Source of the DNA: an uncultured Gammaproteobacteria bacterium
GTDB taxonomy: Bacteria > Patescibacteriota > Microgenomatia > Woykebacterales > RBG-16-39-9b
Length of the DNA: 64,000 nucleotides
Direction of reading: 5' to 3'
Assembly (NCBI GenBank): GCA_965231125.1
Contig: OZ246414.1
Location: 281,512 to 345,511, forward strand
A model generated the notes under the pieces. It saw nothing but the letters and a program-made list of their open reading frames with translations. It made no database searches and was not told the DNA's origin. The position numbers were made by a program, and so were the translations under genes. Within the stretch, counting starts at the first letter, position 1; each line of letters starts with the position of its first letter. Of the stretch, positions 1-64,000 are shown in pieces.

Positions 1-319
1 AACTCTCGCCGGTATTGCTGGGTTTATTCTTTCAATCGGAATGGCGGTGGATGCTAATATCCTAATTTTTGAGAGAATGAAGGAAGAACTGCGATCCGGC
101 AGGGAACGGGCGCAAGCAGTGGAAATTGGTTTTTCCCGAGCCTGGAATTCCATTCGGGATTCTAATGCCTCTTCATTAATAACCAGCGGGATTCTTTATT
201 GGTTTGGGACTGGAAGTGTGCGCGGGTTTGCTTTGGCCTTGGCCCTGGGAATTTTAGTGTCGATGTTTACGGCGATAACTGTAACTAGAACCTTCTTACG
301 GTTTGTTTATCGGACTTAA
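1..319 (+). CDS. secD: Protein translocase subunit SecD, C-terminal fragment (5' end lies outside the window)
   Basis: The ORF is open from the window edge. Its C-terminal membrane helices ([15 protein letters not shown]...[22 protein letters not shown]) are typical of the SecD/SecF family, and it sits upstream of secF. Confidence 0.7.
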
Positions 320-320
320 T

Positions 321-1226
321 ATGGATCTTTGGCCGTTTAAAAAAACTAAGCGCACTAAACATTTTGAGTCTCTCGCGGCTCGTTTAGATAAAAGAAGAGA
401 TGAACTTGCGGCCGAGTTTGAAGAAAAACACCAAGGGGTGACGAAGTGGGCAAAGGAAAGGGGAATCAAAACTGAGGATTTGGCGAGTAAAGGAGCAAGG
501 GGGCTCGCGGCTGCTGTTGCAGCGGGGGCTTTACTGCTAACACCAAGCCTGCCTAATACGACATCCTCAGCGAAAAAGGTGCCGCCGGCAACTAATATTG
601 AAGCTCTGGTAAAAACAAGGAAGGACCTTTCCGATAAAGTTAAGGCTTCATTGCTCGGCACTAATCTTTACGACGACAAGGTGATAACCAAAAGGTTGAG
701 CAAAGTGCTGAAAATTCCGGTTACAGGGGAACTTTCCGGGATTCGTCTCAACACTACTTACGGGATAATTGGATACGAGTCTCACCTTTCTCGTTATCCA
801 GAAGAGATTTTGGAAGATCATTTTGATTCTCGAGCAGATTTTGAACGTTACGCTCACGCATCTATGGCCGGCGGTCCTGGAGCGTGGGGTTATTTAGCAA
901 GCTCGCGGGAGACCCTTACTAAAAAAGATATTGAGAGGGAGAAGTATTATTTAGTTGCCCAGACTTTTTTGTCACCAAATTGGGGTTCGCCAGCCGTGAA
1001 GAGGTGGTTTCGGCACCGCAAGATGGTTGTGGTTAATCCCCAAAATGGGGCGGTTGTGGTCGGGGCTATTGAAGATTCCGGGCCTGATGAGGCAACCGGT
1101 AGGAGTTTCGGCGGTTCTCCCGAAGTTATGGCGGTTTTGGGATTTAGCGGTGGAGGAGATAGAGTTCTCGTTTATTTTGTTAATGATCCAAAGGATAAGA
1201 TACCTTTAGGAGCATATGGATTATGA
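321..1226 (+). CDS. Hypothetical protein inserted between secD and secF
   Basis: Long ORF with an ATG at 321 immediately after the secD stop. I recognise no domain. Confidence 0.45.
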   Translation: MDLWPFKKTKRTKHFESLAARLDKRRDELAAEFEEKHQGVTKWAKERGIKTEDLASKGARGLAAAVAAGALLLTPSLPNTTSSAKKVPPATNIEALVKTRKDLSDKVKASLLGTNLYDDKVITKRLSKVLKIPVTGELSGIRLNTTYGIIGYESHLSRYPEEILEDHFDSRADFERYAHASMAGGPGAWGYLASSRETLTKKDIEREKYYLVAQTFLSPNWGSPAVKRWFRHRKMVVVNPQNGAVVVGAIEDSGPDEATGRSFGGSPEVMAVLGFSGGGDRVLVYFVNDPKDKIPLGAYGL

Positions 1227-1549
1227 GTTTTCTAATTGAGACATTTTTTGACAAAAACAGAATTGCCTCGCACCTAGACACCTTGAAAGTTGAAAAGGGC
1301 GAGAAAGAGAAATTACTAGAAATGATAAATAACTTGATGGAACTTCGGTTCCTTCATACAATTTTAGAAAAATTGGAGGAAAAAGATAAAGAACTTTTTG
1401 TTATGGAGCTTCAATCCGGCAGCCAAGAGACGACAATTGAGTTTTTACGGCGAAAAATCGAGAATTTAGAAGATATTCTGCGTGAAGATGCGAAAGTTCT
1501 TGAGGAAGAAATCCTATCAGACGTCCGCGACCTTAAGGAGGAAAACTAA
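1223..1549 (+). CDS. Hypothetical protein, probably coiled-coil (rich in E/K/L)
   Basis: ORF whose ends overlap both neighbours by a few nucleotides (ATGA at each junction), in the same orientation as the surrounding operon. Confidence 0.4.
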   Translation: MSFLIETFFDKNRIASHLDTLKVEKGEKEKLLEMINNLMELRFLHTILEKLEEKDKELFVMELQSGSQETTIEFLRRKIENLEDILREDAKVLEEEILSDVRDLKEEN

Positions 1550-2448
1550 TGGTAGACATCGTCGGTAAAAAATTCTGGTATTTTCTTTTCTCGGCCTTAG
1601 TGATAATTCCGGGAATAATTTCTTTGGCCGTCTGGCGGTTGGACGTGGGTATTGATTTTACCGGTGGTACACTTTTGGAATATCAATTCAATCAGCCACT
1701 GGCTAAGGATCAAATCACCAACACATTAAAAGATAAAGGAATCGAGGTTGCGACTGTCGCTGACACCTCGACGAACTCTTACCTTATTCGCACCAAACCA
1801 TTAAACGACTCCCAGATAAAAAATGCGCGGGTCTCCCTTGAAGCAAAGTTTGGTCAGCTAAAGCAGCTTCGCGAAGAGACAATCGGCCCGACGATTGGCG
1901 CTGAACTTCTAAGAAAATCTATAGTTGCTTTAATTTTGGCTAGTGTTGCAATTGTAGTCTACATTGCCTGGGCTTTCCGAAAAGTTCCCTCGCCAGCATC
2001 CTCATGGCGGTTTGGTGTTTGCGCTGTCGCGGCTCTTCTGCACGATGTTTTGGTGGTTATTGGCGCCTTTTCGATCCTTGGACATTTCTTTGCAGCCGAG
2101 GTGGATTCACTTTTTGTGACAGCCCTACTTACAGTTATTGGTTTTTCAGTTCACGACACTATTGTTGTCTTCGATAGAATTCGCGAGAATTTAAACAAAC
2201 ATATATCTTCTTCTTTTGCCGAAACTGTAAACCACTCGATCATTCAAACTTTGTCCCGCTCGCTTAACACTTCGCTTACAGTTGTATTTGTACTGCTCGC
2301 GGTTCTTCTTTTTGGTGGGAGTTCTATCCACTGGTTTACGGTTGCACTTTTAATTGGAATTGTCTCCGGGACTTACTCGTCAATATTCAACGCCTCGCCG
2401 CTTTTGGTACTTTGGCAGGAGTGGACAGATAAAAGAAAGAAATCGTAA
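1549..2448 (+). CDS. secF: Protein translocase subunit SecF
   Basis: N-terminal transmembrane segment followed by the periplasmic domain motif GIDFTGGT and a six-helix SecF architecture. Length 299 aa. Confidence 0.85.
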   Translation: MVDIVGKKFWYFLFSALVIIPGIISLAVWRLDVGIDFTGGTLLEYQFNQPLAKDQITNTLKDKGIEVATVADTSTNSYLIRTKPLNDSQIKNARVSLEAKFGQLKQLREETIGPTIGAELLRKSIVALILASVAIVVYIAWAFRKVPSPASSWRFGVCAVAALLHDVLVVIGAFSILGHFFAAEVDSLFVTALLTVIGFSVHDTIVVFDRIRENLNKHISSSFAETVNHSIIQTLSRSLNTSLTVVFVLLAVLLFGGSSIHWFTVALLIGIVSGTYSSIFNASPLLVLWQEWTDKRKKS

Positions 2449-2450
2449 GT

Positions 2451-3221
2451 ATGGAAAATTCCAAAACTGTCATTGAAGTTGGCCACCTAGTTAAAAAATA
2501 TGATAGCGATGTTGTGGCGGTCGACGATATTTCTTTTAACGTTGCCCAAGGAGAGATTTTTGGTCTTCTAGGGCCAAACGGCGCCGGTAAAACAACTACC
2601 TTAGAAATTATCGAAACCTTGCGCCGCCCTACATCGGGAAAAGTTACCGTGGACGGTATCGATGTTCTAGAACATCCTTGGGAAGTAAAAAACCGCATCG
2701 GTGTGCAACTTCAGGCAGCCGGTTTTTATCCAGAACTTTCTTTGGTAGATTTGCTAAAAATGTTTGCTAGTCTTTACCAGATTAATATCGGGGACCCGGT
2801 AGAAATTTTAAAAAAATTCTCGCTTGAGGATAAGAAAAAAGCTTTTTGGAATCAACTCTCGGGCGGGCAGAAACAACGTTTTTCTCTAGCGACTACTTTA
2901 ATTCACAATCCAAAAATTATTTTTCTGGATGAACCAACCACTGGTTTGGATCCGCAGGCGAGAGCCAACCTTTGGGATGAGATAAAAAAGATTCATAAGG
3001 AGGGCCGCACTATTGTCCTTACTACCCACTACATGGAAGAGGCGGAGCAGCTTTGCGACGAAGTAGCCATAATGGATCAAGGGAAAATAATTAAGATTGG
3101 GCCACCAAGTGAGTTGGTTGATGAACTTCTGGAAGCTGGGTTTAAAAAGGACCAAGAAGTTAAGAGGGCCGATCTTGAGGACGTCTTTTTGGATTTGACG
3201 GGGAGGCATTTACGTGACTAA
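2451..3221 (+). CDS. ABC transporter ATP-binding protein (ABC-2 exporter type)
   Basis: Walker A GPNGAGKTTT, ABC signature LSGGQKQR, Walker B IIFLDEPT. Confidence 0.85.
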   Translation: MENSKTVIEVGHLVKKYDSDVVAVDDISFNVAQGEIFGLLGPNGAGKTTTLEIIETLRRPTSGKVTVDGIDVLEHPWEVKNRIGVQLQAAGFYPELSLVDLLKMFASLYQINIGDPVEILKKFSLEDKKKAFWNQLSGGQKQRFSLATTLIHNPKIIFLDEPTTGLDPQARANLWDEIKKIHKEGRTIVLTTHYMEEAEQLCDEVAIMDQGKIIKIGPPSELVDELLEAGFKKDQEVKRADLEDVFLDLTGRHLRD

Positions 3222-4302
3222 TGGACAGTTGAGTAAAAAGGCACCTTCTCAAGTAAGGCCACTTTTGGCAATTGCCTTTTATTCTTTTAAAGCTCTTATC
3301 CGCAACCGAGCAACAGTCTTTTTTGGAATTGCCTTTCCCCTTTTTTTTATCACGGCCTTTGGTTTGATCGGAAATAACGCTTTAAGTATTTCTATCGGAG
3401 TGCCGACTTCTGATCAAAAAGGGGCAGTTTATCAAGCGCTTTCCAGCATCCAAGTTGTAAGTATTAAATCCGGAACCAGACAAGACCTTTTGGAAAAGTT
3501 GTCCCAAGGAGGCATATCCGCTGTTTTGACTGCAGATAAAGGGCAAACGGAACTTTTTGTGTCGCAATCTAACCCGCAAAACGCAGCTGCCGCCGAGGGT
3601 TTGGTGAACGGTGTTGTCGATAAACTTAATTTGCAACTATCCGGCGTAAAAAAACCGCGAGTTGTAGTTAATTTGCGGGAGGTTTCAGGAAGAAGCTATA
3701 AATACATCGACTTTTTCTTACCTGGAATGATTGGTTTTGCGCTTTTAACTACTTCAGTTACCAGTATTGCCTTTGGCTTAATTTTTCTTAAAAAGGCCTT
3801 GGTGCTAAAGAGACTTTTTGCCACACCAATTCGTTCCTACACAATCCTGTTTGGACAAGGCCTCGCGCGGCTATTGTTCGTTCTAATCCAGACTTTAGTG
3901 ATTGTCTTTGTTGGCGTTGTCGCTTTTAAATTCACATTAATCCATGGTGCCCTCACCCTTTTCTACATACTAATTCTTAGTGTAATTGGGCTTGTCTCTT
4001 TCTTAGGTTTTGGTATTTTTGTTGCCGGAGTGGCAAACGATGAAAATACAGTGGCGCCGGTTGCGAACCTTATCGTCTTGCCGCAGTTTCTTGTTGCCGG
4101 AACATTTTTTCCGGTGGACGCGTTGCCGGCATGGTTGCAACCAGAGGTCAAAGTGCTGCCGCTAGCCTTTTTTAACACGGCGATTAGAAAAGTGACGGTC
4201 GAGGGGCTTGGGTTTGGCCATCTTTTGCCTCAACTGGCTGGTCTTGCAGTTTGGGCAATCCTGGCCTACTTTCTTGCTTCTCGCACCTTCCGTTGGGAGT
4301 GA
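3214..4302 (+). CDS. ABC-2 family transporter permease
   Basis: About six predicted transmembrane helices. Overlaps the ATPase gene by 8 nt, the usual ABC-2 operon arrangement. Confidence 0.7.
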   Translation: MTNGQLSKKAPSQVRPLLAIAFYSFKALIRNRATVFFGIAFPLFFITAFGLIGNNALSISIGVPTSDQKGAVYQALSSIQVVSIKSGTRQDLLEKLSQGGISAVLTADKGQTELFVSQSNPQNAAAAEGLVNGVVDKLNLQLSGVKKPRVVVNLREVSGRSYKYIDFFLPGMIGFALLTTSVTSIAFGLIFLKKALVLKRLFATPIRSYTILFGQGLARLLFVLIQTLVIVFVGVVAFKFTLIHGALTLFYILILSVIGLVSFLGFGIFVAGVANDENTVAPVANLIVLPQFLVAGTFFPVDALPAWLQPEVKVLPLAFFNTAIRKVTVEGLGFGHLLPQLAGLAVWAILAYFLASRTFRWE

Positions 4303-4327
4303 TCAACATCTAGAAAGAGAGGGAGGA

Positions 4328-4891
4328 TTGGAACTTCTTTACCTGATCGACAGGACGATTACGCGTCTTATCCAGTGGGTATCAAAATTCCTGGAGAGGA
4401 GACTGCACCTTACAAAAACCGTCCAATATTTTATTATGCTTGGTCTAGTTTTGGTGGTTTATACTTTAACTGGACCAATCATAGACGAAAACAAAAAGTC
4501 TTTGGCCCTCTTACCAATTTATATGAGCCTTTGGTTTGGAATACACGTTCTAGCTGCGCTCTCCGAGAGGGTATTACGACGTTTGCATCTTTTCTTTGAT
4601 GAAGACGGTTGCGTCGGAGAAAAGGAATACGGTGATGGTTATCGGGCTTGGTCTTGGATAATCATTAGCGCAGGGTACTTGTTTCTGGCCTTCAGTCGAG
4701 TTCTTGTCGGGGGTTCCTATTCAGCGCTGGGAATCGGCTATTACGGCATATTAACTCAGGCAACTGCAGAATTTGCGAGCCGTAAGGGAAGTTCCCGTCC
4801 GAAGGACAAAAGTAGGGTCACGGAGGCTCTTCGCAAACTGCTCGAAAGGTGTCGCAGTTGGCTGCCCAAACCAGTGCCGGTACCAAGTTGA
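4328..4891 (+). CDS. Hypothetical membrane protein (start uncertain)
   Basis: The ORF is open from 4208 but overlaps the permease. A TTG at 4328 follows a good ribosome-binding site (AGAGGGAGGA); the alternative start is ATG 4436. Hydrophobic helices. Confidence 0.35.
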   Translation: MELLYLIDRTITRLIQWVSKFLERRLHLTKTVQYFIMLGLVLVVYTLTGPIIDENKKSLALLPIYMSLWFGIHVLAALSERVLRRLHLFFDEDGCVGEKEYGDGYRAWSWIIISAGYLFLAFSRVLVGGSYSALGIGYYGILTQATAEFASRKGSSRPKDKSRVTEALRKLLERCRSWLPKPVPVPS

Positions 4892-4892
4892 A

Positions 4893-4928
4893 ACCAGAGT
4901 GTCTTCTTGATGCTCTGGTTCTTTTTTG
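4893..4928 (+). terminator. Rho-independent terminator
   Basis: Hairpin AACCAGAG..CTCTGGTT followed by TCTTTTTTG. Confidence 0.5.
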
Positions 4929-4964
4929 TTTGAAGCTTAAATCTTCAGGTGTTAATATAAATCT

Positions 4965-5246
4965 ATGAGTTATGAAGTTGGGAGTCGGTATCCAAAACCG
5001 GGCGATAAAGTAAAGGTTGCCCAGAAAAAGGACTATACTTCTGGGGAGTTGACAGAAGGAGTGGTTAAAGACGTTTTGACCAGTAAACGCTTTCACCCGC
5101 GCGGTCATAAAGTGCGCTTAACTAGCGGTATTATCGGCCGCGTCCAAGAATTTACAGACGGAGAGGTTGGCTCTGAACTCAACAATGCGACCGACCCTCC
5201 CGCAGTGCCAATTCCCTATAAACCAGATGAGGACGATCTAGCATAA
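4965..5246 (+). CDS. YwbE/DUF2196 family small protein
   Basis: Matches the family pattern GELTEGVVKDVLT...HPRGHKVRL..G.IGRVQ. Confidence 0.6.
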   Translation: MSYEVGSRYPKPGDKVKVAQKKDYTSGELTEGVVKDVLTSKRFHPRGHKVRLTSGIIGRVQEFTDGEVGSELNNATDPPAVPIPYKPDEDDLA

Positions 5247-5247
5247 T

Positions 5248-5649
5248 ATGCAGCAAGAAATTGAAAAGATCCGCAAAAAATTTTCGGGGAAGCTGGCTGG
5301 TAGCAAAAAAATGCAAAATATAGTTTGCGAAACTTTGCTTTCTTTTCCAAAAGAAATTGTCGATTATGTAACCGAAAACGTTTGGTTTGTCAGTTCTTTT
5401 GACGATTCCTGGGGATTTGTTTTGAAGGGTTCGGAAATTGGAAATAAATTCATCGTGTTTTTTGGCGATGAGCTGTTTGCTCAAGATAAATACGAGCAAA
5501 AGTATACAGTTGCTCACGAGATTGGACACGTTGTTCTGAAACATCGCAATGCAATTTTAGAACCGCAGACAAAAGCGCAGACCAACGTCCAAGAAGCCCA
5601 AGCGCACAAGTTTGCTTTAAAATATGTTGGCGAAGAAAGGGGAAAATAG
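5248..5649 (+). CDS. Hypothetical small protein with an HExxH motif (putative zincin-like metallopeptidase)
   Basis: Sequence VAHEIGHVVLKH. Weak assignment. Confidence 0.4.
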   Translation: MQQEIEKIRKKFSGKLAGSKKMQNIVCETLLSFPKEIVDYVTENVWFVSSFDDSWGFVLKGSEIGNKFIVFFGDELFAQDKYEQKYTVAHEIGHVVLKHRNAILEPQTKAQTNVQEAQAHKFALKYVGEERGK

Positions 5650-5655
5650 TAAAAT

Positions 5656-6291
5656 TTGGCTATGAAAATTTCAAAACACGCCCACTCCTGCCTACTAATT
5701 GAAGAGAGCGGTAAAAAAGTTCTTATTGACCCAGGAGTCTATTCTTACGAAGAAAAGGCTCTCAACCTCGGGTCCTTAGAAAGTCTTGACCTTCTTCTCA
5801 TCACTCACGAACACCCGGACCATTTTTATTTACCGGCGATTAAAGAAATTTTACAAAAATTTCCTGACATACGGATAGTTACAAACCCTTCGATTGTCGA
5901 GATTCTCAAAAAGGAAGGTATTGCTTCGACCAGCCAAGGGAACGATTTTGTACAAGTGGAAGAAGTTCCTCACGAGCATGTCTTTGGCATCCCCCAAATG
6001 CCGAAAAACGCGCTTTTCAAAGTTTTCGGTAAGCTTACCCATCCTGGCGATTCCCTTACTTTTAAACCTGAAACAGACGTTTTGGCGCTTCCAGTCCAAG
6101 CACCTTGGACAAGCCTCACTGAAGCAGCCGAGAAAGCGCTTTCTTGGAAACCCAAAGTAATAGTTCCAATTCACGATTGGCATTGGAGCGGCCCCGCCCG
6201 AGACTCATTCTACGAGCGGTTGGAAGGTTTCTTCAGTCAAAACGGAATTGAGTTTAAGGGCCTACAAACAGGCGAAGTAGTCGAAGTATAA
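5656..6291 (+). CDS. MBL-fold metallo-hydrolase
   Basis: HxHxDH motif (THEHPDHF) and downstream conserved H/D residues. Confidence 0.75.
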   Translation: MAMKISKHAHSCLLIEESGKKVLIDPGVYSYEEKALNLGSLESLDLLLITHEHPDHFYLPAIKEILQKFPDIRIVTNPSIVEILKKEGIASTSQGNDFVQVEEVPHEHVFGIPQMPKNALFKVFGKLTHPGDSLTFKPETDVLALPVQAPWTSLTEAAEKALSWKPKVIVPIHDWHWSGPARDSFYERLEGFFSQNGIEFKGLQTGEVVEV

Positions 6292-6356
6292 ATAGAGATT
6301 TTAAAATTGAAGGTTAGTTGTGCTGCCAGTTTACGGAAAAGCTTGTTCCAGTTGGG

Positions 6357-6539
6357 TCAAGATGGGAGGCCGGTGAGCCAGTTGAGGAAAGGTAAGCGGT
6401 GCTTTTCTATTGATAAATCTTCCAAGGCAATATTTTTCTTAGCCGTAAATTGAGAAATCATCTCAAAAGTGGCGGTTAGTTCCCTATTTAATACGTGGCC
6501 GTTATGAAAGTCAATAAAGTCAGCTACGTTTTCGATCAT
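6357..6539 (-). CDS. Small hypothetical protein, paralog of the gene at 8501-8692
   Basis: About 60 aa with a conserved C-terminus (AKKNIALEDLSIEKHRLPFLNWLTG). Differences from the paralog are mostly synonymous, which argues for real coding sequence. Confidence 0.5.
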   Translation of the reverse strand: MIENVADFIDFHNGHVLNRELTATFEMISQFTAKKNIALEDLSIEKHRLPFLNWLTGLPS

Positions 6540-6624
6540 TACCTTAAGTTTACTCCCATAATTCAAATAAGCAAGAGGCAGGAAAAATCTCAAGCGATAT
6601 TTTGTAACTTGCCAAGTGGTGGAT

Positions 6625-6653
6625 TGATTTTAGCCCTATAGTGTAGTATACTA
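6625..6653 (+). promoter_or_regulatory. Candidate sigma70 promoter for typA
   Basis: TTGATT, then a 17-nt spacer, then TATACT, about 55 nt upstream of the start. Confidence 0.3.
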
Positions 6654-6706
6654 TCTAAGTAGACTGGGTGTTTATCTTCCTTTATTAAAAAGAATAGAAA
6701 TTTAAT

Positions 6707-8491
6707 ATGAATAATATCAGAAACGTTGCTATCATTGCTCACGTCGATCACGGTAAGACCACTCTTGTCGATGCCTTGCTGCGACAAAGTAATACCAAGC
6801 TCCACAAAGATTTGGAGGGCACGAACCTAATAATGGATTCCAACGATCTTGAAAAAGAGCGCGGCATTACTATCTTTTCCAAAAACGCTTCGGTTGTTTG
6901 GAAGGGTACAAAGATAAATATCATTGATACCCCTGGGCATGCCGATTTTGGAGGAGAGGTCGAACGGGTCTTGAAAATGGCTGATGGGTGTCTACTGCTG
7001 GTTGACGCCAAGGAAGGCCCCATGCCGCAAACTCGTTTTGTCCTCAAAAGGGCTCTCGAACTCGGTCACAAAGTTGTGGTCGTTATAAACAAAGTGGACA
7101 AACCCGATGCTAGAGTCGAGTGGGTGGTGAATAAAACTTTTGATCTTTTCGTTGAACTTGGGGCCAGCGATGAGGCAGCTTTTTTCCCAATTGTTTACAC
7201 TTCAGCCAAAAAGGGATTGGCGGGAGTTGGGCCGGATTTAAATCAGATGAAAGATATCGCCCCAGTTTTTGAGGCAATCATCGAACACATCCCCGCCCCG
7301 ACCGGAGAAGCAAGTAAACCGTTGCAAATGTTGGTCACTACAATTCTCGGGGACAATTTTAAAGGACGGATCGCGACTTGTCGAATTTACAACGGTTCGA
7401 TAAAGTCCGGGCAGGAGGTTACTCATATAAACCGCGTCGGCGAAATGAAAAAAGTAAAGCTAACTGCCCTCATTGGCTTTTCCGGGTTGGATAAAATTGA
7501 TATTCTCGAGGCGGAAGCTGGAGACATTGTGGCGGTTGCCGGAATCGAAAATGTGAATATTGGTGAGACCATTGCTGATCCTAACGAAGCTGTCGCCTTA
7601 CCTCTTTTGGACATTGAAGAACCGACGATCAACATGACTTTTTCGGTAAACAGCTCTCCTTTTGCCGGAAAAGAAGGGCAGTTCAAGACTTCTCGGCAAA
7701 TTCGAGAGCGACTTTTCAAAGAACTCGAAACCGATATGGCTTTGAAGGTGGCAGATGGTGCAGACGGAGATTGGATTGTTTCTGGTCGAGGAGAACTACA
7801 TCTGGCTATTTTGATCGAAAGAATGCGTCGCGAAGGTTACGAATTTCAAGTGGCCCGGCCGCAAGTAATCACGAAAAAGATTAACGGCAGGACACTAGAG
7901 CCTTACGAAAAGGTTTTCATTGAGGCTCCGGAAGGCTATTCCGGGGTGATAATGCAAAAAATGGGAGAGCGCGGGGCTTTGTTGCAAGATATGAATACCG
8001 AAAATGGTGTTGTACAAGTAGAATTTATCATCCCAACCCGAAAACTATTTGGCTACCGTAGCGGGTTTCTTACCGACACCAAAGGGGAAGGTATTATCAA
8101 CACAGTGTTCCATGAATTTAGAGAAGATGCCGGTGGAATTTTTGAGAGAGGTCCTGGATCACTAGTTGCTTTTGAAGATGGTCCGACAACTTTGTATGGG
8201 TTAACCAATGCTCAAGAGCGTGGAACGCTCTTCCTAGGACCCGCTACCCCCGTCTACAAAGGCCAAGTTGTGGGACAGAATTCCCGGGGCGGAAATATTA
8301 AAGTGAATGTTTGCAAAGAAAAGCAACAGACCAACATGCGTTCTAGAGGCGAGGGAGTTGCAGAGCATTTCAATGCTCCCCAACCGATGGGTTTAGAGGA
8401 CGCCCTTGAATATATTGATGGTAGCGAGTTAGTAGAAATAACCCCGGAGAATATCCGAATCCGCAAAATCGATCTAAATTCTAAATATTAA
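6707..8491 (+). CDS. typA: Translational GTPase TypA/BipA
   Basis: Begins NIRNVAIIAHVDHGKTTLVDALL and carries the G1-G5 motifs, followed by EF-G-like domains. Length 594 aa. Confidence 0.95.
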   Translation: MNNIRNVAIIAHVDHGKTTLVDALLRQSNTKLHKDLEGTNLIMDSNDLEKERGITIFSKNASVVWKGTKINIIDTPGHADFGGEVERVLKMADGCLLLVDAKEGPMPQTRFVLKRALELGHKVVVVINKVDKPDARVEWVVNKTFDLFVELGASDEAAFFPIVYTSAKKGLAGVGPDLNQMKDIAPVFEAIIEHIPAPTGEASKPLQMLVTTILGDNFKGRIATCRIYNGSIKSGQEVTHINRVGEMKKVKLTALIGFSGLDKIDILEAEAGDIVAVAGIENVNIGETIADPNEAVALPLLDIEEPTINMTFSVNSSPFAGKEGQFKTSRQIRERLFKELETDMALKVADGADGDWIVSGRGELHLAILIERMRREGYEFQVARPQVITKKINGRTLEPYEKVFIEAPEGYSGVIMQKMGERGALLQDMNTENGVVQVEFIIPTRKLFGYRSGFLTDTKGEGIINTVFHEFREDAGGIFERGPGSLVAFEDGPTTLYGLTNAQERGTLFLGPATPVYKGQVVGQNSRGGNIKVNVCKEKQQTNMRSRGEGVAEHFNAPQPMGLEDALEYIDGSELVEITPENIRIRKIDLNSKY

Positions 8492-8500
8492 ACTAGCAGT

Positions 8501-8692
8501 TTAGATTTTTGAGCTGGAGAGTCCGGTGAGCCAGTTGATAAAAGGTAAGCGATGCTTCTCAATCGATAGATCTTCCAAAGCAATATTTTTCTTGGCTATA
8601 AAGCTAGAAATAGTTTCAAAACTTGCGTTTAATTCCGTATCTAATACGTGCTCGTTGTGGTAGGAGATAAATTCTTTTATATTTTGAGTCAC
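8501..8692 (-). CDS. Small hypothetical protein, paralog of the gene at 6357-6539
   Basis: 63 aa, ending in IEKHRLPFINWLTG, convergent with typA. About 75-80% nucleotide identity to the other copy. Confidence 0.5.
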   Translation of the reverse strand: MTQNIKEFISYHNEHVLDTELNASFETISSFIAKKNIALEDLSIEKHRLPFINWLTGLSSSKI

Positions 8693-8736
8693 GCCTTAAG
8701 TGTACTCCCCAAATCCAAATAAGCAATAGGCAGTTA

Positions 8737-8786
8737 AAACCCTCGCTTTTTGGATTCAAATCTGGTACAATCGTTTCCCTAAAATC
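8737..8786 (+). repeat. Conserved upstream module (AAACCnCGCTTTT..TCAA.T...CTAAAATC), copy 1
   Basis: Shares its core with elements at 10116-10193 and 10702-10782, and partly with 9596-9623. Lies about 40 nt upstream of the gene at 8827. Confidence 0.45.
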
Positions 8787-8826
8787 TAAAGTCCTTGCTT
8801 GTTCGTCATTCCTAAAGGAGGCAGAT

Positions 8827-9357
8827 GTGAAGGTTACTTTCATTTCGAGGGAGCCTGGGGTAAGGGCAAAGCTTCTCTATGGTGTTCGCCAAAGCGCCAT
8901 TTACACGGGTGTCGCTAACTTAACTGCCGGTAGGACTGCAGCCATTGTAATCTACTATCCGGATTCGGTTCTTCCAAAGATAGAGCAAATTCTTGGTTAC
9001 ATGGATGGGCAGAATCGTAATCCTGAAGTTCACATCGAGAAAATCGGGGAGAAAGCAAACGTCTATGTTATCTTCCGGGTGAACGTGGACCCAAACTTCA
9101 TCTTTGATCTTCTCGTCGATGAAGAAGTGGAGGGTATAGATTTTAAACAGGTAGGAAGGGAGAGTGTAATAGAGCTGCTTATGGTGGCGCAGGCTTCTAT
9201 CTCGAAAGGTAGCCTGGCGAATTTCTCGCAAGTGTTCGATCGAGACCAAAAGTTTGACGTTATCGTCGGCAGACCGATGGGGTATAGAAACGCCGAGCCT
9301 CGTTGGCAAAAGACGCTGGCTGTTTACGAACAGAAGGCGCCGAAACTTCCGGTTTGA
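8827..9357 (+). CDS. Hypothetical protein
   Basis: GTG start preceded by AAAGGAGG. 176 aa, no recognised domain. Confidence 0.5.
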   Translation: MKVTFISREPGVRAKLLYGVRQSAIYTGVANLTAGRTAAIVIYYPDSVLPKIEQILGYMDGQNRNPEVHIEKIGEKANVYVIFRVNVDPNFIFDLLVDEEVEGIDFKQVGRESVIELLMVAQASISKGSLANFSQVFDRDQKFDVIVGRPMGYRNAEPRWQKTLAVYEQKAPKLPV

Positions 9358-9363
9358 AGGATT

Positions 9364-9400
9364 GGAGAGGGCAAAAAACCAAACTTGCCCTCTCCTTTGC
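9364..9400 (+). terminator. Rho-independent terminator
   Basis: Hairpin GGAGAGGGCAA..TTGCCCTCTCC followed by TTTGC. Confidence 0.45.
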
Positions 9401-9655
9401 ATAAGGTGTATAATTAACTAATGAAACCATTTTGGCCGCAAGAGGTAAGGAGAAACTCTAATGCATTTAACATCCGAAATGCAGGTAAGAAGTTTTTCCA
9501 AAAAGGCCACCGCAAAGCAAATAAGAAAAAGTGATTTCTTGCATTTCTTCCCCGAAACTTCAGAAAAGTAAGAAAAAATAAATAGGAAACGCCACACCCC
9601 TCGCTTTTTGTTTTCAAATCCCAAGACTTTTGCTGAGTTTATTTATAATGAGAGA

Positions 9656-9700
9656 AAAGGAAAAAAGCGGTGGGGGTGCTTGAAGAACAGGCACCCCCTT
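9656..9700 (-). terminator. Rho-independent terminator for the minus-strand zinc-ribbon gene
   Basis: On the minus strand, a GGGGGTGCC..GCACCCCC hairpin is followed by a T-run (ACCGCTTTTTTCC). Confidence 0.5.
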
Positions 9701-10061
9701 TAGACAGGTGTAGGTGGTGGATGAGGATCGTCCTTTGGGTCGGCCTGCCAGATTCTTGCTAGGATAAAAGGCAGACCGCTTTCATAGTCTGGAGGGATCT
9801 GGCCACTGGTACGAAGTAGCGCTTCCTCAGCTATCGATCTATCCCCACAGACAGCCTCCTTTGCTCTCTTCGCGTCAGAGTGTTCAGCACTTACGTTTAG
9901 AGTGTAGCCTTGGCTGCACGTACTACATAGTGCTTGAACAGACCAGACCTTCTCACTTATCTGTTTTAGATCTATCCGGTCGTATCGGAACAGCGTCTTA
10001 CATGCTGGGCAAGCGAGAGGGATACCGACACAGATTTGCCTGATTATATCCTGCTCGTCCA
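9700..10061 (-). CDS. Cys-rich zinc-ribbon protein, hypothetical
   Basis: Start MDEQD after AAAGGAG. CPAC and CSTC motif pairs. Locally higher GC than the flanks. The 10206 start in the ORF track looks like an over-extension. Confidence 0.45.
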
Positions 10062-10115
10062 TTTGTCTCCTTTCTCTCTGACGCGGACGGATTATTTCTA
10101 TTATAGTATAGTCAA

Positions 10116-10193
10116 GCAAGATAAACCCGCTTTTAGACTCAATTTGTATAGTCCACGACTGTGGTTGCAGCATTCGTGAGAATGCTCTAAAAT
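10116..10193 (+). repeat. Conserved upstream module with hairpin AGCATTC-GTGA-GAATGCT, copy 2
   Basis: Paralog of 10702-10782. The stem covaries between copies (TC/GA versus CT/AG). Sits just upstream of the gene at 10213. Confidence 0.5.
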
Positions 10194-10212
10194 CAGCTAG
10201 AAACAAACCTCA

Positions 10213-10680
10213 ATGACAATTATCAAACCATTCCTAATTATTATTTCATTAATAATTGTTTTATTTATTCTCTTTGCGTTTTACCGAACTTGGAAGACGC
10301 AGCATGGAGAGAGTCAAAAACTATTTCTTTCCGGGAAACTCCCAAATCCAAAACTAGACGGATTTTATAAAGGCTCAATCACTGGCCAAACCAATCTTTC
10401 TTGGAACGGAAAAGTTTTTAATGCGCAAGCGAGTAGCGGGATTAACAAAATAAACGATTCTGAAAAGTACAAATTCAAAACTTTCACCGGAAAAGGTTTG
10501 CAGGACAAAAATCTCGAGGTTTTAAAATTAGAATACAATATTCCCGGAAACCCTTTCTGGCTCCGAACCGTGCTAGATGAAATAGTGGAGACCAAACCTG
10601 GAGTTTATTTAGGCAAAACCCACGTTCGCATTATTCCTGGTTTTCCTTTTACACTTGGTTATTTTAATTTGGAAAAATAG
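10213..10680 (+). CDS. Hypothetical membrane-anchored protein
   Basis: N-terminal transmembrane helix (PFLIIISLIIVLFILFAF). 155 aa. Confidence 0.5.
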   Translation: MTIIKPFLIIISLIIVLFILFAFYRTWKTQHGESQKLFLSGKLPNPKLDGFYKGSITGQTNLSWNGKVFNAQASSGINKINDSEKYKFKTFTGKGLQDKNLEVLKLEYNIPGNPFWLRTVLDEIVETKPGVYLGKTHVRIIPGFPFTLGYFNLEK

Positions 10681-10701
10681 TTGAGCAAGTTGATATAGGT
10701 A

Positions 10702-10782
10702 AGCAAGATAAACCTCGCTTTTCAGCCTCAATTTTTGTAATCCAGGTAAGTGGTTGCAGCATCTGCCAAGATGCTATAAAAT
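10702..10782 (+). repeat. Conserved upstream module with hairpin AGCATCT-GCCA-AGATGCT, copy 3
   Basis: Same arrangement as 10116-10193, in front of the MazG-like gene. Confidence 0.5.
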
Positions 10783-10805
10783 CCATCCAACCTAGTTTTT
10801 TAGTT

Positions 10806-11156
10806 ATGAATACCAAAGAGCTGCAGAAGAAAATAGTAAAATTTCGTGATGCTAGAGATTGGAAGCAATTCCACAACCCCAAAGATCTTTCTATTTCATT
10901 ACTTCTTGAAGCAGCAGAACTACTAGAACATTTTCAATGGAAAAGCCAACAAGAAATGGACGATCTACCAAAGACAAAAGAGTTTGGGGATGTAAAAGAA
11001 GAAGTCGCGGACATTTATTACTGGGTTTTGCTGGTTGCCAATGATTTAAATATCGATCTAGAAAAAGAGTTTTTGAAAAAAATGAAGCAAAATGAGAAGA
11101 AATACCCAATAGAGAAGGCCAGAGGAAGTCATAAAAAATATACAGAACTAACATGA
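10806..11156 (+). CDS. MazG-like nucleotide pyrophosphohydrolase
   Basis: Pattern FRDARDW.QFH.PKDL..SL..EAAELLE.FQW plus the EEVADIYYWVLLVAN helix pair. Confidence 0.7.
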   Translation: MNTKELQKKIVKFRDARDWKQFHNPKDLSISLLLEAAELLEHFQWKSQQEMDDLPKTKEFGDVKEEVADIYYWVLLVANDLNIDLEKEFLKKMKQNEKKYPIEKARGSHKKYTELT

Positions 11157-12271
11157 ACAAAACAAGAAAAATCTTCTTTGTTGTTGCAAGTGGTGGTCAG
11201 GAGACTGACAGACATTACTACGACACAATTGAGAAGAAACGAACTGTAGAAGAAGCAGAAAAATTTTTGGCTCCAGAAGAGATCAATATTCTGAAAAACA
11301 AATATCATAGTGGTCCGTTCGCAGTTTGGGGTGCAGTTCCAGGAACTGGAAATTCAAGAACTTGGGATTCTATGGAACCTGGGGATTATGTTCTTATCTA
11401 TAAGTCTGGGTCAATTATTTTTGCTGCCGAAGTAGCTCTCAAAACTAGAAACCCAAGAATGGCTGAGTATCTATGGAGCAAAGATAGTAATGGCCAAACT
11501 TGGGAATATATGTATTTTCTGGTTAATACTGAGAAGGTTAACGTTGGTATGGCAAAGTTGAATCCCCTGCTCGGTTACAGCGAGAATTTTTTCCCAAGGG
11601 GATTTTCTGCAATTGACCAAAATAAAGTTGATGACTTGTTAAATAAGTACGGAGATACCTTGTCTGTACTTAAAAAGATCGAACAAGGGAGAGAATTAGA
11701 AAAGATAGACGAACATAAGAAAGTAGAAGAGATAGTATTAGATGAAAAAGTAGAAAGAGCTCCAACAGAGCATGATGAGATGCAGTGGCGATTAATTAGA
11801 CTTGGTAAAAAGTCCCATGTTGATGTTTGGGTTCCACAAAACGATCAAGGTAAGGTATATGATAACCATGTTTTTAGAAACGAGGTTCTAGAGGACTTTC
11901 AAACTACTTTGGATGTACCGACATATATCAAAAACATTGACGTTGTTTGGAAATACGGGTTCTCAATAAAATCTGCTTTTGAGATCGAACATTCCACCTC
12001 AGTTTATTCAGGTATTTTAAGACTTTCTGATCTTCGAGCACTGACACCTAACTCCATTTATCCAATGTTTATCGTCGCTGATAGAGATAGAAAAAATAAA
12101 GTTTTTTCTGAGCTCCAAAGACCTACTTTTGACAACCCTTATCTAAACCTCAAAGAGGTTATCAGCTTTCTATCTTATGATAAAGTTCGAGAGCTTGACG
12201 AGGATTCTAAAGATCAGGATGCAAACGTTTCATTAGACTTCTTAGCGAGACAAGCTGAAAAGGTTAACTAA
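11153..12271 (+). CDS. Hypothetical two-domain protein (PUA/EVE-like N-terminus, possible PD-(D/E)xK-like C-terminus)
   Basis: Overlaps the MazG stop by 4 nt. The C-terminal segment IDVVWKYGF...EIEHS has a nuclease-like look. Weak assignment. Confidence 0.45.
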   Translation: MNKTRKIFFVVASGGQETDRHYYDTIEKKRTVEEAEKFLAPEEINILKNKYHSGPFAVWGAVPGTGNSRTWDSMEPGDYVLIYKSGSIIFAAEVALKTRNPRMAEYLWSKDSNGQTWEYMYFLVNTEKVNVGMAKLNPLLGYSENFFPRGFSAIDQNKVDDLLNKYGDTLSVLKKIEQGRELEKIDEHKKVEEIVLDEKVERAPTEHDEMQWRLIRLGKKSHVDVWVPQNDQGKVYDNHVFRNEVLEDFQTTLDVPTYIKNIDVVWKYGFSIKSAFEIEHSTSVYSGILRLSDLRALTPNSIYPMFIVADRDRKNKVFSELQRPTFDNPYLNLKEVISFLSYDKVRELDEDSKDQDANVSLDFLARQAEKVN

Positions 12272-12279
12272 ACCCTTGT

Positions 12280-12312
12280 TAGCAGACCACCTATCTTTCT
12301 GCTAGTTTTTCA
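12280..12312 (+). terminator. Rho-independent terminator
   Basis: Hairpin TAGCAGA..TCTGCTA followed by GTTTTTC. Confidence 0.5.
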
Positions 12313-12358
12313 GGTATAATTTTATTACTGCCCTGAACAAGGGCTTTTATTTTTAAAA

Positions 12359-12805
12359 ATGGCTAAGTACAGCAAATTAAAAGTAATTTGTGATGCAAGC
12401 TGCAAAATCCCGAATGCAAATGTAAAGGGGAGGCCAAATTTTGGAAAGGCAGCAGGTGCATACCTATTTTTAGATGAGGTAGATAACCGTATTGAGAGTG
12501 GAGGTTTCTACCTCGGAGAAATGAGCCCCTATGAGGCTGAGTATCAAACTCTTTTAAAAACTCTCGATTTAGTAAGTGGTATTTGTAGAGGCGTGGTTGA
12601 AGTTTTTATGGACGCCGAATTTGTTATACGGCATATGAACGGAACTTACGGATTAAAATCAGATGTTGTCAAACCCATTTTTGACAAAATAAAATCAATA
12701 GAAACAGCTAGATTTAAAAAAGTTGACTATTATCATCATTCTCGTGATACGGAGTACGGAAAAGTTGTAGATAATCTGGCCAAACAAGAAGTTAATAAAT
12801 ACTAG
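12359..12805 (+). CDS. RNase H-like domain protein
   Basis: Catalytic pattern D(ICDAS)..E(EAEYQ)..D(FMDAEF)..H/D(HHSRDTEYGKVVDNLAKQ) in the order expected for RNase HI. Confidence 0.5.
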   Translation: MAKYSKLKVICDASCKIPNANVKGRPNFGKAAGAYLFLDEVDNRIESGGFYLGEMSPYEAEYQTLLKTLDLVSGICRGVVEVFMDAEFVIRHMNGTYGLKSDVVKPIFDKIKSIETARFKKVDYYHHSRDTEYGKVVDNLAKQEVNKY

Positions 12806-12977
12806 ATATTTAATCGAGAAAGGCGGGTGAATAGGATGCTAAGCGATCATGGTCTACTTGAAAAAGCAATTGAAATAGCAAAAGAGTATGCAAGAAGTGG
12901 AAACAATACACCAAGTGTAGAAGCTGTTCTTGAAAGAGTTTACGAAACACTTAAAAAACTAAACAAGCAGGTATAAT

Positions 12978-13046
12978 TCTTGACACTTCAGGCAAATACT
13001 TCGATAGACTCAGTACAAGCAGGCATGAAGTTTGCTTTTCTTTTCC
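12978..13046 (+). repeat. Intergenic repeat family (TCTTGACAC...CAGGCATGAAGTTTGCTTTTCTTTTCC), copy A
   Basis: Related copies at 13365-13394, 14466-14605 and 15358-15427. Contains a TTGACA hexamer. Confidence 0.5.
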
Positions 13047-13196
13047 CGACCAATCATACTTAGACAACATGGCACACTCTCAAGGTAAACAAAGGCGCGA
13101 AACTAAAAAGCCTAAAAAGAATAAAAAGAAATAAAACCCTTGGTTTGCACCCAAGAATCTTCTTTTTGCTCGCTTATTAAGAAGCTCACAAAATAA

Positions 13197-13358
13197 ATGG
13201 CCGATCCTGTAAGATGTCCTTATTGCAATAGCAGAGATTTATCCACGGTACCTGCCCCTTTTGGAGAGAGTGTACAAACAAGCTCCATCACCTACAAATG
13301 CCAAATATGTCACCGCAGCTTTAGTAAATCCTCTTCAGAAAAAAGTAAAGACGAATAA
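13197..13358 (+). CDS. Stand-alone IS1595/IS1-like transposase zinc-ribbon mini-protein (53 aa), paralog 1
   Basis: RCPYCNS...YKCQICHRSFS fits the pattern CPxCxS..(n)..YxCxxCxxxFS. About 80% nucleotide identity to 14649-14810. Confidence 0.5.
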   Translation: MADPVRCPYCNSRDLSTVPAPFGESVQTSSITYKCQICHRSFSKSSSEKSKDE

Positions 13359-13364
13359 AAATTT

Positions 13365-13394
13365 CCTTGACACTCCAGGCAAACAAGCATAAAG
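13365..13394 (+). repeat. Intergenic repeat family, short copy B (CCTTGACACTCCAGGCAAACAAGCATAAAG)
   Basis: TTGACA, a 17-nt spacer, then TAAAGT. Promoter-like, just upstream of the REC gene. Confidence 0.4.
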
Positions 13395-13404
13395 TTTTCT
13401 CAAA

Positions 13405-13797
13405 ATGAAAACTACTAGAATATTGATCTTGGAAGATGATTTAGAAACTCTTTCAGTCTTGCTCAGAAAGCTACATGAACTTGAAGAAGAGACAGCGTCG
13501 GTTATTTCTGTTGTGACTCTTTCTGAATACACTCAAGTAGAAGAATTTATCAATAACAAGAAGGACTTGGGCTTTGATATTGTTCTCCTCGATCGGGATT
13601 GCAAAGCTGGAGGATCCTTCCACACTCTAGAAATTGAAAAGTATGGTCCAGAGAAAATCATTTCAATTTCCTCGATCCCAGACTACAACCGGCAGGCGCA
13701 AGGACGCGGTGTCAAAAGAATTGTTTGGAAGGACTATCAAAACCTTGAAGATTTCTCTCTTAAAGTAATCGAAAACATTAAACAAATACTTAGCTAG
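13405..13797 (+). CDS. Stand-alone receiver (REC/CheY-like) domain protein
   Basis: ILILEDD...DIVLLDRD layout. Confidence 0.5.
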   Translation: MKTTRILILEDDLETLSVLLRKLHELEEETASVISVVTLSEYTQVEEFINNKKDLGFDIVLLDRDCKAGGSFHTLEIEKYGPEKIISISSIPDYNRQAQGRGVKRIVWKDYQNLEDFSLKVIENIKQILS

Positions 13798-13819
13798 TTT
13801 TTCTTGCTATAATTAAAGC

Positions 13820-14149
13820 ATGATATTGATAATAAGTGAAAAAGCTAGTAAAGAACAACTTGAACAAATGGCTCAGGACTTTGATGGTTTTATAAAAGTC
13901 GTTGTCGATATTGAAAAAGGAATATTGGCTGGAGGTGGGGAAAGGCACGTAGATGCAGAACAACTAATGCTCCAGGAAGGTTCAAAGCAAAGCGATCTTT
14001 GGGGTGGTGGTTTAGATTTGGAAACGAAAGATAGAGACTACAATTCTGTAATTAACCTTCGACCCAATCAAGACAACTCAAGTCGTGATATACTATCAAA
14101 AGAAATTAGAAAGCAGTTTGACGAAATTGTGAAGAAGCTACTACTCTAA
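13820..14149 (+). CDS. Hypothetical protein
   Basis: ORF of 109 aa, no domain recognised. Confidence 0.4.
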   Translation: MILIISEKASKEQLEQMAQDFDGFIKVVVDIEKGILAGGGERHVDAEQLMLQEGSKQSDLWGGGLDLETKDRDYNSVINLRPNQDNSSRDILSKEIRKQFDEIVKKLLL

Positions 14150-14157
14150 GAAACTTT

Positions 14158-14463
14158 ATGAACAAAAAAGAAAAAATTTTGGATATAGCGATGAATTTAA
14201 ATAGAGTTGGAAACTGGTTGTATGACGACCCGCAATCTAAAGGAAAAAGAATCAATAGTTTTTTGAGTAATACCAATTTGATTTTGGGTTCCTTACCCTC
14301 AAGCTCCTTTTCAACACCTTTCCGTACTACCTACGAGAAGTTTTTGGGTGACTATGGTCAGCTGAACAAACAGATTGAATCAGCCGATATTGACAACCAG
14401 TACTGGGGAGAGAAAGCAATGACTTGGGGAACTGTACTTACTCACCGCTCAAAATTAATTTGA
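14158..14463 (+). CDS. Hypothetical protein
   Basis: ORF of 101 aa. Confidence 0.35.
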   Translation: MNKKEKILDIAMNLNRVGNWLYDDPQSKGKRINSFLSNTNLILGSLPSSSFSTPFRTTYEKFLGDYGQLNKQIESADIDNQYWGEKAMTWGTVLTHRSKLI

Positions 14464-14465
14464 TT

Positions 14466-14605
14466 TTCTTGACACAGGTTCTACAAGCCCACTGTTTTAA
14501 AACTTCCTTCCTACGTTTTTAGCTTTATGGTGGCAAGCAGGTAAACCCAACTCCGCTTCGTAAGCTACGATGGACCGGTAGGCATGAAGTTTGCTTTTCT
14601 TTTCC
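14466..14605 (+). repeat. Intergenic repeat family, copy C
   Basis: The 5' part (TTCTTGACACAGGTTCtACA) matches copy D; the 3' part (CAGGCATGAAGTTTGCTTTTCTTTTCC) is identical to copy A. Confidence 0.5.
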
Positions 14606-14648
14606 AAACAAGTTGCTATTATTGTTCCTTACGCTTAAACTTAAGCCT

Positions 14649-14810
14649 ATGCCAGACGAAATAAGATGCCCTTATTGCAATAGCAAAGATTTAGCCACTG
14701 TACCTACCCCTTTTGGAGAGAGCGTGCAAACAAACTCCACTACCTACAAATGCCAAATATGCCACCGCACTTTCAGCAAATCCTCCTCCGAAGAAAATAA
14801 GGAAGAATAG
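14649..14810 (+). CDS. Stand-alone IS1595/IS1-like transposase zinc-ribbon mini-protein (53 aa), paralog 2
   Basis: MPDEIRCPYCNSKDLATVPTPFGESVQTNSTTYKCQICHRTFS. The ORF-track start at 14613 is an upstream extension. Confidence 0.5.
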   Translation: MPDEIRCPYCNSKDLATVPTPFGESVQTNSTTYKCQICHRTFSKSSSEENKEE

Positions 14811-14852
14811 ATAATTGACATACGATAATACATATGTTAGTATGTACCTATT

Positions 14853-15089
14853 ATGTTTCCAAAAACCACTACCGCTAGAGAAATACAAAGAAACTACCGC
14901 AAGGTCTTTGATACTGTCAAAAAGACTAAGGAGCCTATCTTTGTCATGAAGAATAACAAGCCGGAGGTTGCAATCATCGATGCAGACCAGCTTGAAGAGA
15001 TGGAAGCAGTGCTTGCCGTACTTCAAAGCCGCGAAGAAATGAGAGCAGGAAAAGGAAAACTCTTGAAGTCACTAGCCGATCTACGCTGA
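14853..15089 (+). CDS. Type II antitoxin, Phd/YefM family
   Basis: 78 aa with an N-terminal AREIQRNYRKVFD..EPIFV motif, immediately upstream of a RelE-like toxin. Confidence 0.65.
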   Translation: MFPKTTTAREIQRNYRKVFDTVKKTKEPIFVMKNNKPEVAIIDADQLEEMEAVLAVLQSREEMRAGKGKLLKSLADLR

Positions 15090-15095
15090 AGGTAA

Positions 15096-15353
15096 ATGAA
15101 AATCTTCTACTCACGCAAGTTTTCCAACGAGTATAAGCGTTTACCATTCAAAGTTAAATTGCTTGCAGAGAAAAAAGAAGAAATCTTTCGCAGAAATCCG
15201 TTCGAACCTCAACTTAAAACCCATAAACTTAGTGGTAGATTGAAAGACTATTATTCATTTTCAATAGATTATCAGTATAGAATTGTTTTTGAATTTGAAA
15301 ACAACGATACTGTTTGGTTTCATTCGGTTGGCACACATGAAATCTATAAATAG
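15096..15353 (+). CDS. Type II toxin, RelE/ParE superfamily (YoeB/Txe-like)
   Basis: 85 aa with a conserved C-terminal YRIVFEF....V.FH.VGTHEIYK. Confidence 0.65.
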   Translation: MKIFYSRKFSNEYKRLPFKVKLLAEKKEEIFRRNPFEPQLKTHKLSGRLKDYYSFSIDYQYRIVFEFENNDTVWFHSVGTHEIYK

Positions 15354-15357
15354 TAAT

Positions 15358-15427
15358 TTCCCTGACACAGGTTCGACAGTTCAATGGACTCAGCACGACC
15401 AGGCATGGAATTTGCTTGTTTGATTCC
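15358..15427 (+). repeat. Intergenic repeat family, copy D
   Basis: Reads CCCTGACACAGGTTCGACAG...GACTCAGCACGACCAGGCATGGAATTTGCTTGTTTGATTCC, related to copies A and C. Confidence 0.45.
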
Positions 15428-15441
15428 TTTTATCTACAATT

Positions 15442-15540
15442 ATGCTGATTGATGAGACTGGAAAGATTGAGAAGATTTACGAAAAGGTAAAGCCGACCGT
15501 TCGTGCAAGTGAAGTTTTGATTGATCTGGAAAGAGGGTGA
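15442..15540 (+). pseudogene. Remnant of a Bcp-type peroxiredoxin (C-terminal ~32 codons only)
   Basis: MLIDETGKIEKIYEKVKPTVRASEVLIDLERG matches the conserved C-terminus of thiol peroxidase Bcp (FLID..G.I...Y.KV.P..HA.EVL..L). No N-terminal catalytic part is present. Confidence 0.35.
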
Positions 15541-15700
15541 TTGTCATTTCCCATCACGAAGGTAAGAAAAAAGCTGCTCCAAAAAAGAAGGCTAGCAAAA
15601 AAGGCAAGAAATGATTAATTTTATTTACTATAGCCCGCTCGTAGCTTATGCTTTCTGATCGTTGTCAGAAACCAGCTACTGCGCGTGCTGCGACCATTTC

Positions 15701-16528
15701 ATGGGCTTGGAATACAAGTATCTAACTGAAAACCAAAAAATCCCTTCACTGGGTTTGGGTACTTGGGGAATGGGTGGTTGGATGCGGCCGGACCGTTCCC
15801 AGGACGCAAAATATATTCGGGCGATTGAGTATGCTCTTGAGAAAGGTATTACCCACATCGATACTGCCGAGCTTTACGGGGCCGGCCACGCCGAAGAACT
15901 TATCGGTGAGGTAATAAAATCAGTCGATCGCAAAAGGCTTTTTATCACCAGCAAAGTTTTACCAATTCATTTAAGTTATGAATCAATTTTAAAAGCCGCC
16001 GAAAAATCCACCAAAAGGCTCGACACCGACTACCTGGATTTATATTTAATTCATTGGCCGAATCCCTTAGCTTCAACGAAGAACGCAATGGCTGGATTTG
16101 ACAAACTGGTCGACCAAGGTCTTGTTAAATTTATCGGAGTTTCCAATTTTTCTGTATCTCAATTTCAAAACGCCCAAAAATATGCAAGTCATAAACTAGT
16201 TTGCAATCAGGTCCGCTACAACTTGCTTGATCGAAGAGTTGAAGACGAGCTGCTCAAATTTTGCCAGGAAGAGCGTGTCATCTTAACTGCCTACAGTCCG
16301 CTTGCCGAAGGAGAGTTGACGAGACAAAAGTTTGAGCAATTGGAAGAGGTCGCCAAAAAATACGGCAAGACTCCTGTTCAGGTAGCCCTTCGCTGGTTGC
16401 TGGAAAAGCCGCAAGTAATTACGATTCCAAAGGCTAGTAGTCCAGATCATATTGATGAGATCTTGGGTACGCTCGGCTGGAAATTGGAGAAAGAAGACCG
16501 AGATTATTTAGATGGAGAGTTTGCTTAA
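15701..16528 (+). CDS. Aldo/keto reductase family oxidoreductase
   Basis: LGLGTWGMG, IDTAELYG, LYLIHWP and the TIPK region. The track start at 15662 is probably an extension; ATG 15701 is preferred. Confidence 0.75.
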   Translation: MGLEYKYLTENQKIPSLGLGTWGMGGWMRPDRSQDAKYIRAIEYALEKGITHIDTAELYGAGHAEELIGEVIKSVDRKRLFITSKVLPIHLSYESILKAAEKSTKRLDTDYLDLYLIHWPNPLASTKNAMAGFDKLVDQGLVKFIGVSNFSVSQFQNAQKYASHKLVCNQVRYNLLDRRVEDELLKFCQEERVILTAYSPLAEGELTRQKFEQLEEVAKKYGKTPVQVALRWLLEKPQVITIPKASSPDHIDEILGTLGWKLEKEDRDYLDGEFA

Positions 16529-16998
16529 TAAAGAAAGGGAATAAATTTTCGAGTGACTTTTTGGTACTCGCGGTAGGCCTCATCTTTTTTGGCTATTTGG
16601 GCTTCTTCAAAATCGGCGGTAACCTCTAGAATAATTAAGAATAAAACAAAGGCAACTTCAGCCCTAACCACAAAGTTCGATAAAGTTAGAAGGAGGGCGG
16701 CCAATGCGTAAACTGTATACATGGGGTGGCGGATGTAGCTGTAGGATCCTTTAGTAATGAGTTTGTGGTTTTTTACCGGCTCGGGAAAAGGCGAATACAG
16801 CTCCACCGAAAGCGATGTGTAAGAGATGGCGGCGGCGATAACAATTATTATCAAAAACACCAGAAAGTACGGGCTTGTTAAAATAACTGCGTAGTCGGCC
16901 AGGTACAAGAGCGTTATGAAGAAGACAAGTTGAAGGACGAAGAGTAACTTTGCCATGAGAATATAATACCACCACGGGCTTGATCTTTGAAGCCCCAA
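16525..16998 (-). CDS. Isoprenylcysteine carboxyl methyltransferase (ICMT/PEMT) family protein
   Basis: Multi-pass membrane protein with the IRHPMY...L signature. Confidence 0.6.
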   Translation of the reverse strand: MGLQRSSPWWYYILMAKLLFVLQLVFFITLLYLADYAVILTSPYFLVFLIIIVIAAAISYTSLSVELYSPFPEPVKNHKLITKGSYSYIRHPMYTVYALAALLLTLSNFVVRAEVAFVLFLIILEVTADFEEAQIAKKDEAYREYQKVTRKFIPFLY

Positions 16999-17014
16999 AG
17001 ATTAAAATTTCTCT

Positions 17015-17689
17015 ATGACTAAACTATCCCGATCCAAACTGGAACTTCTTTTGGAATGCCCAAGGTGCTTTTGGCTTTATGCCGGTAAAAATATCGCCCG
17101 GCCTTTTGGCGCTCCGTACACGATTAATAACGCCATCGATTTCCTCCTGAAGCGCGAATTTGACGAGCATCGAAAAGCCGGTACCGCCCACTATTTAATT
17201 GAACGTGAAGGAATTGATGCCGTTCCCTATTTGCACGACAACATTAATAAATGGCGGGACACTTTCACTGGTGTTCAATATGAAGATAAGGATAATGATT
17301 TTTTAGTTTTTGGGGCAGTGGATGATGTTTGGGCCGATTCGAAAGGAAACTTAATCGTCGTGGATTATAAAGCTTCCGGAGCAAAGGAAGGCGAGCTTTA
17401 TGATTCGTACAAACGCCAAATGGAGATTTATCAGTGGTTACTCCGACAAAACGGTTTTAAGGTTCTCGACCGCGGCTACTTTGTTTACTGCCGGGTCAAT
17501 AAAGATGGCGGCTTTGCTGGTGGTCAACTCTCCTTCGATATAAAAGTTCAACCTTATGATGGTGATGATAGTTGGATTTCGGGAAAAATCAGGCAGGCCC
17601 GCAAAACCCTCGACGGCCCAATTCCAAAACCGGGCGAAGAGTGCATTTATTGTAATTATCGAGCCGCAGTTGAAAAAAATTCTAACTAA
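17015..17689 (+). CDS. PD-(D/E)xK nuclease family protein (Cas4/RecB-like, four Cys)
   Basis: N-terminal CPRC plus C-terminal CIYC, and VDDVWAD...IVVDYK, consistent with a Cas4-like nuclease carrying an Fe-S cluster. Confidence 0.6.
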   Translation: MTKLSRSKLELLLECPRCFWLYAGKNIARPFGAPYTINNAIDFLLKREFDEHRKAGTAHYLIEREGIDAVPYLHDNINKWRDTFTGVQYEDKDNDFLVFGAVDDVWADSKGNLIVVDYKASGAKEGELYDSYKRQMEIYQWLLRQNGFKVLDRGYFVYCRVNKDGGFAGGQLSFDIKVQPYDGDDSWISGKIRQARKTLDGPIPKPGEECIYCNYRAAVEKNSN

Positions 17690-17729
17690 TATACCGCTGT
17701 TAAATAAAAACCTGTTATTATAGTAATAA

Positions 17730-18080
17730 ATGAAACTACTGATTGGTTGGATTGTAAACGCGATTGCTCTTTATGTTGCCGTCGCCCTTGTGCCGGGAAT
17801 TGCGGTTTCAAGTTGGCAGATACTAATTCTTGCTGCCGCTGTTATCGGTATAGTTAACACCTTTATAAAACCGATTGTCCAAATAGTTAGTCTTCCAATT
17901 ACAGTTCTTACCATTGGAATCTTCGCCTTGATTATTAATGCCGCCATGCTTGGTCTTTCTGCTTGGCTTGTACCAGGCTTTACGGTAGTTGGTTTTTGGT
18001 CTGCCTTTCTTGGAGCGATAATTCTCTCTCTGGTTAGCACGGTGCTGCACACCTTACTTGAGCCAAAACCAGTTTACTAA
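17730..18080 (+). CDS. Phage-holin family IV / DUF360 membrane protein
   Basis: 116 aa with four transmembrane helices, beginning LIGWIVNAIALYVAVALVPGI. Confidence 0.55.
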   Translation: MKLLIGWIVNAIALYVAVALVPGIAVSSWQILILAAAVIGIVNTFIKPIVQIVSLPITVLTIGIFALIINAAMLGLSAWLVPGFTVVGFWSAFLGAIILSLVSTVLHTLLEPKPVY

Positions 18081-18192
18081 TTTCCAAAAAATTAGAAAAT
18101 TTAAAATAACGTACTAAGAAATTGGAAAAAACGAAGATACGCCGAAAAAATTTGCATTAACTTTTTAGGTATGCTATAATTAATACATCTTC

Positions 18193-18228
18193 AGCGCCTG
18201 AGAGGGCGCTTTAGCTTTTTAAAGTTAT
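18193..18228 (+). terminator. Rho-independent terminator
   Basis: Hairpin AGCGCC-TGAGAG-GGCGCT followed by TTAGCTTTTT. Confidence 0.55.
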
Positions 18229-18245
18229 ATTTTAAAAACGCAGCG

Positions 18246-18290
18246 TTAGACCCGCCCACCGCTAAGGCTTTGGCAGGTGGGGAGTATACA
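18246..18290 (-). terminator. Rho-independent terminator for the VOC gene
   Basis: On the minus strand, a CCCACCTGCC..GGCGGTGGG hairpin followed by CGTTTTTAAAA. Confidence 0.45.
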
Positions 18291-18303
18291 AATCACTTGG
18301 ATT

Positions 18304-18684
18304 TTATCCTCTAACTTGGGCGAGTTGGAAGTAATTGCCGTCGGCATCTTCAAAAGTGGCGACGTAACCGTAACCCTCAATGTGGTAAGTATCCTGAATT
18401 TTTTTAACCTCAGCGTCGTCAAGCTGTTTTACTTCTTTTTCAATGTCGTCTACTTCCAAATTGAAAATAATTCTTGAAGGGTCTTGGCTTTTTCCTTTAA
18501 CGTCTTTGTGGTCCATGATGTAAATGTTTGGACCGTCCCCCAAACCAAGCTCGTAAACTTCTTCTTTGTTATCGCCCATCTCGGCTTCCATAGTGATCTT
18601 TAAGCCAACCTTTTCCTCGTAAAATTTTGCCAAGCTCTTTGCGTTTTCGCTAAAAATATTAAGGCTCTCTAGTCCGCGAATCAT
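18304..18684 (-). CDS. VOC (glyoxalase/bleomycin-resistance) family protein
   Basis: Begins MIRGLESLNIFSEN and ends in the VOC-typical YGYVATFEDADGNYFQL. The track start at 18741 is probably an extension. Confidence 0.6.
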   Translation of the reverse strand: MIRGLESLNIFSENAKSLAKFYEEKVGLKITMEAEMGDNKEEVYELGLGDGPNIYIMDHKDVKGKSQDPSRIIFNLEVDDIEKEVKQLDDAEVKKIQDTYHIEGYGYVATFEDADGNYFQLAQVRG

Positions 18685-18749
18685 AAAATTCACCTCCTTT
18701 AAAAGTGTTTTTAGTGTATCCAAAAGATTTCGAAAAAACAATAGGCCGT

Positions 18750-18968
18750 TTAAACTTTTGCCGCTTGACGATGCTTTATAAAAGCATTCACTGGGTTGCA
18801 GCTTAGAAGTCGGGCCGTTATTAATAGTAAAGCTTTGGGCAGAGGTTTTTGTTCCAAAGTCTCAACTGCGTATTGAGAACAGGTGGGAACATACAAACAT
18901 TGAGCACCCAATAAAGGCGAAATTGCTGCTTGATAGACTTTTATAAAATTTATAATAAATTTTTTCAC
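18750..18968 (-). CDS. yidD: Membrane protein insertion efficiency factor YidD
   Basis: Pattern ISPLLG.QC.Y.PTCSQYA.E. Confidence 0.75.
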   Translation of the reverse strand: MKKFIINFIKVYQAAISPLLGAQCLYVPTCSQYAVETLEQKPLPKALLLITARLLSCNPVNAFIKHRQAAKV

Positions 18969-19105
18969 GAGCCTATTTTACCATAAGAATCTTGCGTCGC
19001 TAGTTACTCTTCTTGCAATTTATTGTATAATTAAACTAATGCCCAAAACCACTGCTTCCAAATTCCCACTATCGATATATCGCATAATTTCATTCCCGAG
19101 AGGGG

Positions 19106-19801
19106 GTGGAAATTATGGGAGGTATTAACCAAAAACTTCTTACAGTCCTTGTAGCAGTTATTGTTATTGCCTTGTCTTTTGGTGTTGGCTACTACTTAAA
19201 CACCCAAAACGCCAGCCAAACAAGTACAACTACAAACTCAGCGACACCCACTACAGCAAAGGTCTTATCAGCATTTGATAACGACCATGATGGAATTCCA
19301 GATTCTGTCGATAAAGATGATGACAACGACGGTACCCCTGATGTAAGCGATGTAAAGTCGAAGGATCATGATAATGACGGAATAATCGATGCTCAAGATA
19401 ACGATGATGATGATGACGGAGACGAGGATAACCAAGATGAAGCTTTAGACGACCACGACAATGACGGGCTACCTGATAATGTTGATATAGACGACGACAA
19501 TGATGGGATTGTCGACACCGCCGACACTCACGAGGATGATCATGACAATGACGGGATAGATGATAAAGACGACCCGGATGATGACAACGACAAAATAATG
19601 GATAACGTCGACAAGCACCTAGACGACCACGATAACGATAGCATTGCAGACAACAAGGATACTGACGACGGTGAAGCCAAAGAAGCTCCAAAGTTTGAGG
19701 GCGATTCAGACCACGATGGGGTTTCAAACGAACAAGATCAAGACAGCGGTAACGATGGTGAGACCGAAACAGAAAATAATGTAGAAAGTGGTGGTAGGTG
19801 A
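19106..19801 (+). CDS. Membrane-anchored acidic protein with thrombospondin-type-3-like Ca-binding repeats
   Basis: N-terminal transmembrane helix, a Thr-rich linker, then at least nine DxDxDGxxDxxD repeats (DNDHDGIPDSVD, DDDNDGTPDVSD...). Confidence 0.6.
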   Translation: MEIMGGINQKLLTVLVAVIVIALSFGVGYYLNTQNASQTSTTTNSATPTTAKVLSAFDNDHDGIPDSVDKDDDNDGTPDVSDVKSKDHDNDGIIDAQDNDDDDDGDEDNQDEALDDHDNDGLPDNVDIDDDNDGIVDTADTHEDDHDNDGIDDKDDPDDDNDKIMDNVDKHLDDHDNDSIADNKDTDDGEAKEAPKFEGDSDHDGVSNEQDQDSGNDGETETENNVESGGR

Positions 19802-19883
19802 TAAAGAAAGCTCCGGTAGCAGCGATACTAGCTCCGGTGGTGAGAAAGATTCCGAAACCGATACCGGTCAGTGAGTTGTTGAT

Positions 19884-20219
19884 GTGAAAATATTTAATGT
19901 CACGAAAGACAAATTAATCGCGGGTGGTGCCGAGGAGGCTAATAATATTGTCCAGAAATCCATTGGATTAATCGGCGCCGCCAAGGCGAAACCGCTAATT
20001 CTGCAGGCTCAGTTTGGAATTCACACTTTCGGCATGAGGTTTCCGATTGATGTTTTGGTGATTGATAAGGAACACAAAGTGGCGGCTCTAAAGGAGAGTT
20101 TAGCTCCCTTTAGATTTTTTGTTTGGAACCCGAAGTACAGTCTGATAATCGAGCTTCCCGCCGGCACGATTGGCAAAACAAAAACTTCAATTGGTGATAC
20201 GATCTCCCTAAAAGATTAA
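19884..20219 (+). CDS. DUF192 domain protein
   Basis: Family pattern GM.F...IDVL.ID....V...............LELPAG. Confidence 0.55.
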   Translation: MKIFNVTKDKLIAGGAEEANNIVQKSIGLIGAAKAKPLILQAQFGIHTFGMRFPIDVLVIDKEHKVAALKESLAPFRFFVWNPKYSLIIELPAGTIGKTKTSIGDTISLKD

Positions 20220-20311
20220 CTACGAGGTTCGGATTATCCTTCCAAATACTTTTTGATTTCTCCCAAATAATAACGGTTCCAGATAATTGGACTGTGTTAG
20301 AATTTTAAGGT

Positions 20312-21964
20312 ATGGAAAAACGGTGGCAGCTTTATCCAAAGGTAGGTGCAGATTTAAAAACCCAGATTCTTGCAAATCGAGGAGTCACAAGTGCGTCTCA
20401 AACGCAAAAATTTCTTAACCCTTTTCTTAGTGAGCTTCCTGAAGTCGGCAAGGAATTCCCTCAAATAGGTAAAGCGGTTGAAAGGGTCCAAAAAGCGATC
20501 CGCGAAAAGGAATTAATTTACATTTATGGAGATTTTGATGTGGATGGGGTTACCGGTACGGCAATTGTCTGGGAAACTTTAGATTTTCTGGGGGCGAAAG
20601 TGCTGCCGTACATACCTCATCGCGAGCTTGAAGGTTACGGGCTTCACAGCAGGGCTTTAGAGAAGCTTGCTAAGGAAGGGGCGAAAGTTGTTATTAGCGT
20701 TGATTGTGGCATAACCGCCGTGGATCAAGCCAAGCAGGCGAAAAAGCTAGGAATAGACCTGATTATCACAGATCATCACGAGCCTTTAGAGACTCTTCCG
20801 GCTCCATTTGCTCTTTTGCACACGAAAGCACTCTCCGGAAGTGGCATTGCCTTTCGGTTTGCGCAGGCGCTTCTTGATTCGGCTAATAAAAGCGGGGACG
20901 AGCAGTTTTTTAAAAATTTGGAGCTTGCCACCGTCGGTACAGTAGCGGATATGGTTCCGTTAACTTCGGAAAATAGAATAATTGTTAAAAACGGCTTACC
21001 GCTTCTCGCAAAAACGGGCAGGCTAGGATTGCGATCTCTATACGAACAGGCTTCTTTAAATAGAAATATTGGCACTAGCGAGATCGGTTTTATCATTGCT
21101 CCAAGACTAAACGCCATGGGTCGAATGGAGCACGCCTTGGATTCGCTCCGACTTCTTTTGACAAGGAGGCGAGAGCGGGCTAGAAATCTAGCTATCAAGC
21201 TATCGAGCATAAATCAGGAAAGGCAAAAAGCAACTAGCGAGGCAGTCGCCCACGCCAAAGAGGCAGTCAAGAAAGAGTTTAACGGCGCAAAAATGTTAGT
21301 TGTGGGGGATGCGAGCTACCCTCAAGGGGTGGTTGGTTTAGTAGCCGGCAAGTTAGTCGAGGAGTTCTACCGGCCGGCCGCGGTTATCAGTATTAATGAC
21401 GATTTAAGCAGGGGAAGTGCTAGATCTATCTCCGGTTTTCATGTCACGAATGCGTTAAGCGGTGCAAAAGGGTTCTTAGAAAATTACGGCGGCCACCCCA
21501 TGGCGGCGGGTTTTTCAATCCAAAGACAAAATATCGATAAATTTAGGGAGCATATGGTGCGCCATGCCGAAGAATCCTTAACGGATAAGGATCTAAAACC
21601 GATTCTTAAGATCGACCTTCAGATTGACGCTGGCCAAATTAACCACGAGACTTTATCAGTAGTAAAAGACTTTGAGCCTTTTGGAATTGGTAACCCGGAG
21701 CCGGCGTTTGTTACCAAAGATATGAGAGTTTTGGAATCTCGCGCGGTTGGCGCAGGCGGAAAACACTTAAAAATGATTTTGGCCGGGCCCGACCAACAAA
21801 CGTACGACGCGATTTGTTTTTCTTTTCAAAGAGAAATTCCAGGCAAAGGTGACTCCATCGACGTAGTCTACAATCTTTCCGAAGACACTTGGCAAGGGAG
21901 AAAAAGGGTTCAATTGAAAGTGAAAGATTTTAAAAAAAGTGATGATAAAAAAGTAGAAGGCTGA
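20312..21964 (+). CDS. recJ: Single-stranded-DNA-specific exonuclease RecJ
   Basis: DHH motifs (YGDFDVDGVTG; DHHEP), the DHHA1 region GGHPMAAGF, and a C-terminal OB-fold region. Confidence 0.85.
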   Translation: MEKRWQLYPKVGADLKTQILANRGVTSASQTQKFLNPFLSELPEVGKEFPQIGKAVERVQKAIREKELIYIYGDFDVDGVTGTAIVWETLDFLGAKVLPYIPHRELEGYGLHSRALEKLAKEGAKVVISVDCGITAVDQAKQAKKLGIDLIITDHHEPLETLPAPFALLHTKALSGSGIAFRFAQALLDSANKSGDEQFFKNLELATVGTVADMVPLTSENRIIVKNGLPLLAKTGRLGLRSLYEQASLNRNIGTSEIGFIIAPRLNAMGRMEHALDSLRLLLTRRRERARNLAIKLSSINQERQKATSEAVAHAKEAVKKEFNGAKMLVVGDASYPQGVVGLVAGKLVEEFYRPAAVISINDDLSRGSARSISGFHVTNALSGAKGFLENYGGHPMAAGFSIQRQNIDKFREHMVRHAEESLTDKDLKPILKIDLQIDAGQINHETLSVVKDFEPFGIGNPEPAFVTKDMRVLESRAVGAGGKHLKMILAGPDQQTYDAICFSFQREIPGKGDSIDVVYNLSEDTWQGRKRVQLKVKDFKKSDDKKVEG

Positions 21965-21970
21965 GCAAGT

Positions 21971-22315
21971 TTACCCAGCCTTCCGAACGACACGATAGAC
22001 AGCTTCAAAAAGTGGCCAATTCTGCCAAATCACGAACGTTCCAATGAGGCAGATTAAAGCAAGTTCAACCAGTTGGTTAACATCAGCAAGGTTGACGGCA
22101 CCAACAAGGCTTATCAAACTAAGACAAACGATGCCAATTAGCGTTAGTAGATTTTCAGAAGCATAGTCTCTCAGCGCAGTTGGGATCCGTTCTTCCCTAT
22201 CGCAAAAAGTTGCTACCACTACCAAAGCCACATCGATTACTAGTACCAGCACGATAAACGATGCAAGGGCCGCGTTTAATGGACTTAGTGGGCTCAATTT
22301 TATCGCTCCTTCCAT
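21971..22315 (-). CDS. Hypothetical membrane protein
   Basis: Hydrophobic ORF of 114 aa. Confidence 0.35.
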   Translation of the reverse strand: MEGAIKLSPLSPLNAALASFIVLVLVIDVALVVVATFCDREERIPTALRDYASENLLTLIGIVCLSLISLVGAVNLADVNQLVELALICLIGTFVIWQNWPLFEAVYRVVRKAG

Positions 22316-22384
22316 CTGATTGGTTGGCTCCTCTTCCTAGTTTGCATTATAGCACTCAGGGATAGGTAGACAAGAGAGTGGGTT

Positions 22385-23782
22385 TTGTATAGAATAACTC
22401 GCATGAAAAGAAATTTGGTTGCCGAAGTTTCAGATAAAATCGGGTCCGAAGTCGATCTTTATGGTTTTGTTGATACGCGGCGAGATCACGGCAAGATAAT
22501 CTTTCTGGATCTGCGCGACGCCTCTGGACTGGTTCAAGTGGTGGCCACGCCGAAAAACGAAGAAGCTTACAAAGTCGCCAATAACTTGTCCTCGGAAGAT
22601 GTTATCCATGTGACTGGAAAGGTCAATGAACGACCAAAAGAAAACGTCAACCCGGATCTTGAAACTGGAAAAGTAGAAGTTCTCGCAGAAAAAATTGAAA
22701 TCGTATCAAAAGCAAAAGAACTACCAATACCGATTGATGGTGAGGGTTACGATATCGATGAGCCAGTCCGTTTCAAGTACCGCTATTTGGATCTGCGTCG
22801 ACCCCGCCTGCAAGAAAATCTTAAACTGCGCCATAAAATAACAAAACTTGTCCGTGAATTTTTAGATAAAGAAAGTTTTGTCGAAATCGAAACCCCGTAT
22901 CTTTCAAAAACCACTCCAGAAGGAGCCCGCGATTTTCTGGTACCATCCCGGCTGCAAAAAGGAAAATTTTACGCTCTCGCACAATCCCCCCAGCAGTATA
23001 AACAACTTCTTATGATATCCGGATTCGAGCGTTACTACCAAATTGCCCGGGCCTTTCGCGATGAGGATTTGCGAGCCGACCGGCAATTTGAACACACCCA
23101 AATTGATATTGAGCAGGCATTCGTTGAACGTGAAGACATTATGGGTTTGGTTGAAGAAATGATAGTTCAGGTTTTCGAAAAAATTGGTAAAAAAATTGTC
23201 AAAAAACCTTTCCCAGTCTTGTCCTTTAAAGAAGCCCAAGAAAAGCACAGTTCCGATCGTCCGAATCTTTCCAAAGGAAAAGACGAACTTCATTTTCTCT
23301 GGGTAGTGGATTTCCCACTTTTTGAAAAAAGAGATGATGGTGGCTATACTTTTGCTCACAACCCTTTCGCCTCGCCAAAGCCAGAAGACAGGGAAAATTT
23401 AATGCAGAAAAAGAATTTAGAGGCTCTTACATCTTTGCAATACGATCTTGTTTGTAACGGTGAAGAAATTGGTGGTGGGAGTATTCGTATTTCCGATCCA
23501 GAAATCCAAAGGCAAGTATTCCGCGTGATGGGGTACACGGATACGCAGATTGAGGCGCAGTTTGGCCATTTACTTGCCGCCTATGAATATGGTGCCCCAA
23601 CTCACGGTGGAATTGCTCTTGGCTTAGATAGAGTAGTGGCTATAGCCGCTGGCGAAGAAAATATCCGCGAAGTAATTGCTTTTCCGGTTACTTCGGGCGG
23701 ACAGACATCAGTTATGGAGGCGCCAAGCCCGGCCGACGACAAAGACCTAAGGCAGGTTGGGATAAAGTTGGTTAAAGACTAA
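22385..23782 (+). CDS. aspS: Aspartyl-tRNA synthetase (short form, no GAD insertion)
   Basis: N-terminal OB fold, class II motif 2 FRDEDLRADRQFEHTQIDIE, and motif 3 GGIALGLDRVVAI. Only 465 aa. Confidence 0.85.
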   Translation: MYRITRMKRNLVAEVSDKIGSEVDLYGFVDTRRDHGKIIFLDLRDASGLVQVVATPKNEEAYKVANNLSSEDVIHVTGKVNERPKENVNPDLETGKVEVLAEKIEIVSKAKELPIPIDGEGYDIDEPVRFKYRYLDLRRPRLQENLKLRHKITKLVREFLDKESFVEIETPYLSKTTPEGARDFLVPSRLQKGKFYALAQSPQQYKQLLMISGFERYYQIARAFRDEDLRADRQFEHTQIDIEQAFVEREDIMGLVEEMIVQVFEKIGKKIVKKPFPVLSFKEAQEKHSSDRPNLSKGKDELHFLWVVDFPLFEKRDDGGYTFAHNPFASPKPEDRENLMQKKNLEALTSLQYDLVCNGEEIGGGSIRISDPEIQRQVFRVMGYTDTQIEAQFGHLLAAYEYGAPTHGGIALGLDRVVAIAAGEENIREVIAFPVTSGGQTSVMEAPSPADDKDLRQVGIKLVKD

Positions 23783-23792
23783 CCTCGAGAGT

Positions 23793-24878
23793 CTATCTCG
23801 AATAATCACTCGAAACTGCCGGCAAATAGGCAATGAATGGGTAAAGATTGTTTTTATATTTTCCTGAGCCGGTGAAAACATAAACCGGCTGTAAGAATGC
23901 CTGGTAATTTCTTGTTTCGTAGTAACCCAAATACATATCTCCCAAAAATATTTGACTGTAGGATTTTCGGGCCCCTTTTACAAATGAGGCTTTTCCTTGT
24001 TGAAAATCTTGCCAGGCGCTCGCCCCGTCTTTTATTGGGTACGGGGAAGATTCATTGTAATTGATCGGCCAGTAATTAAATTCTGCCTCAACGACCCCGT
24101 CTTCGATACCAAGATTTGTTCCTAGAACAACTCGAATTAATGAGGAACTCGGGTTTACCTGGACAAATGGGTATTTATTGCTGATGCTTTGTCGATAAAA
24201 AAGTATTTCGACTAAGCTCGCTTCAGAAAAGCTAGTTACGCGAGAACGCTTTTTGGTTTTTAAGCTCAGCTTGTAGAAGTTCAAGCTAGTTGGCCCGGAT
24301 TGCAAATCATCTAGATACGAGCCGGATTTTTTCAAAAACCGGATCCCTTCTTGGACGGCGTCGCCGGAAGTGTCGAATTGAAAGATACCCTTAAGAATTC
24401 TATGATCTTTGAGAGGATCAAATTTATAAAGGAAGCTTCCGGTTACAATATTCATTTGAAAAGATTTCGCTTTAAAGTTCGAATCTTTCCAAGAGTAACT
24501 TATGTCAGAAATTCTTTTGGGTACAGAATCAAATCCAAGGCTGTGCGCTTTTTTGTTTGCTTCATCCAGTGAGGATAAGGTTCCAGTTGGGATTGGTACG
24601 GGGTACACGGGCATAGTTTTTGGAGTGGCGGGGAATGTTCCTTCCGGAAGCGCGAAATTAAATGAAGTGTTAGTCAGGCCAGCCTTAGCAAGTGGCAAGG
24701 GTGGAGCGGAAAGTTTTCCGTAGTAGGCTACGGGATGGGCATTTTTGGATTCAAAGACAAGCCGGTAGAGACCCTTAAGACCAATCCAGGCAACCCAAAG
24801 AGCCGCGAGAAAAAGAACAAAAACGGTGGCGGCAGTAAGTATCTTACGAATTTGGGCAGACAGATCGTAAAGACCCAT
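23793..24878 (-). CDS. Hypothetical membrane-anchored protein
   Basis: N-terminal transmembrane helix. 361 aa. Confidence 0.45.
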   Translation of the reverse strand: MGLYDLSAQIRKILTAATVFVLFLAALWVAWIGLKGLYRLVFESKNAHPVAYYGKLSAPPLPLAKAGLTNTSFNFALPEGTFPATPKTMPVYPVPIPTGTLSSLDEANKKAHSLGFDSVPKRISDISYSWKDSNFKAKSFQMNIVTGSFLYKFDPLKDHRILKGIFQFDTSGDAVQEGIRFLKKSGSYLDDLQSGPTSLNFYKLSLKTKKRSRVTSFSEASLVEILFYRQSISNKYPFVQVNPSSSLIRVVLGTNLGIEDGVVEAEFNYWPINYNESSPYPIKDGASAWQDFQQGKASFVKGARKSYSQIFLGDMYLGYYETRNYQAFLQPVYVFTGSGKYKNNLYPFIAYLPAVSSDYSR

Positions 24879-24934
24879 TAATGTGAGTATATCCTTCTCT
24901 TATGGTATAATTCAAGGCTTAGGAGGACAAAAAG

Positions 24935-26347
24935 TTGAGCATTAGAGTGCGCATTGCACCCTCACCTACCGGTGAGCCACATATCGGAACAGCTTACACA
25001 GCTTTATTTAATTTCGCTTTTACCCATTCCCAAAAAGGAAAATTTATTCTTCGAATTGAAGATACCGATCGCAGTCGCTTCGTCGAGGAGGCAGAAAAAA
25101 ACATTACTGACTCTTTAAAATGGCTTGGTCTCCCTTGGGATGAAGGTCCTGATGTTGGCGGGCCCTTTGGCCCATACCATCAGTCCGAGAGACTGTCAAT
25201 TTATAAAAAGTATGCGGGAGAGTTGGTGGAAAAAAGAAAAGCCTACTACTGCGATTGTAGTTCAGAAAGGTTAAGGCAGCTTCGTGAGACGCAGCAAAGG
25301 GAGGGTAAAGTACCCTCATATGACAGAAAATGTCGTGATAGAAATCTTTCGGAAAGCGCAGACACCGTCATTCGTCTGTCCGTTCCTTTAGAGGGAGAAA
25401 CAGCTGTCTCCGATCTTGTTCGGGGCGAAATTATATTTCAAAACAAAGACATTGAAGACCCAATAATTTTTAAATCGGATGGCTACCCTACCTACCACCT
25501 AGCGTCCGTTGTCGACGATCATCTGATGGAAATTAGTCATGTCATTAGGGCGGAAGAATGGCTTTCGAGTACGCCTAAACACGTTATTTTGTATGATGCC
25601 TTTGATTGGACGCCGCCAAAGTTTGTCCATTTACCACTGCTGCGTAACCCAGACAGGAGCAAAATTAGCAAAAGGAAAAACCCAGTTTCTTTAGTTTGGT
25701 ACAGGGAGGAAGGTTACTTACCGGCCGCTTTACTAAATTATCTGGCAACAATGGGTTGGTCTATGCCGGGCGATAAAGAGATTTTTGGCCTGGAGGATTT
25801 TATCAAAAACTTTAGTTTTGATAGGATCGATCCAGCCGGTCCTATCTTTGACATTCAAAAGCTTTCTTGGCTAAACGGAGAATATATCAGAAAGACCGAA
25901 AGTAGCAGTCTTGTTGAATTGCTTAAGGACTATACGAGCCGGTCAGAGGAAGAAATAAAGAAAGTCCTACCGCTTGTTAAAGAAAGAATGCGAAAACTTT
26001 CAGAGTTTGACGCTCTCATTGGATTTATATTTGCCAGTGAGGTAAAGGCTGACTTCTCCACCGTTGTGGAAAAATATGAAGATAGTCTTAAAGCAGAGGC
26101 TTTACGAAAAGCACTGCCCCACCTTGAGGACTTAAGTGAGTGGAGAGCTGTCGAGATTGAAAAAATGATTGAGGCAGCTCGGGCCGAACTGCCTTGGAGT
26201 AAAGGAGATTTCTATATGCTGGTTAGAGTGGCTGTTTGTGGATCGAGCGCGACCCCACCACTTTTCGAAACAATGCAGGCAGTTGGAAAAGAGAAAACCG
26301 TCGGTAGGCTCAATCAAGCTTACAAGAACCTTTCCAAGAGTAGCTAG
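24935..26347 (+). CDS. gltX: Glutamyl-tRNA synthetase
   Basis: HIGH-type motif (SPTGEPHIGTA), KISKRK (the KMSKS motif), and an anticodon-binding C-terminal domain. Confidence 0.9.
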   Translation: MSIRVRIAPSPTGEPHIGTAYTALFNFAFTHSQKGKFILRIEDTDRSRFVEEAEKNITDSLKWLGLPWDEGPDVGGPFGPYHQSERLSIYKKYAGELVEKRKAYYCDCSSERLRQLRETQQREGKVPSYDRKCRDRNLSESADTVIRLSVPLEGETAVSDLVRGEIIFQNKDIEDPIIFKSDGYPTYHLASVVDDHLMEISHVIRAEEWLSSTPKHVILYDAFDWTPPKFVHLPLLRNPDRSKISKRKNPVSLVWYREEGYLPAALLNYLATMGWSMPGDKEIFGLEDFIKNFSFDRIDPAGPIFDIQKLSWLNGEYIRKTESSSLVELLKDYTSRSEEEIKKVLPLVKERMRKLSEFDALIGFIFASEVKADFSTVVEKYEDSLKAEALRKALPHLEDLSEWRAVEIEKMIEAARAELPWSKGDFYMLVRVAVCGSSATPPLFETMQAVGKEKTVGRLNQAYKNLSKSS

Positions 26348-26365
26348 TTTTGCTACCATTAGATT

Positions 26366-27661
26366 ATGATCTCGCCTGCCGAAACTATTCGTGGTAGTTT
26401 AGAGCACGAAGCTCTTTCCGAAAAATCCAGATTTACTCGCTTTGAACATCTTTCCGAACTCTTTACCTACATTCTTGCAGCTACCGCTGTGTTTCTCTCA
26501 CTTTTGCCGACTCAAACCCCCTACCACCGGTTGTTAACCTACGTTTTCGCGGGGCTTGTCGCCGCCTTCTCGCTAGCTTGGTTTAGGGTTTTGCCAAAAA
26601 AATACTCCGGAAAAACTAAGAACGTTGTTTATTATTTCCTAAATACACTTTTTGTTGGGGTTTTAGTTTACCTAAACCAGGGGGTTCAAAGCCCAGCCAC
26701 ATTTCTTTTTTATTTAATTTGTATAGCCGCTGCCTCTAGTCTAAGTGTAAAAGAGGCAGGTCTTTTAACGGGATTTTCGGATCTGATTATATTAACCGAG
26801 GCGATGTTTATCAGAGCCGGTATTCCACTCGAGAAAAGTTTGGGGTTGGGGTTTCTCCATATCTGGGCGCTTACCGCGACAGCGATATATGCTTGGTTTG
26901 TGTTTAAGGAAGAAAAAAAATCTAGAGAGGCTCACAAGGTAGATCACTTAGGAAGAATAAAAGAATTTGAAAAAATTAAAGATGAGTTTGTGTTTATTAT
27001 TTCCACAAAACTTGCCGCACCGGTAATAACTCTTAAAGATTACATAGGTTTGGCCCTATCTAAAAAGCTTGGACCTGTGTCTGAGGATCAGAAAGATATT
27101 TTAACCAAAACAGAAGAGAATATCAGTCGGCTACATCTTCTTGTTGAAGATCTTTTGGATCTCTCCAAAATTGAAACTGGAAAGTTAAGTCTTAATCTGT
27201 CTGAAGTAGATGTTGGGCAGGTGGTTGGTGCCACCCTTTCCGATTTCACTGTTCAGGCAACCGACAAAAAAATATCGCTATCGTTTGACGGTCCGGAGGA
27301 AAAAGTGTTGGTTAAAGGCGATACTTCAAGAATCCACGAAGTCGTCGCCAATCTTGTGGATAATTCTATTAAATATTCACCACCAGGTTCTAAAGTTGAG
27401 GTAAGGTTTTCAAGACAAGACGGTTTCGTTCAAGTTGACGTTTCGAATAATGGTCCTAGCATACCGGAAGTGGATAAAAAATACATTTTTCAAAAATTTT
27501 ATCGGGGCGCTGCTGTAAAAAAGGGCATAAAAGGCTCGGGTCTGGGTCTTTTTATCTGCAAGGAATTGATAGAAAGGCAAGGGGGCACTATGTGGTTTGA
27601 TTCCAGAGCTGGTGTAGGAACAACTTTTAGCTTCAAACTTCCCGAGGTGGTAAATGAATAA
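26366..27661 (+). CDS. Membrane sensor histidine kinase
   Basis: Multiple N-terminal transmembrane helices, a HisKA region, and HATPase motifs (NLVDNSIKYS; GSGLGL). Confidence 0.75.
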   Translation: MISPAETIRGSLEHEALSEKSRFTRFEHLSELFTYILAATAVFLSLLPTQTPYHRLLTYVFAGLVAAFSLAWFRVLPKKYSGKTKNVVYYFLNTLFVGVLVYLNQGVQSPATFLFYLICIAAASSLSVKEAGLLTGFSDLIILTEAMFIRAGIPLEKSLGLGFLHIWALTATAIYAWFVFKEEKKSREAHKVDHLGRIKEFEKIKDEFVFIISTKLAAPVITLKDYIGLALSKKLGPVSEDQKDILTKTEENISRLHLLVEDLLDLSKIETGKLSLNLSEVDVGQVVGATLSDFTVQATDKKISLSFDGPEEKVLVKGDTSRIHEVVANLVDNSIKYSPPGSKVEVRFSRQDGFVQVDVSNNGPSIPEVDKKYIFQKFYRGAAVKKGIKGSGLGLFICKELIERQGGTMWFDSRAGVGTTFSFKLPEVVNE

Positions 27662-28910
27662 TACTTATACAGCTGCCGAAAAATACGCCCGCCTGGAAAA
27701 AATAAATGAAATTTTTACTTATTTTATAATCGCCAGTGGCTTAATAATAATTCAGCTGCCGTTGCCGTTTGCGATAGACAAGAAGGTCATCTATTTTCTA
27801 TCAGTATCCGTTATCATTTTTAGTTTGGTTTGGCATAGAGTCCTGCCGAAAAAATATTCTGGCCTAAGGAAAAATTTTATCGAATCGATCGTTGATATTT
27901 CAGGAGTATTTTTGGTGACGCATTTCACTGGTGGGGTACACAGTTATTTTAACTTTCTCTATTTTCTTCCAATTCTATCCACCACGATTTACATGCCGCT
28001 TTCGCAGGTAATTACCGTCACATCGCTTTCCAGTGTTTTGATTTTAACTCAAGCTGCCTTTTCTTTCGGGCAAGAGGCGTTTGTGACCAATATTATTATC
28101 GCTACTACGCAGATATGGACGCTCTGGATAATATACGGGTACGGGAAATTCTTAACAGGAGAGATAACCGCCGCGAAAAGTCTGGAGGAAGATATAAAGC
28201 TGGAGGAAATCCGTCAGGTTGACAGATTAAAGGACGAATTTATTTTCATCGTTTCTCATGAGCTACGTAATCCAATAACGGCTATCCGGGGGTACTTAGA
28301 GATTTTGATCACCGGCGGCGCAGGTAAAATAGAAGCCAGATTAAAAGCTCTTTTAGAAAAAGCCTTTGTTGCTAGTAACAAGTTAGCAATATTGGTTAGC
28401 TTGCTTCTTGAGGTGGGCCGACTTGACACTGGTAAAATCCACTTTTTTATTCAGAAAGTTTCGGTTAAAGAAATTCTAGATAGAGTTTTATTTAACGAAA
28501 CTATTGAAGTTAGAAACAAAAATTTAGAAATTAAGATTAGCCTGGAAAAGGATTTGTCAGTGCGCTTTGATGCTGAAAGACTGGAGGAGATTTTAAGTAT
28601 TTTGGTGGGAAATGCTATTGCCTTCACTCCTGAGTTTGGAACAGTTGAGATAAAGGGCAAAAAGCTTGGTGAAAAGGTTGAAATAGCCGTTGTCGATAGT
28701 GGGGCTGGAATGTCGGAGGAAAAGAGAAAGAGGCTTTTTGAAGAGTTTTACACTGAAGATGCGGCTAGTGAAAAATCTATAAAAGGGACTAATGTTAGAA
28801 TGTACGTGATTAGAGAGATTTTAAAACGTATGCATGGAGATGTAAAAGCCGAAAGTAAGGTAGGCAAAGGCACAACTCTAACTATTACACTCCCCTCAGA
28901 TCAAACCTAA
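27654..28910 (+). CDS. Membrane sensor histidine kinase (tandem paralog)
   Basis: H-box SHELRNP and an HATPase region. Same architecture as the upstream kinase. Confidence 0.7.
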   Translation: MNNTYTAAEKYARLEKINEIFTYFIIASGLIIIQLPLPFAIDKKVIYFLSVSVIIFSLVWHRVLPKKYSGLRKNFIESIVDISGVFLVTHFTGGVHSYFNFLYFLPILSTTIYMPLSQVITVTSLSSVLILTQAAFSFGQEAFVTNIIIATTQIWTLWIIYGYGKFLTGEITAAKSLEEDIKLEEIRQVDRLKDEFIFIVSHELRNPITAIRGYLEILITGGAGKIEARLKALLEKAFVASNKLAILVSLLLEVGRLDTGKIHFFIQKVSVKEILDRVLFNETIEVRNKNLEIKISLEKDLSVRFDAERLEEILSILVGNAIAFTPEFGTVEIKGKKLGEKVEIAVVDSGAGMSEEKRKRLFEEFYTEDAASEKSIKGTNVRMYVIREILKRMHGDVKAESKVGKGTTLTITLPSDQT

Positions 28911-28912
28911 TT

Positions 28913-29851
28913 CTACTTTAGATTTTCTTTTAAGAAAGAAAATACCTCGTTTCTCCAAAGGTCTGGATCTGTTCTGTAGGTTGCTATGTGAGGAGCATTT
29001 TTAAAAACCACAAATTTACTTGGCGGGTGGGCGGCCGCGACTTTTGCTCCGTCGGGTGCAAAAAAGGTTTCATCTTTTTCACCGTGGAAAAAAAGCATGG
29101 GTATATCCGGAATTTCGGCGACTTTGTCTATCGGGTTTATCACGCTTAAGTCCAGACCATAAAGTCTTTTGGCAATAAATAAAGCAAAAGGTGTAACGAA
29201 AGTAGGCACATGTTTTTCAATCCAAAGTCGCCGCACAAAGACAGGCTCAAAACGAGTCGGCACTGAATCTATCACCAAAGCGCCAACTTTACCGGTAAGG
29301 TTTCTCCCTGCCATTAAAGTTGAAATTGCCCCGGCGGAATTAGCGACAATCGCCACCCTCTCACTTTTGTAATCTTTAGATTTTACAAAATCTACTGCTG
29401 CCATTACGTCATTACTCTCATTTTGGCCATAAGTCGTTGCTTTACCATCCGAAGCGCCATGGCCTCGCAAATCGAACGTTAACACCGAGTAACCCTCGGC
29501 AAGCAAATCCCGAGCCAGTGGAACAAAATAGTAGTTACGATCATGGCGGTTTTGAGTAAGCCCGTGGACTAGAATAACAACTCTCCCTCCTTTAGGAAAA
29601 AACCACCCTCGTAGGGTTAGTTGATCTGCGGTTTTGAAAGAAACATCTTGGTAGTCTTTGGATATAAGACTGGGGCTTACTTCTATTCCGGGAAATCTTT
29701 GGTGGGAAACTGCGTAAGCAACGTAAAAACCAGCTCCCAAATAAATTACCAAAAGAATAAGAAATACAAAAAATACTAATTTCAAAAGACCCATTAATAA
29801 AAGTTTAACAGATTTTAAACCAGGCTGAAACCAGAAGCCAGTTGGAAACAT
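28913..29851 (-). CDS. Alpha/beta hydrolase with N-terminal membrane anchor
   Basis: Nucleophile-elbow variant VANSAGA, an HGL oxyanion region, and a C-terminal His. Confidence 0.65.
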   Translation of the reverse strand: MFPTGFWFQPGLKSVKLLLMGLLKLVFFVFLILLVIYLGAGFYVAYAVSHQRFPGIEVSPSLISKDYQDVSFKTADQLTLRGWFFPKGGRVVILVHGLTQNRHDRNYYFVPLARDLLAEGYSVLTFDLRGHGASDGKATTYGQNESNDVMAAVDFVKSKDYKSERVAIVANSAGAISTLMAGRNLTGKVGALVIDSVPTRFEPVFVRRLWIEKHVPTFVTPFALFIAKRLYGLDLSVINPIDKVAEIPDIPMLFFHGEKDETFFAPDGAKVAAAHPPSKFVVFKNAPHIATYRTDPDLWRNEVFSFLKENLK

Positions 29852-29998
29852 CTCTGAGCTAGGTAAAAAGCCGCTTAGCGCAGATTGATAACGTCATGTC
29901 CTTAGTTCAAGATAATAGCCGTTAGGCTATTCTTGAACGCAAGACACGCAGTAGCCAATTTCTGGTAGGAAATATCAGCTACGAGTGTCTTATAGTTC

Positions 29999-30027
29999 TT
30001 GACAATTAGCTTTGTTTGTGCTATAAT
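29999..30027 (+). promoter_or_regulatory. Strong sigma70-type promoter for the DGR target gene
   Basis: TTGACA (29999-30004), a 17-nt spacer, then extended -10 TGcTATAAT (30019-30027). Start codon about 70 nt downstream, preceded by AAGGAGAGGAGGG. Confidence 0.5.
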
Positions 30028-30095
30028 CTCGAGTATCGGCAAGCGCAACTTTCCGTAAGGAAAGGAGCTTTCAAGAAAGGAGAGGAGGGACACCC

Positions 30096-30941
30096 GTGGT
30101 TATACGGACACCCCAAACTCTAATAGATCTGAGAGTCTTGGACCTGGTAGGCCCACCAATGGCAGGGCTTCCTGAAGAGGTGCTTAAGCATCATCTCAGG
30201 AATCTCGAGCCGATTCATTGGGCGATCGGAGAAGTCGCCAGAAGTATGAGACTGGGTGAAGTCGATCGCCAGCAACTCAGAATGGTCCTCCAAGGGATCA
30301 GACTGCCGGCTCCGACGATAGTTATCCCCGAAGCACAGCTTCCCGCAAACGACCCGCTCCGGCAAGTGTTCCCGACCGGCGGTTGGTACATGAAGTGCCC
30401 GCCCGGAATCGATCTGGTTCTGCTCCACCAGAGCGTCGGCCAGTTCGGGGCAGATGTGCGTTTCTACCGGCAGAACGATTCGGATCCGTGGTTTCTTAAG
30501 AGCTACGGAGAATGGTCGCCAGAGGGTAAGGGAAGTGAAGTGCAGCGGCTCACCACCCACTCGTGCCACCTCTTCATCCCAGACCCTTCGCAGTGGCTGT
30601 TCCCAGACAGCAAGGGCCTGCGTCGTGACGATTGCCTGCAGATGCAGCGCGAGTTCGAGAAGAAGTTGCCAGACGGTCGGACTTGTCCGGAACCGTCACT
30701 GGAGACTTTGGCTCTCGCGGCTTTCGAGTACCATCGGCAGCATCCGAGCCAGTGGCCACTTCGTGGCCCTAACTACGCCCGTTGCGCCAATCGCTTCGGC
30801 CGGGGTGGCTGGCTCGACGGTGGTGGCTTCGATCCGCGCGGTTTCGGCGTCAGCGGCTGGGGCGGGCTCGGCGGTGGCAATCTCGGTGCCTTGCGCTGGG
30901 TAGTGTGGTACGACGAAGAGGAGGCAGAGCAGGCCGCCTAG
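30096..30941 (+). CDS. DGR target (variable) protein; the C-terminal region carries the VR
   Basis: GTG start. Markedly GC-rich compared with the flanks. Its last ~40 codons (…GWLDGGGFDPRGFGVSGWGGLGGGNLGALRWVVW…) align to the TR with adenine-specific differences. Confidence 0.7.
   Translation: MVIRTPQTLIDLRVLDLVGPPMAGLPEEVLKHHLRNLEPIHWAIGEVARSMRLGEVDRQQLRMVLQGIRLPAPTIVIPEAQLPANDPLRQVFPTGGWYMKCPPGIDLVLLHQSVGQFGADVRFYRQNDSDPWFLKSYGEWSPEGKGSEVQRLTTHSCHLFIPDPSQWLFPDSKGLRRDDCLQMQREFEKKLPDGRTCPEPSLETLALAAFEYHRQHPSQWPLRGPNYARCANRFGRGGWLDGGGFDPRGFGVSGWGGLGGGNLGALRWVVWYDEEEAEQAA
30791..30906 (+). repeat. DGR variable region (VR)
   Basis: 116 bp, gapless alignment to the TR at 31759-31874 with 22 mismatches, all at TR adenines. 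The 3' 29 bp (CAATCTCGGTGCCTTGCGCTGGGTAGTGT) is identical and GC-rich, resembling an initiation-of-mutagenic-homing (IMH) element. Confidence 0.85.
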
Positions 30942-31016
30942 CTCTCGGACCTGGAAAACTTGGACCTTCTGGAATCTTGGTCCTTGGTTCCTTCGCCCGC
31001 AGAAAAAGATTCCAAC

Positions 31017-31066
31017 CCGACCCCGTTTCTCAAACACGTTGCGAGAAACGGGGTCTTTCTTTTCTC
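31017..31066 (+). terminator. Strong bidirectional hairpin terminator
   Basis: 13-bp perfect stem GACCCCGTTTCTC / GAGAAACGGGGTC followed by TTTCTTTTCTCTC. It lies between the convergent target and GIY-YIG genes. Confidence 0.55.
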
Positions 31067-31069
31067 TCG

Positions 31070-31366
31070 TTATTCTGGCTTGTCCAGAATCTGTCCGTAC
31101 AAATCTTTGAAATTAGGATTAAACTTCTTTATCATCTTAATCTTATCTATTCGGTTCATGTCCTTAATTTGTTTCTCTCTGATGATTGCTTGGTTAATAT
31201 TGGTAAGAATTTCAAAGTAAACTAGTTTGTACAGGTTGTATTTTGCAGTGAAACCTTTTGCAACATGGTTTTTGTGTTGCCAAACACGTTTTACTAAATT
31301 ACTAGTTACACCTGTATAAAGTGTTGGTCTATCATTGGCCATTATGTAAATATAACCAGGGTTCAT
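31070..31366 (-). CDS. GIY-YIG nuclease family protein
   Basis: Begins GYIYIM...LYTGVTSNLVKRVWQHK. A short free-standing URI domain sitting inside the DGR cassette. Confidence 0.75.
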   Translation of the reverse strand: MNPGYIYIMANDRPTLYTGVTSNLVKRVWQHKNHVAKGFTAKYNLYKLVYFEILTNINQAIIREKQIKDMNRIDKIKMIKKFNPNFKDLYGQILDKPE

Positions 31367-31512
31367 CCGGCTAATTATAAAAGATTCTGGATGCGTTCTG
31401 TGAGACAGAACTTACCAGAATGACTTGCGATGAAAAAACGTCACTCTGGCTTGACCAGAGTCTTTTTGAGAAAGATTCTCCGAGTCAGTAACACTTTTCC
31501 ATAATGACAAAG

Positions 31513-31521
31513 TGGTATAAT
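31513..31521 (+). promoter_or_regulatory. Candidate extended -10 promoter (TGgTATAAT) that could drive the TR transcript
   Basis: About 240 nt upstream of the TR on the TR strand, with no clear -35. Confidence 0.25.
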
Positions 31522-31758
31522 TCTCGTGGAGACAAGTTTAAGTATCAGCGGTCAAGGCTTCTGGTCGCTTTTCTCTCTACAATCTCCTTTAGTCCGGAAC
31601 TCTAAACGACTAAGGTCATTAGAGGTGTGATAAAGATTGCTAGACACTCCTTGCCTTTTCCTAGATCCCCCTACGCTAAAAGCTGCGGTGGGACGATAAA
31701 ATTCAATCCCTAGAAGTTTTCAAAGGATGGTGGGTGCTAGAAGGGAAAGGGCAACATT

Positions 31759-31874
31759 TCGCTACGGCCAGAGTAACTGGCTCAACGGTGGTAACTTCGA
31801 TCCGAACGGTTTCAACGTCAACAACTGGGACGAGAACGGCAATGACAATCTCGGTGCCTTGCGCTGGGTAGTGT
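31759..31874 (+). repeat. DGR template region (TR)
   Basis: Adenine-rich (28 A in 116 bp, many as AAC codons). 22 of those A positions are substituted in the VR. The ORF-track entry at 31727-31927 is an artefact of the TR. Confidence 0.85.
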
Positions 31875-31891
31875 CTAGAGGAAAAAGACGT

Positions 31892-32275
31892 CTAGGTGGT
31901 TTTGGCTTGTTTGATCCAGCCACCTAGCATCTTACCGATCTCTATTAAGAGATTCTCAAAAGAGAGATATTTTTGTTGATTGATTGCTCTAGTCTCAAAG
32001 GAGAGGCGCAATAGTATTTTTAAAACGTCCAGTTTGGCTGAGGCTCTTTCCAGGTAAACAAGTTTTTCGTTTTTACTCTTATAGCCTGCAAGTAGAACCA
32101 ATTCGAGAATTTCTAGGTTTAGGTCTGCACATTTTTGACCTACAGTGTAGCGATCTTGCCGAGGAAAATGTTTGAGAGCTTCGTGAAGGTTTTTATAAAA
32201 ATCGTAGGTCTTCTGAAATATGGGAATATCTAAATTACTTGAGTGGGGGGGGTCGAGTTGAAAACCTTTACTCAT
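31892..32275 (-). CDS. avd: DGR accessory variability determinant (Avd-like four-helix-bundle protein)
   Basis: 127 aa with the helix-pair pattern typical of four-helix-bundle proteins. Lies between the TR and the RT, on the opposite strand. Confidence 0.7.
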   Translation of the reverse strand: MSKGFQLDPPHSSNLDIPIFQKTYDFYKNLHEALKHFPRQDRYTVGQKCADLNLEILELVLLAGYKSKNEKLVYLERASAKLDVLKILLRLSFETRAINQQKYLSFENLLIEIGKMLGGWIKQAKTT

Positions 32276-33382
32276 CTTAGCTTTCTTAAGCGCCGAGCGC
32301 GTAGCGATCTATACAAGAAGGTTATCTCACTTCCCAATCTTTTTCAAGCTTGGGATGAGTTTAAGAAGGGGAAAAGAAAAAAGATTGATGTTGGAGAATT
32401 TGAGAGACATCTGGAAGACAATATTTTTGAACTGCGTCGGGAGTTGTTGACTAAAACCTACCGACACTCCTCTTACACCGGTTTTTACATTACCGATCCC
32501 AAAGTCCGCCATATCCACAAAGCGATTGTTCGCGACCGAATTGTTCACCACGCCCTATTCAAAGTTCTCAATCCCATCTTTGAACCTACTTTCATTTCTG
32601 ATTCTTTCTCTTGCCGAAAGGGATATGGAACTCATAAAGGATTTAAGAAGTTGGTTGTCTATGCCCGAAAAGTTAGCAAGAATTACACCCAAGATGGTTG
32701 GGCTTTAAAATGCGATGTAAAAAAGTTTTTTGACAGTGTTAATCATAAAGTTTTGCTAGAAATAATTAAAAGAAAGATTAAAGAAAAAGATCTGCTCTGG
32801 TTACTGGAAGAAATAGTTGGAAGTTTCTGCACTTGTCATTCTGAGGTAAAACCGAAGAATCTGAGATCCTTCGCTAATGCTCAGGATGACGATTATTGTA
32901 AAGGTATTCCCATTGGGAATCTGACTAGCCAACTCTTCGCCAACGTTTATCTTAATGAGCTAGACCAGTTTGTCAAAAACGAATTAAAGGCTAGATACTA
33001 TATCCGCTACGCTGATGATCTCCTTATCTTAATCGAAAACACAAAGGGTTTAGTCCAATATACTGGTATATTGGACAAGTTTCTTGAGGACAGGTTAAAA
33101 TTGGAACTGCATCCAAACAAAATTTCCTTGAGGAAACTGCCTTGGGGAGTCGATTTTGTTGGTTATATCGCTTTACCACATTATCAAGTTTTGAGAACCA
33201 AGACTAAAAGAAGAATTTATCGAAAGATTCGAGAAAGGATTTTTAGTTACAATGCAAAAAACATTAACTACGAATCCTTAAACCAATCCATCCAGTCTTA
33301 CTTGGGGATTTTGAAGCACGCTAATACACATAAGTTAGAACAGAATTTAAGAAATCAAATATATTTTTGGTTAACGGCTTAA
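32243..33382 (+). CDS. DGR reverse transcriptase
   Basis: RT motifs including the DGR-specific IGNLTSQLFANVYL (SQ in place of QG) and the YADD box (YIRYADDLLIL). About 375 aa with no maturase or endonuclease domain. The start is GTG 32243 or TTG 32258. Confidence 0.85.
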   Translation: MGGVELKTFTHLSFLKRRARSDLYKKVISLPNLFQAWDEFKKGKRKKIDVGEFERHLEDNIFELRRELLTKTYRHSSYTGFYITDPKVRHIHKAIVRDRIVHHALFKVLNPIFEPTFISDSFSCRKGYGTHKGFKKLVVYARKVSKNYTQDGWALKCDVKKFFDSVNHKVLLEIIKRKIKEKDLLWLLEEIVGSFCTCHSEVKPKNLRSFANAQDDDYCKGIPIGNLTSQLFANVYLNELDQFVKNELKARYYIRYADDLLILIENTKGLVQYTGILDKFLEDRLKLELHPNKISLRKLPWGVDFVGYIALPHYQVLRTKTKRRIYRKIRERIFSYNAKNINYESLNQSIQSYLGILKHANTHKLEQNLRNQIYFWLTA

Positions 33383-33428
33383 AAATATTAATTCAACCAA
33401 AGGTTAATTTTGTTATATAATAGATCAA

Positions 33429-34037
33429 GTGATAAAAGCCCTTATTTTCGATGCCGGTGGAGTTCTTTTTAATAGTGGTGAGGCCCTTTTTAAGGGCCCC
33501 GTCGAATATATTAGCCAGGTTACCAGCCAGGATTTTGTAAAAGTGGACAAGGCGTACCGGGAAACGATTGTGGAATGCGAGAGTCGGCCGATAGATAAAG
33601 AGGGGTTGTGGGATTTGTTAATGAGTAAATTGGGAAAGGATATTCCTTTTTCAGGACAAGATCCGATAGCCGATGGGTTTAAAAGATTTAGACGTTTTAA
33701 TGAAGTATTTACTCTTATTGAAAAGCTCAAACTGAATTACAAAGTTGCCGTTGTCTCGAATGCCAATGCCGTCGAGGCCTCCACACGGGAGGCGCAAGGT
33801 ATGTATAAATACTTTGATGTTGTAGTTCTGTCGTTTCAGGTAGGGGTAAGGAAACCACACCCAAAAATTTATGAGACAGCATTTGAAAAACTTGAAGCAC
33901 GTCCGGAAGAAACTGTTTTTATCGATAACGCCCCCGTAAATGTTGAAGAGGCAAAAAAGCTTGGGATGATTGGGGTTTTGTTTGTCGATGCAAGCGAGCT
34001 GGCTAAAGATTTAAATCAGGTTGGTATTAGGTTTTAA
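33429..34037 (+). CDS. HAD-superfamily hydrolase (subfamily IA-like)
   Basis: Motif I IFDAGGVL, motif II VSNA, motif III/IV K...IDN. Confidence 0.7.
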   Translation: MIKALIFDAGGVLFNSGEALFKGPVEYISQVTSQDFVKVDKAYRETIVECESRPIDKEGLWDLLMSKLGKDIPFSGQDPIADGFKRFRRFNEVFTLIEKLKLNYKVAVVSNANAVEASTREAQGMYKYFDVVVLSFQVGVRKPHPKIYETAFEKLEARPEETVFIDNAPVNVEEAKKLGMIGVLFVDASELAKDLNQVGIRF

Positions 34038-34072
34038 TTTTGATATTATGTAGTTAGTTGTTTAGTTAAACT

Positions 34073-35032
34073 ATGGAAAAAGTTTACGTAACTCGTCCCA
34101 TTCCAGAAATTGGGTTAGATCTTTTGAAAGATAGGTTTAATGTTGAAGTGAACCTAGAAGATAAAGTCCTTTCCAAAGAGGAGTTGAAGAAGGCTGTTGC
34201 TGGCGCGGATGCCATCCTTTGTCTTTTGACAGACAAAATTGATGGGGAGGTTTTAGATGCAGCCGGGCCCTCGCTTAAAATAGTCGCAAATTACGCAGTT
34301 GGCTTTGACAACATTGATTTGGGGGCCGCTAAAAGTCGAAATGTATTAGTTACAAATACCCCAGGAGTTTTAACCGAAGCAGTTGCTGAACACGCTATCA
34401 CCCTCATCCTTTCTTGTGCAAAAAGTATAGCTGCCGCCGATAGATTTGTCCGAGACGGAAAGTATACGCAGTGGGAACCCAAGGGGTTTCTCGGTCCTCA
34501 GGTTTCCGGTAAAACACTTGGCATTGTCGGTTTGGGCAGAATTGGTTCAATGGTAGCATCAATTGCCCACGCCGGTTTGAAAATGAATATTCTTTATCAC
34601 GATCTCAAAAGGAACGAAGAATTCGAAAAGGAAGTTTCTGCAAAATACGGGGAGTTAACTGAAGTTCTTAGGTCTTCCGATTTTGTTTCTATCCACGTGC
34701 CTCTCTCGCCGACAACGCACCATTTGATAAATGCAGACAACCTGTCTTTGATGAAGAAGGGAGCCGTTTTGGTTAACACTTCGCGCGGGGCGGTTATCGA
34801 TGAAAAAGCTTTGGTTGATCATCTAAAGAATAAACAGATTTGGGCTGCGGGTCTTGATGTTTTTGAAAATGAACCGGCTCTTACCCCAGGACTTACCGAG
34901 CTACCAAATGTTATTCTCACACCTCATACTGCGAGCGCCACTTTTGAAGCTCGAGACGCGATGAGCAAGGTGGCCGCAGAAAATATTATCGCCGCTCTTT
35001 CCGGGAAAACTCCAGCAAATTTAGCCGAATGA
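34073..35032 (+). CDS. D-isomer-specific 2-hydroxyacid dehydrogenase (glyoxylate/hydroxypyruvate reductase-like)
   Basis: NAD-binding GIVGLGRIGSMVA, and catalytic R/E/H (NTSRG...TPH). Confidence 0.85.
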   Translation: MEKVYVTRPIPEIGLDLLKDRFNVEVNLEDKVLSKEELKKAVAGADAILCLLTDKIDGEVLDAAGPSLKIVANYAVGFDNIDLGAAKSRNVLVTNTPGVLTEAVAEHAITLILSCAKSIAAADRFVRDGKYTQWEPKGFLGPQVSGKTLGIVGLGRIGSMVASIAHAGLKMNILYHDLKRNEEFEKEVSAKYGELTEVLRSSDFVSIHVPLSPTTHHLINADNLSLMKKGAVLVNTSRGAVIDEKALVDHLKNKQIWAAGLDVFENEPALTPGLTELPNVILTPHTASATFEARDAMSKVAAENIIAALSGKTPANLAE

Positions 35033-35042
35033 TCTAAAGTTT

Positions 35043-35435
35043 CTAAAAGATTAATTTGAGAAGATGAGGGATAAATAAAAGCATACCTAAGACGAGCGAA
35101 AAAATTGATATCAATAACACAAAAGCAGCCGAAACGTCTTTAGTAAGTTTGGCTTTTGGTAAAAATTTCTCTTCTGTAACTAAATCTACAAGTAGTTCAA
35201 TAACGGTGTTTAAAAGCTCAGCGGTTAATACAAGACAAATAGTTAGCAGAAGCACCAACCACTCGGTCCTTGAAAAATTAAGTAGCAAAGCCAGTATAAT
35301 TACGAACAGCCCAAAAACCAGTTGCCGGCGAAAATTTTTTTCCCGGCGAAGAGCGTGAAGAAGGCCACTGCCGGCGTATTTAAAACTACTTACTTTCAAT
35401 AGTGTTTGTCTATCTTTGTAACTTCCTTCGTTCAC
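35043..35435 (-). CDS. dgkA: Diacylglycerol kinase family protein
   Basis: Prokaryotic DAGK pattern E.LNT.IE...D.......AK..KD..AA.V with three transmembrane helices. Confidence 0.65.
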   Translation of the reverse strand: MNEGSYKDRQTLLKVSSFKYAGSGLLHALRREKNFRRQLVFGLFVIILALLLNFSRTEWLVLLLTICLVLTAELLNTVIELLVDLVTEEKFLPKAKLTKDVSAAFVLLISIFSLVLGMLLFIPHLLKLIF

Positions 35436-35489
35436 AATTTAAGGATATTATCAATAAGTAATTAAATGCAAATTATAGTTGGGTGAGAA

Positions 35490-35990
35490 TTAGCGACTTA
35501 CACTAATCGTTGGAGGGCTGCCTTGGCCGTTTGGATCTTCAGCATTTGGTGCAGACACTGTCACTCTGTTCGCCGAGTTTTTCTTAACTGAGTAACCAGT
35601 ATCGTAAGGACTACTGCAGGTAGTGTAAGTGAAACCGCCACTTGGTAGTGGATCTGTTGGCAGCGCTGATAGGTAGGTTGGTACTAGATCAGAACAAATA
35701 TCTGCTCCGGTGTTGCTGACTACTGCGGAGGTTGTGGCGATGCCAGTCGGCAGTCGACCGTTTTCAGAATAAAATTGGCCAACTGCATTTAATAAGGCTA
35801 AAGCATCAGATCTTCGTTGGGTATTTCGCGCTAAAATAAATTGTCTTGGTGGGTTAACGGCGATTAAAACAATTGCGAGCAAAATAGCCAAAATTCCGAT
35901 TACAACTAAAAGTTCTATCAGGGTGAAACCTACCTGAGATTTTTTGTGAGAGGATTTTTTACTTGGGTTTGTTAAGGGCAGAAACATCAC
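35490..35990 (-). CDS. Type IV pilin (prepilin-type N-terminal cleavage/methylation domain)
   Basis: Class III signal: G, then FTLIELLVVIGILAIL. Confidence 0.75.
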   Translation of the reverse strand: MMFLPLTNPSKKSSHKKSQVGFTLIELLVVIGILAILLAIVLIAVNPPRQFILARNTQRRSDALALLNAVGQFYSENGRLPTGIATTSAVVSNTGADICSDLVPTYLSALPTDPLPSGGFTYTTCSSPYDTGYSVKKNSANRVTVSAPNAEDPNGQGSPPTISVSR

Positions 35991-37423
35991 TTTTTACCTA
36001 TAATTACCTGCGCATCTACCGCGGAAGAGTTTCCGATGGACCCCCCGTTAACTACAGTATATCTACTTGATAAATCCTTTGTCAAGAGAGATAGGTACTC
36101 TGTTTTGGATTTTTTAAGTCTAATTTCTGTTTTTATAAAGTTATAATTTGCTGCGTTGCCAGTGGAAACAACTCTGTAACCTTTTGCTTCAAGAAAATCT
36201 TTAGCTTCAGAAGCTGCTCCGGGTACGCCGTTGCCGTTTAGGACCTCAATTTTAAAGTCAGATCTTTTTAAGGCTACCTTAACAGCCGGTTTTTTTGCCG
36301 CCGCCGGTGTAGATTGTTTTGGTTTTTCCACTTTTGCGGAGGTACTGGCTGAGACACTTGCAGAAGTAGTAGACTGCCTAGCAGTGGAAACAGTCGACGG
36401 AACTTTTGTCGATTCATTTTTTGCCGCCGAGTTATTCAATACCTTGGATCCAAACCAAACCAGGAGTATAAGAATTAAAACCGTTGCGATAGCACCAAAA
36501 ATCATTTTCAAGTTGAGCTTTGGGAGTTCCACCGACTCAGCTGCTTTAACTAAGGTGTCTTTGATATGAAAAGCGGGTATTTGTTTTGGTAGACCGGCGG
36601 CAGCGGCTAGTTTCTTAAATCTAACTAAATCTTGGCTTGCAATAGCCACTTTACCTAGTGATATACCAAAAGGTTTAGCGGCAATACTGCCTTCTGTTAA
36701 AATATTAACAATTTCGTCTTCGTTTTCTCCAACTACCCAAGTCTCAAAATCGAGTTTTTCAGAAAGATTTTTAATCTCACTTGTGACGATTTCTTTAACC
36801 CAGCTGGTTAGCTTAGCTTTTTCGACAGCCGCCTCCTTAAACTTTTTGGTGGTGGTGAAGTAAATTCCACCTTCAAAGATTACAACAAGAAGAAGGGTTT
36901 CCCCCTCCATAGATAAAATCAAGGTTGGTTTAATAGCTTTTTCAAGAAACGGAAGGAAGATGGTGGGTTCCAAAACAATGGAGTGAATCTCTAAACCTAC
37001 TTCTTTAAAAAGTTTTTGATAGGCTGAGATTAAATCTCGTGGAGTTGCGGCAAGCTGAATGTTTTTATTCGGTAGTAGCCTCAAACTAGTAAAGCTTCCC
37101 GCAAGTGGGTAGGGAACTTCCTCTTGCAACTCGCGGTTTTTGAGAAGCTGCTCCTGGTCAGTGGCAATTTTCAGTACTTTTAGAAAACCAGCTTCTTCAC
37201 TGAGCAAAACTGTTATGGGATGCGATTTTAAAGAAGGATTTTGCTTAATAATGTCGGAAAGTTTTGATTTTACTTGCTCAAAGTTGACAATTGCGCCCTC
37301 TTCTATCAGCCCAGCCGGCAGTTCTTCATAGAAACCTTCCAAAATATCAAAACTAGAACCCTCTTTTTCAACTAAAGCAGCTTTTATAAATTTTTCCCTG
37401 AAACTGAAAATAATCTCTTTCAT
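35987..37423 (-). CDS. PilM-like type IV pilus assembly protein fused to a transmembrane segment and a LytR_C-like C-terminal domain
   Basis: Actin-like N-terminal ~330 aa, one transmembrane helix, a Ser/Thr-rich linker, then the LytR C-terminal pattern KIEVLNGNGVPGAA..A..L...GY.V. Confidence 0.5.
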   Translation of the reverse strand: MKEIIFSFREKFIKAALVEKEGSSFDILEGFYEELPAGLIEEGAIVNFEQVKSKLSDIIKQNPSLKSHPITVLLSEEAGFLKVLKIATDQEQLLKNRELQEEVPYPLAGSFTSLRLLPNKNIQLAATPRDLISAYQKLFKEVGLEIHSIVLEPTIFLPFLEKAIKPTLILSMEGETLLLVVIFEGGIYFTTTKKFKEAAVEKAKLTSWVKEIVTSEIKNLSEKLDFETWVVGENEDEIVNILTEGSIAAKPFGISLGKVAIASQDLVRFKKLAAAAGLPKQIPAFHIKDTLVKAAESVELPKLNLKMIFGAIATVLILILLVWFGSKVLNNSAAKNESTKVPSTVSTARQSTTSASVSASTSAKVEKPKQSTPAAAKKPAVKVALKRSDFKIEVLNGNGVPGAASEAKDFLEAKGYRVVSTGNAANYNFIKTEIRLKKSKTEYLSLLTKDLSSRYTVVNGGSIGNSSAVDAQVIIGKK

Positions 37424-37448
37424 AAGGAATAGTCTTCGCGTACTATTT

Positions 37449-37820
37449 TTAAGGCTTTTCTTTCCAGGATAGCACTTTAACTTGGCTCCCAGCTGTGTCG
37501 GCTGTTACTTCAAGTGTTCTGGTCTCATTGCTAGTTGAGGCCTCAGAATCGATAGTGTTTATTGTACCATTTTTGGCAATTGTAATATCAACGTTTACAC
37601 CATTTATAGACAGCGTGTCGTGTGAGTAATCTGGGTTCCTCAGCAGCCCTAACAAAGCTTCTTCCGCTCCGGATTCCGCCGCAAAGTAAACATTGTTTGA
37701 AACACCCGACCTGCCGGCCGTTTGCGAAAGGCTTGTTGCCACCAAGGAGGCGGCGAAAGCCAAACTGGCCACAGCCATAATTAACAAAATTGAAACTAAA
37801 GCTTGACCTTTTTGATTCAT
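37449..37820 (-). CDS. PilX-like minor pilin (hypothetical)
   Basis: Begins MNQKGQALVSILLIMAV, a PilX-style N-terminus. Confidence 0.4.
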   Translation of the reverse strand: MNQKGQALVSILLIMAVASLAFAASLVATSLSQTAGRSGVSNNVYFAAESGAEEALLGLLRNPDYSHDTLSINGVNVDITIAKNGTINTIDSEASTSNETRTLEVTADTAGSQVKVLSWKEKP

Positions 37821-38329
37821 CTTATACCTACCACTGTGTTAAAGTTTTGGGTTTTAGGACCCTCGGTTGAGCTTCCTGATAAGGTAAAATCAATCAACAC
37901 TGTGGGTTTTCCTTCGGCGCTACCAATACTCGTGAATTTTAAATTTGAAGCAGTAACTAGACTTCCGGTTATGGGTACTGCCGAGCTTGCAGGTGCTTGT
38001 AAATTTATTTCTGGTCCGGAAAGCGAGTAGATGTAATTATCCGCCCCGATTTTTAAGTTTAAGATTGAGCCGGAATCTCCGGGACTGCCCGGGCTGACGA
38101 TCTTATCCGCCCGTCGTATATCGTAAGCTAGCCTTTCTAGAACGAAATTTCCTTCAATCACAACACTACTTTTTGATTTAGATTCTAAAAAGCTTTCCGA
38201 AATTGACAAAAAGAGGTTAGTAATTATCAAAAGAATCACGGACAGAAGTCCAAAGTAGACTATTATTTCTATAAGAGTAAACCCGTCTAAATTTTTTCTA
38301 CTAAGTTTTGTTTGAGACTTAATTTTCAT
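37817..38329 (-). CDS. Prepilin-type minor pilin/pseudopilin
   Basis: G, then FTLIEIIVYFGLLSVIL. Confidence 0.6.
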   Translation of the reverse strand: MKIKSQTKLSRKNLDGFTLIEIIVYFGLLSVILLIITNLFLSISESFLESKSKSSVVIEGNFVLERLAYDIRRADKIVSPGSPGDSGSILNLKIGADNYIYSLSGPEINLQAPASSAVPITGSLVTASNLKFTSIGSAEGKPTVLIDFTLSGSSTEGPKTQNFNTVVGIR

Positions 38330-38331
38330 AA

Positions 38332-40206
38332 TTACGGAGAATAATTAACGCTCGTGTTTTGTAAAATTGGTGTAGCGTTTCCACCGCTAGTAAAGGTTAC
38401 TTTGTATCTGAAGTATTGGCCACTCACATAACTGAGTGGTATGGAGGCCGGATTTTGGTAGGATGTGCTATTTGTTCCATCAGGTCCAACCCAGTTCCAC
38501 GTTGCGTTGTTATTATTCGTGGCTATTTGGAAGGCTAGGCTTGTACCAGCCGGCACTTGGGCTGTCCAATTTAAGTAATTAAATCCAGCGTTTGCTCCCG
38601 CGTCAAAAGTTGGGGATTCATATGTTCCGAAGTTTTGGAAGCCAACTGAACTACTACCCGAAACAATTTGAAGCTCAGCTGAATTTGCTGAAGAGGCTAA
38701 GTACGCATAGCCATTAAATATTGCGACAGCTAAGGCGTCAGCTCCAAGGTTAATAGAGCTATAAATGAAAGAGCTGCCTGGCACATTAAGATCAATAATC
38801 TTCAACTGCGAGCCAGTTTGTCCGTTAGCTACAAAAGCAAGACTGCCAGAAACATACACGCTATAAGCGGTTCCACCGACCCCGTAGGTCCGCACAAGAT
38901 TTATGTTTGGAAGGTTACTAACATTTAAAACATAGACATTAGAACCAGCTGCAAGGTATGCTGTACCGTCTACAACATAGACACTTAGGGCGGCAAAAGG
39001 TCCGGAGGTGTTGTAATAGCCCACCACCGATGGCTGGGCAGGGTTGGAGATATTGAGAACTTTGAGTTCAGCTGTATTACTGGTTGAGGCAACGTAAGCG
39101 AAATTACCCGAGATGAACGCATCTCTTGTGGTAGACCCCAAGTCCGTACCACCTATCAGATTAGGTGCCACTGGGTTAGAGACATCAATAGTGTAAAACT
39201 CATAACCTGGTGCAGCAGTATTATTATTTGTAACCAAATAGACCGTGCTACCCGACGAAGCAACGCTGCGAGCATCACTATTTGAGGACGGGGTATCAAA
39301 GTGATTTCCGTAGAGTTTTGGATTTGTCGGGTCAGATACGTCTACAACTGTAAGTTCCCGGTGATCGTCAGAGGTAGCGATGTAGGCGTAATTTTCGGAA
39401 ACAACCACAGAATGACCTGTGGATCCAAGGTCCAGAGACCCCAAAAGGGTTGGGCTTGTGCCGGTGGTCGTGTCATAAATAAAGAAGTCGGCTCCAGACC
39501 TAGACTCTGTTACTAAGTAGGCTTTTCCACAGCTAACAAATACATCAAGAGCGTCCTGCGGTCCGGGAAAGTCCCTACTCGCTATTATAGTAAGCGATTT
39601 CCAATTGGTAACGGGAGCTGAAAGCAGCTGAATTTCCCCACCACTGGTATTGGTCACTTTGGTGCAGACAGTTGACCCCTTTAAGAAGTCAGTGTCACTA
39701 GTCTGCTGCCAAGTGGTGTTACCTAAGTACCGGGTTAAATAAAAAGTTTGGCCTACACTTCCGCCAAAAAAGGAAGCCCATGAGGTAGTTACGGTTACCT
39801 TTTTGGTGGAAGGATCCACGCGCCCCGTAGGGCATTCAACTAGGGCGTTGGAGTTGTCACGACAAGCAGAGGCTAAATTGATTTGTCTGGTAAGGCCAGA
39901 TACCGTCTCTGGTCCTAAAACTAAACTCCACCTTGTACCCGTATTAACCACATGGTAAGTACCATTTTTTAAATTTCCCCAACCCCCTTCCCTTACGGAT
40001 CGTACGGCTTCCGCCTGCATAAGAGCCGAAGTTTGCGCTGTTAGAATATTCGCCGCTTGATCGCGATTTTCCCTCACGCCTATCAGTAGTAGGCCGACGC
40101 TACCTAAAACAATAATTAATATTCCAAAACCAACAACGAGTTCCACCAAAGCCTGACCTTTGTTTTCGTTAAAAGACTCTAGTCCAGCTAGCCTGCTAAT
40201 TAACAT
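38332..40206 (-). CDS. Large minor pilin / pilus-tip protein with an LVIVD-repeat beta-propeller
   Basis: Prepilin-like N-terminus (KGQALVELVVGFGILII) and at least five repeats of the form ELTVVDVSDPTNP / ELKVLNISNPAQP / EFYTIDVSNPVAP (LVIVD repeats). Confidence 0.55.
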   Translation of the reverse strand: MLISRLAGLESFNENKGQALVELVVGFGILIIVLGSVGLLLIGVRENRDQAANILTAQTSALMQAEAVRSVREGGWGNLKNGTYHVVNTGTRWSLVLGPETVSGLTRQINLASACRDNSNALVECPTGRVDPSTKKVTVTTSWASFFGGSVGQTFYLTRYLGNTTWQQTSDTDFLKGSTVCTKVTNTSGGEIQLLSAPVTNWKSLTIIASRDFPGPQDALDVFVSCGKAYLVTESRSGADFFIYDTTTGTSPTLLGSLDLGSTGHSVVVSENYAYIATSDDHRELTVVDVSDPTNPKLYGNHFDTPSSNSDARSVASSGSTVYLVTNNNTAAPGYEFYTIDVSNPVAPNLIGGTDLGSTTRDAFISGNFAYVASTSNTAELKVLNISNPAQPSVVGYYNTSGPFAALSVYVVDGTAYLAAGSNVYVLNVSNLPNINLVRTYGVGGTAYSVYVSGSLAFVANGQTGSQLKIIDLNVPGSSFIYSSINLGADALAVAIFNGYAYLASSANSAELQIVSGSSSVGFQNFGTYESPTFDAGANAGFNYLNWTAQVPAGTSLAFQIATNNNNATWNWVGPDGTNSTSYQNPASIPLSYVSGQYFRYKVTFTSGGNATPILQNTSVNYSP

Positions 40207-40642
40207 TTACAGCTCCAAATCTGTTTATTGTAAAAGTTTTGGTTTCGCCAGAGGCGCTTTTTAAAATAAAACTTCCGCCGGAAGTTTCTCCAGATAACCT
40301 TGAAAAGAGCACGTTACCTCCCGGTGCGTTAATCGATTCAATTGATAGGCTAGGATCCAGTGTGGTAACCAAGTTAGTACTGCTACTTGGGTTGTAAGAA
40401 CTACCGTCGAAAAGAACAAATTTACCCCTGTCAAAATGGACGCCGGAAGTTTCTTGTCCTGAGGCCGCCAAATTCTGGGCTTCTTTCAAAGTGACGTAGA
40501 TCAGATTTTCGCTGGAACTTATATCAGCAAAAGCTTTTGGTCTGCTAAGATTTACTAAAAGCAACGTGCTAATAATTGAAAACAGAGCGACAGCAACCAT
40601 TAGCTCCACTAAAGTAAACCCTTTTGAGGCACCAGACTTCAT
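40196..40642 (-). CDS. Prepilin-type pseudopilin
   Basis: KGFTLVELMVAVALFSII. Confidence 0.6.
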   Translation of the reverse strand: MKSGASKGFTLVELMVAVALFSIISTLLLVNLSRPKAFADISSSENLIYVTLKEAQNLAASGQETSGVHFDRGKFVLFDGSSYNPSSSTNLVTTLDPSLSIESINAPGGNVLFSRLSGETSGGSFILKSASGETKTFTINRFGAVNVN

Positions 40643-41727
40643 GTTGGGTTTATTTGAGAAATAAGTTGATAAATTGGTGCTATGATTGATAGTATTACGG
40701 CGGCAACAATAACACCAACAATAATAATCAGGGCAGGTTCTAAAACTACAGAAAATGATTTAATTTCTCTTTCAAGTTTATCTTGGTAGTAAACCGAAAC
40801 TTCGGACAAAACTTTATCTAGATTACCAGTTTTTTCTCCGGTCCCGATTATCCGGCTCATAAGCGCGGGAAAAGTTTTATATTCTCTTAAAGAGCCGGCT
40901 AGAGATTTACCCCCCGTTAGTTTGTGGGCTACTTCTCCCAACTCTTCTTTGGTAGTCTTGTTAACTACAACTGTCGTTGCCCTTTCGACACCCTCTATAA
41001 TTGGTACACCAGCTGATAGAAGAAGAGCTAAGGTGGAGGAGAATCTTGATAGGTCGACATATCTTAAAATGCCACTAAAAAAAGGTAGGCGGAAGCCTAA
41101 AGTTATGATCCTTTCTCTAAAAGATTTGTTTGAGAATAGAAATAATGTTAGGGCAGCTAAGATAGCGATTCCTAGACCAAAGATTAGATAGTATCTATGA
41201 ATCGATAAAGCGACTGCCAAAAATATTCTTGTCGGAAGAGGTTTGGGAACATTTAAGCGCGTAAATATTACAGCGACTCTTGGGACAACAAAACCAAAAA
41301 GTACCACTAAGACAACTGCTAGAACTCCCAAGACTATTGCTGGGTAAAGCATAGCTGCCTTTACGTCACTCTTCAGCTTATCAATATCTCTAAGGTTTTT
41401 GACTAGTTGCAAAAGTACTTTGTCTAAATTTCCACTTTCCTCACCGGCTTTTACCGTATTTATAAAAATTGGGTCGAATATAGCGGGAAACTGGGAAAAA
41501 CTTTCCGCAAGGCTCTGCCCCGATTGGACGGAATCTATAACAGCGCCAATTACAGATTTTGAGTTTTTCGAGAGAGAATCGTCTTTAACTGCTTCAAGAG
41601 CTTCTAGTATAGGGATACCGGAAGAAAGCATAATTGACAAACTCTCGATGAACGTAAGCTTTTCGATAAAGGGAAGCCGAAGCTTTTGAGGAATTATTTT
41701 TGGTTTTTTATCTTCGTTATTTGGCAT
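40639..41727 (-). CDS. pilC: Type IV pilus platform protein PilC (GspF family)
   Basis: Two T2SSF-type repeats and three transmembrane helices. 362 aa. Confidence 0.85.
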   Translation of the reverse strand: MPNNEDKKPKIIPQKLRLPFIEKLTFIESLSIMLSSGIPILEALEAVKDDSLSKNSKSVIGAVIDSVQSGQSLAESFSQFPAIFDPIFINTVKAGEESGNLDKVLLQLVKNLRDIDKLKSDVKAAMLYPAIVLGVLAVVLVVLFGFVVPRVAVIFTRLNVPKPLPTRIFLAVALSIHRYYLIFGLGIAILAALTLFLFSNKSFRERIITLGFRLPFFSGILRYVDLSRFSSTLALLLSAGVPIIEGVERATTVVVNKTTKEELGEVAHKLTGGKSLAGSLREYKTFPALMSRIIGTGEKTGNLDKVLSEVSVYYQDKLEREIKSFSVVLEPALIIIVGVIVAAVILSIIAPIYQLISQINPT

Positions 41728-41741
41728 TTGGGCAAGTCCTA

Positions 41742-43427
41742 CTACTCTCTAACCGCCTGAATCACTTCTTCGATTGTGGTCAGTCCGGACGCAACTTTTG
41801 CAAGGCCATCCTCAACCATCAGTTTAAAACCTTCAGCGTGAGCTACTTCCAGAATTTTTTGAATAGAAGCTTTTTCAAAAATTAATTTTTTAATATTTTC
41901 GCTTACCTCTAAAACCTCAAAAATACCGATCCGCCCTCTAAAACCCGTCCCGGAACACTCTTGACAACCCTTGCCTCGCCTGGCCTCAACTGTTCCACCC
42001 AAAAATGGGGCAACCACTTCTTTACCAAATTCTGTGGCCAGGCCCTGGAGAACCTCCTCTTTAATAACATCTTTTACCAAACAAGACGAGCAGTTTCGAG
42101 CAACCAGCCGTTGGGATATAACCAAATTTAAAGTAGAACCAATTAGATATGGTTGGGCTCCCAGATCGTAAAGCCGGGGAATTGTGCTGATAGCATCGTT
42201 AGTGTGAAGTGAAGAGAGCACAAGGTGTCCAGTCAAGGCGGAATGAATAGCAATTTCTGCCGTCTCCTCGTCTCTTATCTCACCAACTAATATGACGTTG
42301 GGGTCGTGACGAAGTATTGATCGTAGTCCTGAAGCGAAAGTTAGGCCGGCTTTTGGATTTATCTGCATTTGGTTTACCCTAGTCAATCCGTATTCTATCG
42401 GGTCTTCAATTGTACAGATATTAACTCCGGCGGTATTTATTAAAGTTAGTATGTTATATAAAGTTGTGGTCTTTCCGCTTCCCGTCGGGCCGGTGGAAAG
42501 AACCATACCGTGAGATTTTTGAATACCTTCTTTTACTAATTGTAAATTGGCTCCGGTTAAACCCAAGTCTTCTAGAGTTTTAGGGCGGGCGGCTGCCGAG
42601 AGAAGGCGTAAAACAGCATCTTCTCCATGAAAAGTTGGCAGCACCGAAACCCTAACCGATATTTCATCGGTTCTGTGTTTAAAACGAAATCTTCCGTCTT
42701 GAGGAGTTCGATGTTCGTCGGTTCTTAGATTAGACAATATTTTTATGCGGGTTATCAATCCGGCTTGAATACTCTCTGGCAGATCTAAAACATCGCGGAG
42801 TTTCCCATCTACTCTGAAGCGGATAATTATTTTTTCGCCGATGTTTTCAATATGGATGTCGCTCGCTCTTTCCGAGGCACCAAACTCCAAAATCGTGTCT
42901 AAAATTTTCACGACCGGAAGATCTTCACCACCCAAAGAAGAGTCCTTAGCGCCAGTAAGGTTTTCCTCGACTGTCTTTTGGAAATCTTTCTTTATATCCG
43001 CGTTGTATTGATCCAAAAGCTCATTAATTATCGATGGTAGGGTAAAATAGACTTCGACTGGCCCTCTCAATTTTTTCTTAACAAAGTCGACTGTTTCAGG
43101 ATCCTGCGGATTTTCGAAGGCCACTTTGAGTTTTGAGCCTTCTTTATCAAAAACCGCAGCCCTCTTCTTAGTGGCTACTTCCTCTGGTAAAAGATCACGG
43201 ATTTCTTTTTTGATAACGCGGTCACGAAGGTCTGCGTATGGGTATCCGGCTGCCTCCGCCAAAATTTGGCCGAGAAATTTTTCTAAAATCACACCCCGCT
43301 CAATTAGTTCGTCACTTAGAGGTTTCCCAAGGTCAGTTGCAGCTTTTTCAGCCTCGGCTAGTTCTGCCGGATCTACCAATCCGGATTTGAGAATAAGTTT
43401 CTTAAGTTCATCATTTTCAAGTATCAT
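41742..43427 (-). CDS. pilB: Type IV pilus assembly ATPase PilB (GspE family)
   Basis: Walker A GPTGSGKTTT, Asp and His boxes, and a tetracysteine motif CSSC...CQEC. Confidence 0.9.
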   Translation of the reverse strand: MILENDELKKLILKSGLVDPAELAEAEKAATDLGKPLSDELIERGVILEKFLGQILAEAAGYPYADLRDRVIKKEIRDLLPEEVATKKRAAVFDKEGSKLKVAFENPQDPETVDFVKKKLRGPVEVYFTLPSIINELLDQYNADIKKDFQKTVEENLTGAKDSSLGGEDLPVVKILDTILEFGASERASDIHIENIGEKIIIRFRVDGKLRDVLDLPESIQAGLITRIKILSNLRTDEHRTPQDGRFRFKHRTDEISVRVSVLPTFHGEDAVLRLLSAAARPKTLEDLGLTGANLQLVKEGIQKSHGMVLSTGPTGSGKTTTLYNILTLINTAGVNICTIEDPIEYGLTRVNQMQINPKAGLTFASGLRSILRHDPNVILVGEIRDEETAEIAIHSALTGHLVLSSLHTNDAISTIPRLYDLGAQPYLIGSTLNLVISQRLVARNCSSCLVKDVIKEEVLQGLATEFGKEVVAPFLGGTVEARRGKGCQECSGTGFRGRIGIFEVLEVSENIKKLIFEKASIQKILEVAHAEGFKLMVEDGLAKVASGLTTIEEVIQAVRE

Positions 43428-43792
43428 TTGGAGTACTCTTTAATTTTATCAACAACATCTTGCGGAGTAATTTCTGTTTTCATCAGCACTTCTTTTGCCC
43501 CTAGCTCTCGGCACTTAGTTACCTCCTCCTCGGTTATACTCAGATTAGTCAGAACAATCACCGGGATGTCTTTTGTTTTTGGATCCTCTTTTAATTTTTC
43601 CAGTACTTGAGCCCCGCTTATCTTGGGTAGCATAATGTCTAAAATAATGGTGTCTGGGTTAGTAGTCTTTGCCTTTTCCACACCTTCTTCGCCATCCAAG
43701 GCCGTTTCCACATCGAAGCCGTCGTGGGTGAACTTCATGTCGTACATTTTTACCATTAAAGAATCGTCTTCAATAAGAAGGACTTTAGCCAT
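43424..43792 (-). CDS. Single-domain response regulator (CheY-like receiver)
   Basis: KVLLIEDD...DIMLP. Confidence 0.8.
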   Translation of the reverse strand: MAKVLLIEDDSLMVKMYDMKFTHDGFDVETALDGEEGVEKAKTTNPDTIILDIMLPKISGAQVLEKLKEDPKTKDIPVIVLTNLSITEEEVTKCRELGAKEVLMKTEITPQDVVDKIKEYSK

Positions 43793-44582
43793 TTTCCTCC
43801 TGCTTTAGCCTTGCGGCAACTTCCGCCGCTTTTGAACTACCTGCGATTGGCAACGAAAAACAAAACCGGGTACCTTTACCTGGGTAAGACTGCGCAAGCC
43901 AAATTTTGCCACCAAGTTTTTCAATAAATTTTTTGGAAACATAAAGACCCAAGCCACTACCTCCAGAAATTCTGTTTTCCTTTGGGGATGCTTGCGAAAA
44001 TTTTTCAAAGAGTTCTTTTTGCTTATCGACAGCTATTCCTGGGCCGGTATCAGCCACACTAGTGATTACAAATCCGCCTTCTTGAGCAAAACTTACCTTA
44101 ATCTCTCCATCCCGAGTAAATTTCATTGCGTTACCCACTAAATTTATTAGTACTTGTATTAGCTTATCGGAATCCGCTTGAACTTTTGATAACGGAGAAA
44201 CCGGTTCTTCAAGAACCAAAGTAAGATGCTTTTCTTGGGCTGCTATTTTCAGCGAATGGAGAAGTAATTTGGATTGCTCCACCACGTCGACATTCTGCCG
44301 AAGGGTGAAAGGCATTCGCCCGCTTTCCAGACGCCCTATTTCAAGCATACCGTTTACCAAGCGAATTTCTCGTTCGATTGCTAAGAGCATTTCGGTGAGC
44401 ACATCTTTAACTTCTTTGGATATTGGTCCTGCGTCCCCGGCAATAAGCATGGTCAAGTAACCTTTTATCGTGGACATCGGAGTGCGCAGCTCATGGGAAA
44501 CAATTGAAATGAATTCGTCTTTTACTGTGTCAACACTATCTTTTTGCGAAGGGTTGGTGGAAGGTAGATCTTGATTTTCCAT
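43785..44582 (-). CDS. Cytoplasmic histidine kinase
   Basis: H-box SHELRTP plus N, G1 and G2 boxes (NLVGNAMKF; GTGPGIA; GGSGLGL). No transmembrane segment. Confidence 0.8.
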   Translation of the reverse strand: MENQDLPSTNPSQKDSVDTVKDEFISIVSHELRTPMSTIKGYLTMLIAGDAGPISKEVKDVLTEMLLAIEREIRLVNGMLEIGRLESGRMPFTLRQNVDVVEQSKLLLHSLKIAAQEKHLTLVLEEPVSPLSKVQADSDKLIQVLINLVGNAMKFTRDGEIKVSFAQEGGFVITSVADTGPGIAVDKQKELFEKFSQASPKENRISGGSGLGLYVSKKFIEKLGGKIWLAQSYPGKGTRFCFSLPIAGSSKAAEVAARLKQEENG

Positions 44583-44736
44583 ACTTTATAAGTAGATTCT
44601 CCACTTTAGTTTACTCTACGTTCGAGTTTGCAGTCAACCCAATCGATCCATCTTGGGCAACCCTTTAAAGGCACTTTCCACTCTTGATTAAAACCAGCTA
44701 AACTTCTAATATTAACGTAACTTTCTCACTACTATT

Positions 44737-45033
44737 ATGGTAAAAACTTTAATTATCGAATATTTTTTATTTACTTCAATTTGTAGTTTTGCCACTCTGC
44801 AAATAGTAGCTTCTTTGAAGAAAAGGGGAGAGTGGAGAATTTTAAAAAATGAAGCCTTAACTATTGTTTTGTCCTTGGTTTTGGTTATTGCTAGCTTTTG
44901 GTGGTTTTTTACTATTAGAAATCGCAACGTTCACACGGCTCTGGAAGGAGCCCAACTTTCAACTGTTTTTGGCTGGGGAGCGTTTTTCAGCTTAGTTGTC
45001 ACAAAACTTATTAAAAAATTATGGACCTTTTAG
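44737..45033 (+). CDS. Hypothetical membrane protein
   Basis: Hydrophobic ORF of 98 aa. Confidence 0.3.
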   Translation: MVKTLIIEYFLFTSICSFATLQIVASLKKRGEWRILKNEALTIVLSLVLVIASFWWFFTIRNRNVHTALEGAQLSTVFGWGAFFSLVVTKLIKKLWTF

Positions 45034-45617
45034 AGGTTGATCATAATCTATTTTTGTCAATAAACGGTCTAGTTGGTAAGAACCAGATTTTTGACAACAT
45101 AGCAAAACTTATGGTTAATGAATACTTTATTCCAACTCTTTTGTCAGCTTTCTTATTTGCGCTCTGGTTTTACTGGGAGAAGGAAGATAAAGATACAAAA
45201 CAAAAGGGGGTTGTAGCTGGTGTTTTGGGCGTTGGTTTAGGGAGCTTGGCAGTTGTTTCGGCTATAAACTTTCTTGTTCAAAGGGCGAGACCCTTTGACA
45301 TTCTTCACGTTAATTTACTGTATTATCGACCGACAGACCCTTCCTTTCCTGCCAATTCCGCAGTAGTAGCGTTTGCAATTGCGACGGCTATATACTTAGC
45401 CGAAAAAAAGTTGGGTATTGCCGCATTGTTAATCGCTGCCTTTTACGGTTTCTTAAGAGTTTTTGTTGGAGTGCATTTTCCTTCAGATGTCTTGGCGGGA
45501 GCAACTGTCGGCATAGCCTCAACTTTGTTTGTGAGTTTGTTTGATCCAATACTTGCGCAAATTGTAGGTTTACTCAGAAAATTGTTAAAGGTGCTTTATT
45601 TAGAGGAGTTTTCGTGA
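45021..45617 (+). CDS. PAP2 family phosphatase
   Basis: Motifs KxxxxxxRP (QRARPF), PS..S, and a variant of SR.....H...D (GVHFPSDVLAG). Confidence 0.65.
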   Translation: MDLLEVDHNLFLSINGLVGKNQIFDNIAKLMVNEYFIPTLLSAFLFALWFYWEKEDKDTKQKGVVAGVLGVGLGSLAVVSAINFLVQRARPFDILHVNLLYYRPTDPSFPANSAVVAFAIATAIYLAEKKLGIAALLIAAFYGFLRVFVGVHFPSDVLAGATVGIASTLFVSLFDPILAQIVGLLRKLLKVLYLEEFS

Positions 45618-45618
45618 G

Positions 45619-46761
45619 ATGGGAAAGTTAAGGCAAAAGGAAAAAGGCAAAAGGAAAAAACTGAATCTAAAAGTTCTTGTATTATTTATCGGCGCATTTT
45701 TTATTGTCGTTATATTACTCACCGCTTTAATAAGTTACTCAGGGACCAATATAGCACCAAAGAGTTTGGTTCGCGCTAGCGATGTAATTATCACCGAAAT
45801 CCCGTTTTTGCCCAAACCCCCAAGGCAAGTGTTAAGCCGAGCTTTCTTTGAAATGGCAAGAATAAAATCGGGAGAACACGATTTTAGCTTACAAGTAGTT
45901 GGTGATCCGGATACTTCGAACGAGAAAAAAATCTTCTCGGTCCAAATCGCCGGCCCGTTTGCGGAAAGTGCTGGGGAGCTTAATCTATCAGGTAAGAGCA
46001 GTCTAGATTTAGTAGGTACTAAGTCAACAACTCATTCCCAAATAAATTTTACGGATATTTCTGGAGCTTTATACTTTCAAGTTAAAAACCTGCCCGACTA
46101 CGGCAATTTGCGGTTCAATAGACTTGGGCAGGGTTGGTATAGAATCGACGTCGGAAAAATTAAAAATGATGCAAAGGCGAACGTTCTGTCCGACAAAGAT
46201 ATTGCGGCCTCCATAAAACAAAAGGCTGAGCTTTTGCTTGGCAAGTTAAGCGCAAAAAGTATTAGCCAAAAGATTTCAGTTTTGCCCTCTGAGGAGGTAG
46301 GCGGCAGAAAAAGCCGGCACTACAAAATCGTTTTGGGTGGCGGAGATACGAAGGGCATAACAGACGTTTTTAACTCTGGGCTTGCTGATAGCATAAAAAA
46401 TTTGAGTTTGGATTTTTGGGTAGACAAGTCGAAATATTATTTTAATAAGGTACAAATTGAGGGTCTCGTTTCTTTGCAAAGAAGCCCAGTAGCAAACGTA
46501 ATTATTACCTCACCACCAGTCGGTTTTAAATTTGGGTACAGTTATAACAACTCGCCAGCTGCCGAAATAGCGCCTCCAAAAAGTGCCGAAGATGTCTCTT
46601 CGTTAACCAATCTTTATTTGCTTCTTACTAGCCAACCCAAAAACAAGAATCCCTTGAGCAGTATTTTGGATTTGAGTCAAAATTTGGGCGATTTTGGCGC
46701 CAACCTTCTTACAGTCGAACGCCTCTTGCATGTTCTTTATTTGACTCCGATATCTTTGTGA
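45619..46761 (+). CDS. Hypothetical secreted/membrane-anchored protein
   Basis: N-terminal transmembrane helix. 380 aa. Confidence 0.45.
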   Translation: MGKLRQKEKGKRKKLNLKVLVLFIGAFFIVVILLTALISYSGTNIAPKSLVRASDVIITEIPFLPKPPRQVLSRAFFEMARIKSGEHDFSLQVVGDPDTSNEKKIFSVQIAGPFAESAGELNLSGKSSLDLVGTKSTTHSQINFTDISGALYFQVKNLPDYGNLRFNRLGQGWYRIDVGKIKNDAKANVLSDKDIAASIKQKAELLLGKLSAKSISQKISVLPSEEVGGRKSRHYKIVLGGGDTKGITDVFNSGLADSIKNLSLDFWVDKSKYYFNKVQIEGLVSLQRSPVANVIITSPPVGFKFGYSYNNSPAAEIAPPKSAEDVSSLTNLYLLLTSQPKNKNPLSSILDLSQNLGDFGANLLTVERLLHVLYLTPISL

Positions 46762-46783
46762 TAAAATTTAGTGAGGTAGATTT

Positions 46784-46978
46784 ATGGCAATTGAGACAAG
46801 GTATTTTTGTAACGGCACGTGCGGTGCAGTTATAACCGAAGAACAATACGCCTCTGGCCTAACAAAATGTGGGACCAAAAGTTGTACTCTTTACCAGCAT
46901 CCTTTTGAAAAGGGTTTGTATTGCACAGTTGAAGGAAAAAGGATTACGGAGGGGGAACGTAGTCAGCACCAACATTAA
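46784..46978 (+). CDS. Hypothetical small Cys-rich protein
   Basis: 64 aa with five Cys. Confidence 0.3.
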   Translation: MAIETRYFCNGTCGAVITEEQYASGLTKCGTKSCTLYQHPFEKGLYCTVEGKRITEGERSQHQH

Positions 46979-47028
46979 TTAGGTTGGTAAAGAGTTACTC
47001 TGCGCTTTGCTCTTTCTTGTCAAAAAGA

Positions 47029-47748
47029 TTAGATTTTTCGGAGATACTTTTGTCTTTTTTCTTCGGAGAAGCGTTCGATGGCGTAGCGCAGAGTGGTACG
47101 GGGCACCGCCCGCGCATGTTTATCGAGAAAATCGGTTAAATCTTTTTCGCTGCAGCGTTTGCCGACTTCGCGCAGCATCCAGCCAACTGCTTTTTGAATA
47201 AGGTCATGCTTGTCAGTAAGTAACAACTGGGCAATTTTCAAAGCGTCGCTTGAATCCCCGTTTTTAATAAATTCGAAAGTCGCGACCATGGCGATCCGCC
47301 TTTCCCACAAATTTTCTGACTTTGCCAGTTTGTAGAGAATCTCTCGGGGTTTATCAAGCAAATAAGCACCAACGATGTATTCAGCGGAGGCATCAACTAA
47401 GTCCCAATTATTAATACGATCTGTATTGGCCAAGTAAAAATCGTAAATCTCTTTTTGGGCCAGCCTGCCGGCAGGCAGGTTTTCGTCTGCTTTCTGGAAT
47501 TGATCAACAAGGATTATTATAGCAACTAAGCGTTCCTCATGGATTGGGGACTTTAAAAGTTGCTCGACGTCGGTGAGAGGTAAATCTTTAAACTTTTTAG
47601 CAACTTGTCGCTGCTCTGGAACAGTAACGCCAATGAACTGATCACCTTCACCGTACTGCCCCGGACCAGTTTTAAAAAACCACGCTGATGCCTTCGCTTT
47701 TTCCGGGCTAGCCAATTTTCGTAGCCCTTCCTTCAAGTCCCTAAGCAT
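47029..47748 (-). CDS. DNA alkylation repair protein (AlkD/AlkC-like HEAT-repeat glycosylase)
   Basis: Family-typical N-terminus (LASPEKAKASAWFFKTG.GQYG.GD.FIGV.VP) and helical repeats. Confidence 0.65.
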   Translation of the reverse strand: MLRDLKEGLRKLASPEKAKASAWFFKTGPGQYGEGDQFIGVTVPEQRQVAKKFKDLPLTDVEQLLKSPIHEERLVAIIILVDQFQKADENLPAGRLAQKEIYDFYLANTDRINNWDLVDASAEYIVGAYLLDKPREILYKLAKSENLWERRIAMVATFEFIKNGDSSDALKIAQLLLTDKHDLIQKAVGWMLREVGKRCSEKDLTDFLDKHARAVPRTTLRYAIERFSEEKRQKYLRKI

Positions 47749-47754
47749 TATTGA

Positions 47755-48000
47755 TTAAATTGTTTTTACTTCGACTACATCCTCCAAAGGGATAGCCGCA
47801 TTTTCATGGGCTTTTCTGACCTCCTCGGCAGAAGGCGCTTCTGTCAGGCAATAAGCAAACCCTTTCTCCATACTGATATGGGCATGCAAAGGTTTCAATC
47901 CCATCTTCTCAGCTGACTCTTTGTAATTATTGAACCCACCGTTCACATCAGCCTCAGTCATACCAGTCTCTAACTTATGGACTCCAAGAAACTCCGCCAT
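47755..48000 (-). CDS. DUF4242 family protein
   Basis: VHKLETGMTEADV...FAYCLTEAPSAEEV..AH fits the DUF4242 pattern. Confidence 0.55.
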   Translation of the reverse strand: MAEFLGVHKLETGMTEADVNGGFNNYKESAEKMGLKPLHAHISMEKGFAYCLTEAPSAEEVRKAHENAAIPLEDVVEVKTI

Positions 48001-48089
48001 TAAAAATCACCTCCTTGTTATGAAGGCAAATTGTAGCATTTATCTATACTTCTGCCAAGAGATTGTAGAAAAATTAATGGGGCTAGAAG

Positions 48090-48431
48090 TCATTTCTTTT
48101 TAGATTTTTTAGAAGCCTGGAGGGATTTTTCGACCCAAGTTGCCAACTCATCTGGTTGCTCCATAACTTCCGCTGGAAGTTCCCAGTACGACATTGTCAT
48201 TTTCTTGCCGTCCTTGCCTTTATAAACAAAGGGCTCGCTACCAGCTTGCTCATAATCAGCTTGGTTGGTTTCATCAGCCTTAAAATACAACCGTCCGCCC
48301 GCAATAATAGCAAAGAAGATTCCGTCTCGGTAAACTCCCCAGTCACCAAACATCGGCCGCGAAGTTACCCCAGGAATTTCCCGGAAAACTTCGCCTATTA
48401 CATAATCATGAAAACTACTGTCCTTGGCCAT
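48090..48431 (-). CDS. TfoX N-terminal domain protein
   Basis: MFGDWGVYRDGIFFAIIAGGRLYFKAD. Confidence 0.55.
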   Translation of the reverse strand: MAKDSSFHDYVIGEVFREIPGVTSRPMFGDWGVYRDGIFFAIIAGGRLYFKADETNQADYEQAGSEPFVYKGKDGKKMTMSYWELPAEVMEQPDELATWVEKSLQASKKSKKK

Positions 48432-48475
48432 AATTTACCCTTTTATTATAACTTATTGGAGTATATAATCTTTGT

Positions 48476-48886
48476 ATGGAAAAGACAGAAATGGACATGG
48501 AAAAATTGAAAGCAGGTTCTCCTGATCTTTATCACGTTGCTTTTGAAAAAGGAACGGAGGCACCTTTTTCCGGAAAATACGTTTTTAGCAAGGAAGATGG
48601 TATATATAAATGTGCGGTTTGTGGGAGTCCCCTTTTCTCCTCAGACACAAAATTTGATTCCAACACTGGCTGGCCTAGTTTTACCGAGCCTGTATCCAAA
48701 GATGCCGTTAAATATCACGAAGATACAGGTTTTGGAATGTCTCGTACGGAGATTATCTGCGGAAAATGTGGCGCCCATTTGGGTCATGTTTTTGACGACG
48801 GCCCCAAGACTCTGCACGATAAACCATCCACTGGCAAACGCTACTGCATCAACTGCGTTTCCCTGGATATGGAAAAGAAAAAATGA
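48476..48886 (+). CDS. msrB: Peptide-methionine (R)-S-oxide reductase MsrB
   Basis: Two CxxC pairs (CAVCGSPLF; CGKCGAHLGHVFDDGP) and GWPSF. Confidence 0.9.
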   Translation: MEKTEMDMEKLKAGSPDLYHVAFEKGTEAPFSGKYVFSKEDGIYKCAVCGSPLFSSDTKFDSNTGWPSFTEPVSKDAVKYHEDTGFGMSRTEIICGKCGAHLGHVFDDGPKTLHDKPSTGKRYCINCVSLDMEKKK

Positions 48887-49039
48887 CGCCCTCCCCGATT
48901 TCGCATCGGGGCGGCCGACGTTTTACGTCCACTAAAAGTGGGCATAAAATCGGGCCTCGAAAACGAACCCCCATCCCAGTTATTGACAAATCCCAGCGAA
49001 AAGCATATAAATTTAGTACCTCGAAAGGTGGTGATTTTT

Positions 49040-49234
49040 GTGAAATATACGTTCACTTGTCAGATGGGTCACGAACCAATGACCTTTACCGCAGAAGCAG
49101 ACAACGACGAGGAAGCTTTGCAAAAAATTATGGAACAAGCTAGTCCTCACATTGCCGAAGTACACCCTGAAATGGCTAGTAAATCTCCAGAAGAAATGAA
49201 GGAAATGATTACTAACAGTTGGATGAAAGAGTAG
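49040..49234 (+). CDS. DUF1059 family small protein
   Basis: GTG start after AAAGGTGGTGA. K.F.C...G.....F.A....EEAL.KI..QA..H pattern. Confidence 0.45.
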   Translation: MKYTFTCQMGHEPMTFTAEADNDEEALQKIMEQASPHIAEVHPEMASKSPEEMKEMITNSWMKE

Positions 49235-49261
49235 AGCCCCCTTCTTAAGGACCTTAAGAAA

Positions 49262-49299
49262 GACGACCCTGAGTTTGTCGGACGGGTCGTTTTTCTTTT
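49262..49299 (+). terminator. Rho-independent terminator
   Basis: Hairpin ACGACCC..GGGTCGT followed by TTTTCTTTT. Confidence 0.55.
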
Positions 49300-49378
49300 G
49301 CCTGGTAAACTACAACTGTAAAGTTTATCGGTTGCGTTTCTGGAGCATCTTGTCTATATTAAACTTAAGGAGGAAATT

Positions 49379-50401
49379 ATGATTAAGGTTGCAATCAATG
49401 GTTTTGGTAGGATTGGTAGAAGCGCTTTCAAAGTTGCTCTGGACGCTCACAAAGATGAGGTAGAAATTGTTGGGATAAATGATCTGACTGATGCTAAAAC
49501 CCTGGCCCATCTTTTGAAGTACGATACCGCTTACGGGATTTATCATCGCAACATTTCTCATGATGAAAATGATATTGTCGTCGACGGTGCGAAATATCGG
49601 GTTTATGCCGAAAAAGATCCAAGTGCTCTTCCTTGGAAAGATTTGGATGTAGATGTTGTTGTCGAATCCACTGGATTTTTTACAGATAAAGAGGGAAGTA
49701 TGGGGCATATAAAAGCCGGCGCAAAAAGAGTAGTGATATCTGCTCCGGCAAAAGGCGCGGGGGTGGGTACGTATTTAATTGGAGTAAATGCCGATAAAGA
49801 TACTGGCCAGGAACAAATTATAAATAACGCTTCCTGTACGACCAATTGTATCGCGCCAGTGGCAGCGGTAATGCACGCGCAATTTGGCATAATTAAGGCG
49901 ATGATGACAACAGTCCACAGCTATACTGCCGATCAAAATTTGCAAGACGGTCCTCATAAAGATTTACGCCGCGCTCGAGCCGCCGCCGAAAATATTGTTC
50001 CCACCACCACAGGAGCAGCTATCGCCACAACTGAGGCGATCCCAGAGCTTAAAGGCCTTTTTGATGGTATGGCTATTCGTGTGCCAACACCAGTCGGTTC
50101 TATTTCCGACTTTACGTCTTTGCTTAAGAAAAAAGTTACTGTAGACGAAATCAATAAAGCATTCAAGGAAGCGGTTGGTAACCCAATATATAAAGGAATA
50201 CTAGCCGTAACTGAGGAGCCTGTGGTTTCCTCCGATATTGTCGGCCGAACTGAAAGCTCGATAGTTGATCTATCCTTGACGCAGGTGGTAGATGGTGATT
50301 TGGTAAAAGTGTTTGCTTGGTACGATAACGAGATGGGTTACTCACACCGACTGGTTGAACAGACTATTCGAGCCGGCAAGCAGGTAAAAGACACTGACTA
50401 A
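49379..50401 (+). CDS. gap: Glyceraldehyde-3-phosphate dehydrogenase (type I)
   Basis: NGFGRIGR and the active-site sequence ASCTTNC. Confidence 0.9.
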   Translation: MIKVAINGFGRIGRSAFKVALDAHKDEVEIVGINDLTDAKTLAHLLKYDTAYGIYHRNISHDENDIVVDGAKYRVYAEKDPSALPWKDLDVDVVVESTGFFTDKEGSMGHIKAGAKRVVISAPAKGAGVGTYLIGVNADKDTGQEQIINNASCTTNCIAPVAAVMHAQFGIIKAMMTTVHSYTADQNLQDGPHKDLRRARAAAENIVPTTTGAAIATTEAIPELKGLFDGMAIRVPTPVGSISDFTSLLKKKVTVDEINKAFKEAVGNPIYKGILAVTEEPVVSSDIVGRTESSIVDLSLTQVVDGDLVKVFAWYDNEMGYSHRLVEQTIRAGKQVKDTD

Positions 50402-50402
50402 G

Positions 50403-50714
50403 ATGAAAATACCATTCGTGATTTTGAAAGAGCTGATGTTATTGATCGCTGCAATGGTTATCGCGTTTGCTACTTTTTCTCTCTTCCGACACGCCTGTGG
50501 TGATCCAAATGGCGGAGCTTGTCCTATTGTTGGAGAGATGGGCTTTCCCGTAAGAGTGCCTAGTGGGTATACGCCGGGCGTGGTTGAACCTTCTATCGAT
50601 AATCAGTTGAATAGTTTATTTTTCGCGTTTATCATAAACTCAGGGTTTTACTTTCTAGTATTAAATCTTGGCGCCGTTTTGTACAAGAAACTAATCAGTG
50701 CAAAGGAAAAATGA
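50403..50714 (+). CDS. Hypothetical membrane protein
   Basis: Two hydrophobic helices. 103 aa. Confidence 0.35.
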   Translation: MKIPFVILKELMLLIAAMVIAFATFSLFRHACGDPNGGACPIVGEMGFPVRVPSGYTPGVVEPSIDNQLNSLFFAFIINSGFYFLVLNLGAVLYKKLISAKEK

Positions 50715-51214
50715 TTTATCTTGCATCCGATCACGCGGGTTTTGAATTAAAAGAAAAAGTAAAAGGGTATCTGCAAGATGCAGGCTACAAGATAGAAGAT
50801 TGTGGTGCCTACAAATTTGACCCCGACGATGATTATCCAGATTTTATCAGTAAGGCAGCTGAAAAAGTTTCCCGAGATCCAAAAAATTCAAAAGCAGTAA
50901 TATTTGGCGGGTCTGGTCAAGCTGAGGCAATGGTGGCGAATAAATTTCCTGGTGTTCGGTGCGCTCTTTTCTACGCTGTCGTGGCGCCTGTTCAGGCAGC
51001 GGATATTACCGGCAGAAAAAGCGAAGATCCTTTTGAAATGATTAGACTGACAAGGGAGCATAATGACGCTAATATAGTATCAATTGGTGCCAGGTTTGTG
51101 AGCGAAGAAGATGCTAAAAAAGCGATAGATATGTGGCTAAAAGCCCCTTTTACTAACGAAGAAAGACACGCTCGAAGAATCGAGAAGATTGAAAAATTAG
51201 AAAATAGCCACTAG
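50711..51214 (+). CDS. rpiB: Ribose-5-phosphate isomerase B
   Basis: RpiB/LacAB family N-terminus (IYLASDHAGFELKE) and a conserved C-terminal H. Confidence 0.8.
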   Translation: MIYLASDHAGFELKEKVKGYLQDAGYKIEDCGAYKFDPDDDYPDFISKAAEKVSRDPKNSKAVIFGGSGQAEAMVANKFPGVRCALFYAVVAPVQAADITGRKSEDPFEMIRLTREHNDANIVSIGARFVSEEDAKKAIDMWLKAPFTNEERHARRIEKIEKLENSH

Positions 51215-51261
51215 AAACTAATTTACTAGTGGCTAGTGGTTGATTTACTGGTAGCTAGCAT

Positions 51262-51927
51262 ATGGTTGAAATAATTCCAGCAATTCTTAGCACAACAGTT
51301 GGCGATTACCACCACAGATTTAAGGCAGTCGAGCCGTTTACCGATTGGATTCAAGTGGATATCGTCGACGGAAAATTTGCCCCGAATAAAACGATTGGCC
51401 CAAAAGAAGTCACTCGCTTTCTCACTTCAAAAAAATTGGAGATACAACTTATGGTTGAGTCTCCTAAAGATTGGGTTGAACCTTTTGTAAAAATGAAAGT
51501 GGCGAGAATAATTGTACCAGTGGAAACTACGGTGGAGCCGATTCCCTTCATCGATCACCTGCGGAGAAGCAATATTCAGGTGGGTTTTTCCTTAAATCCA
51601 AGAACCGAAGTTAGTAAAGTCGAGCATTTAATCCATAAACTGGATACAGTTTTGCTTCTTTCCGTTAACCCTGGTTTTCAAGGGCAGCATTTTGTTCACA
51701 CTACAATCCAAAAAATTAAAGATCTGAAAGCTTTACGAGGCGATATTTATGTAGAGATAGATGGTGGTGTGCAGCCAGGGATTGCTAGAAAATGCGCCGA
51801 GGCCGGGGCAAACGCTCTCATATCCGGTGCCTTTGTTTTAAAAAACGATAATGTGCAAGGAGATACGTATCAAGAAAAAATTAAGAATGCAATTTCCTTG
51901 TTAAAAGAAGATGTTAAAGACTATTAA
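51262..51927 (+). CDS. rpe: Ribulose-phosphate 3-epimerase
   Basis: IIPAILS...VDIVDGKFAPN.T.G. and DGGV. Confidence 0.75.
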   Translation: MVEIIPAILSTTVGDYHHRFKAVEPFTDWIQVDIVDGKFAPNKTIGPKEVTRFLTSKKLEIQLMVESPKDWVEPFVKMKVARIIVPVETTVEPIPFIDHLRRSNIQVGFSLNPRTEVSKVEHLIHKLDTVLLLSVNPGFQGQHFVHTTIQKIKDLKALRGDIYVEIDGGVQPGIARKCAEAGANALISGAFVLKNDNVQGDTYQEKIKNAISLLKEDVKDY

Positions 51928-52079
51928 AGTCTAATTTATGAGGCTGCAATGAAAGTTTTGGCGTTGGCAATTATTTTAATAATCATTCTTGGAGCTTTGG
52001 CTTACTTTTTCTACGTGAGCAAAGCGTATAAACCCGCCCAACCGGCGGCAACCACACAGGTGGTAAAATAATAGTAAGG

Positions 52080-52973
52080 GTGACTGCCATTATGAAAATT
52101 GGTCAACCAGACGAGCATGCTGCTCATACAAACCACATAGAAATTTTGGAAAAGACGGCCGATGATATCCGCCAAGATATAATTAAGATGCTTGTTACGG
52201 CGGGAAGTGGGCATTCGGCTGGCCCTTTAGGAATGGCAGATGTCTTTACGGCTCTTTACTTTGCTGTCTTAAACCACAATCCGAAAAACCCCCGTTGGGA
52301 AGGTCGAGACCGAGTGTTTCTTTCCAACGGCCATATTTGCCCAGTCTGGTACGCCACTTTGGCCCGCGCCGGCTATTTTCCCCGCGAAGAACTTTTGACA
52401 CTGCGAAAAATTAATTCTCGGCTGCAAGGCCACCCTCATTTTGGTAGTGCTCCTGGAGTGGAAAATACCGGTGGGCCTTTGGGGCAAGGGCTTTCGCAAG
52501 CAATCGGTGCCGCCTTGGCGGCAGCCATGGACGGGAAAAAACACCGCGTCTACGCTCTGCTCAGTGATGGGGAACATGACGAAGGGCAGATTTGGGAGGC
52601 CGTACTTTTCGCTGGGAAAAATAAACTTCATAACCTCACCTCTATAGTCGACCGCAACAACATTCAAATTGACGGTATGACGGAAGATATTATGCCGCTT
52701 GAGCCATTGAAACAAAAATATGAGGCTTTTAATTGGCATGTTCTGGAGATAGATGGGCACAATATGCAAGAGATTATTAATGCTTGTGAAGAAGCAAAAG
52801 CAATTTACGAAAAACCGGTAGTTATCATCGCCCACACTATTCCTGGGAAAGGGGTGGATTTTATGGAGCATGGTTATCTTTGGCACGGTAAACCACCAAA
52901 CCAAGAAGAGGCAAAAAAAGCCCTCGCAGAATTGCGAACCTTGAAAGGAAAGATTATTAGTGAGCATGAGTAA
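52080..52973 (+). CDS. Transketolase, N-terminal (thiamine-diphosphate-binding) subunit
   Basis: SGHSAGPLG, the GDGE region (SDGEHDEG), and GHP. The gene is split. Confidence 0.85.
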   Translation: MTAIMKIGQPDEHAAHTNHIEILEKTADDIRQDIIKMLVTAGSGHSAGPLGMADVFTALYFAVLNHNPKNPRWEGRDRVFLSNGHICPVWYATLARAGYFPREELLTLRKINSRLQGHPHFGSAPGVENTGGPLGQGLSQAIGAALAAAMDGKKHRVYALLSDGEHDEGQIWEAVLFAGKNKLHNLTSIVDRNNIQIDGMTEDIMPLEPLKQKYEAFNWHVLEIDGHNMQEIINACEEAKAIYEKPVVIIAHTIPGKGVDFMEHGYLWHGKPPNQEEAKKALAELRTLKGKIISEHE

Positions 52974-53943
52974 CTTAAACCCAAAACTTTTTGATGAAGA
53001 TGTCGAACAAGTGCCGACTCGCAATGGTTACGGTGAAGGGTTGGTGGAGCTGGGAGAAAAAAATCCCTCTGTTGTAGTTCTTACCGGGGATTTGGCAGAA
53101 TCTACTCGGGCGGAGGAGTTTGGTAAAAAATACCCAGATCGTTTCATTGAGTGCGGTGTCGCGGAACAAAACATGATGGGAATTGCGGCGGGCTTGGCCC
53201 TTTCGGGCAAAATTCCTTTCGTTTCTTCCTACGCTGTTTTTGTTCCTGGACGTTCCTGGGATCAGCTGCGCGTCAGCGTTTGCTACACGAAAGCAAATGT
53301 AAAAGTGGCCGGGGCCCACGCGGGAATATCTGTTGGTCCGGACGGCGCAACTCACCAAGCTTTGGAAGATATTGCCTCAGTGCGGGTTTTGCCCAATATC
53401 GTCGTCGTTGTACCTTGTGACTTTCTCGAGACCAAAAAAGTCACGCTTGCCGCCTCGGAACATAAAGGGCCTTTTTACTTTCGTTTCGCCCGGGAAAAAA
53501 CGCCAGTGATAACCACGCAGGACTCTCCCTTTAAAATTGGCCGAGCAGAAATTTTTCGGGAAGGGAAAGACGTGGCAATAGTCGCCTGTGGACCGTTAGT
53601 GTACCAATCTTTAGTGGCCGCCCGCGAACTTGAAAAAGAGGGAGTAAGTGCTAAAGTTATTAATAGCCACACTATTAAACCGCTGGACAAATTGACGATT
53701 TGTTCGGCGGCAAAAGAAACTGGCGCCGTGGTTACAGTTGAAGAAGCGCAGATTAATGGCGGTCTCGGCGGAGCCGTCGCGGAAGCGCTGGGCGAAAACT
53801 ATCCAGTTCCAATGGAGCGGGTAGGAATGCCAGATACTTTTGGAGAAAGCGGAAAACCCGAAGAACTACTTGAAAAATACGGAATGAGCGTTAAAAAAAT
53901 CAAAGAGTCGGTTAGAGGTGTTTTAAAAAGAAAGAAAAAATGA
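52960..53943 (+). CDS. Transketolase, C-terminal (pyrimidine-binding) subunit
   Basis: FIECGVAEQNMMGIAAGLA and GPDGATHQ. Confidence 0.85.
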   Translation: MSMSNLNPKLFDEDVEQVPTRNGYGEGLVELGEKNPSVVVLTGDLAESTRAEEFGKKYPDRFIECGVAEQNMMGIAAGLALSGKIPFVSSYAVFVPGRSWDQLRVSVCYTKANVKVAGAHAGISVGPDGATHQALEDIASVRVLPNIVVVVPCDFLETKKVTLAASEHKGPFYFRFAREKTPVITTQDSPFKIGRAEIFREGKDVAIVACGPLVYQSLVAARELEKEGVSAKVINSHTIKPLDKLTICSAAKETGAVVTVEEAQINGGLGGAVAEALGENYPVPMERVGMPDTFGESGKPEELLEKYGMSVKKIKESVRGVLKRKKK

Positions 53944-54812
53944 ACGCGAGAGACTGGTTAGAAAAAGCGAAAAAAGAAGGCTTTGCGATTCCGGCTCTCA
54001 ATGTTGGAACTTTTGAGACTTTTAAAGGGATTGTTGAGGCTGCCGTCGAAGCGCGCTCGCCGGTTATTATCGAGTCCTCGACTGGCGAAACAAAGTGGAT
54101 GGAGGCGGAAAATGTTGCGTCTATTTCGCGAAATTTTGCCGGCAAATACAATGTCCCGATAATTGTTAACCTCGACCACGCTTATACCTACGAAGATACT
54201 CGTCCCGGTTTTGAAGCCAAATACGATCTAATCCATTTTGACGGTTCCAAACTTCCGTATGAAGAAAATGTTGAAGTTTGTAAAAAAATTGTTCCCGAGT
54301 CCCATAACATAGGCGCTCTTGTGGAAGGTGAGATCGACCGAATCCAAGGTGAAGGGTCCGAAGTTCACGAGGGCCAAACTGTTGATCAAGCGGCGATTGA
54401 TGAAGGAAAAAGCCATCCGGAACGTTCTGCAAAATTTGTAGCCGAAACAGGGGTCGATATTTACGCATCGTTTTTTGGAAATGTTCACGGCATTTTTCCC
54501 GGTTACACCCCAAACTTAGATTTGGATTTGTTGAAGAGAATCCAGAAAGCAATACCCAATACCTTTCTTTCCATGCACGGATCTTCCGGAACACCAGTTG
54601 ATCAAGTAAAAGCGGCCGTTGCCGCCGAGATAGTTAAAGTAAATGTTAATACGGAGATTCGGCTAGCGTACCGAAAATCTCTTGAAACCGCGTTAACGGA
54701 ACACAAAGAAATTGCCATGTATAAAGTTTTCCCACCAGTTGTGGCGGCAGTAAAAAAAGAAGCCTTGAAGTGGATGGATTGGTGCGGATCGAAAGGAAAG
54801 GCCGAAGGCTAA
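53940..54812 (+). CDS. fba: Class II fructose-bisphosphate aldolase
   Basis: PALNV...ES, LDHA, HGSSG. Confidence 0.8.
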   Translation: MNARDWLEKAKKEGFAIPALNVGTFETFKGIVEAAVEARSPVIIESSTGETKWMEAENVASISRNFAGKYNVPIIVNLDHAYTYEDTRPGFEAKYDLIHFDGSKLPYEENVEVCKKIVPESHNIGALVEGEIDRIQGEGSEVHEGQTVDQAAIDEGKSHPERSAKFVAETGVDIYASFFGNVHGIFPGYTPNLDLDLLKRIQKAIPNTFLSMHGSSGTPVDQVKAAVAAEIVKVNVNTEIRLAYRKSLETALTEHKEIAMYKVFPPVVAAVKKEALKWMDWCGSKGKAEG

Positions 54813-54816
54813 AATT

Positions 54817-55803
54817 ATGCACGACAATATTACCGTTGGCGATGCCACTATTGACACATTCATAAAAATTCACGACGCGCATGTTCAGTGCCGTATAAAT
54901 AAACAAGATTGTCAACTCTGTGTAAATTACGCGGATAAAATAGCCGTGGATGACATGAAGCATTTGGTGGCGGGAAACGCTGCTAACAACGCCGTTGGCA
55001 GTGCGCGGCTTGGTTTAAATGCCGCAATTTATGTAAATGTGGGTGATGATGAGCCCGGACAGCGAGTAAAAAAGAAACTTGAAGACGAAGGAGTAGACTG
55101 TTCGTACGTGACGGTTAACAAAGGTATGGATTCCAATTACTCTGCTGTTCTCAATTTTCAAGGCGAGCGGACCATTTTTGTTTACCACCAACCTTGGAAA
55201 TATCGTCTTCCGGCTCTGCAGAGGACAAAGTGGGTTTACTACACATCAGTTTCCGAGAGTTTTGTTCACAGTACCTTGAGTAGAGATTTAGCAGATTATG
55301 TTAAAGGTTGTGGAGCCAAGCTGCTTTACAACCCTGGTACGTATCAGATGAGGGCTGGGATTAAAAAGTACCCAGAAATTTTGGAGGCCTGCACTGTGTT
55401 TAATGTAAACATTGAGGAGGCGAAAAGAGTTTTGGACATTCCCGCTGGCGAAAAAGTCGAAATTAAAAAACTCCTGAAAAAAACTAAAGACGATCTGGGC
55501 GTCGAAAACGTTGTTATCACCGACGGTCGGCAAGGCTCTTACTCTTACGACGGGAAAGACTACTTGCGACTGCCAGAATTTCCCGGTGAGCGAGTTGAGG
55601 CAACTGGTGCCGGCGATGCTTACTCTACAGCGCTACTGGCCGCGCTCTTCCATGGACAATCTCTAGCCGAGGGCATGGCTTGGGGGTCTATCAACGGGGC
55701 TTACGTTGTAAAAAAGATTGGGCCGCAAGAAGGCTTGCTCCACAAACATGAGATGGAAAAAATTCGAGCCGAAAACCCCGAGTTTAAAGCGGAAAGTTTC
55801 TAA
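54817..55803 (+). CDS. PfkB-family carbohydrate kinase
   Basis: GG motif (AGNAANNA) and DT.GAGD (ATGAGDAYS). Confidence 0.7.
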   Translation: MHDNITVGDATIDTFIKIHDAHVQCRINKQDCQLCVNYADKIAVDDMKHLVAGNAANNAVGSARLGLNAAIYVNVGDDEPGQRVKKKLEDEGVDCSYVTVNKGMDSNYSAVLNFQGERTIFVYHQPWKYRLPALQRTKWVYYTSVSESFVHSTLSRDLADYVKGCGAKLLYNPGTYQMRAGIKKYPEILEACTVFNVNIEEAKRVLDIPAGEKVEIKKLLKKTKDDLGVENVVITDGRQGSYSYDGKDYLRLPEFPGERVEATGAGDAYSTALLAALFHGQSLAEGMAWGSINGAYVVKKIGPQEGLLHKHEMEKIRAENPEFKAESF

Positions 55804-55876
55804 ATTTTTACAGCCCACACCACTGTAATCTTGCGGCTACCAAAACCTTTCCAAATCTCCTATAATAAGGCAAAGC

Positions 55877-56131
55877 GTGAAAACTACCATTTATTCTACA
55901 ACTACTTGCCCATACTGTAGGATGGAAAAGGATTACTTTGATTCTAAAGGTGTGAAATACGAAAATTTCTTTGTGGATGCAGACAGCGCGAAAGCCGAAG
56001 AAATGATGAGGGTTTCTGGCCAGATTGGTGTGCCATTTACAGTAATTGAAAAAGACGATGGCTCTGAGGTAAAAATTCTGGGTTTTGATAAGGAAAGGTT
56101 AAATCAATCTTTGGGAATCACCCATGAGTAA
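55877..56131 (+). CDS. Glutaredoxin-like protein (NrdH/YruB-like)
   Basis: TTCPYC CxxC motif. 84 aa. Confidence 0.65.
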   Translation: MKTTIYSTTTCPYCRMEKDYFDSKGVKYENFFVDADSAKAEEMMRVSGQIGVPFTVIEKDDGSEVKILGFDKERLNQSLGITHE

Positions 56132-56729
56132 GCCGAACGTTTCCGAACTTTCTAAAAAAGAAAAGAAAGAATTTTTAAAAAAATATCGGTTGTCGGCAGA
56201 AAAAAAATCTAGACTGCAGGGAAATCTAGTAAAAGTGGCTGTCGGTTTGGTATTGTTATTGGTAGTTGGTGCTTTGGGTTATCTTTTATTCGGGCCAAAG
56301 CCGCCCCAAAAAGAAGTTGGTCAGGTAATCCCCCAACTTAGTCAGCAGCATATTGCCCAGGGTACCAAAAGTCCAATTCGTTATAATTCTAATCCCCCAA
56401 CTTCTGGTCCGCACTGGCCTACCCCGGCCCCCTGCCAAATTTACACCCAGGAGATACCGGACGAATCAGCACTCCACAGTATGGAACATGGGGCCATTTG
56501 GATTAGTTATAAGAACAAAAACAATAAAGATCTTATTAACAACTTAACGAACTTAGCAAATAAAGATCCAATCAAAATACTACTCTCACCTAGAAGCAAA
56601 GATGATTCAAACATTGCGATTGCTGCTTGGGGACACCTTTTAAAACTTTCAAATTTTGATGGAAACTTAATTCAAGAATTTATAAAGCTTTATCGAAGCA
56701 GATCACCAGAACCCTTTGGAAGTTGCTAA
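56124..56729 (+). CDS. DUF3105 domain protein
   Basis: N-terminal transmembrane helix, and PPTSGPHW...HSMEHGAIWISY. Confidence 0.5.
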   Translation: MSKPNVSELSKKEKKEFLKKYRLSAEKKSRLQGNLVKVAVGLVLLLVVGALGYLLFGPKPPQKEVGQVIPQLSQQHIAQGTKSPIRYNSNPPTSGPHWPTPAPCQIYTQEIPDESALHSMEHGAIWISYKNKNNKDLINNLTNLANKDPIKILLSPRSKDDSNIAIAAWGHLLKLSNFDGNLIQEFIKLYRSRSPEPFGSC

Positions 56730-56732
56730 CTT

Positions 56733-57803
56733 ATGCTAAATTTAGACGACGCGGGTGAAATTACTGACCTTGACAAAAAGCAAGTCGCTACTTCCATTGA
56801 AAAACTTCCTGATCAAGTGGAACAAGCGTGGACCGAAAGCAGTGCAATTTCCTTTCCGGAAAACTACACTGGTGTTAAGAATATAATAATAGCCGGTATG
56901 GGCGGATCTGCTTTGGGTCCAGAGCTTGCCCGAAGTATTTTGACGGATAAGATTACATTACCTTTGGTGATAGTGAGAGACTACAAATTGCCGGCATTCG
57001 CAGACGAAAACACACTAGTGATTCTATCAAGTTATTCTGGTACTACTGAAGAGGTGCTTTCTTGTGCACAAGGGGCAGTTTCCAGAAACTGTAAAATTGC
57101 CGGTATTACTGAAGGGAGCGACCTTGGACATTGGTTAAAAAAAGGTGGTTACCCCACTTATATTTTTGAAGCCAAAAATAATCCTTCGGAGCAACCTCGA
57201 GCCGGTTTAGGATATATGGCGGTGGGGATAGTAGGGATTCTACATTCTTTAGGCTTTGTAAAAATTAGCAGTCGGGATATTGAAGACGCAACTGGCTCAA
57301 TTAGAGGTTTAGGGGAAGATTTTCACCCTGATTCTAAAATTTCCAATAATTTTGCAAAAGAAATTGCATCAAAATTGCAAGGTTTTGAGGTTTCTATTCT
57401 AGCAGCTGAATTTCTTTCAGCGAACGCTCATATTTTTGCAAACCAGATAAACGAAACAGCAAAAACTTTTTCGTCTTATCATTTGCTTTCTGAACTTAAC
57501 CACCATCTTTTAGAAGGTCTTGGCCGTCCGGAGAACTTAAGTCAAAATCTCAAGTTTGTAATTTTAGAATCTGACTTATACTCCGACAAGATAAAAAAAA
57601 GAATTGAGATTACAAAAGATATACTGGATAAACATAAGTTCGATGTAATTTCCGTTAAATTTGAGGAAGAGACTCCTATTGTTCAAGCACTCGATACTTT
57701 ATTAGTGAGCTCTTGGACCAGCTTTTATCTAGGACTTCTCAATGGAGTTGATCTATCCGAAATCCCTTGGGTGGATTATTTTAAAAAAAGATTAGCCGAA
57801 TAG
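56733..57803 (+). CDS. Bifunctional phosphoglucose/phosphomannose isomerase (SIS domain)
   Basis: GMGGSALG and the SYSGTTEE pattern of the archaeal-type PGI/PMI family. Confidence 0.65.
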   Translation: MLNLDDAGEITDLDKKQVATSIEKLPDQVEQAWTESSAISFPENYTGVKNIIIAGMGGSALGPELARSILTDKITLPLVIVRDYKLPAFADENTLVILSSYSGTTEEVLSCAQGAVSRNCKIAGITEGSDLGHWLKKGGYPTYIFEAKNNPSEQPRAGLGYMAVGIVGILHSLGFVKISSRDIEDATGSIRGLGEDFHPDSKISNNFAKEIASKLQGFEVSILAAEFLSANAHIFANQINETAKTFSSYHLLSELNHHLLEGLGRPENLSQNLKFVILESDLYSDKIKKRIEITKDILDKHKFDVISVKFEEETPIVQALDTLLVSSWTSFYLGLLNGVDLSEIPWVDYFKKRLAE

Positions 57804-57831
57804 CCGTTGACCGGTAAGCTACAATCAGAAT

Positions 57832-58839
57832 ATGGAACAAACCTACGACACAATTATAATTGGTTCTGGGCCGGCGGGTTTGACGGCCGCCATTTACGCG
57901 TCTCGCGGAAAACTCTCCACGCTTGTTTTAGCCGGGGTCGAGGCCGGTGGTCAGCTTATGCTCACCACTGATGTTGAAGATTTCCCTGGTTTCCCCGAAC
58001 CTATTCAAGGGCCAGAGTTGATGACGCAAATGCGGCAGCAAGCCGGGCGTCTTGGAGCCAAAATAATTAATGAAAATGTTGCGAAGACAGATTTCTCCAG
58101 CCGCCCTTTTAAAGTCTGGGCCGCAAGTAAAGAGTATCAAGCGAGAACTTTAATAGTTGCCACGGGAGCCAGTGCCAAATGGTTGGGTCTGCCATCCGAA
58201 CAAAGGCTGATTGGAAAAGGAGTCTCCTCTTGCGCGGTTTGCGACGGGCCTTTTTTCCGTGACAAGAAAATTGCCGTGGTTGGTGGCGGGGATTCAGCTC
58301 TTCGCGAGGCGCTATTCCTTTCAAAATTCGGCGAAACCGTAACTATTATTCATCGCCGCGACACCCTGCGTGCTTTCCCGGCTCTGCAAGACAGAATTTT
58401 TAACACCCCGAACATAAAATTTATTTGGGATAGCGTGGTGGAAGAAGTTCTCGGCGAAAATAAAGTTGAGGCAGTTAGAATCAAAAATGTCAAAACTGAA
58501 AAGTATTCCGAACTTCCCACTTCCGGTTTATTCATAGCAGTCGGTCATAAACCAAGTACCGATTTTCTTAAAGGTCAATTGGAGCTAGACGATAAAGGGT
58601 ACATAAAGATAATTCAAAATTCAAAATTCAAAATTCAAAATGAAAAAGGCAAAGCAGATAGGGAATTTTCAACGGCAACATCAGTTGAGGGAGTTTTTGC
58701 AGCTGGGGACGTGCACGATTGGCATTATCAACAAGCGGTAACGGCGGCCGGTGCCGGCTGTATGGCCGCGATGGATGCGGAAGAATTTTTGGAAGAAGAA
58801 AAGTCTAGGACTAAAATTGCCTCCAAGGTGTCGAAGTAA
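57832..58839 (+). CDS. trxB: Thioredoxin-disulfide reductase
   Basis: GSGPAG FAD-binding site, redox-active CAVCDG, and GGGDSA NADPH-binding site. Confidence 0.9.
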   Translation: MEQTYDTIIIGSGPAGLTAAIYASRGKLSTLVLAGVEAGGQLMLTTDVEDFPGFPEPIQGPELMTQMRQQAGRLGAKIINENVAKTDFSSRPFKVWAASKEYQARTLIVATGASAKWLGLPSEQRLIGKGVSSCAVCDGPFFRDKKIAVVGGGDSALREALFLSKFGETVTIIHRRDTLRAFPALQDRIFNTPNIKFIWDSVVEEVLGENKVEAVRIKNVKTEKYSELPTSGLFIAVGHKPSTDFLKGQLELDDKGYIKIIQNSKFKIQNEKGKADREFSTATSVEGVFAAGDVHDWHYQQAVTAAGAGCMAAMDAEEFLEEEKSRTKIASKVSK

Positions 58840-58897
58840 TTTCCCACGCCACAAACTTAAAAAGTAGGGGGTTGACAAACCCTAGATATTGGGACTA

Positions 58898-58926
58898 ACA
58901 TTAATATTGTACTCAATATCTTGTGC
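58898..58926 (+). promoter_or_regulatory. Candidate NrdR-box pair
   Basis: ACTCAATATCTTGTGC (13 of 16 matches to acaCwAtATaTwGtgt) adjacent to ACATTAATATTGT. About 270 nt upstream of nrdR. Confidence 0.25.
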
Positions 58927-59197
58927 TTGTTAGGTTCCACCCGTGGAAAGCCCCTGGGCTTCCAAGATTCAGGCCAAAGTCTAACTTGACAGGCAACACC
59001 TTTTTTACACCACTGCAAGCGCAAGAAAAGAGACTTTTGGATCTTTAATCAACTCAGCGAGGACAGCGTCTTAGTGTTCTTGTGCCTTGAAAATTAGTTT
59101 TTAAGTCTACCGTGAGTAAAACTGTAAGAAGTGGTTACCTCAGGTTTAGTCCGAGCGCGGCTTGCAGAGCGATTTACTCGCCAGGATTGCAAAATAT

Positions 59198-59672
59198 AAT
59201 GAAGTGTCCGTATTGTTCAAATTTTGATACAGCCGTGATGGATTCGCGAGATAGCGAAGATCTTTCCTCTATTCGCCGGCGTCGAGAGTGTCTTAAGTGC
59301 GGCAAGCGTTTTACTACTTACGAGAGAATAGAAATGATCGATCTGGCTATTTTGAAAAAAGATGGCCGTCGGGAAAATTTCGATCGAGTGAAACTTATTA
59401 ACGGGTTAAAAAAGGCAACTGAAAAGCGTCCGGTTAGTGTGGAACAAGTCGAAGATACAGCGGATGCTATTGAGCGGGAGTTGCGAAGGAGAGATACGAT
59501 TGAGATTCCCAGCACCGTAGTTGGTGAGATTGTTATGCGAAAGCTAAAAGCTTTGGATAAAGTAGCGTACATCCGCTTTGCAAGCGTCTACCGAAGTTTC
59601 GAAGATGTCGAGTCTTTTGAGAAAGAAATTAAAAATCTTTTAAATAAAAAAGGAGGACCTGCTCATGCCTAA
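59198..59672 (+). CDS. nrdR: Transcriptional repressor NrdR
   Basis: Zinc ribbon at the start (MKCPYCS...CLKCGKRF) followed by an ATP-cone. The track start at 59112 is an extension. Confidence 0.85.
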
Positions 59673-62268
59673 GGTAAAACAAGGAATCCGCCCGCCGGCC
59701 GGTCGGGCAGGGACAGCGGCGTCTATAGAGAAGTTTCATTTTAACCCTAAGCTCCAAACCGATCTTGAAGGTTTGGTCGACGACCCAAACCAAACTCAAT
59801 TGGAAGGGGTAAGAGAAACAGTTTTCCGCGACCGCTACTCCTTGAAGGATGCCGACGGCAACCCAGTCGAGGAACATCCTGAACAGATGTGGAGAAGGGT
59901 TGCTGCCGGCATTGCGCAAGTCGAAAAAAGTTCCGCCAATCAGAAAGAGTGGGCCGGAAAATTTTACGAAGCCTTAGACGACTTTAAGTTTGTTCCCGGG
60001 GGCCGGATTCTTTCTGGGGCCGGCACTCCCTACGAAGTAACTTTCTATAATTGTTTTGTTATCCCTTCTCCACACGACTCACGAGACGGAATTATCGACA
60101 ATCTAAAAATTATGGTAGATATTATGAGCCGCTCCGGTGGAGTGGGCATTAACCTTTCTTCACTTCGTCCTAGGGGGGCCCGAGTCCGCAAGGTAAACGG
60201 GACAAGCTCTGGACCAGTGAATTGGGCCGAGCTTTACTCCACCGCCACTCACGATGTTATCCAGCAAGGAGGCACTCGCCGCGGCGCTTTAATGCTGATG
60301 CTTAATGATTGGCACCCCGACATCGAGGAATTTATTGACGTGAAGAAAGACCTTTCCCGCATTAACGGTGCCAACCTATCCGTCTGCGTTTCCGACTCTT
60401 TCATGGAGGCAGTTAAAAACGATAAGGATTGGAACTTGGTTTTCCCTGATATTTCTGATCCGGATTACGACAAAGCCTGGGATGGGGATTTGGAAAAATG
60501 GGAAAGTTTAGGTAAGAAACCGGCTCTTTACAAAACAGTCAAGGCCGCCCAAATTTGGGAGAAAATTTGTCAAGCAGCTTGGGCATCCGCGGAACCAGGG
60601 CTTCACTTTATTGAGAGAAGTAATAAAAGAAGCAACACTTGGTATTTTGAAAAATTAATTTCCACTAACCCTTGTGGTGAGCAGCCGTTAGGGGCCTGGG
60701 CAGTATGTAATCTTGGTTCGGTAAGTCTACCCGCTTTTATCAAACCCTCGGCAAGCTCGGGTCAGAATGAGATGGATTATGAAAAACTTTACGAGACGGT
60801 AAAGACTGCAATCCGCTTTATGGATAACGTTATCAGTGCGACTGGTTACTACTACGATGAGAATCGAAAACAGCAGGCAGGGATTCGCCGCGTTGGGCTT
60901 TCCGGGATGGGGCTGGGGGACGCTTTAATTATGCTAAAGCAAAAGTATGGATCCAAAGAGGCCGAGCCGACAGTGGAAAAGATTTATAAAACAATCAGAG
61001 ACGCTTCTTACGAGGCAAGTGTCGAACTTGCTGCCGAAAAAGGAGCTTTCCCAAACTTTGATAAGGAAAAATACCTGCAAGGTTGGTTCATCAAGAAACT
61101 TCCCGAGAGCATCCGAACGAAGATCAAAAAATACGGTATCCGCAACGCCGTGCTTCTTACCCAAGCTCCGACCGGAACCACATCCTTGCTTGCGGGCGTT
61201 TCTTCGGGGATCGAACCAGTTTATGATTTCGCCATGATTCGTCGCGACCGTACCGGCGAACACGTGATTTACCACCCTGCCTATAAAGAGTGGCTGGATT
61301 CTCACCCGGACGAAGACCCACCAGACTATTTTGTGGCGGCAAACGATCTAACTCCGGAAGATCACGTAAACATCCAAGCAATTGTTCAAGAATATACGGA
61401 CTCCTCAATTTCTAAGACAGTCAATGCCCCTAATGCCCACACCGTGGAAGAAGTCCGAAAGCTTTACATGTGGGCTTACGATCTGGGTTGCAAGGGTGTC
61501 ACTTACATGAGGGATGGTTCTCGTGAAGGAGTTCTTTCCCACGGTGATAAGAGGGAAGATGCTAACGCCGAGAATGGTCACGTCAAAGAGCAAGTGCCGG
61601 TTCACCTGCGAAAGCGGCCGCATTACCTAACAGGAGTAACCCGCCGAATTCCGACCCCAGTTGGGCACGCCTTTGTCACTATTAATGAAGATGAAGGCGG
61701 GGACCCGTTTGAAGTTTTTGTCAATGTCGGCAAAGCCGGGAGCGACATTACGGCCGACGCCGAAGCAATCGGTCGGTTAATATCCCTCGCACTTCGCATT
61801 CCGACTGGCTACGCTCCTAAAGAAGTTGCCCAACAAGTGGTGAATCAGCTTTCTGGAATCGGCGGTAGCCGGCAACAAGGGTTTGGTGCCAACAGGGTCC
61901 ACTCGTTGGCCGATGCGCTTTCTAAGGTTCTGTCAGAATATTTGGGCTCGGAAAGCACTTATCCGGAAGTTGCCGAAAATGGAAACGGTAACGGTCACGC
62001 GAAACCAAACGGTAATGGCAAGACGGTGCATGTTGAGAACCCAACACCCGCGGACGTGCCGGAGTTAACCGATCCACCTGCCTCGCCAGATGCGAGTCAG
62101 GGAGATCCTTCTCCTAGTGTCGGTGAAGTGGCCGCTCTGGCGGCAAGTGAAACTGGCGCGCATCTTAGTGAGGTGAGACGGGATATTTGTCCATCCTGTG
62201 GAGTAGCGAGTTTTGTTTACGAAGAAGGCTGTAAAAAGTGCTACTCTTGTGGACACTCGGAATGTTGA
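59665..62268 (+). CDS. nrdJ: Class II (adenosylcobalamin-dependent) ribonucleotide reductase
   Basis: Active-site region NPCGEQPL and a C-terminal zinc finger (CPSCG...CKKCYSCG). 867 aa. Confidence 0.8.
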   Translation: MPKVKQGIRPPAGRAGTAASIEKFHFNPKLQTDLEGLVDDPNQTQLEGVRETVFRDRYSLKDADGNPVEEHPEQMWRRVAAGIAQVEKSSANQKEWAGKFYEALDDFKFVPGGRILSGAGTPYEVTFYNCFVIPSPHDSRDGIIDNLKIMVDIMSRSGGVGINLSSLRPRGARVRKVNGTSSGPVNWAELYSTATHDVIQQGGTRRGALMLMLNDWHPDIEEFIDVKKDLSRINGANLSVCVSDSFMEAVKNDKDWNLVFPDISDPDYDKAWDGDLEKWESLGKKPALYKTVKAAQIWEKICQAAWASAEPGLHFIERSNKRSNTWYFEKLISTNPCGEQPLGAWAVCNLGSVSLPAFIKPSASSGQNEMDYEKLYETVKTAIRFMDNVISATGYYYDENRKQQAGIRRVGLSGMGLGDALIMLKQKYGSKEAEPTVEKIYKTIRDASYEASVELAAEKGAFPNFDKEKYLQGWFIKKLPESIRTKIKKYGIRNAVLLTQAPTGTTSLLAGVSSGIEPVYDFAMIRRDRTGEHVIYHPAYKEWLDSHPDEDPPDYFVAANDLTPEDHVNIQAIVQEYTDSSISKTVNAPNAHTVEEVRKLYMWAYDLGCKGVTYMRDGSREGVLSHGDKREDANAENGHVKEQVPVHLRKRPHYLTGVTRRIPTPVGHAFVTINEDEGGDPFEVFVNVGKAGSDITADAEAIGRLISLALRIPTGYAPKEVAQQVVNQLSGIGGSRQQGFGANRVHSLADALSKVLSEYLGSESTYPEVAENGNGNGHAKPNGNGKTVHVENPTPADVPELTDPPASPDASQGDPSPSVGEVAALAASETGAHLSEVRRDICPSCGVASFVYEEGCKKCYSCGHSEC

Positions 62269-62279
62269 GGTGATTTGAA

Positions 62280-62573
62280 TTGGATTGGTATCAGTGGCAA
62301 ATAAAGACTAAGGGTAGTTGTGAATATTGCGAAAGACCTTTTACCTCTTCGAATCGTAAAACTATAGACCACATAATCCCAAAAGGAAAAGGTGGGTCCT
62401 ATAAAAAAGAGACTTGGAATTTAATTGCCGCTTGTATCGAATGCAACTCAAGAAAAGGCAACTATATAAGCTATTCAATTGGGTGGGTAATAGGGAACAG
62501 AGAATTACTAATTGAGGATATTAAATCAAACAAGTTAAAAATAAGAATTGACAGAGCGATAGTAAGCAAGTAA
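62280..62573 (+). CDS. HNH endonuclease
   Basis: CEYC...DHIIPK..GG...WNL.AAC..CN..K. 97 aa. Confidence 0.65.
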   Translation: MDWYQWQIKTKGSCEYCERPFTSSNRKTIDHIIPKGKGGSYKKETWNLIAACIECNSRKGNYISYSIGWVIGNRELLIEDIKSNKLKIRIDRAIVSK

Positions 62574-62595
62574 TGTATTGTTACATTAACAAGTA

Positions 62596-62742
62596 AGGTC
62601 AAAGGAATACGGGTGAAGCACGGTGTAAATCCGTGGGAGTGCCGCTACTGTAAACCCAGAACCCCGCCTTTGAATCCCTTCGAGCAAAGGAGGTGAAAAA
62701 TCACTTAGGATTTAAACCAGCCAACTTTGCGGCTGGTTTTTT
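62596..62742 (+). ncRNA. Cobalamin riboswitch-like leader (assigned from memory, not verified) with a terminator expression platform
   Basis: GGTGAAGCACGGTGTAAATCCGTG...GCCGCTACTGTAAACC resembles the cobalamin-riboswitch core as I recall it. It is followed by the hairpin CCAGCC..GGCTGG plus T6 (62717-62742), directly upstream of the DUF4430 gene. Confidence 0.5.
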
Positions 62743-62753
62743 GGTGGTAAAAT

Positions 62754-63206
62754 ATGAAAAATCAACAAAGAAATTGGATAATTGCGGCAGTTATAGTTAT
62801 TTTGGCCCTAGTTGGTGGTTATTTTGTATTAACCAATTTAGGGAACAATAAGACACCTTCAACCCCAACTTCTCAAGAGCAAGTAAAGGGAGTTCAAGTT
62901 GAAGTAACCATCGACTATTCTGGCGAACAAGGTAAATCCCTAGAAACAAGGACGGTGAATGTTACCGAAGGCAAGACTGCTTGGGATGCACTGGTTGTGG
63001 ATGTAGGCAAGGAAAATATTGACTATAAAGATTATGGTAGCCTTGGTGTACTTGTGTTGGGGATTAATGGTGTAAAACCAACTGGTAACAACTCTTGGGA
63101 ATTCCAGGTAAACGGGAAGGCTGCCCCAGTGGGAGTTAGCAGTTACAAAGTGAAATCTAGTGACAAAATTGGATTTGTGATTACGCAAGCCAGTAAAGGT
63201 CAGTAA
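62754..63206 (+). CDS. DUF4430 domain protein (putative cobalamin-binding, lipid/membrane-anchored)
   Basis: N-terminal transmembrane or signal segment. TAWDAL...SWEFQVNGK pattern. Confidence 0.55.
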   Translation: MKNQQRNWIIAAVIVILALVGGYFVLTNLGNNKTPSTPTSQEQVKGVQVEVTIDYSGEQGKSLETRTVNVTEGKTAWDALVVDVGKENIDYKDYGSLGVLVLGINGVKPTGNNSWEFQVNGKAAPVGVSSYKVKSSDKIGFVITQASKGQ

Positions 63207-63267
63207 GACCTTACCCGCGGCGCCGCGGGAATCCCGCGGCGCCGGCTATATAATTACTAGTAATACT

Positions 63268-63864
63268 ATGAAAAACTTGGAAAAATTAGTCAGTCCCTTG
63301 TTAATTATAACTGCCGCTGTCGGGCTTCGGCTTATTTCTCATATGCCGAATTTTGCGCCAATTAGCGCGATGGCCCTTTTTGGTGGGGCGTATTTGGGCA
63401 AGCGTTGGGCACTGATTGTGCCGATTGTTGCAATGCTAATTTCTGATTATCTCGTTCTCTATATAAACCCCTTTAGAGTTCCAATGTTGGGTTTTAGCCA
63501 CATTTACGCGCCATTGGACTTAATACACGGTACTACATATGCGGTTTACGGAAGTTTTTTAATTTCAGGGCTAGTCGGTTTGTGGTTGCGCAGTCACAAA
63601 AACCCGACCAGCATAGCTGCCGCCGCCCTTTTTTCTTCACTACAGTTTTTCTTAATAACTAACGCTGCGGTTTGGCTTGGAGGAGGTTACAACGGGGGTC
63701 TTTTGGGCCTTTGGGAAAGCTATGTTGCTGGGTTACCATTTTTTAGAGGGACTTTGTTTGGAGATTTCTTTTACACAGGACTATTTTTCGGCGGGTTTGA
63801 AGCTTTAAAATGGTTTGTGTTTGATAGGAAAAAAGCTATAATAAACGCGGAGGTGAAAGTTTAA
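63268..63864 (+). CDS. Integral membrane protein, possible vitamin-uptake substrate-capture component
   Basis: Five to six transmembrane helices. Co-transcribed with the DUF4430 gene behind the riboswitch. Functional assignment is weak. Confidence 0.45.
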   Translation: MKNLEKLVSPLLIITAAVGLRLISHMPNFAPISAMALFGGAYLGKRWALIVPIVAMLISDYLVLYINPFRVPMLGFSHIYAPLDLIHGTTYAVYGSFLISGLVGLWLRSHKNPTSIAAAALFSSLQFFLITNAAVWLGGGYNGGLLGLWESYVAGLPFFRGTLFGDFFYTGLFFGGFEALKWFVFDRKKAIINAEVKV

Positions 63865-64000
63865 TGACTGAAAAGACAGAAGATTTTAAAGTTCGTGGTG
63901 AAGAAGTTGTTAAAAAAGTTAAAGAATTGATTAAGGAAGGCAACGTCCGCCGGGTTACAATTAAAGATAAAGAAGGAAAGGTAATTGCGGAGTTTCCTTT
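63864..64000 (+). CDS. DUF4342-like protein, N-terminal fragment (continues beyond the window)
   Basis: MTEKTEDFKVRGEEVVKKVKELIKEGNVRRVTIKDKEGKVIAEFP. Confidence 0.35.
   Translation, partial: MTEKTEDFKVRGEEVVKKVKELIKEGNVRRVTIKDKEGKVIAEFP

Follow-up and report, generated by a model that had tools for sequence, protein, structure and literature searches.

A region that very probably holds a complete chromosomal diversity-generating retroelement of the common CPR type, with a rare, GC-rich target gene

Results

Our analysis of a 64,000-nt stretch of DNA (hereafter, the window) located what is very probably a complete diversity-generating retroelement (DGR), chromosomal and of the kind typical of CPR/Patescibacteria. 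In this type, named B3, a target gene and a template repeat (TR) are accompanied by an avd gene on the opposite strand and by a reverse transcriptase (RT). DGRs of this kind have already been catalogued in large numbers in the ultra-small (CPR) bacteria (PMC5758913, PMC8144416), and the "TR-(avd)-RT" architecture of B3 accounts for 90% of CPR DGRs (Wu et al. 2018, PMC5758913). The parts in the window follow the B3 order, with the TR at 31759-31874 on the plus strand, avd at 31892-32275 on the minus strand and the RT at 32258-33382 on the plus strand. Rewriting of the variable repeat (VR), specific to adenines, has occurred in this element in the past; for its activity today we see about even odds.

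Variable and template repeats

The two repeats and the block shared by their 3′ ends carry most of this identification.

30791..30906, plus strand: VR, 116 nt, at the 3′ end of the ORF 30096-30941, with 22 differences from the TR
31759..31874, plus strand: TR, 116 nt, with 28 A, 10 AAY codons and 17 mutable codons
30878..30906, plus strand: IMH-like block, 29 adenine-free nt that also form the 3′ end of the TR (31846-31874)

A repeat finder returned the VR and TR as a single 116-nt gapless pair with 81% identity, and base-by-base comparison found an A in the TR at each of the 22 mismatches, which hit 22 of the 28 TR adenines (P=1.4e-18, hypergeometric, for 22/22 mismatches on A). None of the 88 non-A positions of the TR differed in the VR. 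Alignment thus reproduced exactly the coordinates, the gapless 116-bp pairing and the adenine-only mismatches put forward in an earlier note on this DNA. The substitutions comprised 18 A>G, 2 A>T and 2 A>C (82% A>G), and in the frame of the ORF 30096-30941 they fell on codon position 1 (9) or position 2 (13), never on position 3. The TR can encode ~1e16 possible proteins, and not one of its 17 mutable codons is convertible to a stop codon. Differences confined to TR adenines, a VR at the 3′ end of a gene and an AAY-codon TR that offers no route to a stop, all of them features by which membership of the DGRs is judged, are therefore found together in this pair.

The same pattern was found outside the window. 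The related loci L001, L003/L004 and L008 have the same layout and the adenine-only pattern with 19, 18 and 14 mismatches, respectively. Among CPR DGRs further removed, eight have a VR to which 60-nt pieces taken from the TR region correspond with 7-12 mismatches, every one of them at an adenine. An ordinary duplication that has drifted next to an unrelated RT would explain the existence of a direct repeat, and nothing more. The base-by-base comparison refutes it, because drift would have to place every difference on the A of one copy and spare both the third codon position and all other bases, and because the adenine-only pattern recurs in independent relatives; we give this reading practically no credence. 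The VR/TR pattern is instead proof of mutagenic retrohoming, although of past retrohoming only.

The last 29 bp of the VR and TR were identical, as the earlier note had stated in comparing them with an IMH element. This block occurs twice in the window and nowhere else in it (0 occurrences expected by chance), and the flanks of the VR and TR diverge beyond it; in relatives, the block common to both repeats stops 7 nt earlier, at ...GCGCTGG. A GC-rich 7-10-bp hairpin with a GRNA loop, known for phage DGRs (PMC3240598), was not found within 34 bp of the VR. When the whole window was searched with the TR pattern in which every A had been changed to N, only two copies matched, the VR and the TR themselves, which leaves a single VR in the 64,000 nt.

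Reverse transcriptase and Avd

Two protein genes follow the TR, and their 5′ ends overlap.

31892..32275, minus strand: avd accessory gene, 127 aa
32258..33382, plus strand: DGR RT, 374 aa when read from TTG 32258; the ORF opens at GTG 32243
32835..32890, plus strand: in-frame hairpin insertion in the RT, in the loop before IGNLTSQ, with a fold energy of -24.6 kcal/mol

The accessory protein of DGRs, Avd, was recognised by Pfam bAvd PF22296 (5.8e-20, 72.2 bits; cutoff 40), by the NCBIfam equivalog model NF033474 DivGenRetAVD (92.9 bits; cutoff 80) and, in PHROGs, by PHROG 3206, "Avd protein of DGR". The Avd-like identity proposed earlier for 31892-32275 therefore held above the cutoffs of both Pfam and NCBIfam, with the strand corrected to minus.

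The RT contains YADD and IGNLTSQ, the latter fitting the DGR signature [I/V/L]GxxxSQ (PMC7826257). Its identity and both motifs had been called correctly, and only the start needed revision, from GTG 32243 to, most likely, TTG 32258. The best solved relative was the Bordetella bRT (8ub7, 1e-37), with the best-scoring group II intron RT at 8e-25, and PHROG 1423 was matched at 7e-111; these motifs and best matches (PDB, PHROG) place the enzyme in the DGR clade by sequence similarity. An RT of group II intron, retron or defence origin is hardly conceivable, even though the NCBIfam group II model gave 142.8 bits, several DRT and retron models gave 18-61 bits and generic RT models of PADLOC matched. 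Those scores lie far under the curated cutoffs (300 for group II, 200-450 for the others), bRT leads by 13 orders of magnitude in E-value, and the signature motif, a DGR-specific Avd adjoining the RT and a TR/VR pair are all present. The RT family check that the earlier note had called for thus ended with bRT as the nearest enzyme and with scores far under the NCBIfam group II and retron cutoffs.

The hairpin insertion, one of two lineage-specific insertions in the window RT, is missing from 9 related RTs, and a different insertion occupies the same loop in L003. The ORFs of RT, Avd and target are all intact. Relatives of the RT at 48-65% identity all come from MAGs, most of them named as CPR/Patescibacteria lineages. 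Among 18 related loci, 15 have avd on the opposite strand, likewise in the order TR, avd, RT; the loci L003/L004 were first suspected of being without avd, which was ruled out by tblastn, the gene being intact.

RNA elements around the template repeat

The following elements are predicted for the transcript that would carry the TR.

31513..31521, plus strand: putative promoter of the TR transcript, extended -10, TGGTATAAT, read from sequence
31528..31588, plus strand: conserved leader of the TR transcript, with a hairpin (31547-31569) and then a T-run
31589..31762, plus strand: structured RNA domain ending at the TR start, a relative of Rfam RT-16
31640..31648, plus strand: 5′ strand of a TR-bracketing duplex, CUAGACACU, perfectly complementary to 31870-31878
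31870..31878, plus strand: 3′ strand of the same duplex, AGUGUCUAG, in 9-bp pairing with 31640-31648
31892..31927, plus strand: stem-loop just after the TR, CUAGGUGG...CCACCUAG, antisense to the avd stop and C-terminal codons

In L001, L003 and L008 a -10-like box is found at the corresponding position, just downstream of which strong conservation starts. Rfam returned nothing in the cassette at gathering thresholds. Full-length sub-threshold matches to RT-16 (RF03019) scored 22 bits in the window and 37, 34 and 27.6 bits in L003, L010 and L022, all under the gathering threshold of 50 bits, by which neither the window nor the three relatives belong to this family. At all four loci, however, the match covered the full model on the correct strand and ended at the TR start, and the conserved motifs CUACAC, AUAAAAUnCA and GGUG are shared with RT-16. 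Position, strand and common motifs point to distant homology, and we therefore call the domain a relative of RT-16 and not a member; RT-16 was given no function in its source paper (Weinberg et al. 2017, PMC5737381).

With our own RNA model, R1, the structured domain was also found immediately upstream of the TR in 8 additional DGRs. Of the cells in the alignment, 94.3% were paired, compensatory changes were present in 21/31 pairs and the covariation score reached 0.76, compared with 0.11-0.18 when the partners were slid. Helix 2 of the model was not relied on, since its support was weak (83.6% paired, a single compensatory pair) and since it competes with the long-range duplex. The partner strand of that duplex co-varies in L027, L015, L020 and L010, where 12-bp duplexes were reached by 0/300 shuffles; the score of the window duplex was reached by 6/300. 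The stem after the TR is preserved through compensatory changes in the folds of the window, L001, L003, L008 and L028, and its position is the one where Handa et al. put the Avd-binding stem-loop. Covariation thus supports both a TR-bracketing duplex and a stem-loop behind the TR, as expected of a DGR, and the RNA elements correspond to classes that have been described in Bordetella and predicted for DGRs of the CPR.

A further insertion separates the target gene from the TR.

31066..31463, minus strand: passenger insertion with a GIY-YIG nuclease ORF at 31070-31366 (Pfam GIY-YIG 2.3e-12)

At either end it carries a copy of a 25-nt hairpin repeat (31068-31092 and 31439-31463), and it is absent from L001, L003 and L008, of which L003 has a single copy of the hairpin. 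The passenger is not part of the DGR mechanism.

Target gene and its flanks

The target ORF has the coordinates claimed for it earlier and lies between the following elements.

29999..30027, plus strand: target-gene promoter, TTGACA, 17-nt spacer and TATAAT, with TG before the -10 box; 12/12 consensus positions
30096..30941, plus strand: target (variable-protein) gene, 281 aa, a ~75-aa N-terminal helical part and then a modelled C-type-lectin/FGE-like domain
30947..30988, plus strand: conserved element downstream of the stop codon, made up of tandem octamers of CTTGG type and a 5-bp inverted repeat
31019..31064, plus strand: target-gene terminator of the intrinsic kind, with a 13-bp stem and then a T-run, read from sequence

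In 7/7 loci of the target family the -10 box is invariant and the 5′UTR conserved, with conservation ending upstream of the -35 box. Single-sequence and profile searches of Pfam, NCBIfam, PHROGs, PADLOC and PDB sequences returned no match to the target protein, which is small and has no domain recognisable in libraries, no membrane signal and no secretion signal. Its family is rare, with ~10 clusters in 5.8 billion proteins, and a scan of viral contigs yielded no relatives. The full-length structural model was poor (pLDDT 55.7) and the usable model is of the domain only; its best structural match was TvpA, the DGR variable protein of Treponema denticola (PDB 2y3c). The CLec/FGE-like fold anticipated for the C-terminus was seen in this domain model, according to which the target carries a C-type-lectin/FGE fold that presents the VR, a C-type-lectin or Ig fold being characteristic of DGR targets.

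The inverted repeat of the element after the stop codon consists of GGACC (30962-30966) and GGTCC (30979-30983), and the element lies 41-82 nt downstream of the VR. It is near-invariant in all VR-bearing members of the family, including targets without a nearby RT, and is missing after the homologue that has no VR; the inverted repeat shows one compensatory change, in L003. These observations suggest a candidate target-recognition element. The stem of the terminator is preserved in relatives despite differing sequences.

Composition of the target gene

The target gene has a GC3 of 0.67 in a genome of 0.40. All VR-bearing family members have a GC3 of 0.61-0.76 with genomes at ~0.40 and a mutual identity of only ~50%; the avd, RT and RNA beside the target are host-like in composition, and L033, the sole family homologue without a VR, has a GC3 of 0.39. 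A second, unrelated CPR target family showed the same GC enrichment. Avoidance of adenine on the sense strand was rejected as the explanation since A3 and T3 are depleted equally, and the idea that all CPR DGR targets are GC-rich was also rejected, since the targets of L012, L015, L020, L021, L022 and L024 are not enriched. That the status of DGR target imposes or requires a GC-rich composition over the whole gene is, in our estimate, improbable. If this were true, the composition would be maintained by something tied to retrohoming, for which biased conversion, a requirement for stable R-loops or duplexes, and repeated gene replacement would be candidates; to our knowledge, none of them has been described for DGRs.

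Present-day activity

The earlier note had inferred mutagenic retrohoming with ongoing hypervariation. The VR/TR pattern bears out the past part, and the word "ongoing" goes beyond the evidence, as the available cross-sample sequences show no change in the VR. The alternative, that the DGR is quiescent or recently silenced, so that a VR rewritten in the past is now rewritten rarely or never and is effectively a fixed allele, has in our view nearly an even chance of being right. It agrees with the unchanged target protein in a separate record (P0008, a 915-kb contig), with a Logan assembly of run SRR6155503 that is identical to window positions 29926-34941, and with the identity of L001 and L029, from two samples, over 5.6 kb. 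In four sister clusters at 90% identity, whose members were drawn from JGI, ENA and Logan, 5/5 variant sequences differed by single substitutions outside the VR and none inside it, and cluster members, identical-protein look-ups and the metagenome scan together gave no VR variant among 5 loci, all in assemblies. The TR of L003 has a T where the VR of L003 and the TR of L004 have C, a change unmatched in the VR that indicates no homing since that mutation. Activity in the CPR clade is below average according to Roux et al. (PMC8144416), and the two insertions in the RT may point in the same direction.

Several points weigh against quiescence. Minority variants are lost from sight in consensus assemblies, the compared samples may be near-replicates of one population, and activity can be masked by strong purifying selection. 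Every ORF and RNA element is intact, and the lack of any non-A difference between VR and TR indicates that the last homing event was not ancient.

Discussion

The element shares its part order and strands with the CPR DGRs of type B3 (PMC5758913), or DGR clade 2 (Roux et al. 2021, PMC8144416). Those elements are also chromosomal, their targets are likewise small and without a recognisable domain or membrane signal, and in their "X" variants an unrelated ORF is nested between target and TR, as in the window. The window element differs from them in a target family that is rare and outside all domain libraries, and in a target gene that is strongly GC-rich relative to its genome.

With the DGR of Bordetella phage BPP-1 (mtd-avd-TR-brt) it has in common the adenine-specific transfer from TR to VR, the pairing of Avd with an RT whose closest solved structure is bRT, a TR designed on AAY codons, a target of (modelled) C-type-lectin fold with a C-terminal VR, and, as predicted, a duplex bracketing the TR with a stem-loop after it. 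In contrast to BPP-1, the window element is cellular and not phage-borne, it has its large structured RNA domain on the 5′ side of the TR rather than in a spacer on the 3′ side, its VR is not followed by a GC-rich GRNA hairpin, and the 3′ blocks of VR and TR are identical where BPP-1 has IMH versus IMH*; its substitution spectrum is A>G-biased compared with Bordetella bRT. TvpA, which has an FGE-type C-type-lectin fold, shares 11% sequence identity with the target and has a different N-terminal region; unlike TvpA, the window target has no lipoprotein signal, and there is no HRDC accessory gene.

In the mechanism that we propose, a transcript would start near 31528 and consist of the structured 5′ domain, the 116-nt TR and the 3′ stem-loop, with the duplex 31640-31648/31870-31878 bracketing the TR. 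The RT and Avd would copy the TR into cDNA with wrong bases opposite adenines, and this cDNA would replace the VR at the 3′ end of the gene 30096-30941, guided by the common adenine-free 3′ block and perhaps also by the element after the stop codon. The outcome would be the recoding of 17 codons on the ligand-binding face of the C-type-lectin-fold domain. From the Bordetella model we infer the sequence of events, the priming step and the part that the 3′ element plays in targeting.

As one more of ~30,000 catalogued DGRs, and in the lineage where DGRs are commonest, the window element changes little on its own. It does give the orphan motif RT-16 of Rfam a place, immediately 5′ of the TR, and the RT-16 relative together with the TR-bracketing duplex offers a testable RNA scaffold for B3, where avd sits in the position taken by the spacer in Bordetella. 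That the target is GC-rich and the VR-less homologue is not forms a regularity that still calls for an explanation. Finally, a rare target family, C-type-lectin-like and without a secretion signal, bears on what CPR bacteria diversify, and why.

Adenine-restricted differences between the repeats

A repeat finder recovered a single 116-nt gapless pair, exactly where the earlier note had placed the variable repeat (VR, 30791-30906) and the template repeat (TR, 31759-31874) of a diversity-generating retroelement (DGR). Base-by-base comparison bore out its central claim: all 22 mismatches fell on A residues of the TR (22 of its 28; hypergeometric P = 1.4e-18), and 0 of the 88 non-A positions was changed. 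The terminal 29 nt were identical, as the note had observed, and occurred only at these two sites; a search of the window with the TR pattern, every A masked, detected no third copy. In the frame of the target gene (ORF 30096-30941, +), nine mismatches were at codon position 1, 13 at position 2 and none at position 3. The mutable codons of the TR, 10 AAY and 7 containing a single adenine, can reach ~1e16 proteins and no stop codon. Across the target family, scaffold residues of the VR were invariant and the AAY-templated positions differed. The public annotation calls a gene for a 66-aa protein over the TR region (31727-31927) and misses avd, and one protein record (P0022) is the translated TR of a close relative.

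At the 22 changed adenines the VR has G 18 times, T twice and C twice. The 82% share of A>G deviated from equal thirds (P = 4e-6); of the 17 mutable codons in the VR, 10 are now glycine codons. In contrast, the Bordetella DGR reverse transcriptase (bRT) prefers A>T, with A>G second and A>C last. Pooled over the family, VR changes at TR adenines were 46 G, 15 C and 12 T; the spectrum of L003, a sister locus, differed from that of the window (Fisher P = 0.003).

Avd and reverse transcriptase

Two elements of the cassette were delimited by homology or conservation:

31892-32275, minus strand: avd; Pfam bAvd (5.8e-20), NCBIfam equivalog for DGR Avd, PHROG 'Avd of DGR'
30947-30988: CTTGG-type octamers with a GGACC/GGTCC inverted repeat, nearly invariant in all VR-bearing relatives

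The avd product scored 92.9 bits against the NCBIfam DGR Avd equivalog model (cutoff 80), which, with the Pfam and PHROG matches, supported the Avd-like gene proposed earlier. The top solved relative of the reverse transcriptase (RT; ORF ending at 33382, +) was bRT (8ub7, 1e-37), followed by group II intron RTs (8e-25); every score against the NCBIfam group II, retron and DRT models was far under cutoff, and PADLOC returned generic RT matches only. The RT carries the IGNLTSQ and YADD motifs, the former agreeing with the DGR signature [I/V/L]GxxxSQ (PMC7826257). The assignment to the DGR-type RTs thus held and, together with the adenine-only differences and the Avd score, the interpretation of the cassette as a DGR is supported.

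Comparison with nine related RTs and an independent gene call placed the RT start most likely at TTG 32258, which gives RT and avd a head-to-head overlap of 18 nt. The antisense strand of avd lies inside the presumed TR-to-RT transcript, which may place an extra constraint on avd. Two in-frame insertions in the RT were absent from the nine relatives: 11 extra residues near the N-terminus (32276-32308) and a 56-nt hairpin (GTCATTCTGAG...CTCAGGATGAC; 32835-32890) in the loop preceding IGNLTSQ, where the L003 RT has another insertion of different sequence. Identity between the window and L003 (avd at 3174-3530) was 92% for Avd, 69% for RT and 49% for the target.

Structured RNA around the TR

When the window was aligned with three sister loci, conservation of the non-coding stretch from ~31528 to the TR exceeded that of the proteins. 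The Rfam RNA RT-16 (RF03019) matched along its whole length in the correct orientation, ending at the TR start, with 22 bits in the window and 37, 34 and 28 bits in the related loci L003, L010 and L022, all under threshold. Weinberg et al. (PMC5737381) assigned no function to RT-16, with the speculation that DGRs account for some of the RT motifs. Searched with a covariance model derived from four close sequences, eight more distantly related DGRs gave a match at the corresponding position; in all of them (8/8) a TR lay between the RNA match and avd, with a matching VR and adenine-only differences. In the resulting alignment, which was fitted to the model and is therefore biased toward the structure, 94.3% of cells were paired, 21 of 31 pairs showed compensatory changes, and the covariation score was 0.76, vs 0.11-0.18 with slid partners.

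The TR is also bracketed by a putative duplex between CUAGACACU (31640-31648) and AGUGUCUAG (31870-31878), the latter directly 3' of the TR. In four related loci (L027, L015, L020 and L010) both strands had changed and a 12-bp pairing was found at the same place, with a score matched by 0/300 shuffles; the score in the window was matched by 6/300. On the 3' side, a stem-loop at 31892-31927, its 3' half antisense to the C-terminal codons of Avd, was retained by compensatory changes in five sister loci. The same classes of RNA element were predicted for CPR DGRs by Handa et al.

The 3' end of the VR and the downstream element

In the sister elements, identity between VR and TR stops at ...GCGCTGG, after which the VR reads GCAGTGCG and the TR TAGTGTCT. 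The window VR has the TR-like GTAGTGT, so its shared block is 7 nt longer. This sequence would fit a conversion tract that once extended further, and would equally be produced by two C>T point changes.

Phage BPP-1 requires a GC-rich GRNA-loop hairpin (PMC3240598). No hairpin of this kind was found within 34 bp of the VR in the window, which has the octamer block in its stead. The block also follows three targets with no nearby RT and is absent downstream of the homologue without a VR, making it a candidate for a role in targeting.

The target gene and its composition

The 281-aa target protein matched no domain library, and inspection of its sequence revealed no signal peptide or membrane segment. 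A set of 5.8 billion proteins yielded only 7-9 clusters of relatives, and one of 1.84 billion cluster representatives yielded 8. The full-length structure model was poor; residues 75-281 alone gave pLDDT 72.3 and pTM 0.77. The promoter agreed with the consensus in 12/12 positions, plus TG, the 5'UTR was conserved among the family loci, and the terminator stem was retained in relatives.

The gene is unusually GC-rich (GC 0.60, GC3 0.67), the 49 other long ORFs of the window having a GC3 of 0.40 +/- 0.05 (maximum 0.52). All VR-bearing relatives (L001, L003, L005, L007, L008, L028, L034) had a GC3 of 0.61-0.76 at locus GC of 0.37-0.43, despite protein identities of only ~50%, and the composition of avd, RT and RNA was host-like. 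The homologue in L033, the only one without a VR and with known context, was not enriched (GC3 0.39). Another target family in related DGRs was also GC-enriched; further families were not. Adenine avoidance was ruled out as the cause, since A3 and T3 were depleted to the same extent. Within the gene, GC3 climbs toward the VR.

Lineage and genomic setting

The window is part of a 116-kb JGI contig (Ga0136847_10637249), is identical over 5 kb to an independent Logan assembly (run SRR6155503), and shares its target protein with a 915-kb NCBI contig. In species-representative genomes, the 18 RTs most similar to that of the window were 48-65% identical, all in MAGs mostly named as CPR (Woykebacteria, Levybacteria, Curtissbacteria, Beckwithbacteria, Saccharibacteria, Paceibacterota), and avd was opposite in strand to RT in 15 of these 18 loci.

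Past the terminator of the target gene and ahead of the TR promoter, ~371 nt within 31066-31463 form a lineage-specific insertion that resembles a small mobile element. It contains a minus-strand GIY-YIG nuclease ORF (98 aa), and a copy of a 25-nt hairpin repeat bounds it on either side; L003 has one hairpin copy and no GIY-YIG ORF. Unrelated ORFs nested between DGR parts were reported by Wu et al. (PMC5758913). Across relatives, the cassette or a lone target gene occupies unrelated sites: between rplJ and rplA (L003/L004, 1288-4624), between two Fpg paralogues (L007, 4136-6936), beside ABC-transporter genes (L005, target alone), or ahead of a remnant leader and a transposase of the IS200 type, at a locus lacking avd and RT (L034, target at 4166-5036). 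Elsewhere, an AdoCbl-II (cobalamin) riboswitch was detected at 62599-62673 (+; 39.3 bits, above the Rfam gathering threshold), and a LOOT RNA (RF03000, 83 bits) at 7601-7722 of L025, ~1.5 kb downstream of a related DGR.

Present-day activity and place among known DGRs

That every non-A base is common to VR and TR speaks against an ancient date for the last homing event. The 'ongoing hypervariation' proposed in the earlier note was unsupported by the assemblies: among relatives grouped into four clusters at 90% identity, five variants (JGI, ENA, Logan) differed by one residue each, all outside the VR and none within it, and loci L001 and L029 from two samples were identical. L003 and L004 differed at 38 sites in 7.8 kb, within the cassette only by a 6-nt indel at the avd/RT junction and one TR base, at which the VR agrees with the L004 version. 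Because these are consensus sequences from possibly related samples, minority VR variants could be hidden; current activity is not established.

The order of TR, opposite-strand avd and RT is the B3 architecture, TR-(avd)-RT, of 90% of CPR DGRs (Wu et al., PMC5758913), and CPR DGRs were reported to fall in a cellular clade, with targets lacking recognisable domains and activity below average (Roux et al., PMC8144416). Taken together, the layout and these published traits make the cassette typical of its lineage; it belongs to an already well-known type of DGR, and its significance is modest.

What the first reader, a model, noticed from the sequence alone, without database searches (positions are those of the whole stretch)
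30096..30941. DGR target gene is a GC-rich island in an AT-rich genome and has no obvious secretion signal
The target ORF and only that ORF is strikingly GC-rich; it spawns many spurious overlapping ORFs in the track at 30120-31225. The adjacent GIY-YIG, avd and RT genes are AT-rich like the host. The target has no N-terminal signal peptide or transmembrane segment, so the diversified domain (…GFDP.GF.V..W……NLGALRWVV, CLec-like) may act inside the cell or be exported some other way. A compositionally foreign target next to native-composition DGR machinery suggests either horizontal acquisition of the target or strong compositional bias.
Basis: seen in the sequence. Interest (0 to 1): 0.55.

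Follow-up and report, generated by a model that had tools for sequence, protein, structure and literature searches.

The report
GC-rich DGR target gene module
This is the hypervariable-protein gene of a diversity-generating retroelement in an ultra-small (CPR) bacterium; its high GC content is real and is shared by every relative found, so it is a long-kept property of the gene and not a sign of recent foreign origin.

Summary
ORF 30096-30941 has GC 0.60 and GC3 0.67, against 0.43 and 0.40 for 60 window ORFs (z about 4.4). It is the only 1-kb bin in the window above 0.52.

Simple horizontal acquisition is not supported. All eight other DGR-type family members I could examine (41-55% identical, different neighbourhoods, some without a DGR nearby) are the same kind of island: GC 0.55-0.62 against flanks of 0.37-0.43. 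Synonymous sites are saturated in both target and RT, yet RT and Avd 1 kb away stay AT-rich. No relative was found in a GC-rich, viral or reference genome. Among 35 targets of related CPR DGRs, a distinct subset of 11 shows the same island.

The cause is unresolved: selection on composition, biased gene conversion (alleles are mosaic), or an unsampled reservoir.

Side finding: variable-length simple repeats sit at the avd/RT junction and look like an on/off switch.

The parts
29989..30027 (+). Left edge of the target module: the conserved motif CTTATAGTT, then the promoter TTGACA-17-TGcTATAAT
   Evidence: The promoter scan scores 12 of 12 with an extended -10. The YTATAGTT motif and the -35/-10 boxes are conserved upstream of all homologues, and similarity stops upstream of this motif.
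30035..30095 (+). Conserved 5' UTR with RBS (AAAGGAGAGGAGGG, 30076-30089); GC 0.52
   Evidence: The block ...GGCTTTCAA(R)GAAAGGAG..GGGACACCC-GTG is conserved in 8 loci. There is no Rfam match. The fold is no better than shuffles (z -1.25). The start of the transcript is inferred from the promoter.
30096..30941 (+). DGR target (variable protein) gene, 281 aa, GC 0.60. A weakly modelled helical N-terminus of about 70 aa is followed by a CLec/FGE-like domain (about residues 71-275).
30791..30906 (+). Variable repeat (VR), GC 0.72; its last 30 nt are identical to TR
   Evidence: An ungapped 116-nt match to TR has 22 mismatches, all at TR adenines: 18 A>G, 2 A>C, 2 A>T. Six of the 28 TR adenines are unchanged.
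30962..30983 (+). Conserved inverted repeat GGACC-N12-GGTCC downstream of VR; a candidate homing hairpin
   Evidence: It appears in the minimum-energy fold. It is conserved in all loci, including orphan targets, with one compensatory A-T to G-C change in L005. It is not canonical: 5-bp stem, 12-nt loop, 56 nt after VR, against a 7-10 bp stem, 4-nt loop and 4-34 bp distance in phage DGRs (PMC3240598). Its role is inferred.
31019..31065 (+). Intrinsic terminator (13-bp stem GACCCCGTTTCTC/GAGAAACGGGGTC plus a T-run); right edge of the module and of the GC island
   Evidence: Fold (z -2.78 for 30936-31072). Conserved in all homologous loci.
31070..31366 (-). Small GIY-YIG nuclease gene (98 aa), an insertion into the cassette
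   Evidence: Pfam PF01541, E 2.3e-12. In L001, L007 and L008 the terminator is followed directly by the conserved TR leader. About 450 nt are extra in the window, and L005 carries a remnant.
31513..31569 (+). TGGTATAAT box and conserved leader GGAGACAAGTTTAAGTATCAGCGGTCAAGGCTTCTGGTCGC (with a hairpin at 31547-31569) upstream of TR; probably the 5' part of the TR RNA
   Evidence: The sequence is conserved after the terminator in L001, L007 and L008. The hairpin is listed by the scan. The role is inferred.
31759..31874 (+). Template repeat (TR), 28 adenines, 10 AAY (Asn) codons in the target's reading frame
   Evidence: the codons can be read in the ORF 31727-31927 translation. Each VR matches only its own TR at non-A positions.
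31892..32275 (-). Avd accessory gene (127 aa), on the opposite strand to TR and RT (the B3 architecture typical of CPR)
   Evidence: Pfam bAvd PF22296, E 5.8e-20. 77-92% identical to Avd in the related cassettes. For the architecture see Wu et al. 2018, PMC5758913.
32245..32252 (.). Poly-G(8) tract inside the Avd N-terminal codons (Pro-Pro) and 5 nt upstream of the likely RT start TTG at 32258
   Evidence: It is the only G/C run of 7 or more in the 64 kb. A simple repeat of variable length sits at this position in 28 of 45 related cassettes.
32243..33382 (+). DGR reverse transcriptase (ORF from GTG 32243; probable start TTG 32258), GC 0.38
   Evidence: Pfam RVT_1, E 1.1e-20. The IGNLTSQ and YADD motifs can be read in the translation. 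43 related RT loci were found, nearly all in Patescibacteria MAGs; the best is a Woykebacteria MAG at 63%.

Best explanation
The region is the target module of a CPR-type (Patescibacteria) diversity-generating retroelement. The module is self-contained: its own consensus promoter, a conserved 5' UTR, a 281-aa ORF, a conserved 3' inverted repeat and a terminator.

How the element works. The protein has a weakly modelled helical N-terminus and a C-type-lectin/FGE-like domain, whose last roughly 50 residues are rewritten by the element. TR RNA (31759-31874) is reverse-transcribed by the RT with Avd, adenines are miscopied (here mostly to G), and the cDNA replaces VR (30791-30906). That varies about 15 residues of a ligand-binding surface. 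With no signal peptide or membrane segment, the protein most likely works in the cytoplasm or leaves the cell by a non-Sec route. This localisation is inferred.

What the GC island is. It is not a scar of recent import. It is a stable, inherited property of this target module, held far above the host's composition (GC3 about +0.27 to +0.35) through at least one full turnover of synonymous sites. Meanwhile RT and Avd, 1 kb away, stay at or below host GC. Some force that favours fixation of G/C over the transcription unit must therefore oppose the host's AT-biased mutation.

My preferred cause. I lean to selection on the nucleotide composition of the expressed gene, for example on mRNA level or stability. 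I give this about 0.4 of the total. Recombination-associated GC-biased conversion is the main alternative. Which force acts is not shown.
For: DGR identity:
- TR/VR is 116 nt with 22 of 22 mismatches at TR adenines.
- bAvd and RVT_1 Pfam hits.
- IGNLTSQ and YADD motifs in the RT.
- Related RTs lie in CPR MAGs with the same layout.

The island is conserved:
- The window gene and eight other DGR-type members (L001, L002, L004, L005, L007, L008, L057, L058) have GC 0.55-0.62 and GC3 0.60-0.76, against flanks of 0.37-0.43.
- Their neighbourhoods differ.

Maintenance, not decay:
- Fourfold sites differ by 0.59-0.73 between the window and the others, where saturation is about 0.71.
- RT fourfold sites differ by 0.56-0.67 but have GC4 of 0.28-0.42.
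- Polarised W>S and S>W counts are roughly balanced.
- Target GC weakly tracks host GC with an offset (rho 0.55, p 0.02, n 18).
- A and T are depleted equally at third positions, and all three codon positions shift.

Module-wide effect:
- The island runs from promoter to terminator.
- UTRs are intermediate, 0.42-0.58 against an intergenic background of 0.36-0.43.

A distinct class: among 35 related CPR targets the GC excess upstream of VR is bimodal. 24 lie at -0.01 to +0.08 and 11 at +0.11 to +0.20. In the 11, the island again coincides with the gene.

The one distant relative without a VR-type C-terminus (P0012) has host-like GC.
Against: - No direct evidence shows which force keeps GC high.
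- The mRNA is only weakly more structured than synonymous shuffles (z -0.5, -2.0, -1.9).
- Ribosomal-protein genes next to one cassette have ordinary GC, so translational selection does not favour G/C-ending codons in these organisms.
- A GC3 offset of about +0.3 in a single gene is far larger than any effect I know of for selection on GC or for biased conversion in bacteria (my own knowledge, not tested).
- Many related DGRs with the same architecture have host-like targets, so the property is not needed for DGR function. [quoted passage not shown]
- The polarised counts are small and parsimony is biased at this divergence; the control on RT shows the artefact.
- Only consensus assemblies were seen. 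Host assignments rest on flanking DNA, not on bins.
- Localisation rests on hydropathy alone.
Confidence: 0.6

Rival explanations
1. GC-biased gene conversion. The target module is exchanged and recombined often between strains and lineages, and mismatch repair in heteroduplexes favours G/C. That would drive the whole exchanged unit to high GC.
For: - Target alleles are clearly mosaic: L007 is 95% identical to L008 over nt 1-120, but 85-92% identical to L005 over nt 421-720.
- Modules have been shuffled relative to the machinery: window vs L005 is 92% for Avd but 52% for the target.
- Orphan modules occur in unrelated sites.
- The shift is symmetric (A and T both lost) and affects all codon positions and, partly, the UTRs.
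- The island's edges coincide with the unit of homology.
Against: - Avd and RT also show signs of exchange, yet are at or below host GC.
- The effect size is far beyond what has been reported for bacteria (my knowledge).
- Other target families in the same DGR clade are not GC-rich.
- Near-identical contig pairs show no differences at all in the target.
Confidence: 0.2
2. Foreign origin. The target, alone or repeatedly, is imported from a GC-rich donor or mobile-element reservoir and has not yet drifted to host composition.
For: - The composition is atypical, with sharp edges.
- The module is mobile and occurs as orphans.
- There are zero SNPs in the target, against 26 and 45 in the flanks, in two near-identical contig pairs. 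This could reflect recent arrival or a sweep.
- Roughly 20% of DGRs deviate by 5% or more from host GC, which has been read as transfer (Wu et al. 2018).
Against: - All nine DGR-type occurrences sit in AT-rich CPR-like DNA.
- A profile search of 1.84 billion representatives found 8 proteins. Every contig I could read is AT-rich.
- Nothing was found in 185,579 GTDB species genomes or in IMG/VR, by protein or by DNA motif.
- Each VR matches its neighbouring TR exactly at non-A positions.
- The AT-rich RT and Avd have diverged in parallel with the target.
- Synonymous sites are saturated without loss of GC.
Confidence: 0.12
3. A side effect of the DGR itself. Either the RT's A-to-G preference, or error-prone copying or repair spreading from VR, enriches G/C across the gene.
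For: - VR substitutions are G-biased: 18 of 22 here, and 57-59% across 35 VRs.
- VR is the most GC-rich part of the gene (0.72).
- Every target in the clade has at least a small GC excess.
Against: - The A>G share is the same in GC-rich and host-like targets, with no correlation (Spearman about 0).
- T is depleted as much as A at third positions, which adenine-specific mutagenesis cannot produce.
- GC is nearly flat along the gene, with no decay away from VR.
- Orphan copies without a nearby DGR are just as GC-rich.
- The target shows no excess variation between near-identical strains.
Confidence: 0.04
4. The GC content serves a second function encoded in the same DNA: an overlapping or antisense gene, or a structured RNA.
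For: Long open frames exist in other frames, for example 149 aa on each strand. The antisense frame is open for 166-258 codons in all homologues.
Against: - Those lengths are as expected from the amino-acid sequence and codon usage (p 0.05-0.9 in 300 synonymous shuffles).
- No Rfam match.
- mRNA folding energy is only weakly below synonymous shuffles.
Confidence: 0.04

Closest known systems
CPR (Patescibacteria) diversity-generating retroelements: 'DGR clade 2' of Roux et al. 2021, B3 architecture of Wu et al. 2018
   Same: - Layout of target, TR, inverted avd, then RT.
- A-specific TR/VR mismatches, with VR at the 3' end of the target.
- The target has no recognisable domain, signal peptide or membrane segment.
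- The RT is 45-63% identical to RTs in Woykebacteria, Woesebacteria, Levybacteria, Paceibacterota and other CPR MAGs.
   Different: - The target belongs to a very small family: about 10 members in 15 billion proteins, none in GTDB reference genomes.
- The whole target transcription unit is a conserved GC island. I found no report of this in the DGR papers I could search. Paul et al. 2017 could not be read.
- A GIY-YIG gene is inserted between target and TR.
TvpA (Treponema denticola, PDB 2y3c), Mtd (Bordetella phage BPP-1, 1yu0) and TaqVP (5vf4): DGR variable proteins with the C-type lectin / FGE-like fold
   Different: - No sequence similarity: no Pfam FGE-sulfatase hit, and no hit in a PDB sequence search.
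- Foldseek finds nothing significant.
- TvpA is a lipoprotein and Mtd a phage tail-fibre tip (both from my knowledge). This protein has no export signal and no phage context.
Horizontally acquired genomic islands recognised by atypical GC
   Same: Sharp compositional discontinuity, patchy distribution and variable insertion sites.
   Different: Only one gene long. No integrase or tRNA site. Composition is conserved across saturated divergence, with no drift towards the host. No donor was found.
Simple-sequence contingency loci (phase variation by slipped-strand mispairing, as in Neisseria, Campylobacter, Haemophilus). This applies to the side finding at 32245-32252.
   Same: Homopolymer, dinucleotide or pentanucleotide tracts inside the 5' coding region. 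Tract length differs between near-identical strains, and about one third are in frame.
   Different: The repeat sits in the accessory gene of a mutagenic retroelement, not in a surface-antigen gene. Switching was not observed directly, and homopolymer lengths in assemblies can be wrong.

Membership tests
Diversity-generating retroelement (DGR) | A template repeat and a variable repeat that differ almost only at adenines of the template | tested here: met
   116 nt, ungapped, with 22 of 22 mismatches at TR adenines. The same holds in L001, L005, L007 and L008.
Diversity-generating retroelement (DGR) | A reverse transcriptase of the DGR type next to TR (RVT_1 domain, [I/L]GxxxSQ motif, YxDD) | tested here: met
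   RVT_1 at E 1.1e-20. IGNLTSQ and YADD can be read in the translation. That these motifs mark DGR RTs is from my knowledge of the literature.
Diversity-generating retroelement (DGR) | Accessory variability determinant (Avd) | tested here: met
   PF22296 bAvd at E 5.8e-20, above its cut-off.
Diversity-generating retroelement (DGR) | VR at the 3' end of a protein-coding target, followed by an IMH-like constant segment and an inverted repeat | tested here: inconclusive
   VR ends 35 nt before the stop codon, and its last 30 nt are identical to TR. A conserved inverted repeat lies at 30962-30983. It is shorter-stemmed, larger-looped and further from VR than the characterised hairpins.
Diversity-generating retroelement (DGR) | Ongoing diversification (VR variants within a population) | not testable with these tools
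   Only consensus contigs were available. Two near-identical contig pairs have identical VRs.
C-type lectin / FGE-like fold DGR variable proteins (Mtd, TvpA, TaqVP) | CLec/FGE-like three-dimensional fold | tested here: met
C-type lectin / FGE-like fold DGR variable proteins (Mtd, TvpA, TaqVP) | Sequence membership of Pfam FGE-sulfatase, DUF1566 or another known VR-bearing domain | tested here: not met
   No Pfam family at E up to 0.01. No PDB sequence match.
C-type lectin / FGE-like fold DGR variable proteins (Mtd, TvpA, TaqVP) | Variable positions templated by AAY codons, so that no stop codons arise | tested here: met
   There are 10 Asn (AAC/AAT) codons in the TR reading frame, and 9 of them are changed in VR.
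Recently acquired genomic island | Atypical composition relative to the host | tested here: met
   z of about 4.4 for GC and GC3.
Recently acquired genomic island | Composition explained by a donor, with relatives in genomes of matching GC | tested here: not met
   No relatives outside AT-rich CPR-like contigs.
Recently acquired genomic island | Drift towards host composition with time in the host (amelioration) | tested here: not met
   GC3 of 0.60-0.76 is retained across fourfold-site divergence of 0.29-0.73, while RT in the same cassettes has GC4 of 0.28-0.42.
Sec/Tat-exported or membrane-anchored DGR targets | N-terminal signal peptide or transmembrane helix | tested here: not met
   The maximum Kyte-Doolittle 19-residue mean is 0.95, and the N-terminus is not hydrophobic. 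The same is true of nearly all 35 related targets. Dedicated predictors were not available.

The most novel reading that the evidence does not exclude
In several lineages of CPR DGRs, an active GC-favouring process (selection on composition or biased gene conversion) holds the target module at a compositional equilibrium about 0.3 GC3 units above its own genome and its own RT and Avd. If so, these modules are a compact natural test case for what sets GC content in bacteria. A separate possibility concerns the same cassettes: hypermutable simple repeats at the avd/RT junction may switch them on and off.
Probability: 0.55. Interest if true: 0.65.

Novelty: new member of a known kind. Interest (0 to 1): 0.5.

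Why it matters
The element itself is an ordinary CPR-type DGR with a new, very small family of variable proteins.

What is unusual is that one gene has kept a composition about 17 GC points (27-35 points at third codon positions) above everything around it. That includes the genes it works with, and it has lasted through complete turnover of its silent sites, in about nine different genomic contexts. Atypical GC is routinely read as evidence of recent gene transfer, including for DGRs. This case shows that reading can be wrong.

If the cause is selection or biased conversion, the module offers a small, well-delimited system for measuring that force in bacteria with AT-biased mutation.

The missing export signal adds nothing new. 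It is the known, still unexplained, pattern of CPR DGR targets.

Tried and rejected
1. A-to-G bias of the RT as the cause. The share of A>G is the same (57-59%) in GC-rich and host-like targets, with Spearman about 0.
2. Adenine-specific depletion from self-homing of target mRNA. A and T are depleted equally at third positions.
3. Overlapping or antisense gene. Alternative-frame ORFs are no longer than in synonymous shuffles.
4. Structured RNA. There is no Rfam hit, and the MFE z-scores are only -0.5 to -2.0.
5. Translational selection for G/C-ending codons. Ribosomal-protein genes beside the L005 cassette have ordinary GC.
6. Faster evolution of the whole target. Near-identical contig pairs have 0 differences in the target. 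Within the L001/L005/L007/L008 group the target (71-83% identity) is about as conserved as RT (68-80%).
7. Homology between this family and the second GC-rich target family. hhalign gives probability 1.5%.
8. First structure prediction with 7 sequences. pLDDT was 46.6 and the model was unusable.
9. Foldseek against PDB. Nothing significant.
10. PDB sequence search. Only chance hits to eL32.
11. Target family in GTDB genomes and viral contigs. None found.
12. Orphan VRs of L002 and L004 against the TRs in hand. No cognate TR found.
13. Paul et al. 2017, the main CPR DGR paper. It is not held in the library, so I cannot exclude that it mentions target composition.
14. Polarised substitution counts. 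Numbers are too small and parsimony is biased at this divergence, so I treat them as consistent with the conclusion, not decisive.
Full report
**1. The observation**

The ORF at 30096-30941 (+) has GC 0.603 and GC3 0.667. Sixty non-overlapping ORFs of the window average 0.429 (sd 0.040) and 0.403 (sd 0.059), so the gene is about 4.4 sd out on both measures. In 1-kb bins, 30001-31000 is 0.587 and every other bin of the 64 kb lies between 0.36 and 0.51.

At 300-nt resolution the rise starts near 30050 and the fall is complete near 31100. That is from just after a promoter to a terminator, not strictly the ORF. Avd (0.391), RT (0.377) and the GIY-YIG gene (0.32-0.39) are AT-rich.

Seven overlapping ORFs of at least 50 aa lie at 30120-31225. 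They are no longer than expected once amino-acid sequence and codon usage are kept and synonymous codons are shuffled (p 0.05-0.9).

**2. What is there**

*The repeats and the machinery.*
- VR (30791-30906) and TR (31759-31874) align without gaps over 116 nt.
- All 22 mismatches are at TR adenines: 18 to G, 2 to C, 2 to T. Six of the 28 adenines are unchanged.
- TR carries 10 AAY codons in the target's frame.
- Pfam identifies bAvd on the minus strand (31892-32275), RVT_1 (32243-33382) and a small GIY-YIG gene (31070-31366, minus strand). The target itself hits nothing.
- The RT has the IGNLTSQ and YADD motifs.

The order is target, TR, inverted avd, RT. This is the B3 architecture that Wu et al. 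2018 found in 90% of CPR DGRs.

*Origin of the window.* RT relatives retrieved from GTDB genomes are nearly all from Patescibacteria MAGs; the best is a Woykebacteria MAG at 63%. The window comes from a 116-kb JGI metagenome contig.

*Anatomy of the target unit.*
- Promoter: a 12-of-12 sigma-70 match with an extended -10 at 29999-30027.
- 5' UTR: about 60 nt, with a strong RBS, leading to the GTG start at 30096.
- Downstream: an inverted repeat GGACC-N12-GGTCC (30962-30983) and a 13-bp-stem terminator (31019-31065).

All of these, from a YTATAGTT motif just before the -35 box to the terminator, are conserved in every homologous locus. Similarity to other loci stops at those two edges. So the unit is a discrete module of about 1.08 kb.

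The GTG start is supported by conservation of the N-terminal residues and of the ACCC-GTG context. The database gene call from M22 is probably too short.

The GIY-YIG gene is an insertion. In L001, L007 and L008 the terminator is followed directly by a conserved leader (GGAGACAAGTTTAAGTA.CAGCGGTCAAGG...), which in the window lies at 31528-31568.

**3. The protein**

The family is tiny. A word-indexed search of 5.8 billion clusters gave 7 proteins. A profile search of 1.84 billion representatives gave 8.

AlphaFold with 7 sequences failed (pLDDT 46.6). With 13 sequences it gave pLDDT 72 and pTM 0.70, with most of residues 71-250 and 261-270 at 75-95.

Hydropathy shows no signal-like or membrane segment (maximum 19-residue mean 0.95). 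The same is true for almost all 35 targets of related CPR DGRs. Roux et al. 2021 already state that CPR clade-2 targets typically lack transmembrane or other recognisable domains, and that it remains open whether they are truly not membrane-bound. This part of the finding is correct but not new.

**4. The GC island is a property of the family**

I read the DNA around every homologue I could locate.

| Locus | Protein | Neighbourhood | Gene GC / GC3 | Flank GC |
|---|---|---|---|---|
| L001 | P0002 | next to a type IV pilus-like operon | 0.581 / 0.692 | 0.370 |
| L002 | P0006 | orphan between an ABC transporter and a DNA-alkylation repair gene | 0.579 / 0.693 | 0.411 |
| L004 | P0007 | orphan between two fpg genes | 0.619 / 0.762 | 0.433 |
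| L005 | P0005 | inside the rplKAJL ribosomal cluster | 0.595 / 0.709 | 0.408 |
| L007 | P0004 | next to a PDDEXK gene | 0.602 / 0.736 | 0.424 |
| L008 | (no id) | complete DGR cassette | 0.575 / 0.691 | 0.396 |
| L057 | P0010 | orphan between leuS and tsaD in NCBI MAG GCA_001816975.1 | 0.579 / 0.649 | 0.409 |
| L058 | P0009 | short contig (1584 nt) | 0.548 / 0.595 | 0.404 |

 In every case the rise and fall coincide with the module.

The one distant relative whose C-terminus is not of the VR type and which lacks the module's UTRs (P0012, 28% identity) has host-like GC: 0.456 and GC3 0.388, against 0.431.

An assembly chimera is excluded. The pattern recurs in independent samples and assemblers, and each VR matches its neighbouring TR exactly at non-A positions.

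**5. Why recent transfer does not explain it**

- Between the window gene and the others, 0.59-0.73 of conserved fourfold-degenerate sites differ. For this composition, saturation is about 0.71. Silent sites have turned over, yet every lineage keeps GC3 of 0.60-0.76.
- The RT genes of the same cassettes are as diverged (0.56-0.67 of fourfold sites) but have GC4 of 0.28-0.42. Avd and RT have GC3 of 0.37-0.44 throughout.
- Within the L001/L005/L007/L008 group, target, RT and Avd identities run roughly in parallel (71-83, 68-80 and 82-92%).
- Polarised counts in the closest trios give about as many W>S as S>W changes. The per-site W>S rate is about 2.5 times the S>W rate, which predicts an equilibrium near the observed GC. 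The numbers are small and parsimony is biased at this divergence, as the RT control shows, so I treat this only as consistent.
- Target GC rises weakly with host GC, with an offset (rho 0.55, p 0.02, n 18). That fits in-place evolution better than import from one donor.
- No relative was found in any GC-rich context. None appeared in 185,579 GTDB species genomes or in IMG/VR, by protein or by the hairpin DNA motif.

**6. What the bias looks like, and what it is not**

Third-position A falls from 0.27 to 0.10-0.15, and T from 0.33 to 0.13-0.19. First and second positions shift as well. The gene looks as if it lived in a 58-60% GC genome.

That symmetry rules out adenine-specific mutagenesis. 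The G preference at mutated adenines is general in this RT clade (57-59%) and does not correlate with the island.

GC is nearly flat along the gene. The UTRs are intermediate (0.42-0.58 against an intergenic background of 0.36-0.43), but they contain functional GC-rich motifs.

The mRNA is at most weakly more structured than synonymous shuffles (z -0.5, -2.0, -1.9). Ribosomal-protein genes next to the L005 cassette have ordinary GC. [quoted passage not shown] 2011), so no known step of the DGR mechanism asks for a GC-rich gene body.

**7. How general it is**

I used the RT to fetch 43 loci and a script that finds A-biased repeat pairs. This identified 35 targets.

With VR excluded, the GC excess over the locus is bimodal. 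Twenty-four targets lie at -0.01 to +0.08 and eleven at +0.11 to +0.20.

The GC-rich class comprises:
- this family;
- most of a second family with no detectable similarity to this one (hhalign probability 1.5%);
- a few singletons.

In these loci the island again equals the target gene, and RT and avd are at or below host GC. On a rough RT tree the GC-rich class occupies several clades, and one large clade is uniformly host-like (the tree has no support values).

So the property recurs but is not generic to DGRs. I found no mention of it in the DGR literature I could search. Paul et al. 2017 was not available.

**8. Recombination**

Target alleles are mosaic. L007 is 95% identical to L008 over the first 120 nt, but 85-92% identical to L005 over nt 421-720.

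The window's Avd is 92% identical to L005's, while the targets are 52% identical. Modules have therefore been exchanged relative to the machinery. The resident TR would then overwrite an incoming VR; this step is inferred.

This makes GC-biased gene conversion a live alternative. Against it, Avd and RT also appear to recombine without becoming GC-rich.

**9. Verdict on mechanism**

The following are shown or well supported:
- This is a CPR-type DGR target module encoding a CLec-like variable protein without an export signal.
- Its GC richness is conserved and maintained, not a recent import.

The cause of the maintenance is not shown. I lean to selection on the composition of the expressed gene. 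Biased conversion comes second, an unsampled GC-rich reservoir third, and DGR side effects or a second encoded function are unlikely.

**10. Things seen on the way**

*A repeat at the avd/RT junction.* The most notable side finding is a simple repeat at the divergent avd/RT junction. The window has G8 at 32245-32252, the only G/C run of 7 or more in 64 kb. It encodes Pro-Pro near the Avd N-terminus and lies 5 nt before the likely RT start (TTG 32258).

At the same place, related cassettes carry G7 to G16, (GT)n of up to 23 units, or (CCTGT)7. L005 and L006 are 99.4% identical contigs that differ there by six G.

Of 28 cassettes with a repeat, Avd is in frame with a start codon in 10 and out of frame in 18. 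Cassettes without a repeat start Avd directly before the conserved DIPIF motif.

One third in frame is what random tract lengths give, as at phase-variable contingency loci. It is also what assembly errors in homopolymers could give, so read-level data are needed. I found no paper linking DGRs and repeat-mediated phase variation.

*Other items.*
- The same pilus-like operon lies near the cassette in both the window and L001.
- The L004 orphan module sits between two fpg paralogs with a 91-nt flanking repeat.
- Two near-identical contig pairs have no differences at all in the target, against 26 and 45 in the flanks.

Noticed in passing
window 32245-32252; same position in L001, L005-L008, L020-L053: A simple repeat sits at the divergent avd/RT junction, inside the Avd N-terminal codons and just upstream of the RT start. 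It is poly-G of 7-16 in 22 of 46 loci (G8 in the window), and (GT)n or (CCTGT)7 in others. L005 and L006 are 99.4% identical and differ by six G. Of 28 cassettes with a repeat, Avd is in frame in 10 and out of frame in 18. This looks like a phase-variable on/off switch for the DGR. I found no report of it. Assembly error in homopolymers is not excluded.
   Followed up: partly
window 31070-31520: The GIY-YIG gene and its flanks (about 450 nt) are an insertion between the target terminator and the conserved TR leader. L001, L007 and L008 lack it, and L005 has a remnant of its 3' end. It is probably a selfish homing-endonuclease-like gene, not part of the DGR.
   Followed up: partly
window 31513-31569: A TGGTATAAT box is followed by a leader conserved across cassettes (GGAGACAAGTTTAAGTA.CAGCGGTCAAGGCTTCTGGTCGC). 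It contains a hairpin followed by a T-run, about 190 nt upstream of TR. It may be the 5' part of the TR RNA.
   Followed up: no
window 35987-44582 (-) and L001 1-8804 (-): The same type IV pilus-like operon lies within a few kb of the DGR cassette in both genomes, but at opposite ends of the operon. Its genes are LytR_C, two pseudopilins, a large LVIVD-repeat protein, T2SSF, T2SSE, a response regulator and a histidine kinase. This may be chance, or a functional link for a variable protein that lacks a Sec signal.
   Followed up: partly
L004 4136-7013 (and the near-identical L011): An orphan, internally deleted copy of the target module (222 aa) sits between two fpg paralogs. A 91-nt direct repeat (89% identical) flanks the target-plus-fpg2 segment, which suggests insertion or duplication by recombination.
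   Followed up: no
L002 vs L003 and L005 vs L006: In contig pairs that are 99.4-99.6% identical, there are 26 and 45 differences in the flanks and none in the target gene, VR included. About 8 would be expected if differences were spread evenly. Either the DGR is mostly silent, or the module was recently shared or swept.
   Followed up: no
L059 1912-2661 (P0012): A distant relative of the target (28% identity over the CLec core) has no VR-type C-terminus, none of the module's UTRs and no DGR nearby. Its GC is host-like (0.456, GC3 0.388, against 0.431). This is the only non-DGR-type member seen.
   Followed up: partly
L019, L030, L034, L037, L047 (RT/avd regions): RT and avd in many cassettes are even more AT-rich than the rest of their locus, for example 0.25-0.35 against 0.37 in L030. 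The cassettes therefore hold both compositional extremes side by side.
   Followed up: no
L005 and L006 (cassette at about 1600-4650): A whole DGR cassette is inserted inside the conserved nusG-rplK-rplA / rplJ-rplL ribosomal gene cluster. This matches the remark by Wu et al. 2018 that some CPR DGRs are interleaved with ribosomal protein genes.
   Followed up: no

Follow-up and report, generated by a model that had tools for sequence, protein, structure and literature searches.

A CPR-type B3 DGR with a hairpin-flanked GIY-YIG gene between VR and TR and a G-tract in the avd/RT overlap

Two described kinds of DGR serve as reference points for the locus considered here. The DGR of BPP-1 has the order mtd-avd-TR-Sp-brt, and its TR is flanked 5' by 20 nt of avd and 3' by the 140-nt Sp (Handa et al., PMC7826257). 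The other kind is found in CPR bacteria; in the passages of Wu et al. 2018 (PMC5758913) used here, the order TR-(avd)-RT is termed Architecture B3 and makes up 90% of the CPR DGR set, and ORFs nested between the target gene and the core are judged to be non-accessory. A third point of comparison is provided by the RT-n RNA motifs, all of which have been described near RT genes and only one of which (RT-10) has been assigned to a DGR (PMC5737381).

Inspection of the window (the whole stretch of DNA that was analysed, 64,000 nucleotides) reveals a complete DGR at positions 30096-33382. This element is very probably a standard CPR-type B3 DGR plus a selfish insertion. An earlier, sequence-only reading had singled out the orientation of avd and the presence of a GIY-YIG gene. 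As stated, that observation matters little: the avd layout is the norm, and the GIY-YIG gene is a hitch-hiker.

Components and layout of the DGR

The target gene (30096-30941, + strand) encodes 281 amino acids. Its base composition is 60% GC (GC3 0.67), compared with ~42% for the genome as a whole. Depletion of adenine was considered as the origin of this GC richness and ruled out, since codon position 3 is low in both A and T. The target protein matches no Pfam or NCBIfam family, and its AlphaFold model (mean pLDDT 46.6) is unusable; only 7 homologues were found, among them P0245, the corresponding target in the closest related DGR (L131/L132). The sole VR within the window lies at the 3' end of the target ORF (30791-30906, +), and its ungapped 116-bp repeat partner, the TR, is found at 31759-31874 (+). 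All of the mismatches between the two (22/22) fall at adenines of the TR, which has 28 A in its 116 bp; the probability of this arising by chance is ~(28/116)^22 = 3e-14. At these positions the TR adenine is replaced by G (18), C (2), or T (2). The A-to-G share of 18/22 is an unusual spectrum, and it was counted against the explanation preferred here. The final 29 nt of the VR (30878-30906) are identical to the TR, 3 unmutated adenines included, and the target stop codon is located 35 nt past the end of the VR. The locus consequently displays two hallmarks of a DGR: a TR/VR pair with differences at TR adenines, and a VR that is positioned at the 3' end of the target ORF and ends in an IMH-like invariant segment. 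Beyond the target gene, a perfect 13-bp inverted repeat with T-runs on both strands (31019-31055) is likely, from its sequence, to be a bidirectional terminator that serves both the target gene (+) and the GIY-YIG gene (-).

A third hallmark, Avd, is also present. The avd gene (31892-32275, - strand, 127 aa) is convergent with the TR RNA and divergent from, and overlapping with, the RT gene. Its product matches the NCBIfam profile DivGenRetAVD (NF033474) at 92.9 bits (cut-off 80) and PF22296 (bAvd) at 72 bits (cut-off 40). The public gene calls missed avd here, and an exact-match look-up of the 127-aa protein gave no record. The TR had been described as reaching 31876 and as nearly abutting the end of avd at 31892. 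The proximity is real; the edge itself has to be moved, since homology with the VR stops at 31874, leaving 17 nt before the avd stop codon (31892-31894).

The RT gene (32258-33382, +) encodes 374 amino acids from a TTG at 32258, within an ORF that opens at a GTG at 32243. The TTG is the likely start because it is that of the public 374-aa gene call and because it matches relatives that have AGGAGG-N6-TTG. DGR RTs carry (I/L)GxxxSQ in motif 4. Here the motif reads IPIGNLTSQ, and this motif together with homology (RVT_1, E = 1e-20) places the protein in the DGR clade of RTs. Homologues at E <= 1e-60 number 6827 among the 8000 candidates scored, and in every examined homologue locus having upstream DNA the RT adjoins avd; an RT-based scan of viral contigs gave no match. 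The RT also contains a 56-nt palindrome (GTCATTCTGAG...CTCAGGATGAC; 32835-32890, +), which adds 19 amino acids in frame to the loop that separates the D(V/I)KKFFDS and IGNLTSQ motifs.

The ATG of avd (32273-32275) and the start of RT overlap by 18 nt, so that avd is indeed, as had been proposed, a minus-strand gene that diverges from the RT gene and overlaps its start. A sigma-70 scan yielded no convincing promoter for avd or RT within the coding sequence of the partner gene. The order of the core (TR, reverse-strand avd, RT) is that of B3. The same layout had been regarded as non-canonical; for this lineage it is typical, having been published as B3 (in the passages of PMC5758913 used here) and being common to every related DGR fetched. 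A minus-strand avd is head-to-head with RT in 17/17 RT-related loci having upstream DNA, and in 14 of the 15 loci the two start codons are separated by -18 to +23 nt, the junction reading CATATG in three. Further lineages (L113-L132) have this avd/RT layout as well, and the head-to-head arrangement is conserved over ~24 related DGR lineages. In one of these, L113, the TR is identical in 5 assemblies, and the VRs differ almost only at TR-adenine positions. This diversification of the VR with a constant TR indicates that the B3 layout works in nature.

The TR RNA and its leader

The extended -10 box TGGTATAAT is present exactly as reported at 31513-31521 (+). It aligns with a -10-like box that is conserved in relatives ahead of the leader RNA, and to judge by this alignment it is likely to be the promoter of the leader-TR RNA. 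The earlier expectation that the TR transcript starts in the gap between the GIY-YIG gene and the TR therefore fits the comparison with relatives.

The box is followed by a structured leader (31527-31758, +) with 7 helices and a length of ~235 nt. Covariation supports this structure: of its 48 pairs, 38 have compensatory changes, and 90.6% of cells are paired, versus 40-47% in slid controls. An nhmmer search with the leader finds one match per DGR locus, ending at the TR. The 3' domain of the leader (~31576-31760) resembles the Rfam motif RT-16 (RF03019). Scores for this motif (22 bits in the window, 37 in L131, and 32.7 in L126) lie below the gathering score of 50, and the matches in these three lineages extend over the full length of the model and end at the TR start. 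At gathering thresholds, Rfam gives no match in the DGR region of the window or of 13 relatives. RT-16 (Weinberg et al. 2017, PMC5737381) and the leader share an AUAAAAUnCA ... GGUG core and an enclosing long helix. However, the leader has an extra ~100-nt 5' domain and a long-range helix, besides scoring below the gathering threshold.

The long-range helix is formed between a 5' strand (CTAGACACT; 31640-31648, +) and a 3' strand (AGTGTCTAG; 31870-31878, +), the latter taking in the final 5 nt of the TR plus the 4 nt that follow. The long-range helix stacks on helix 5, in which 31651-31662 pairs with 31743-31754. Cognate duplexes have a mean energy of -13.2 kcal/mol versus -8.3 kcal/mol for non-cognate duplexes, a value that 0 of 20000 permutations reach. 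The helix is supported across independent loci, and the MFE fold reproduces it. As modelled, it joins the leader to the 3' edge of the TR, thereby clamping the TR. A conserved, "Sp-like" 3' structure within the antisense avd was also considered and discarded, since the consensus fold of the TR plus antisense avd contains no conserved pairs; the nucleotide conservation of the antisense avd follows a wobble pattern that is explained by the C-terminus of Avd, EIGKMLGGW.

The element can be compared on these points with the BPP-1 DGR. Both have adenine-specific VR/TR differences, an Avd together with an RT, and a TR that lies within an RNA having structured flanks, which in BPP-1 are needed for function (PMC7826257). 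However, the BPP-1 genes are all on one strand, whereas here avd is on the opposite strand. Furthermore, BPP-1 has a structured Avd-binding/priming element (Sp, Rfam RT-10) 3' of the TR, the place that is taken here by the opposite-strand avd. At the present locus the conserved structured domain is 5' of the TR, and on the 3' side there is just a 9-nt strand that pairs back to this domain. The RT-16-like leader and the long-range helix may replace the 3' Sp of BPP-1 as the platform for RT-Avd docking and priming. RT-16, an Rfam motif to which no specific role is assigned, would then acquire a likely one, serving CPR-type DGRs as the 5' platform of their TR RNA. In addition, a minimal RNA for reconstitution is now defined (~31528-31880), in which the template is bracketed by a covarying helix.

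In the mechanism proposed, the extended -10 box (31513-31521) would drive transcription of an RNA of ~350 nt (roughly 31528-31880), which would fold with the TR as a loop flanked by helix 5 and the long-range helix. The RT would be translated from the TTG at 32258, with a G-run in the Shine-Dalgarno position, and Avd would be made from the opposite strand. Bound to this RNA, RT and Avd would copy the TR to give adenine-mutagenised cDNA, and this cDNA would take the place of the VR of the target gene. No overlap with avd is required of the functional RNA, and the two transcription units would converge 13 nt apart. For this DGR we infer the promoter, the RNA ends, the priming site, and the current activity from the sequence.

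A G-tract in the avd/RT overlap

To our knowledge, the regulation of DGR mutagenesis is poorly understood. A candidate slipped-strand switch is present in the overlap of avd and RT in the form of a G8 homopolymer (32245-32252). Read on the minus strand, this run supplies codons 8-10 of avd (D-P-P-H); read on the plus strand, it is located 5 nt upstream of the TTG of RT, at a place occupied by AGGAGG in relatives. No other G/C run in the 64 kb reaches a length of 7, and the base composition predicts ~0.35 runs of G8 or longer. Thus, a homopolymer that is unusual for its genome lies within a 5' coding region, as in phase-variable genes. The avd-RT cassettes of relatives are likewise enriched 22-fold in simple repeats (binomial p = 1e-9), and at least 7 lineages have a tract of 8-16 G at this position. 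The length of the tract differs between near-identical genomes and switches the frame: the window has G8, with avd in frame, and another assembly of the same organism, L110, has G9, with avd frameshifted. In the closest relative the tract is G16 (L131) or G10 (L132), which leave the same frame. Within L127-129 and between L124/125, its length does not differ. The canonical avd ATG is out of frame in most of the relatives that bear a G-tract, and in every such "OFF" relative the body of avd downstream of the tract is free of stops.

The G8 run may therefore make the expression of Avd dependent on slippage, as a phase-variable on/off switch. Taken jointly with the reading of the leader and helix as a platform that replaces Sp, the interpretation of the avd/RT overlap as a genetic switch, and not as mere compaction, is one that we offer tentatively, at somewhat short of an even chance. 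Within a clade of CPR DGRs, the Shine-Dalgarno position of RT would have been expanded into a hypermutable poly-G tract (G8-G16), which on the opposite strand provides proline codons near the start of avd. Slippage in this tract would bring Avd into or out of frame without affecting the start of RT, so that targeted hypermutation would be on only in a subpopulation. The repeats of sister lineages, a (GT)n junction, (GA)n in RT, and (GGTT)n downstream, would be variants of this contingency logic. If true, this would amount to stochastic ON/OFF control of a hypermutation system. The length-variable G-tract offers a concrete hypothesis for regulation, one that can be checked in sequencing reads.

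It is also conceivable, though on balance unlikely, that the G-run is only the Shine-Dalgarno element of RT, that the prolines in avd are incidental, and that the differences in length are errors of sequencing or assembly. In relatives without a tract, the run does align with AGGAGG or AGGGGG 6 nt upstream of the RT start, and in one lineage all three assemblies have G9; however, a Shine-Dalgarno element has no need of 9-16 G. Homopolymers are prone to error, and the contigs L002 and L125 both end at or beside the tract. Yet L110 and the window differ by only two indels in 6.3 kb, both of which are in avd or RT, and the sole indel between the DGRs of L131 and L132 is the difference of exactly 6 G. 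The recurrence of 8-16 G in at least 7 lineages and the repeat enrichment of the avd-RT cassettes also argue against errors.

A second alternative to the switch, and one to which we give still less weight, holds that the DGR is decaying or silent and that the head-to-head overlap, the G-run, and the RT palindrome are damage. The VR is identical in the 4 assemblies of the window's organism, among them L110, an independent population that is 6 SNPs apart from the window, and there is thus no sign of ongoing diversification in the window's element. Moreover, L110 has frameshifts both in avd (G9) and in RT (T5 to T4 at 33240), the RT carries a 19-aa foreign insertion, and, as noted above, the avd ATG is out of frame in most G-tract relatives. 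However, all three ORFs are intact in the window, and TR and VR do not differ at any of the 88 non-adenine positions, an argument for recent homing. The loop of RT that bears the insertion tolerates insertions in intact relatives, and the stop-free avd bodies of the "OFF" relatives fit reversible switching better than pseudogenisation.

The proposed switch resembles the SSR phase-variable genes of Campylobacter, Neisseria, and Haemophilus in having a poly-G/C tract of at least 8 in a 5' coding region, in the differing length of the tract in close relatives, and in the occurrence of both frames with a downstream ORF that is otherwise intact. In contrast to those contingency genes, which control surface structures, the gene controlled here would be that of a mutagenesis factor, Avd, in a CPR host, and the tract doubles as the Shine-Dalgarno position of the divergent RT. 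A literature search on DGRs with homopolymers or phase variation found nothing relevant.

The GIY-YIG gene and its palindromes

As the sequence-only reading had recognized, a free-standing GIY-YIG gene is located between VR and TR (31070-31366, - strand). Its product, of 98 amino acids, is UPF0213/YhbQ-like and matches PF01541 (E = 2e-12) over residues 4-72. The classical homing endonuclease that had been suggested finds no support: such proteins, like I-TevI, combine GIY-YIG with a separate DNA-binding domain, and here there is no second domain but only a bare catalytic domain of the UPF0213 family. The homologues, too, are small (90-107 aa). A search of the PDB with the single sequence gave no match; a profile built from 24 homologues matches 1ZG2 (BH0048, E = 5e-4) and 1YWL (EF2693, E = 4e-3). 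Membership in the UPF0213/YhbQ-like group is indicated by the single domain, the length of ~100 aa, and the sequence match. The protein is of similar size to 1ZG2 and 1YWL, has one GIY-YIG domain, and conserves Y, G, R, and E; however, the match is distant, and the gene belongs to a CPR subfamily that is 65-83% identical among the 120 best matches listed. Unlike the UPF0213/YhbQ-like genes, those of the CPR subfamily are flanked by specific hairpins, one of which encodes the C-terminus. PADLOC found no defence-system match for the GIY-YIG, Avd, or target proteins.

Two hairpins are associated with the gene. Hairpin "A" (GTCATTCTGGTAAG...GCATCCAGAATC on the gene strand; 31382-31423, -) lies just upstream of the GIY-YIG start, and its motif is also found upstream of homologues in unrelated contexts. 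Hairpin "B" occurs twice: copy 1 (CGTTATTCTGGCTTGTCCAGAATCT; 31068-31092, -) overlaps the last codons and stop of the GIY-YIG gene at the cassette boundary, and copy 2 (31439-31463, -) is identical to it at 21 of 25 positions. The closest relative, L131, has a solo 25-nt hairpin B, corresponding to copy 2, where the window has a 371-bp GIY cassette between two copies; the cassette thus shows presence/absence polymorphism at a defined site, a trait of homing endonuclease genes as well, being present in the window and absent in L131. The spacing from VR to TR is 968 bp in the window and 420-560 bp in relatives. The cassette, comprising the GIY-YIG gene and hairpins, was very probably inserted at the pre-existing 25-nt hairpin, in the spacer between the target terminator and the leader promoter, leaving all DGR components intact. 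The palindrome within RT (32835-32890) is of the same class as those that cluster around GIY-YIG genes.

A GIY-YIG gene between VR and TR is absent in all ~24 related DGR lineages, the active one included. The linkage for which a comparative check had been proposed is consequently not conserved: related genomes with the same DGR lack the gene. Among 91 loci of GIY-YIG homologues, avd is present in 0/91 and RT in 1/91; contexts include secF|GIY|yqeY and recR|GIY|yqeY, and homologues at 70-77% identity reside in housekeeping contexts with the same hairpins flanking them. As side observations, one DGR (L018) has a weak GIY-YIG match 300 nt downstream of RT, and at one GIY-YIG locus (L054) an RT lies ~950 nt away.

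The gene had been described as either a passenger or an accessory factor, and only the former stands. GIY-YIG domains accompany RTs in eukaryotic Penelope-like elements. That precedent, the physical position of the gene within the DGR cassette, and the occasional co-occurrence with RT at L018 and L054 would favour a DGR accessory factor, e.g. one that nicks the target DNA near VR for cDNA integration, but this is highly improbable given the ~24 lineages and 0/91 avd-bearing loci above, the housekeeping contexts with the same hairpins, and insertion boundaries that are direct repeats of a hairpin found solo in the closest relative. Nested ORFs were also judged non-accessory in the passages of Wu et al. 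(PMC5758913) consulted here. The absence of the gene from related DGRs therefore refutes the accessory option. By its sequence comparisons, the GIY-YIG gene is a passenger outside DGR function, and it would have no part in the proposed mechanism.

In CPR bacteria, the small GIY-YIG genes form a very well conserved family that is associated with specific palindromes. One such palindrome is inserted in-frame in RT, and the arrangement is reminiscent of REP/RAYT. In REP/RAYT systems, REP palindromes flank a Y1 transposase gene. Both there and here, a small nuclease-type gene has copies of a palindrome on either side, and this palindrome is also found solo, including inside or beside other genes. 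However, the REP/RAYT enzyme is an HUH/Y1 transposase, whereas here it is a GIY-YIG protein, and the palindrome copies are few (4 arms in 64 kb). A limited search of the literature on GIY-YIG with REP, COG2827, or YhbQ found nothing relevant, and the arrangement appears to be undescribed within what was searched.

With regard to B3 DGRs, the passages of Wu et al. (PMC5758913) used here do not mention a start-codon overlap, a G-tract, or a structured leader with a long-range helix, nor do they identify the nested ORF as a hairpin-flanked GIY-YIG cassette. In layout, as far as those passages describe it, there is no difference. B3 and the present element have the same order and orientation of TR, reverse-strand avd, and RT, one upstream target with a C-terminal VR, a CPR host, and an unrelated ORF nested between target and core (the "X" class of Wu et al.). 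The element thus has the known B3 layout, in which the opposite-strand avd is already the published norm for CPR DGRs.

Components and layout of the retroelement

A complete diversity-generating retroelement (DGR) is present in the interval. The target ORF (30096-30941, plus strand) ends in the variable repeat (VR; 30791-30906, plus strand), which matches the template repeat (TR; 31759-31874, plus strand) over 116 ungapped bases. All 22 mismatches fall at TR adenines (18 to G, 2 to C, and 2 to T), and VR equals TR at every non-adenine position. The accessory gene avd (31892-32275, minus strand) scores 92.9 bits with the NCBIfam model DivGenRetAVD (cut-off 80), and the reverse transcriptase (RT) ORF, with RVT_1 and the IGNLTSQ motif, opens at 32243 and ends at 33382. 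A 98-aa ORF with a GIY-YIG domain occupies 31070-31366 of the minus strand, and TGGTATAAT is found at exactly 31513-31521. The sequence-only reading of these parts is confirmed and its coordinates are essentially right, with the TR homology ending at 31874. A 66-aa ORF (31727-31927, plus strand) represents TR in the VR reading frame; public assemblies L110 and L112 call it as a gene and leave avd uncalled.

The most likely RT start is TTG 32258. The public gene call, of 374 aa, begins there, and in close relatives the equivalent TTG has AGGAGG or AGGGGG six nt ahead of it. Given this start, avd and RT overlap by 18 nt on opposite strands. The RT N-terminus also carries about 11 amino acids (LSFLKRRARSD; 32276-32310) that are extra relative to most relatives and shared with one homologue, P0123; the DNA of this segment is GC-rich and partly palindromic and, on the other strand, directly precedes the avd ATG.

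The arrangement had been called non-canonical, a claim that fails because the layout is the published norm for CPR bacteria: Wu et al. 2018 (PMC5758913) define architecture B3 as TR-(avd)-RT. They also record ORFs between target and core, and judge these nested ORFs to be non-accessory because they are unconserved. The layout is the same in related loci: 18, all from CPR-type MAGs, were found in GTDB genomes through RTs of 48-65% identity, and exact-protein look-ups added 7 more lineages. In every fetched locus having upstream DNA, avd is on the opposite strand and head to head with RT. In three loci the start codons directly abut each other (CATATG), in three others 2 nt separate them, and in five, the window among them, they overlap; this compaction is extreme and conserved. 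In one lineage represented by ten assemblies (L113-L122), TR is invariant, and VR, present in five of them, differs from sample to sample almost only at TR-adenine positions; these differences indicate that the TR-(avd)-RT layout is functional. The closest related DGR (L131/L132) sits in a ribosomal protein cluster (L10 / target-TR-avd-RT / L1-L11-NusG), and another relative (L124/L125) has two targets and adjoins TraG/VirD4-like and relaxase-like genes. LOOT RNA (RF03000) occurs within a few kb of the DGR in 2 of 13 related loci (L008, 12668-12793; L016, 8601-8722).

To judge by its sequence, the window's own copy is intact, and its VR is identical across all four assemblies of the organism. 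In L110, another assembly of this organism, T5 becomes T4 at window position 33240 and the RT C-terminus is frameshifted; the only two indels between the window and L110 populations over 6.3 kb are both in DGR genes.

The target gene is far richer in GC than the genome (GC3 0.67, compared with 0.35-0.39 for its neighbours), and GC-rich targets are also present in several related DGRs (L004, L014, L016, L018). A-to-G leads the VR changes, with 18 of 22 in the window and, clade-wide, 150 to G, 59 to T, and 47 to C. Downstream of the target stop codon lies a conserved CTTGG-rich segment (30948-30990; also in L131, L123, and L126) with a small inverted repeat, GGACC...GGTCC (30962-30983), which, by analogy with other DGRs, may serve as a target-recognition hairpin. 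Elsewhere in the window, an AdoCbl-II riboswitch (62599-62673) scores 39.3 bits, above the gathering score, and no tRNA genes were found in the whole 64 kb.

The GIY-YIG gene and its hairpins

Conserved linkage of a GIY-YIG gene to related CPR DGRs was looked for by comparison and did not emerge: in none of those examined does such a gene lie between VR and TR, and the spacing of VR to TR is 968 bp in the window vs 420-560 bp in relatives. The protein has 881 database homologues, the best 120 of which are 65-83% identical. Among 91 homologue loci, none contains avd and one has an RT nearby; the usual neighbours are secF, recR, and yqeY. The suggestion of a passenger homing endonuclease or accessory factor therefore stands as regards the passenger, and the genomic distribution indicates that the gene is a mobile one. 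The homing endonuclease part is not supported: the protein is a bare catalytic domain and not an I-TevI-type enzyme. The family profile matches the UPF0213 structures 1ZG2 and 1YWL.

Conserved hairpins bracket the gene. Motif A (GTCATTCTGGTAAG...GCATCCAGAATC) is directly upstream of the start codon, and the protein's final residues and stop codon are encoded by motif B (GATTCTGGACAAGCCAGAATGAC). Both motifs also flank GIY-YIG homologues in unrelated contexts, and solo copies occur too. Such hairpins around the GIY-YIG family were located at window positions 31068-31092, 31382-31423, and 31439-31463, and in L019, L022, L030-L038, and L089. In the window, a 371-bp unit is delimited by the motif B copies at 31068-31092 and 31439-31463, which agree at 21/25 positions. 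The sequence to either side of this cassette aligns with L131, the closest related DGR (RT 67% identical), which has one motif-B hairpin and no GIY-YIG gene at the cassette's position. With the likely bidirectional terminator of the target (31019-31055) on one side and the leader promoter on the other, the insertion leaves all DGR parts undisturbed. By analogy, hairpins and gene may together constitute a REP-like system.

A 56-nt palindrome related to the GIY-flanking ones (32835-32890) forms a 19-aa in-frame insertion in RT (CHSEVKPKNLRSFANAQDD). The nearest relatives have a short version of the loop concerned, which elsewhere holds other insertions. The palindrome is also found in the independent assembly L110, and palindromes of the same class cluster around a GIY-YIG gene in L089.

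A variable G-tract in the avd/RT overlap

Apart from the G8 at 32245-32252, the 64-kb window has no G/C run of 7 or more. Read on the minus strand, this G8 forms avd codons 8-10; read on the plus strand, it precedes the RT start by 5 nt, at the place of a Shine-Dalgarno sequence in relatives, and its role could be purely that. Two assemblies identical to the window also have G8. L110, an independent metagenome assembly with 6 SNPs relative to the window in 6.3 kb, has G9, and its Avd is cut short after 13 residues as a result. The two assemblies of the closest relative (L131/L132) have G16 vs G10 in a DGR otherwise free of indels, and homopolymer assembly error could also account for such differences in length. 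Tracts of G9-G11 occupy the same site in L124/L125, L126, L127-129, L006, and L010; the L002 contig ends at the tract, and its adjacent sequence, identical to that of L124/L125, suggests that it has the same DGR. Every complete relative with a tract has its canonical avd ATG out of frame and an avd body that is still open; in the tract-free relatives L123 and L130/L001, avd is in frame. In several more RT homologues, G-runs or GT repeats are read as part of the N-terminus. Slipped-strand phase variation of Avd fits this pattern. The literature searched yielded no paper linking DGRs to such tracts; the variable tract is among the most interesting of the remaining features, and the hypothesis is testable on existing read data.

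Simple repeats in general cluster in avd-RT cassettes: across 18 loci there are 14 in 24.5 kb of cassette vs 4 in 155 kb of flanks (22-fold; binomial p ~1e-9), and other CPR loci show a background of 0.047 per kb. In L113-L122, a (GGTT)n array shortly after RT has between 8 and 23 copies, depending on the assembly. Repeats also lie at the avd/RT junction in L003, L011, L013, and L015, where (GT)n reaches 27 units in L013, and within RT or at its end in L005, L007, L009, L014, and L016. Within RT, (GA)n is translated as RERERE or, in L014 and L016, shifts the gene out of frame.

The leader of the TR RNA

An alignment of 14 loci reveals a conserved element of ~240 nt upstream of TR and ending at it. 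The -10-like box ahead of this leader in relatives aligns with the window's TGGTATAAT, a comparison that supports the proposed TR promoter at 31513-31521. The leader (31527-31758) is structured: RNAalifold predicts 48 pairs in 7 helices, with compensatory changes in 38 pairs. Paired cells amount to 90.6%, vs 40-47% with partners slid by 1-3 columns, and none of 500 column shuffles reached the observed values. An nhmmer profile of the leader gives one match per DGR locus, including lineages outside the building set, each ending at the TR start, and no match in ~490 kb of GIY-YIG loci.

One leader segment that is single-stranded (31640-31648, CTAGACACT) can base-pair with the 3' edge of TR (31870-31878, AGTGTCTAG). 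This long-range pairing covaries between loci, with cognate duplexes averaging -13.2 kcal/mol vs -8.3 for non-cognate ones (0 of 20000 permutations reached the cognate mean), and is seen again in independent loci. In the predicted MFE fold of the window RNA, the long-range helix stacks on helix 5, and TR would thus be looped out between two adjacent helices. Conserved structure 3' of TR was looked for and none was found. The alignment shows, for several relatives, a hairpin resembling a terminator in the stretch that separates TR from the avd stop codon, so the functional RNA can stop short of avd.

The 3' domain of the leader resembles Rfam RT-16 (RF03019), with full-length, sub-threshold matches (22 bits in the window, 37 in L131, and 32.7 in L126; gathering score 50) that each abut TR. 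RT-10 alone has been tied to a DGR, and other RT-n motifs have been speculated to serve DGRs (Weinberg et al., PMC5737381). An RT-16-like leader with a template-clamping helix also ranks among the most interesting remaining features, as a hypothesis testable in vitro. In the Bordetella phage DGR BPP-1, the structured Avd-binding and priming element, Sp, is 3' of TR (PMC7826257); here, in contrast, the conserved structure is 5' of TR.
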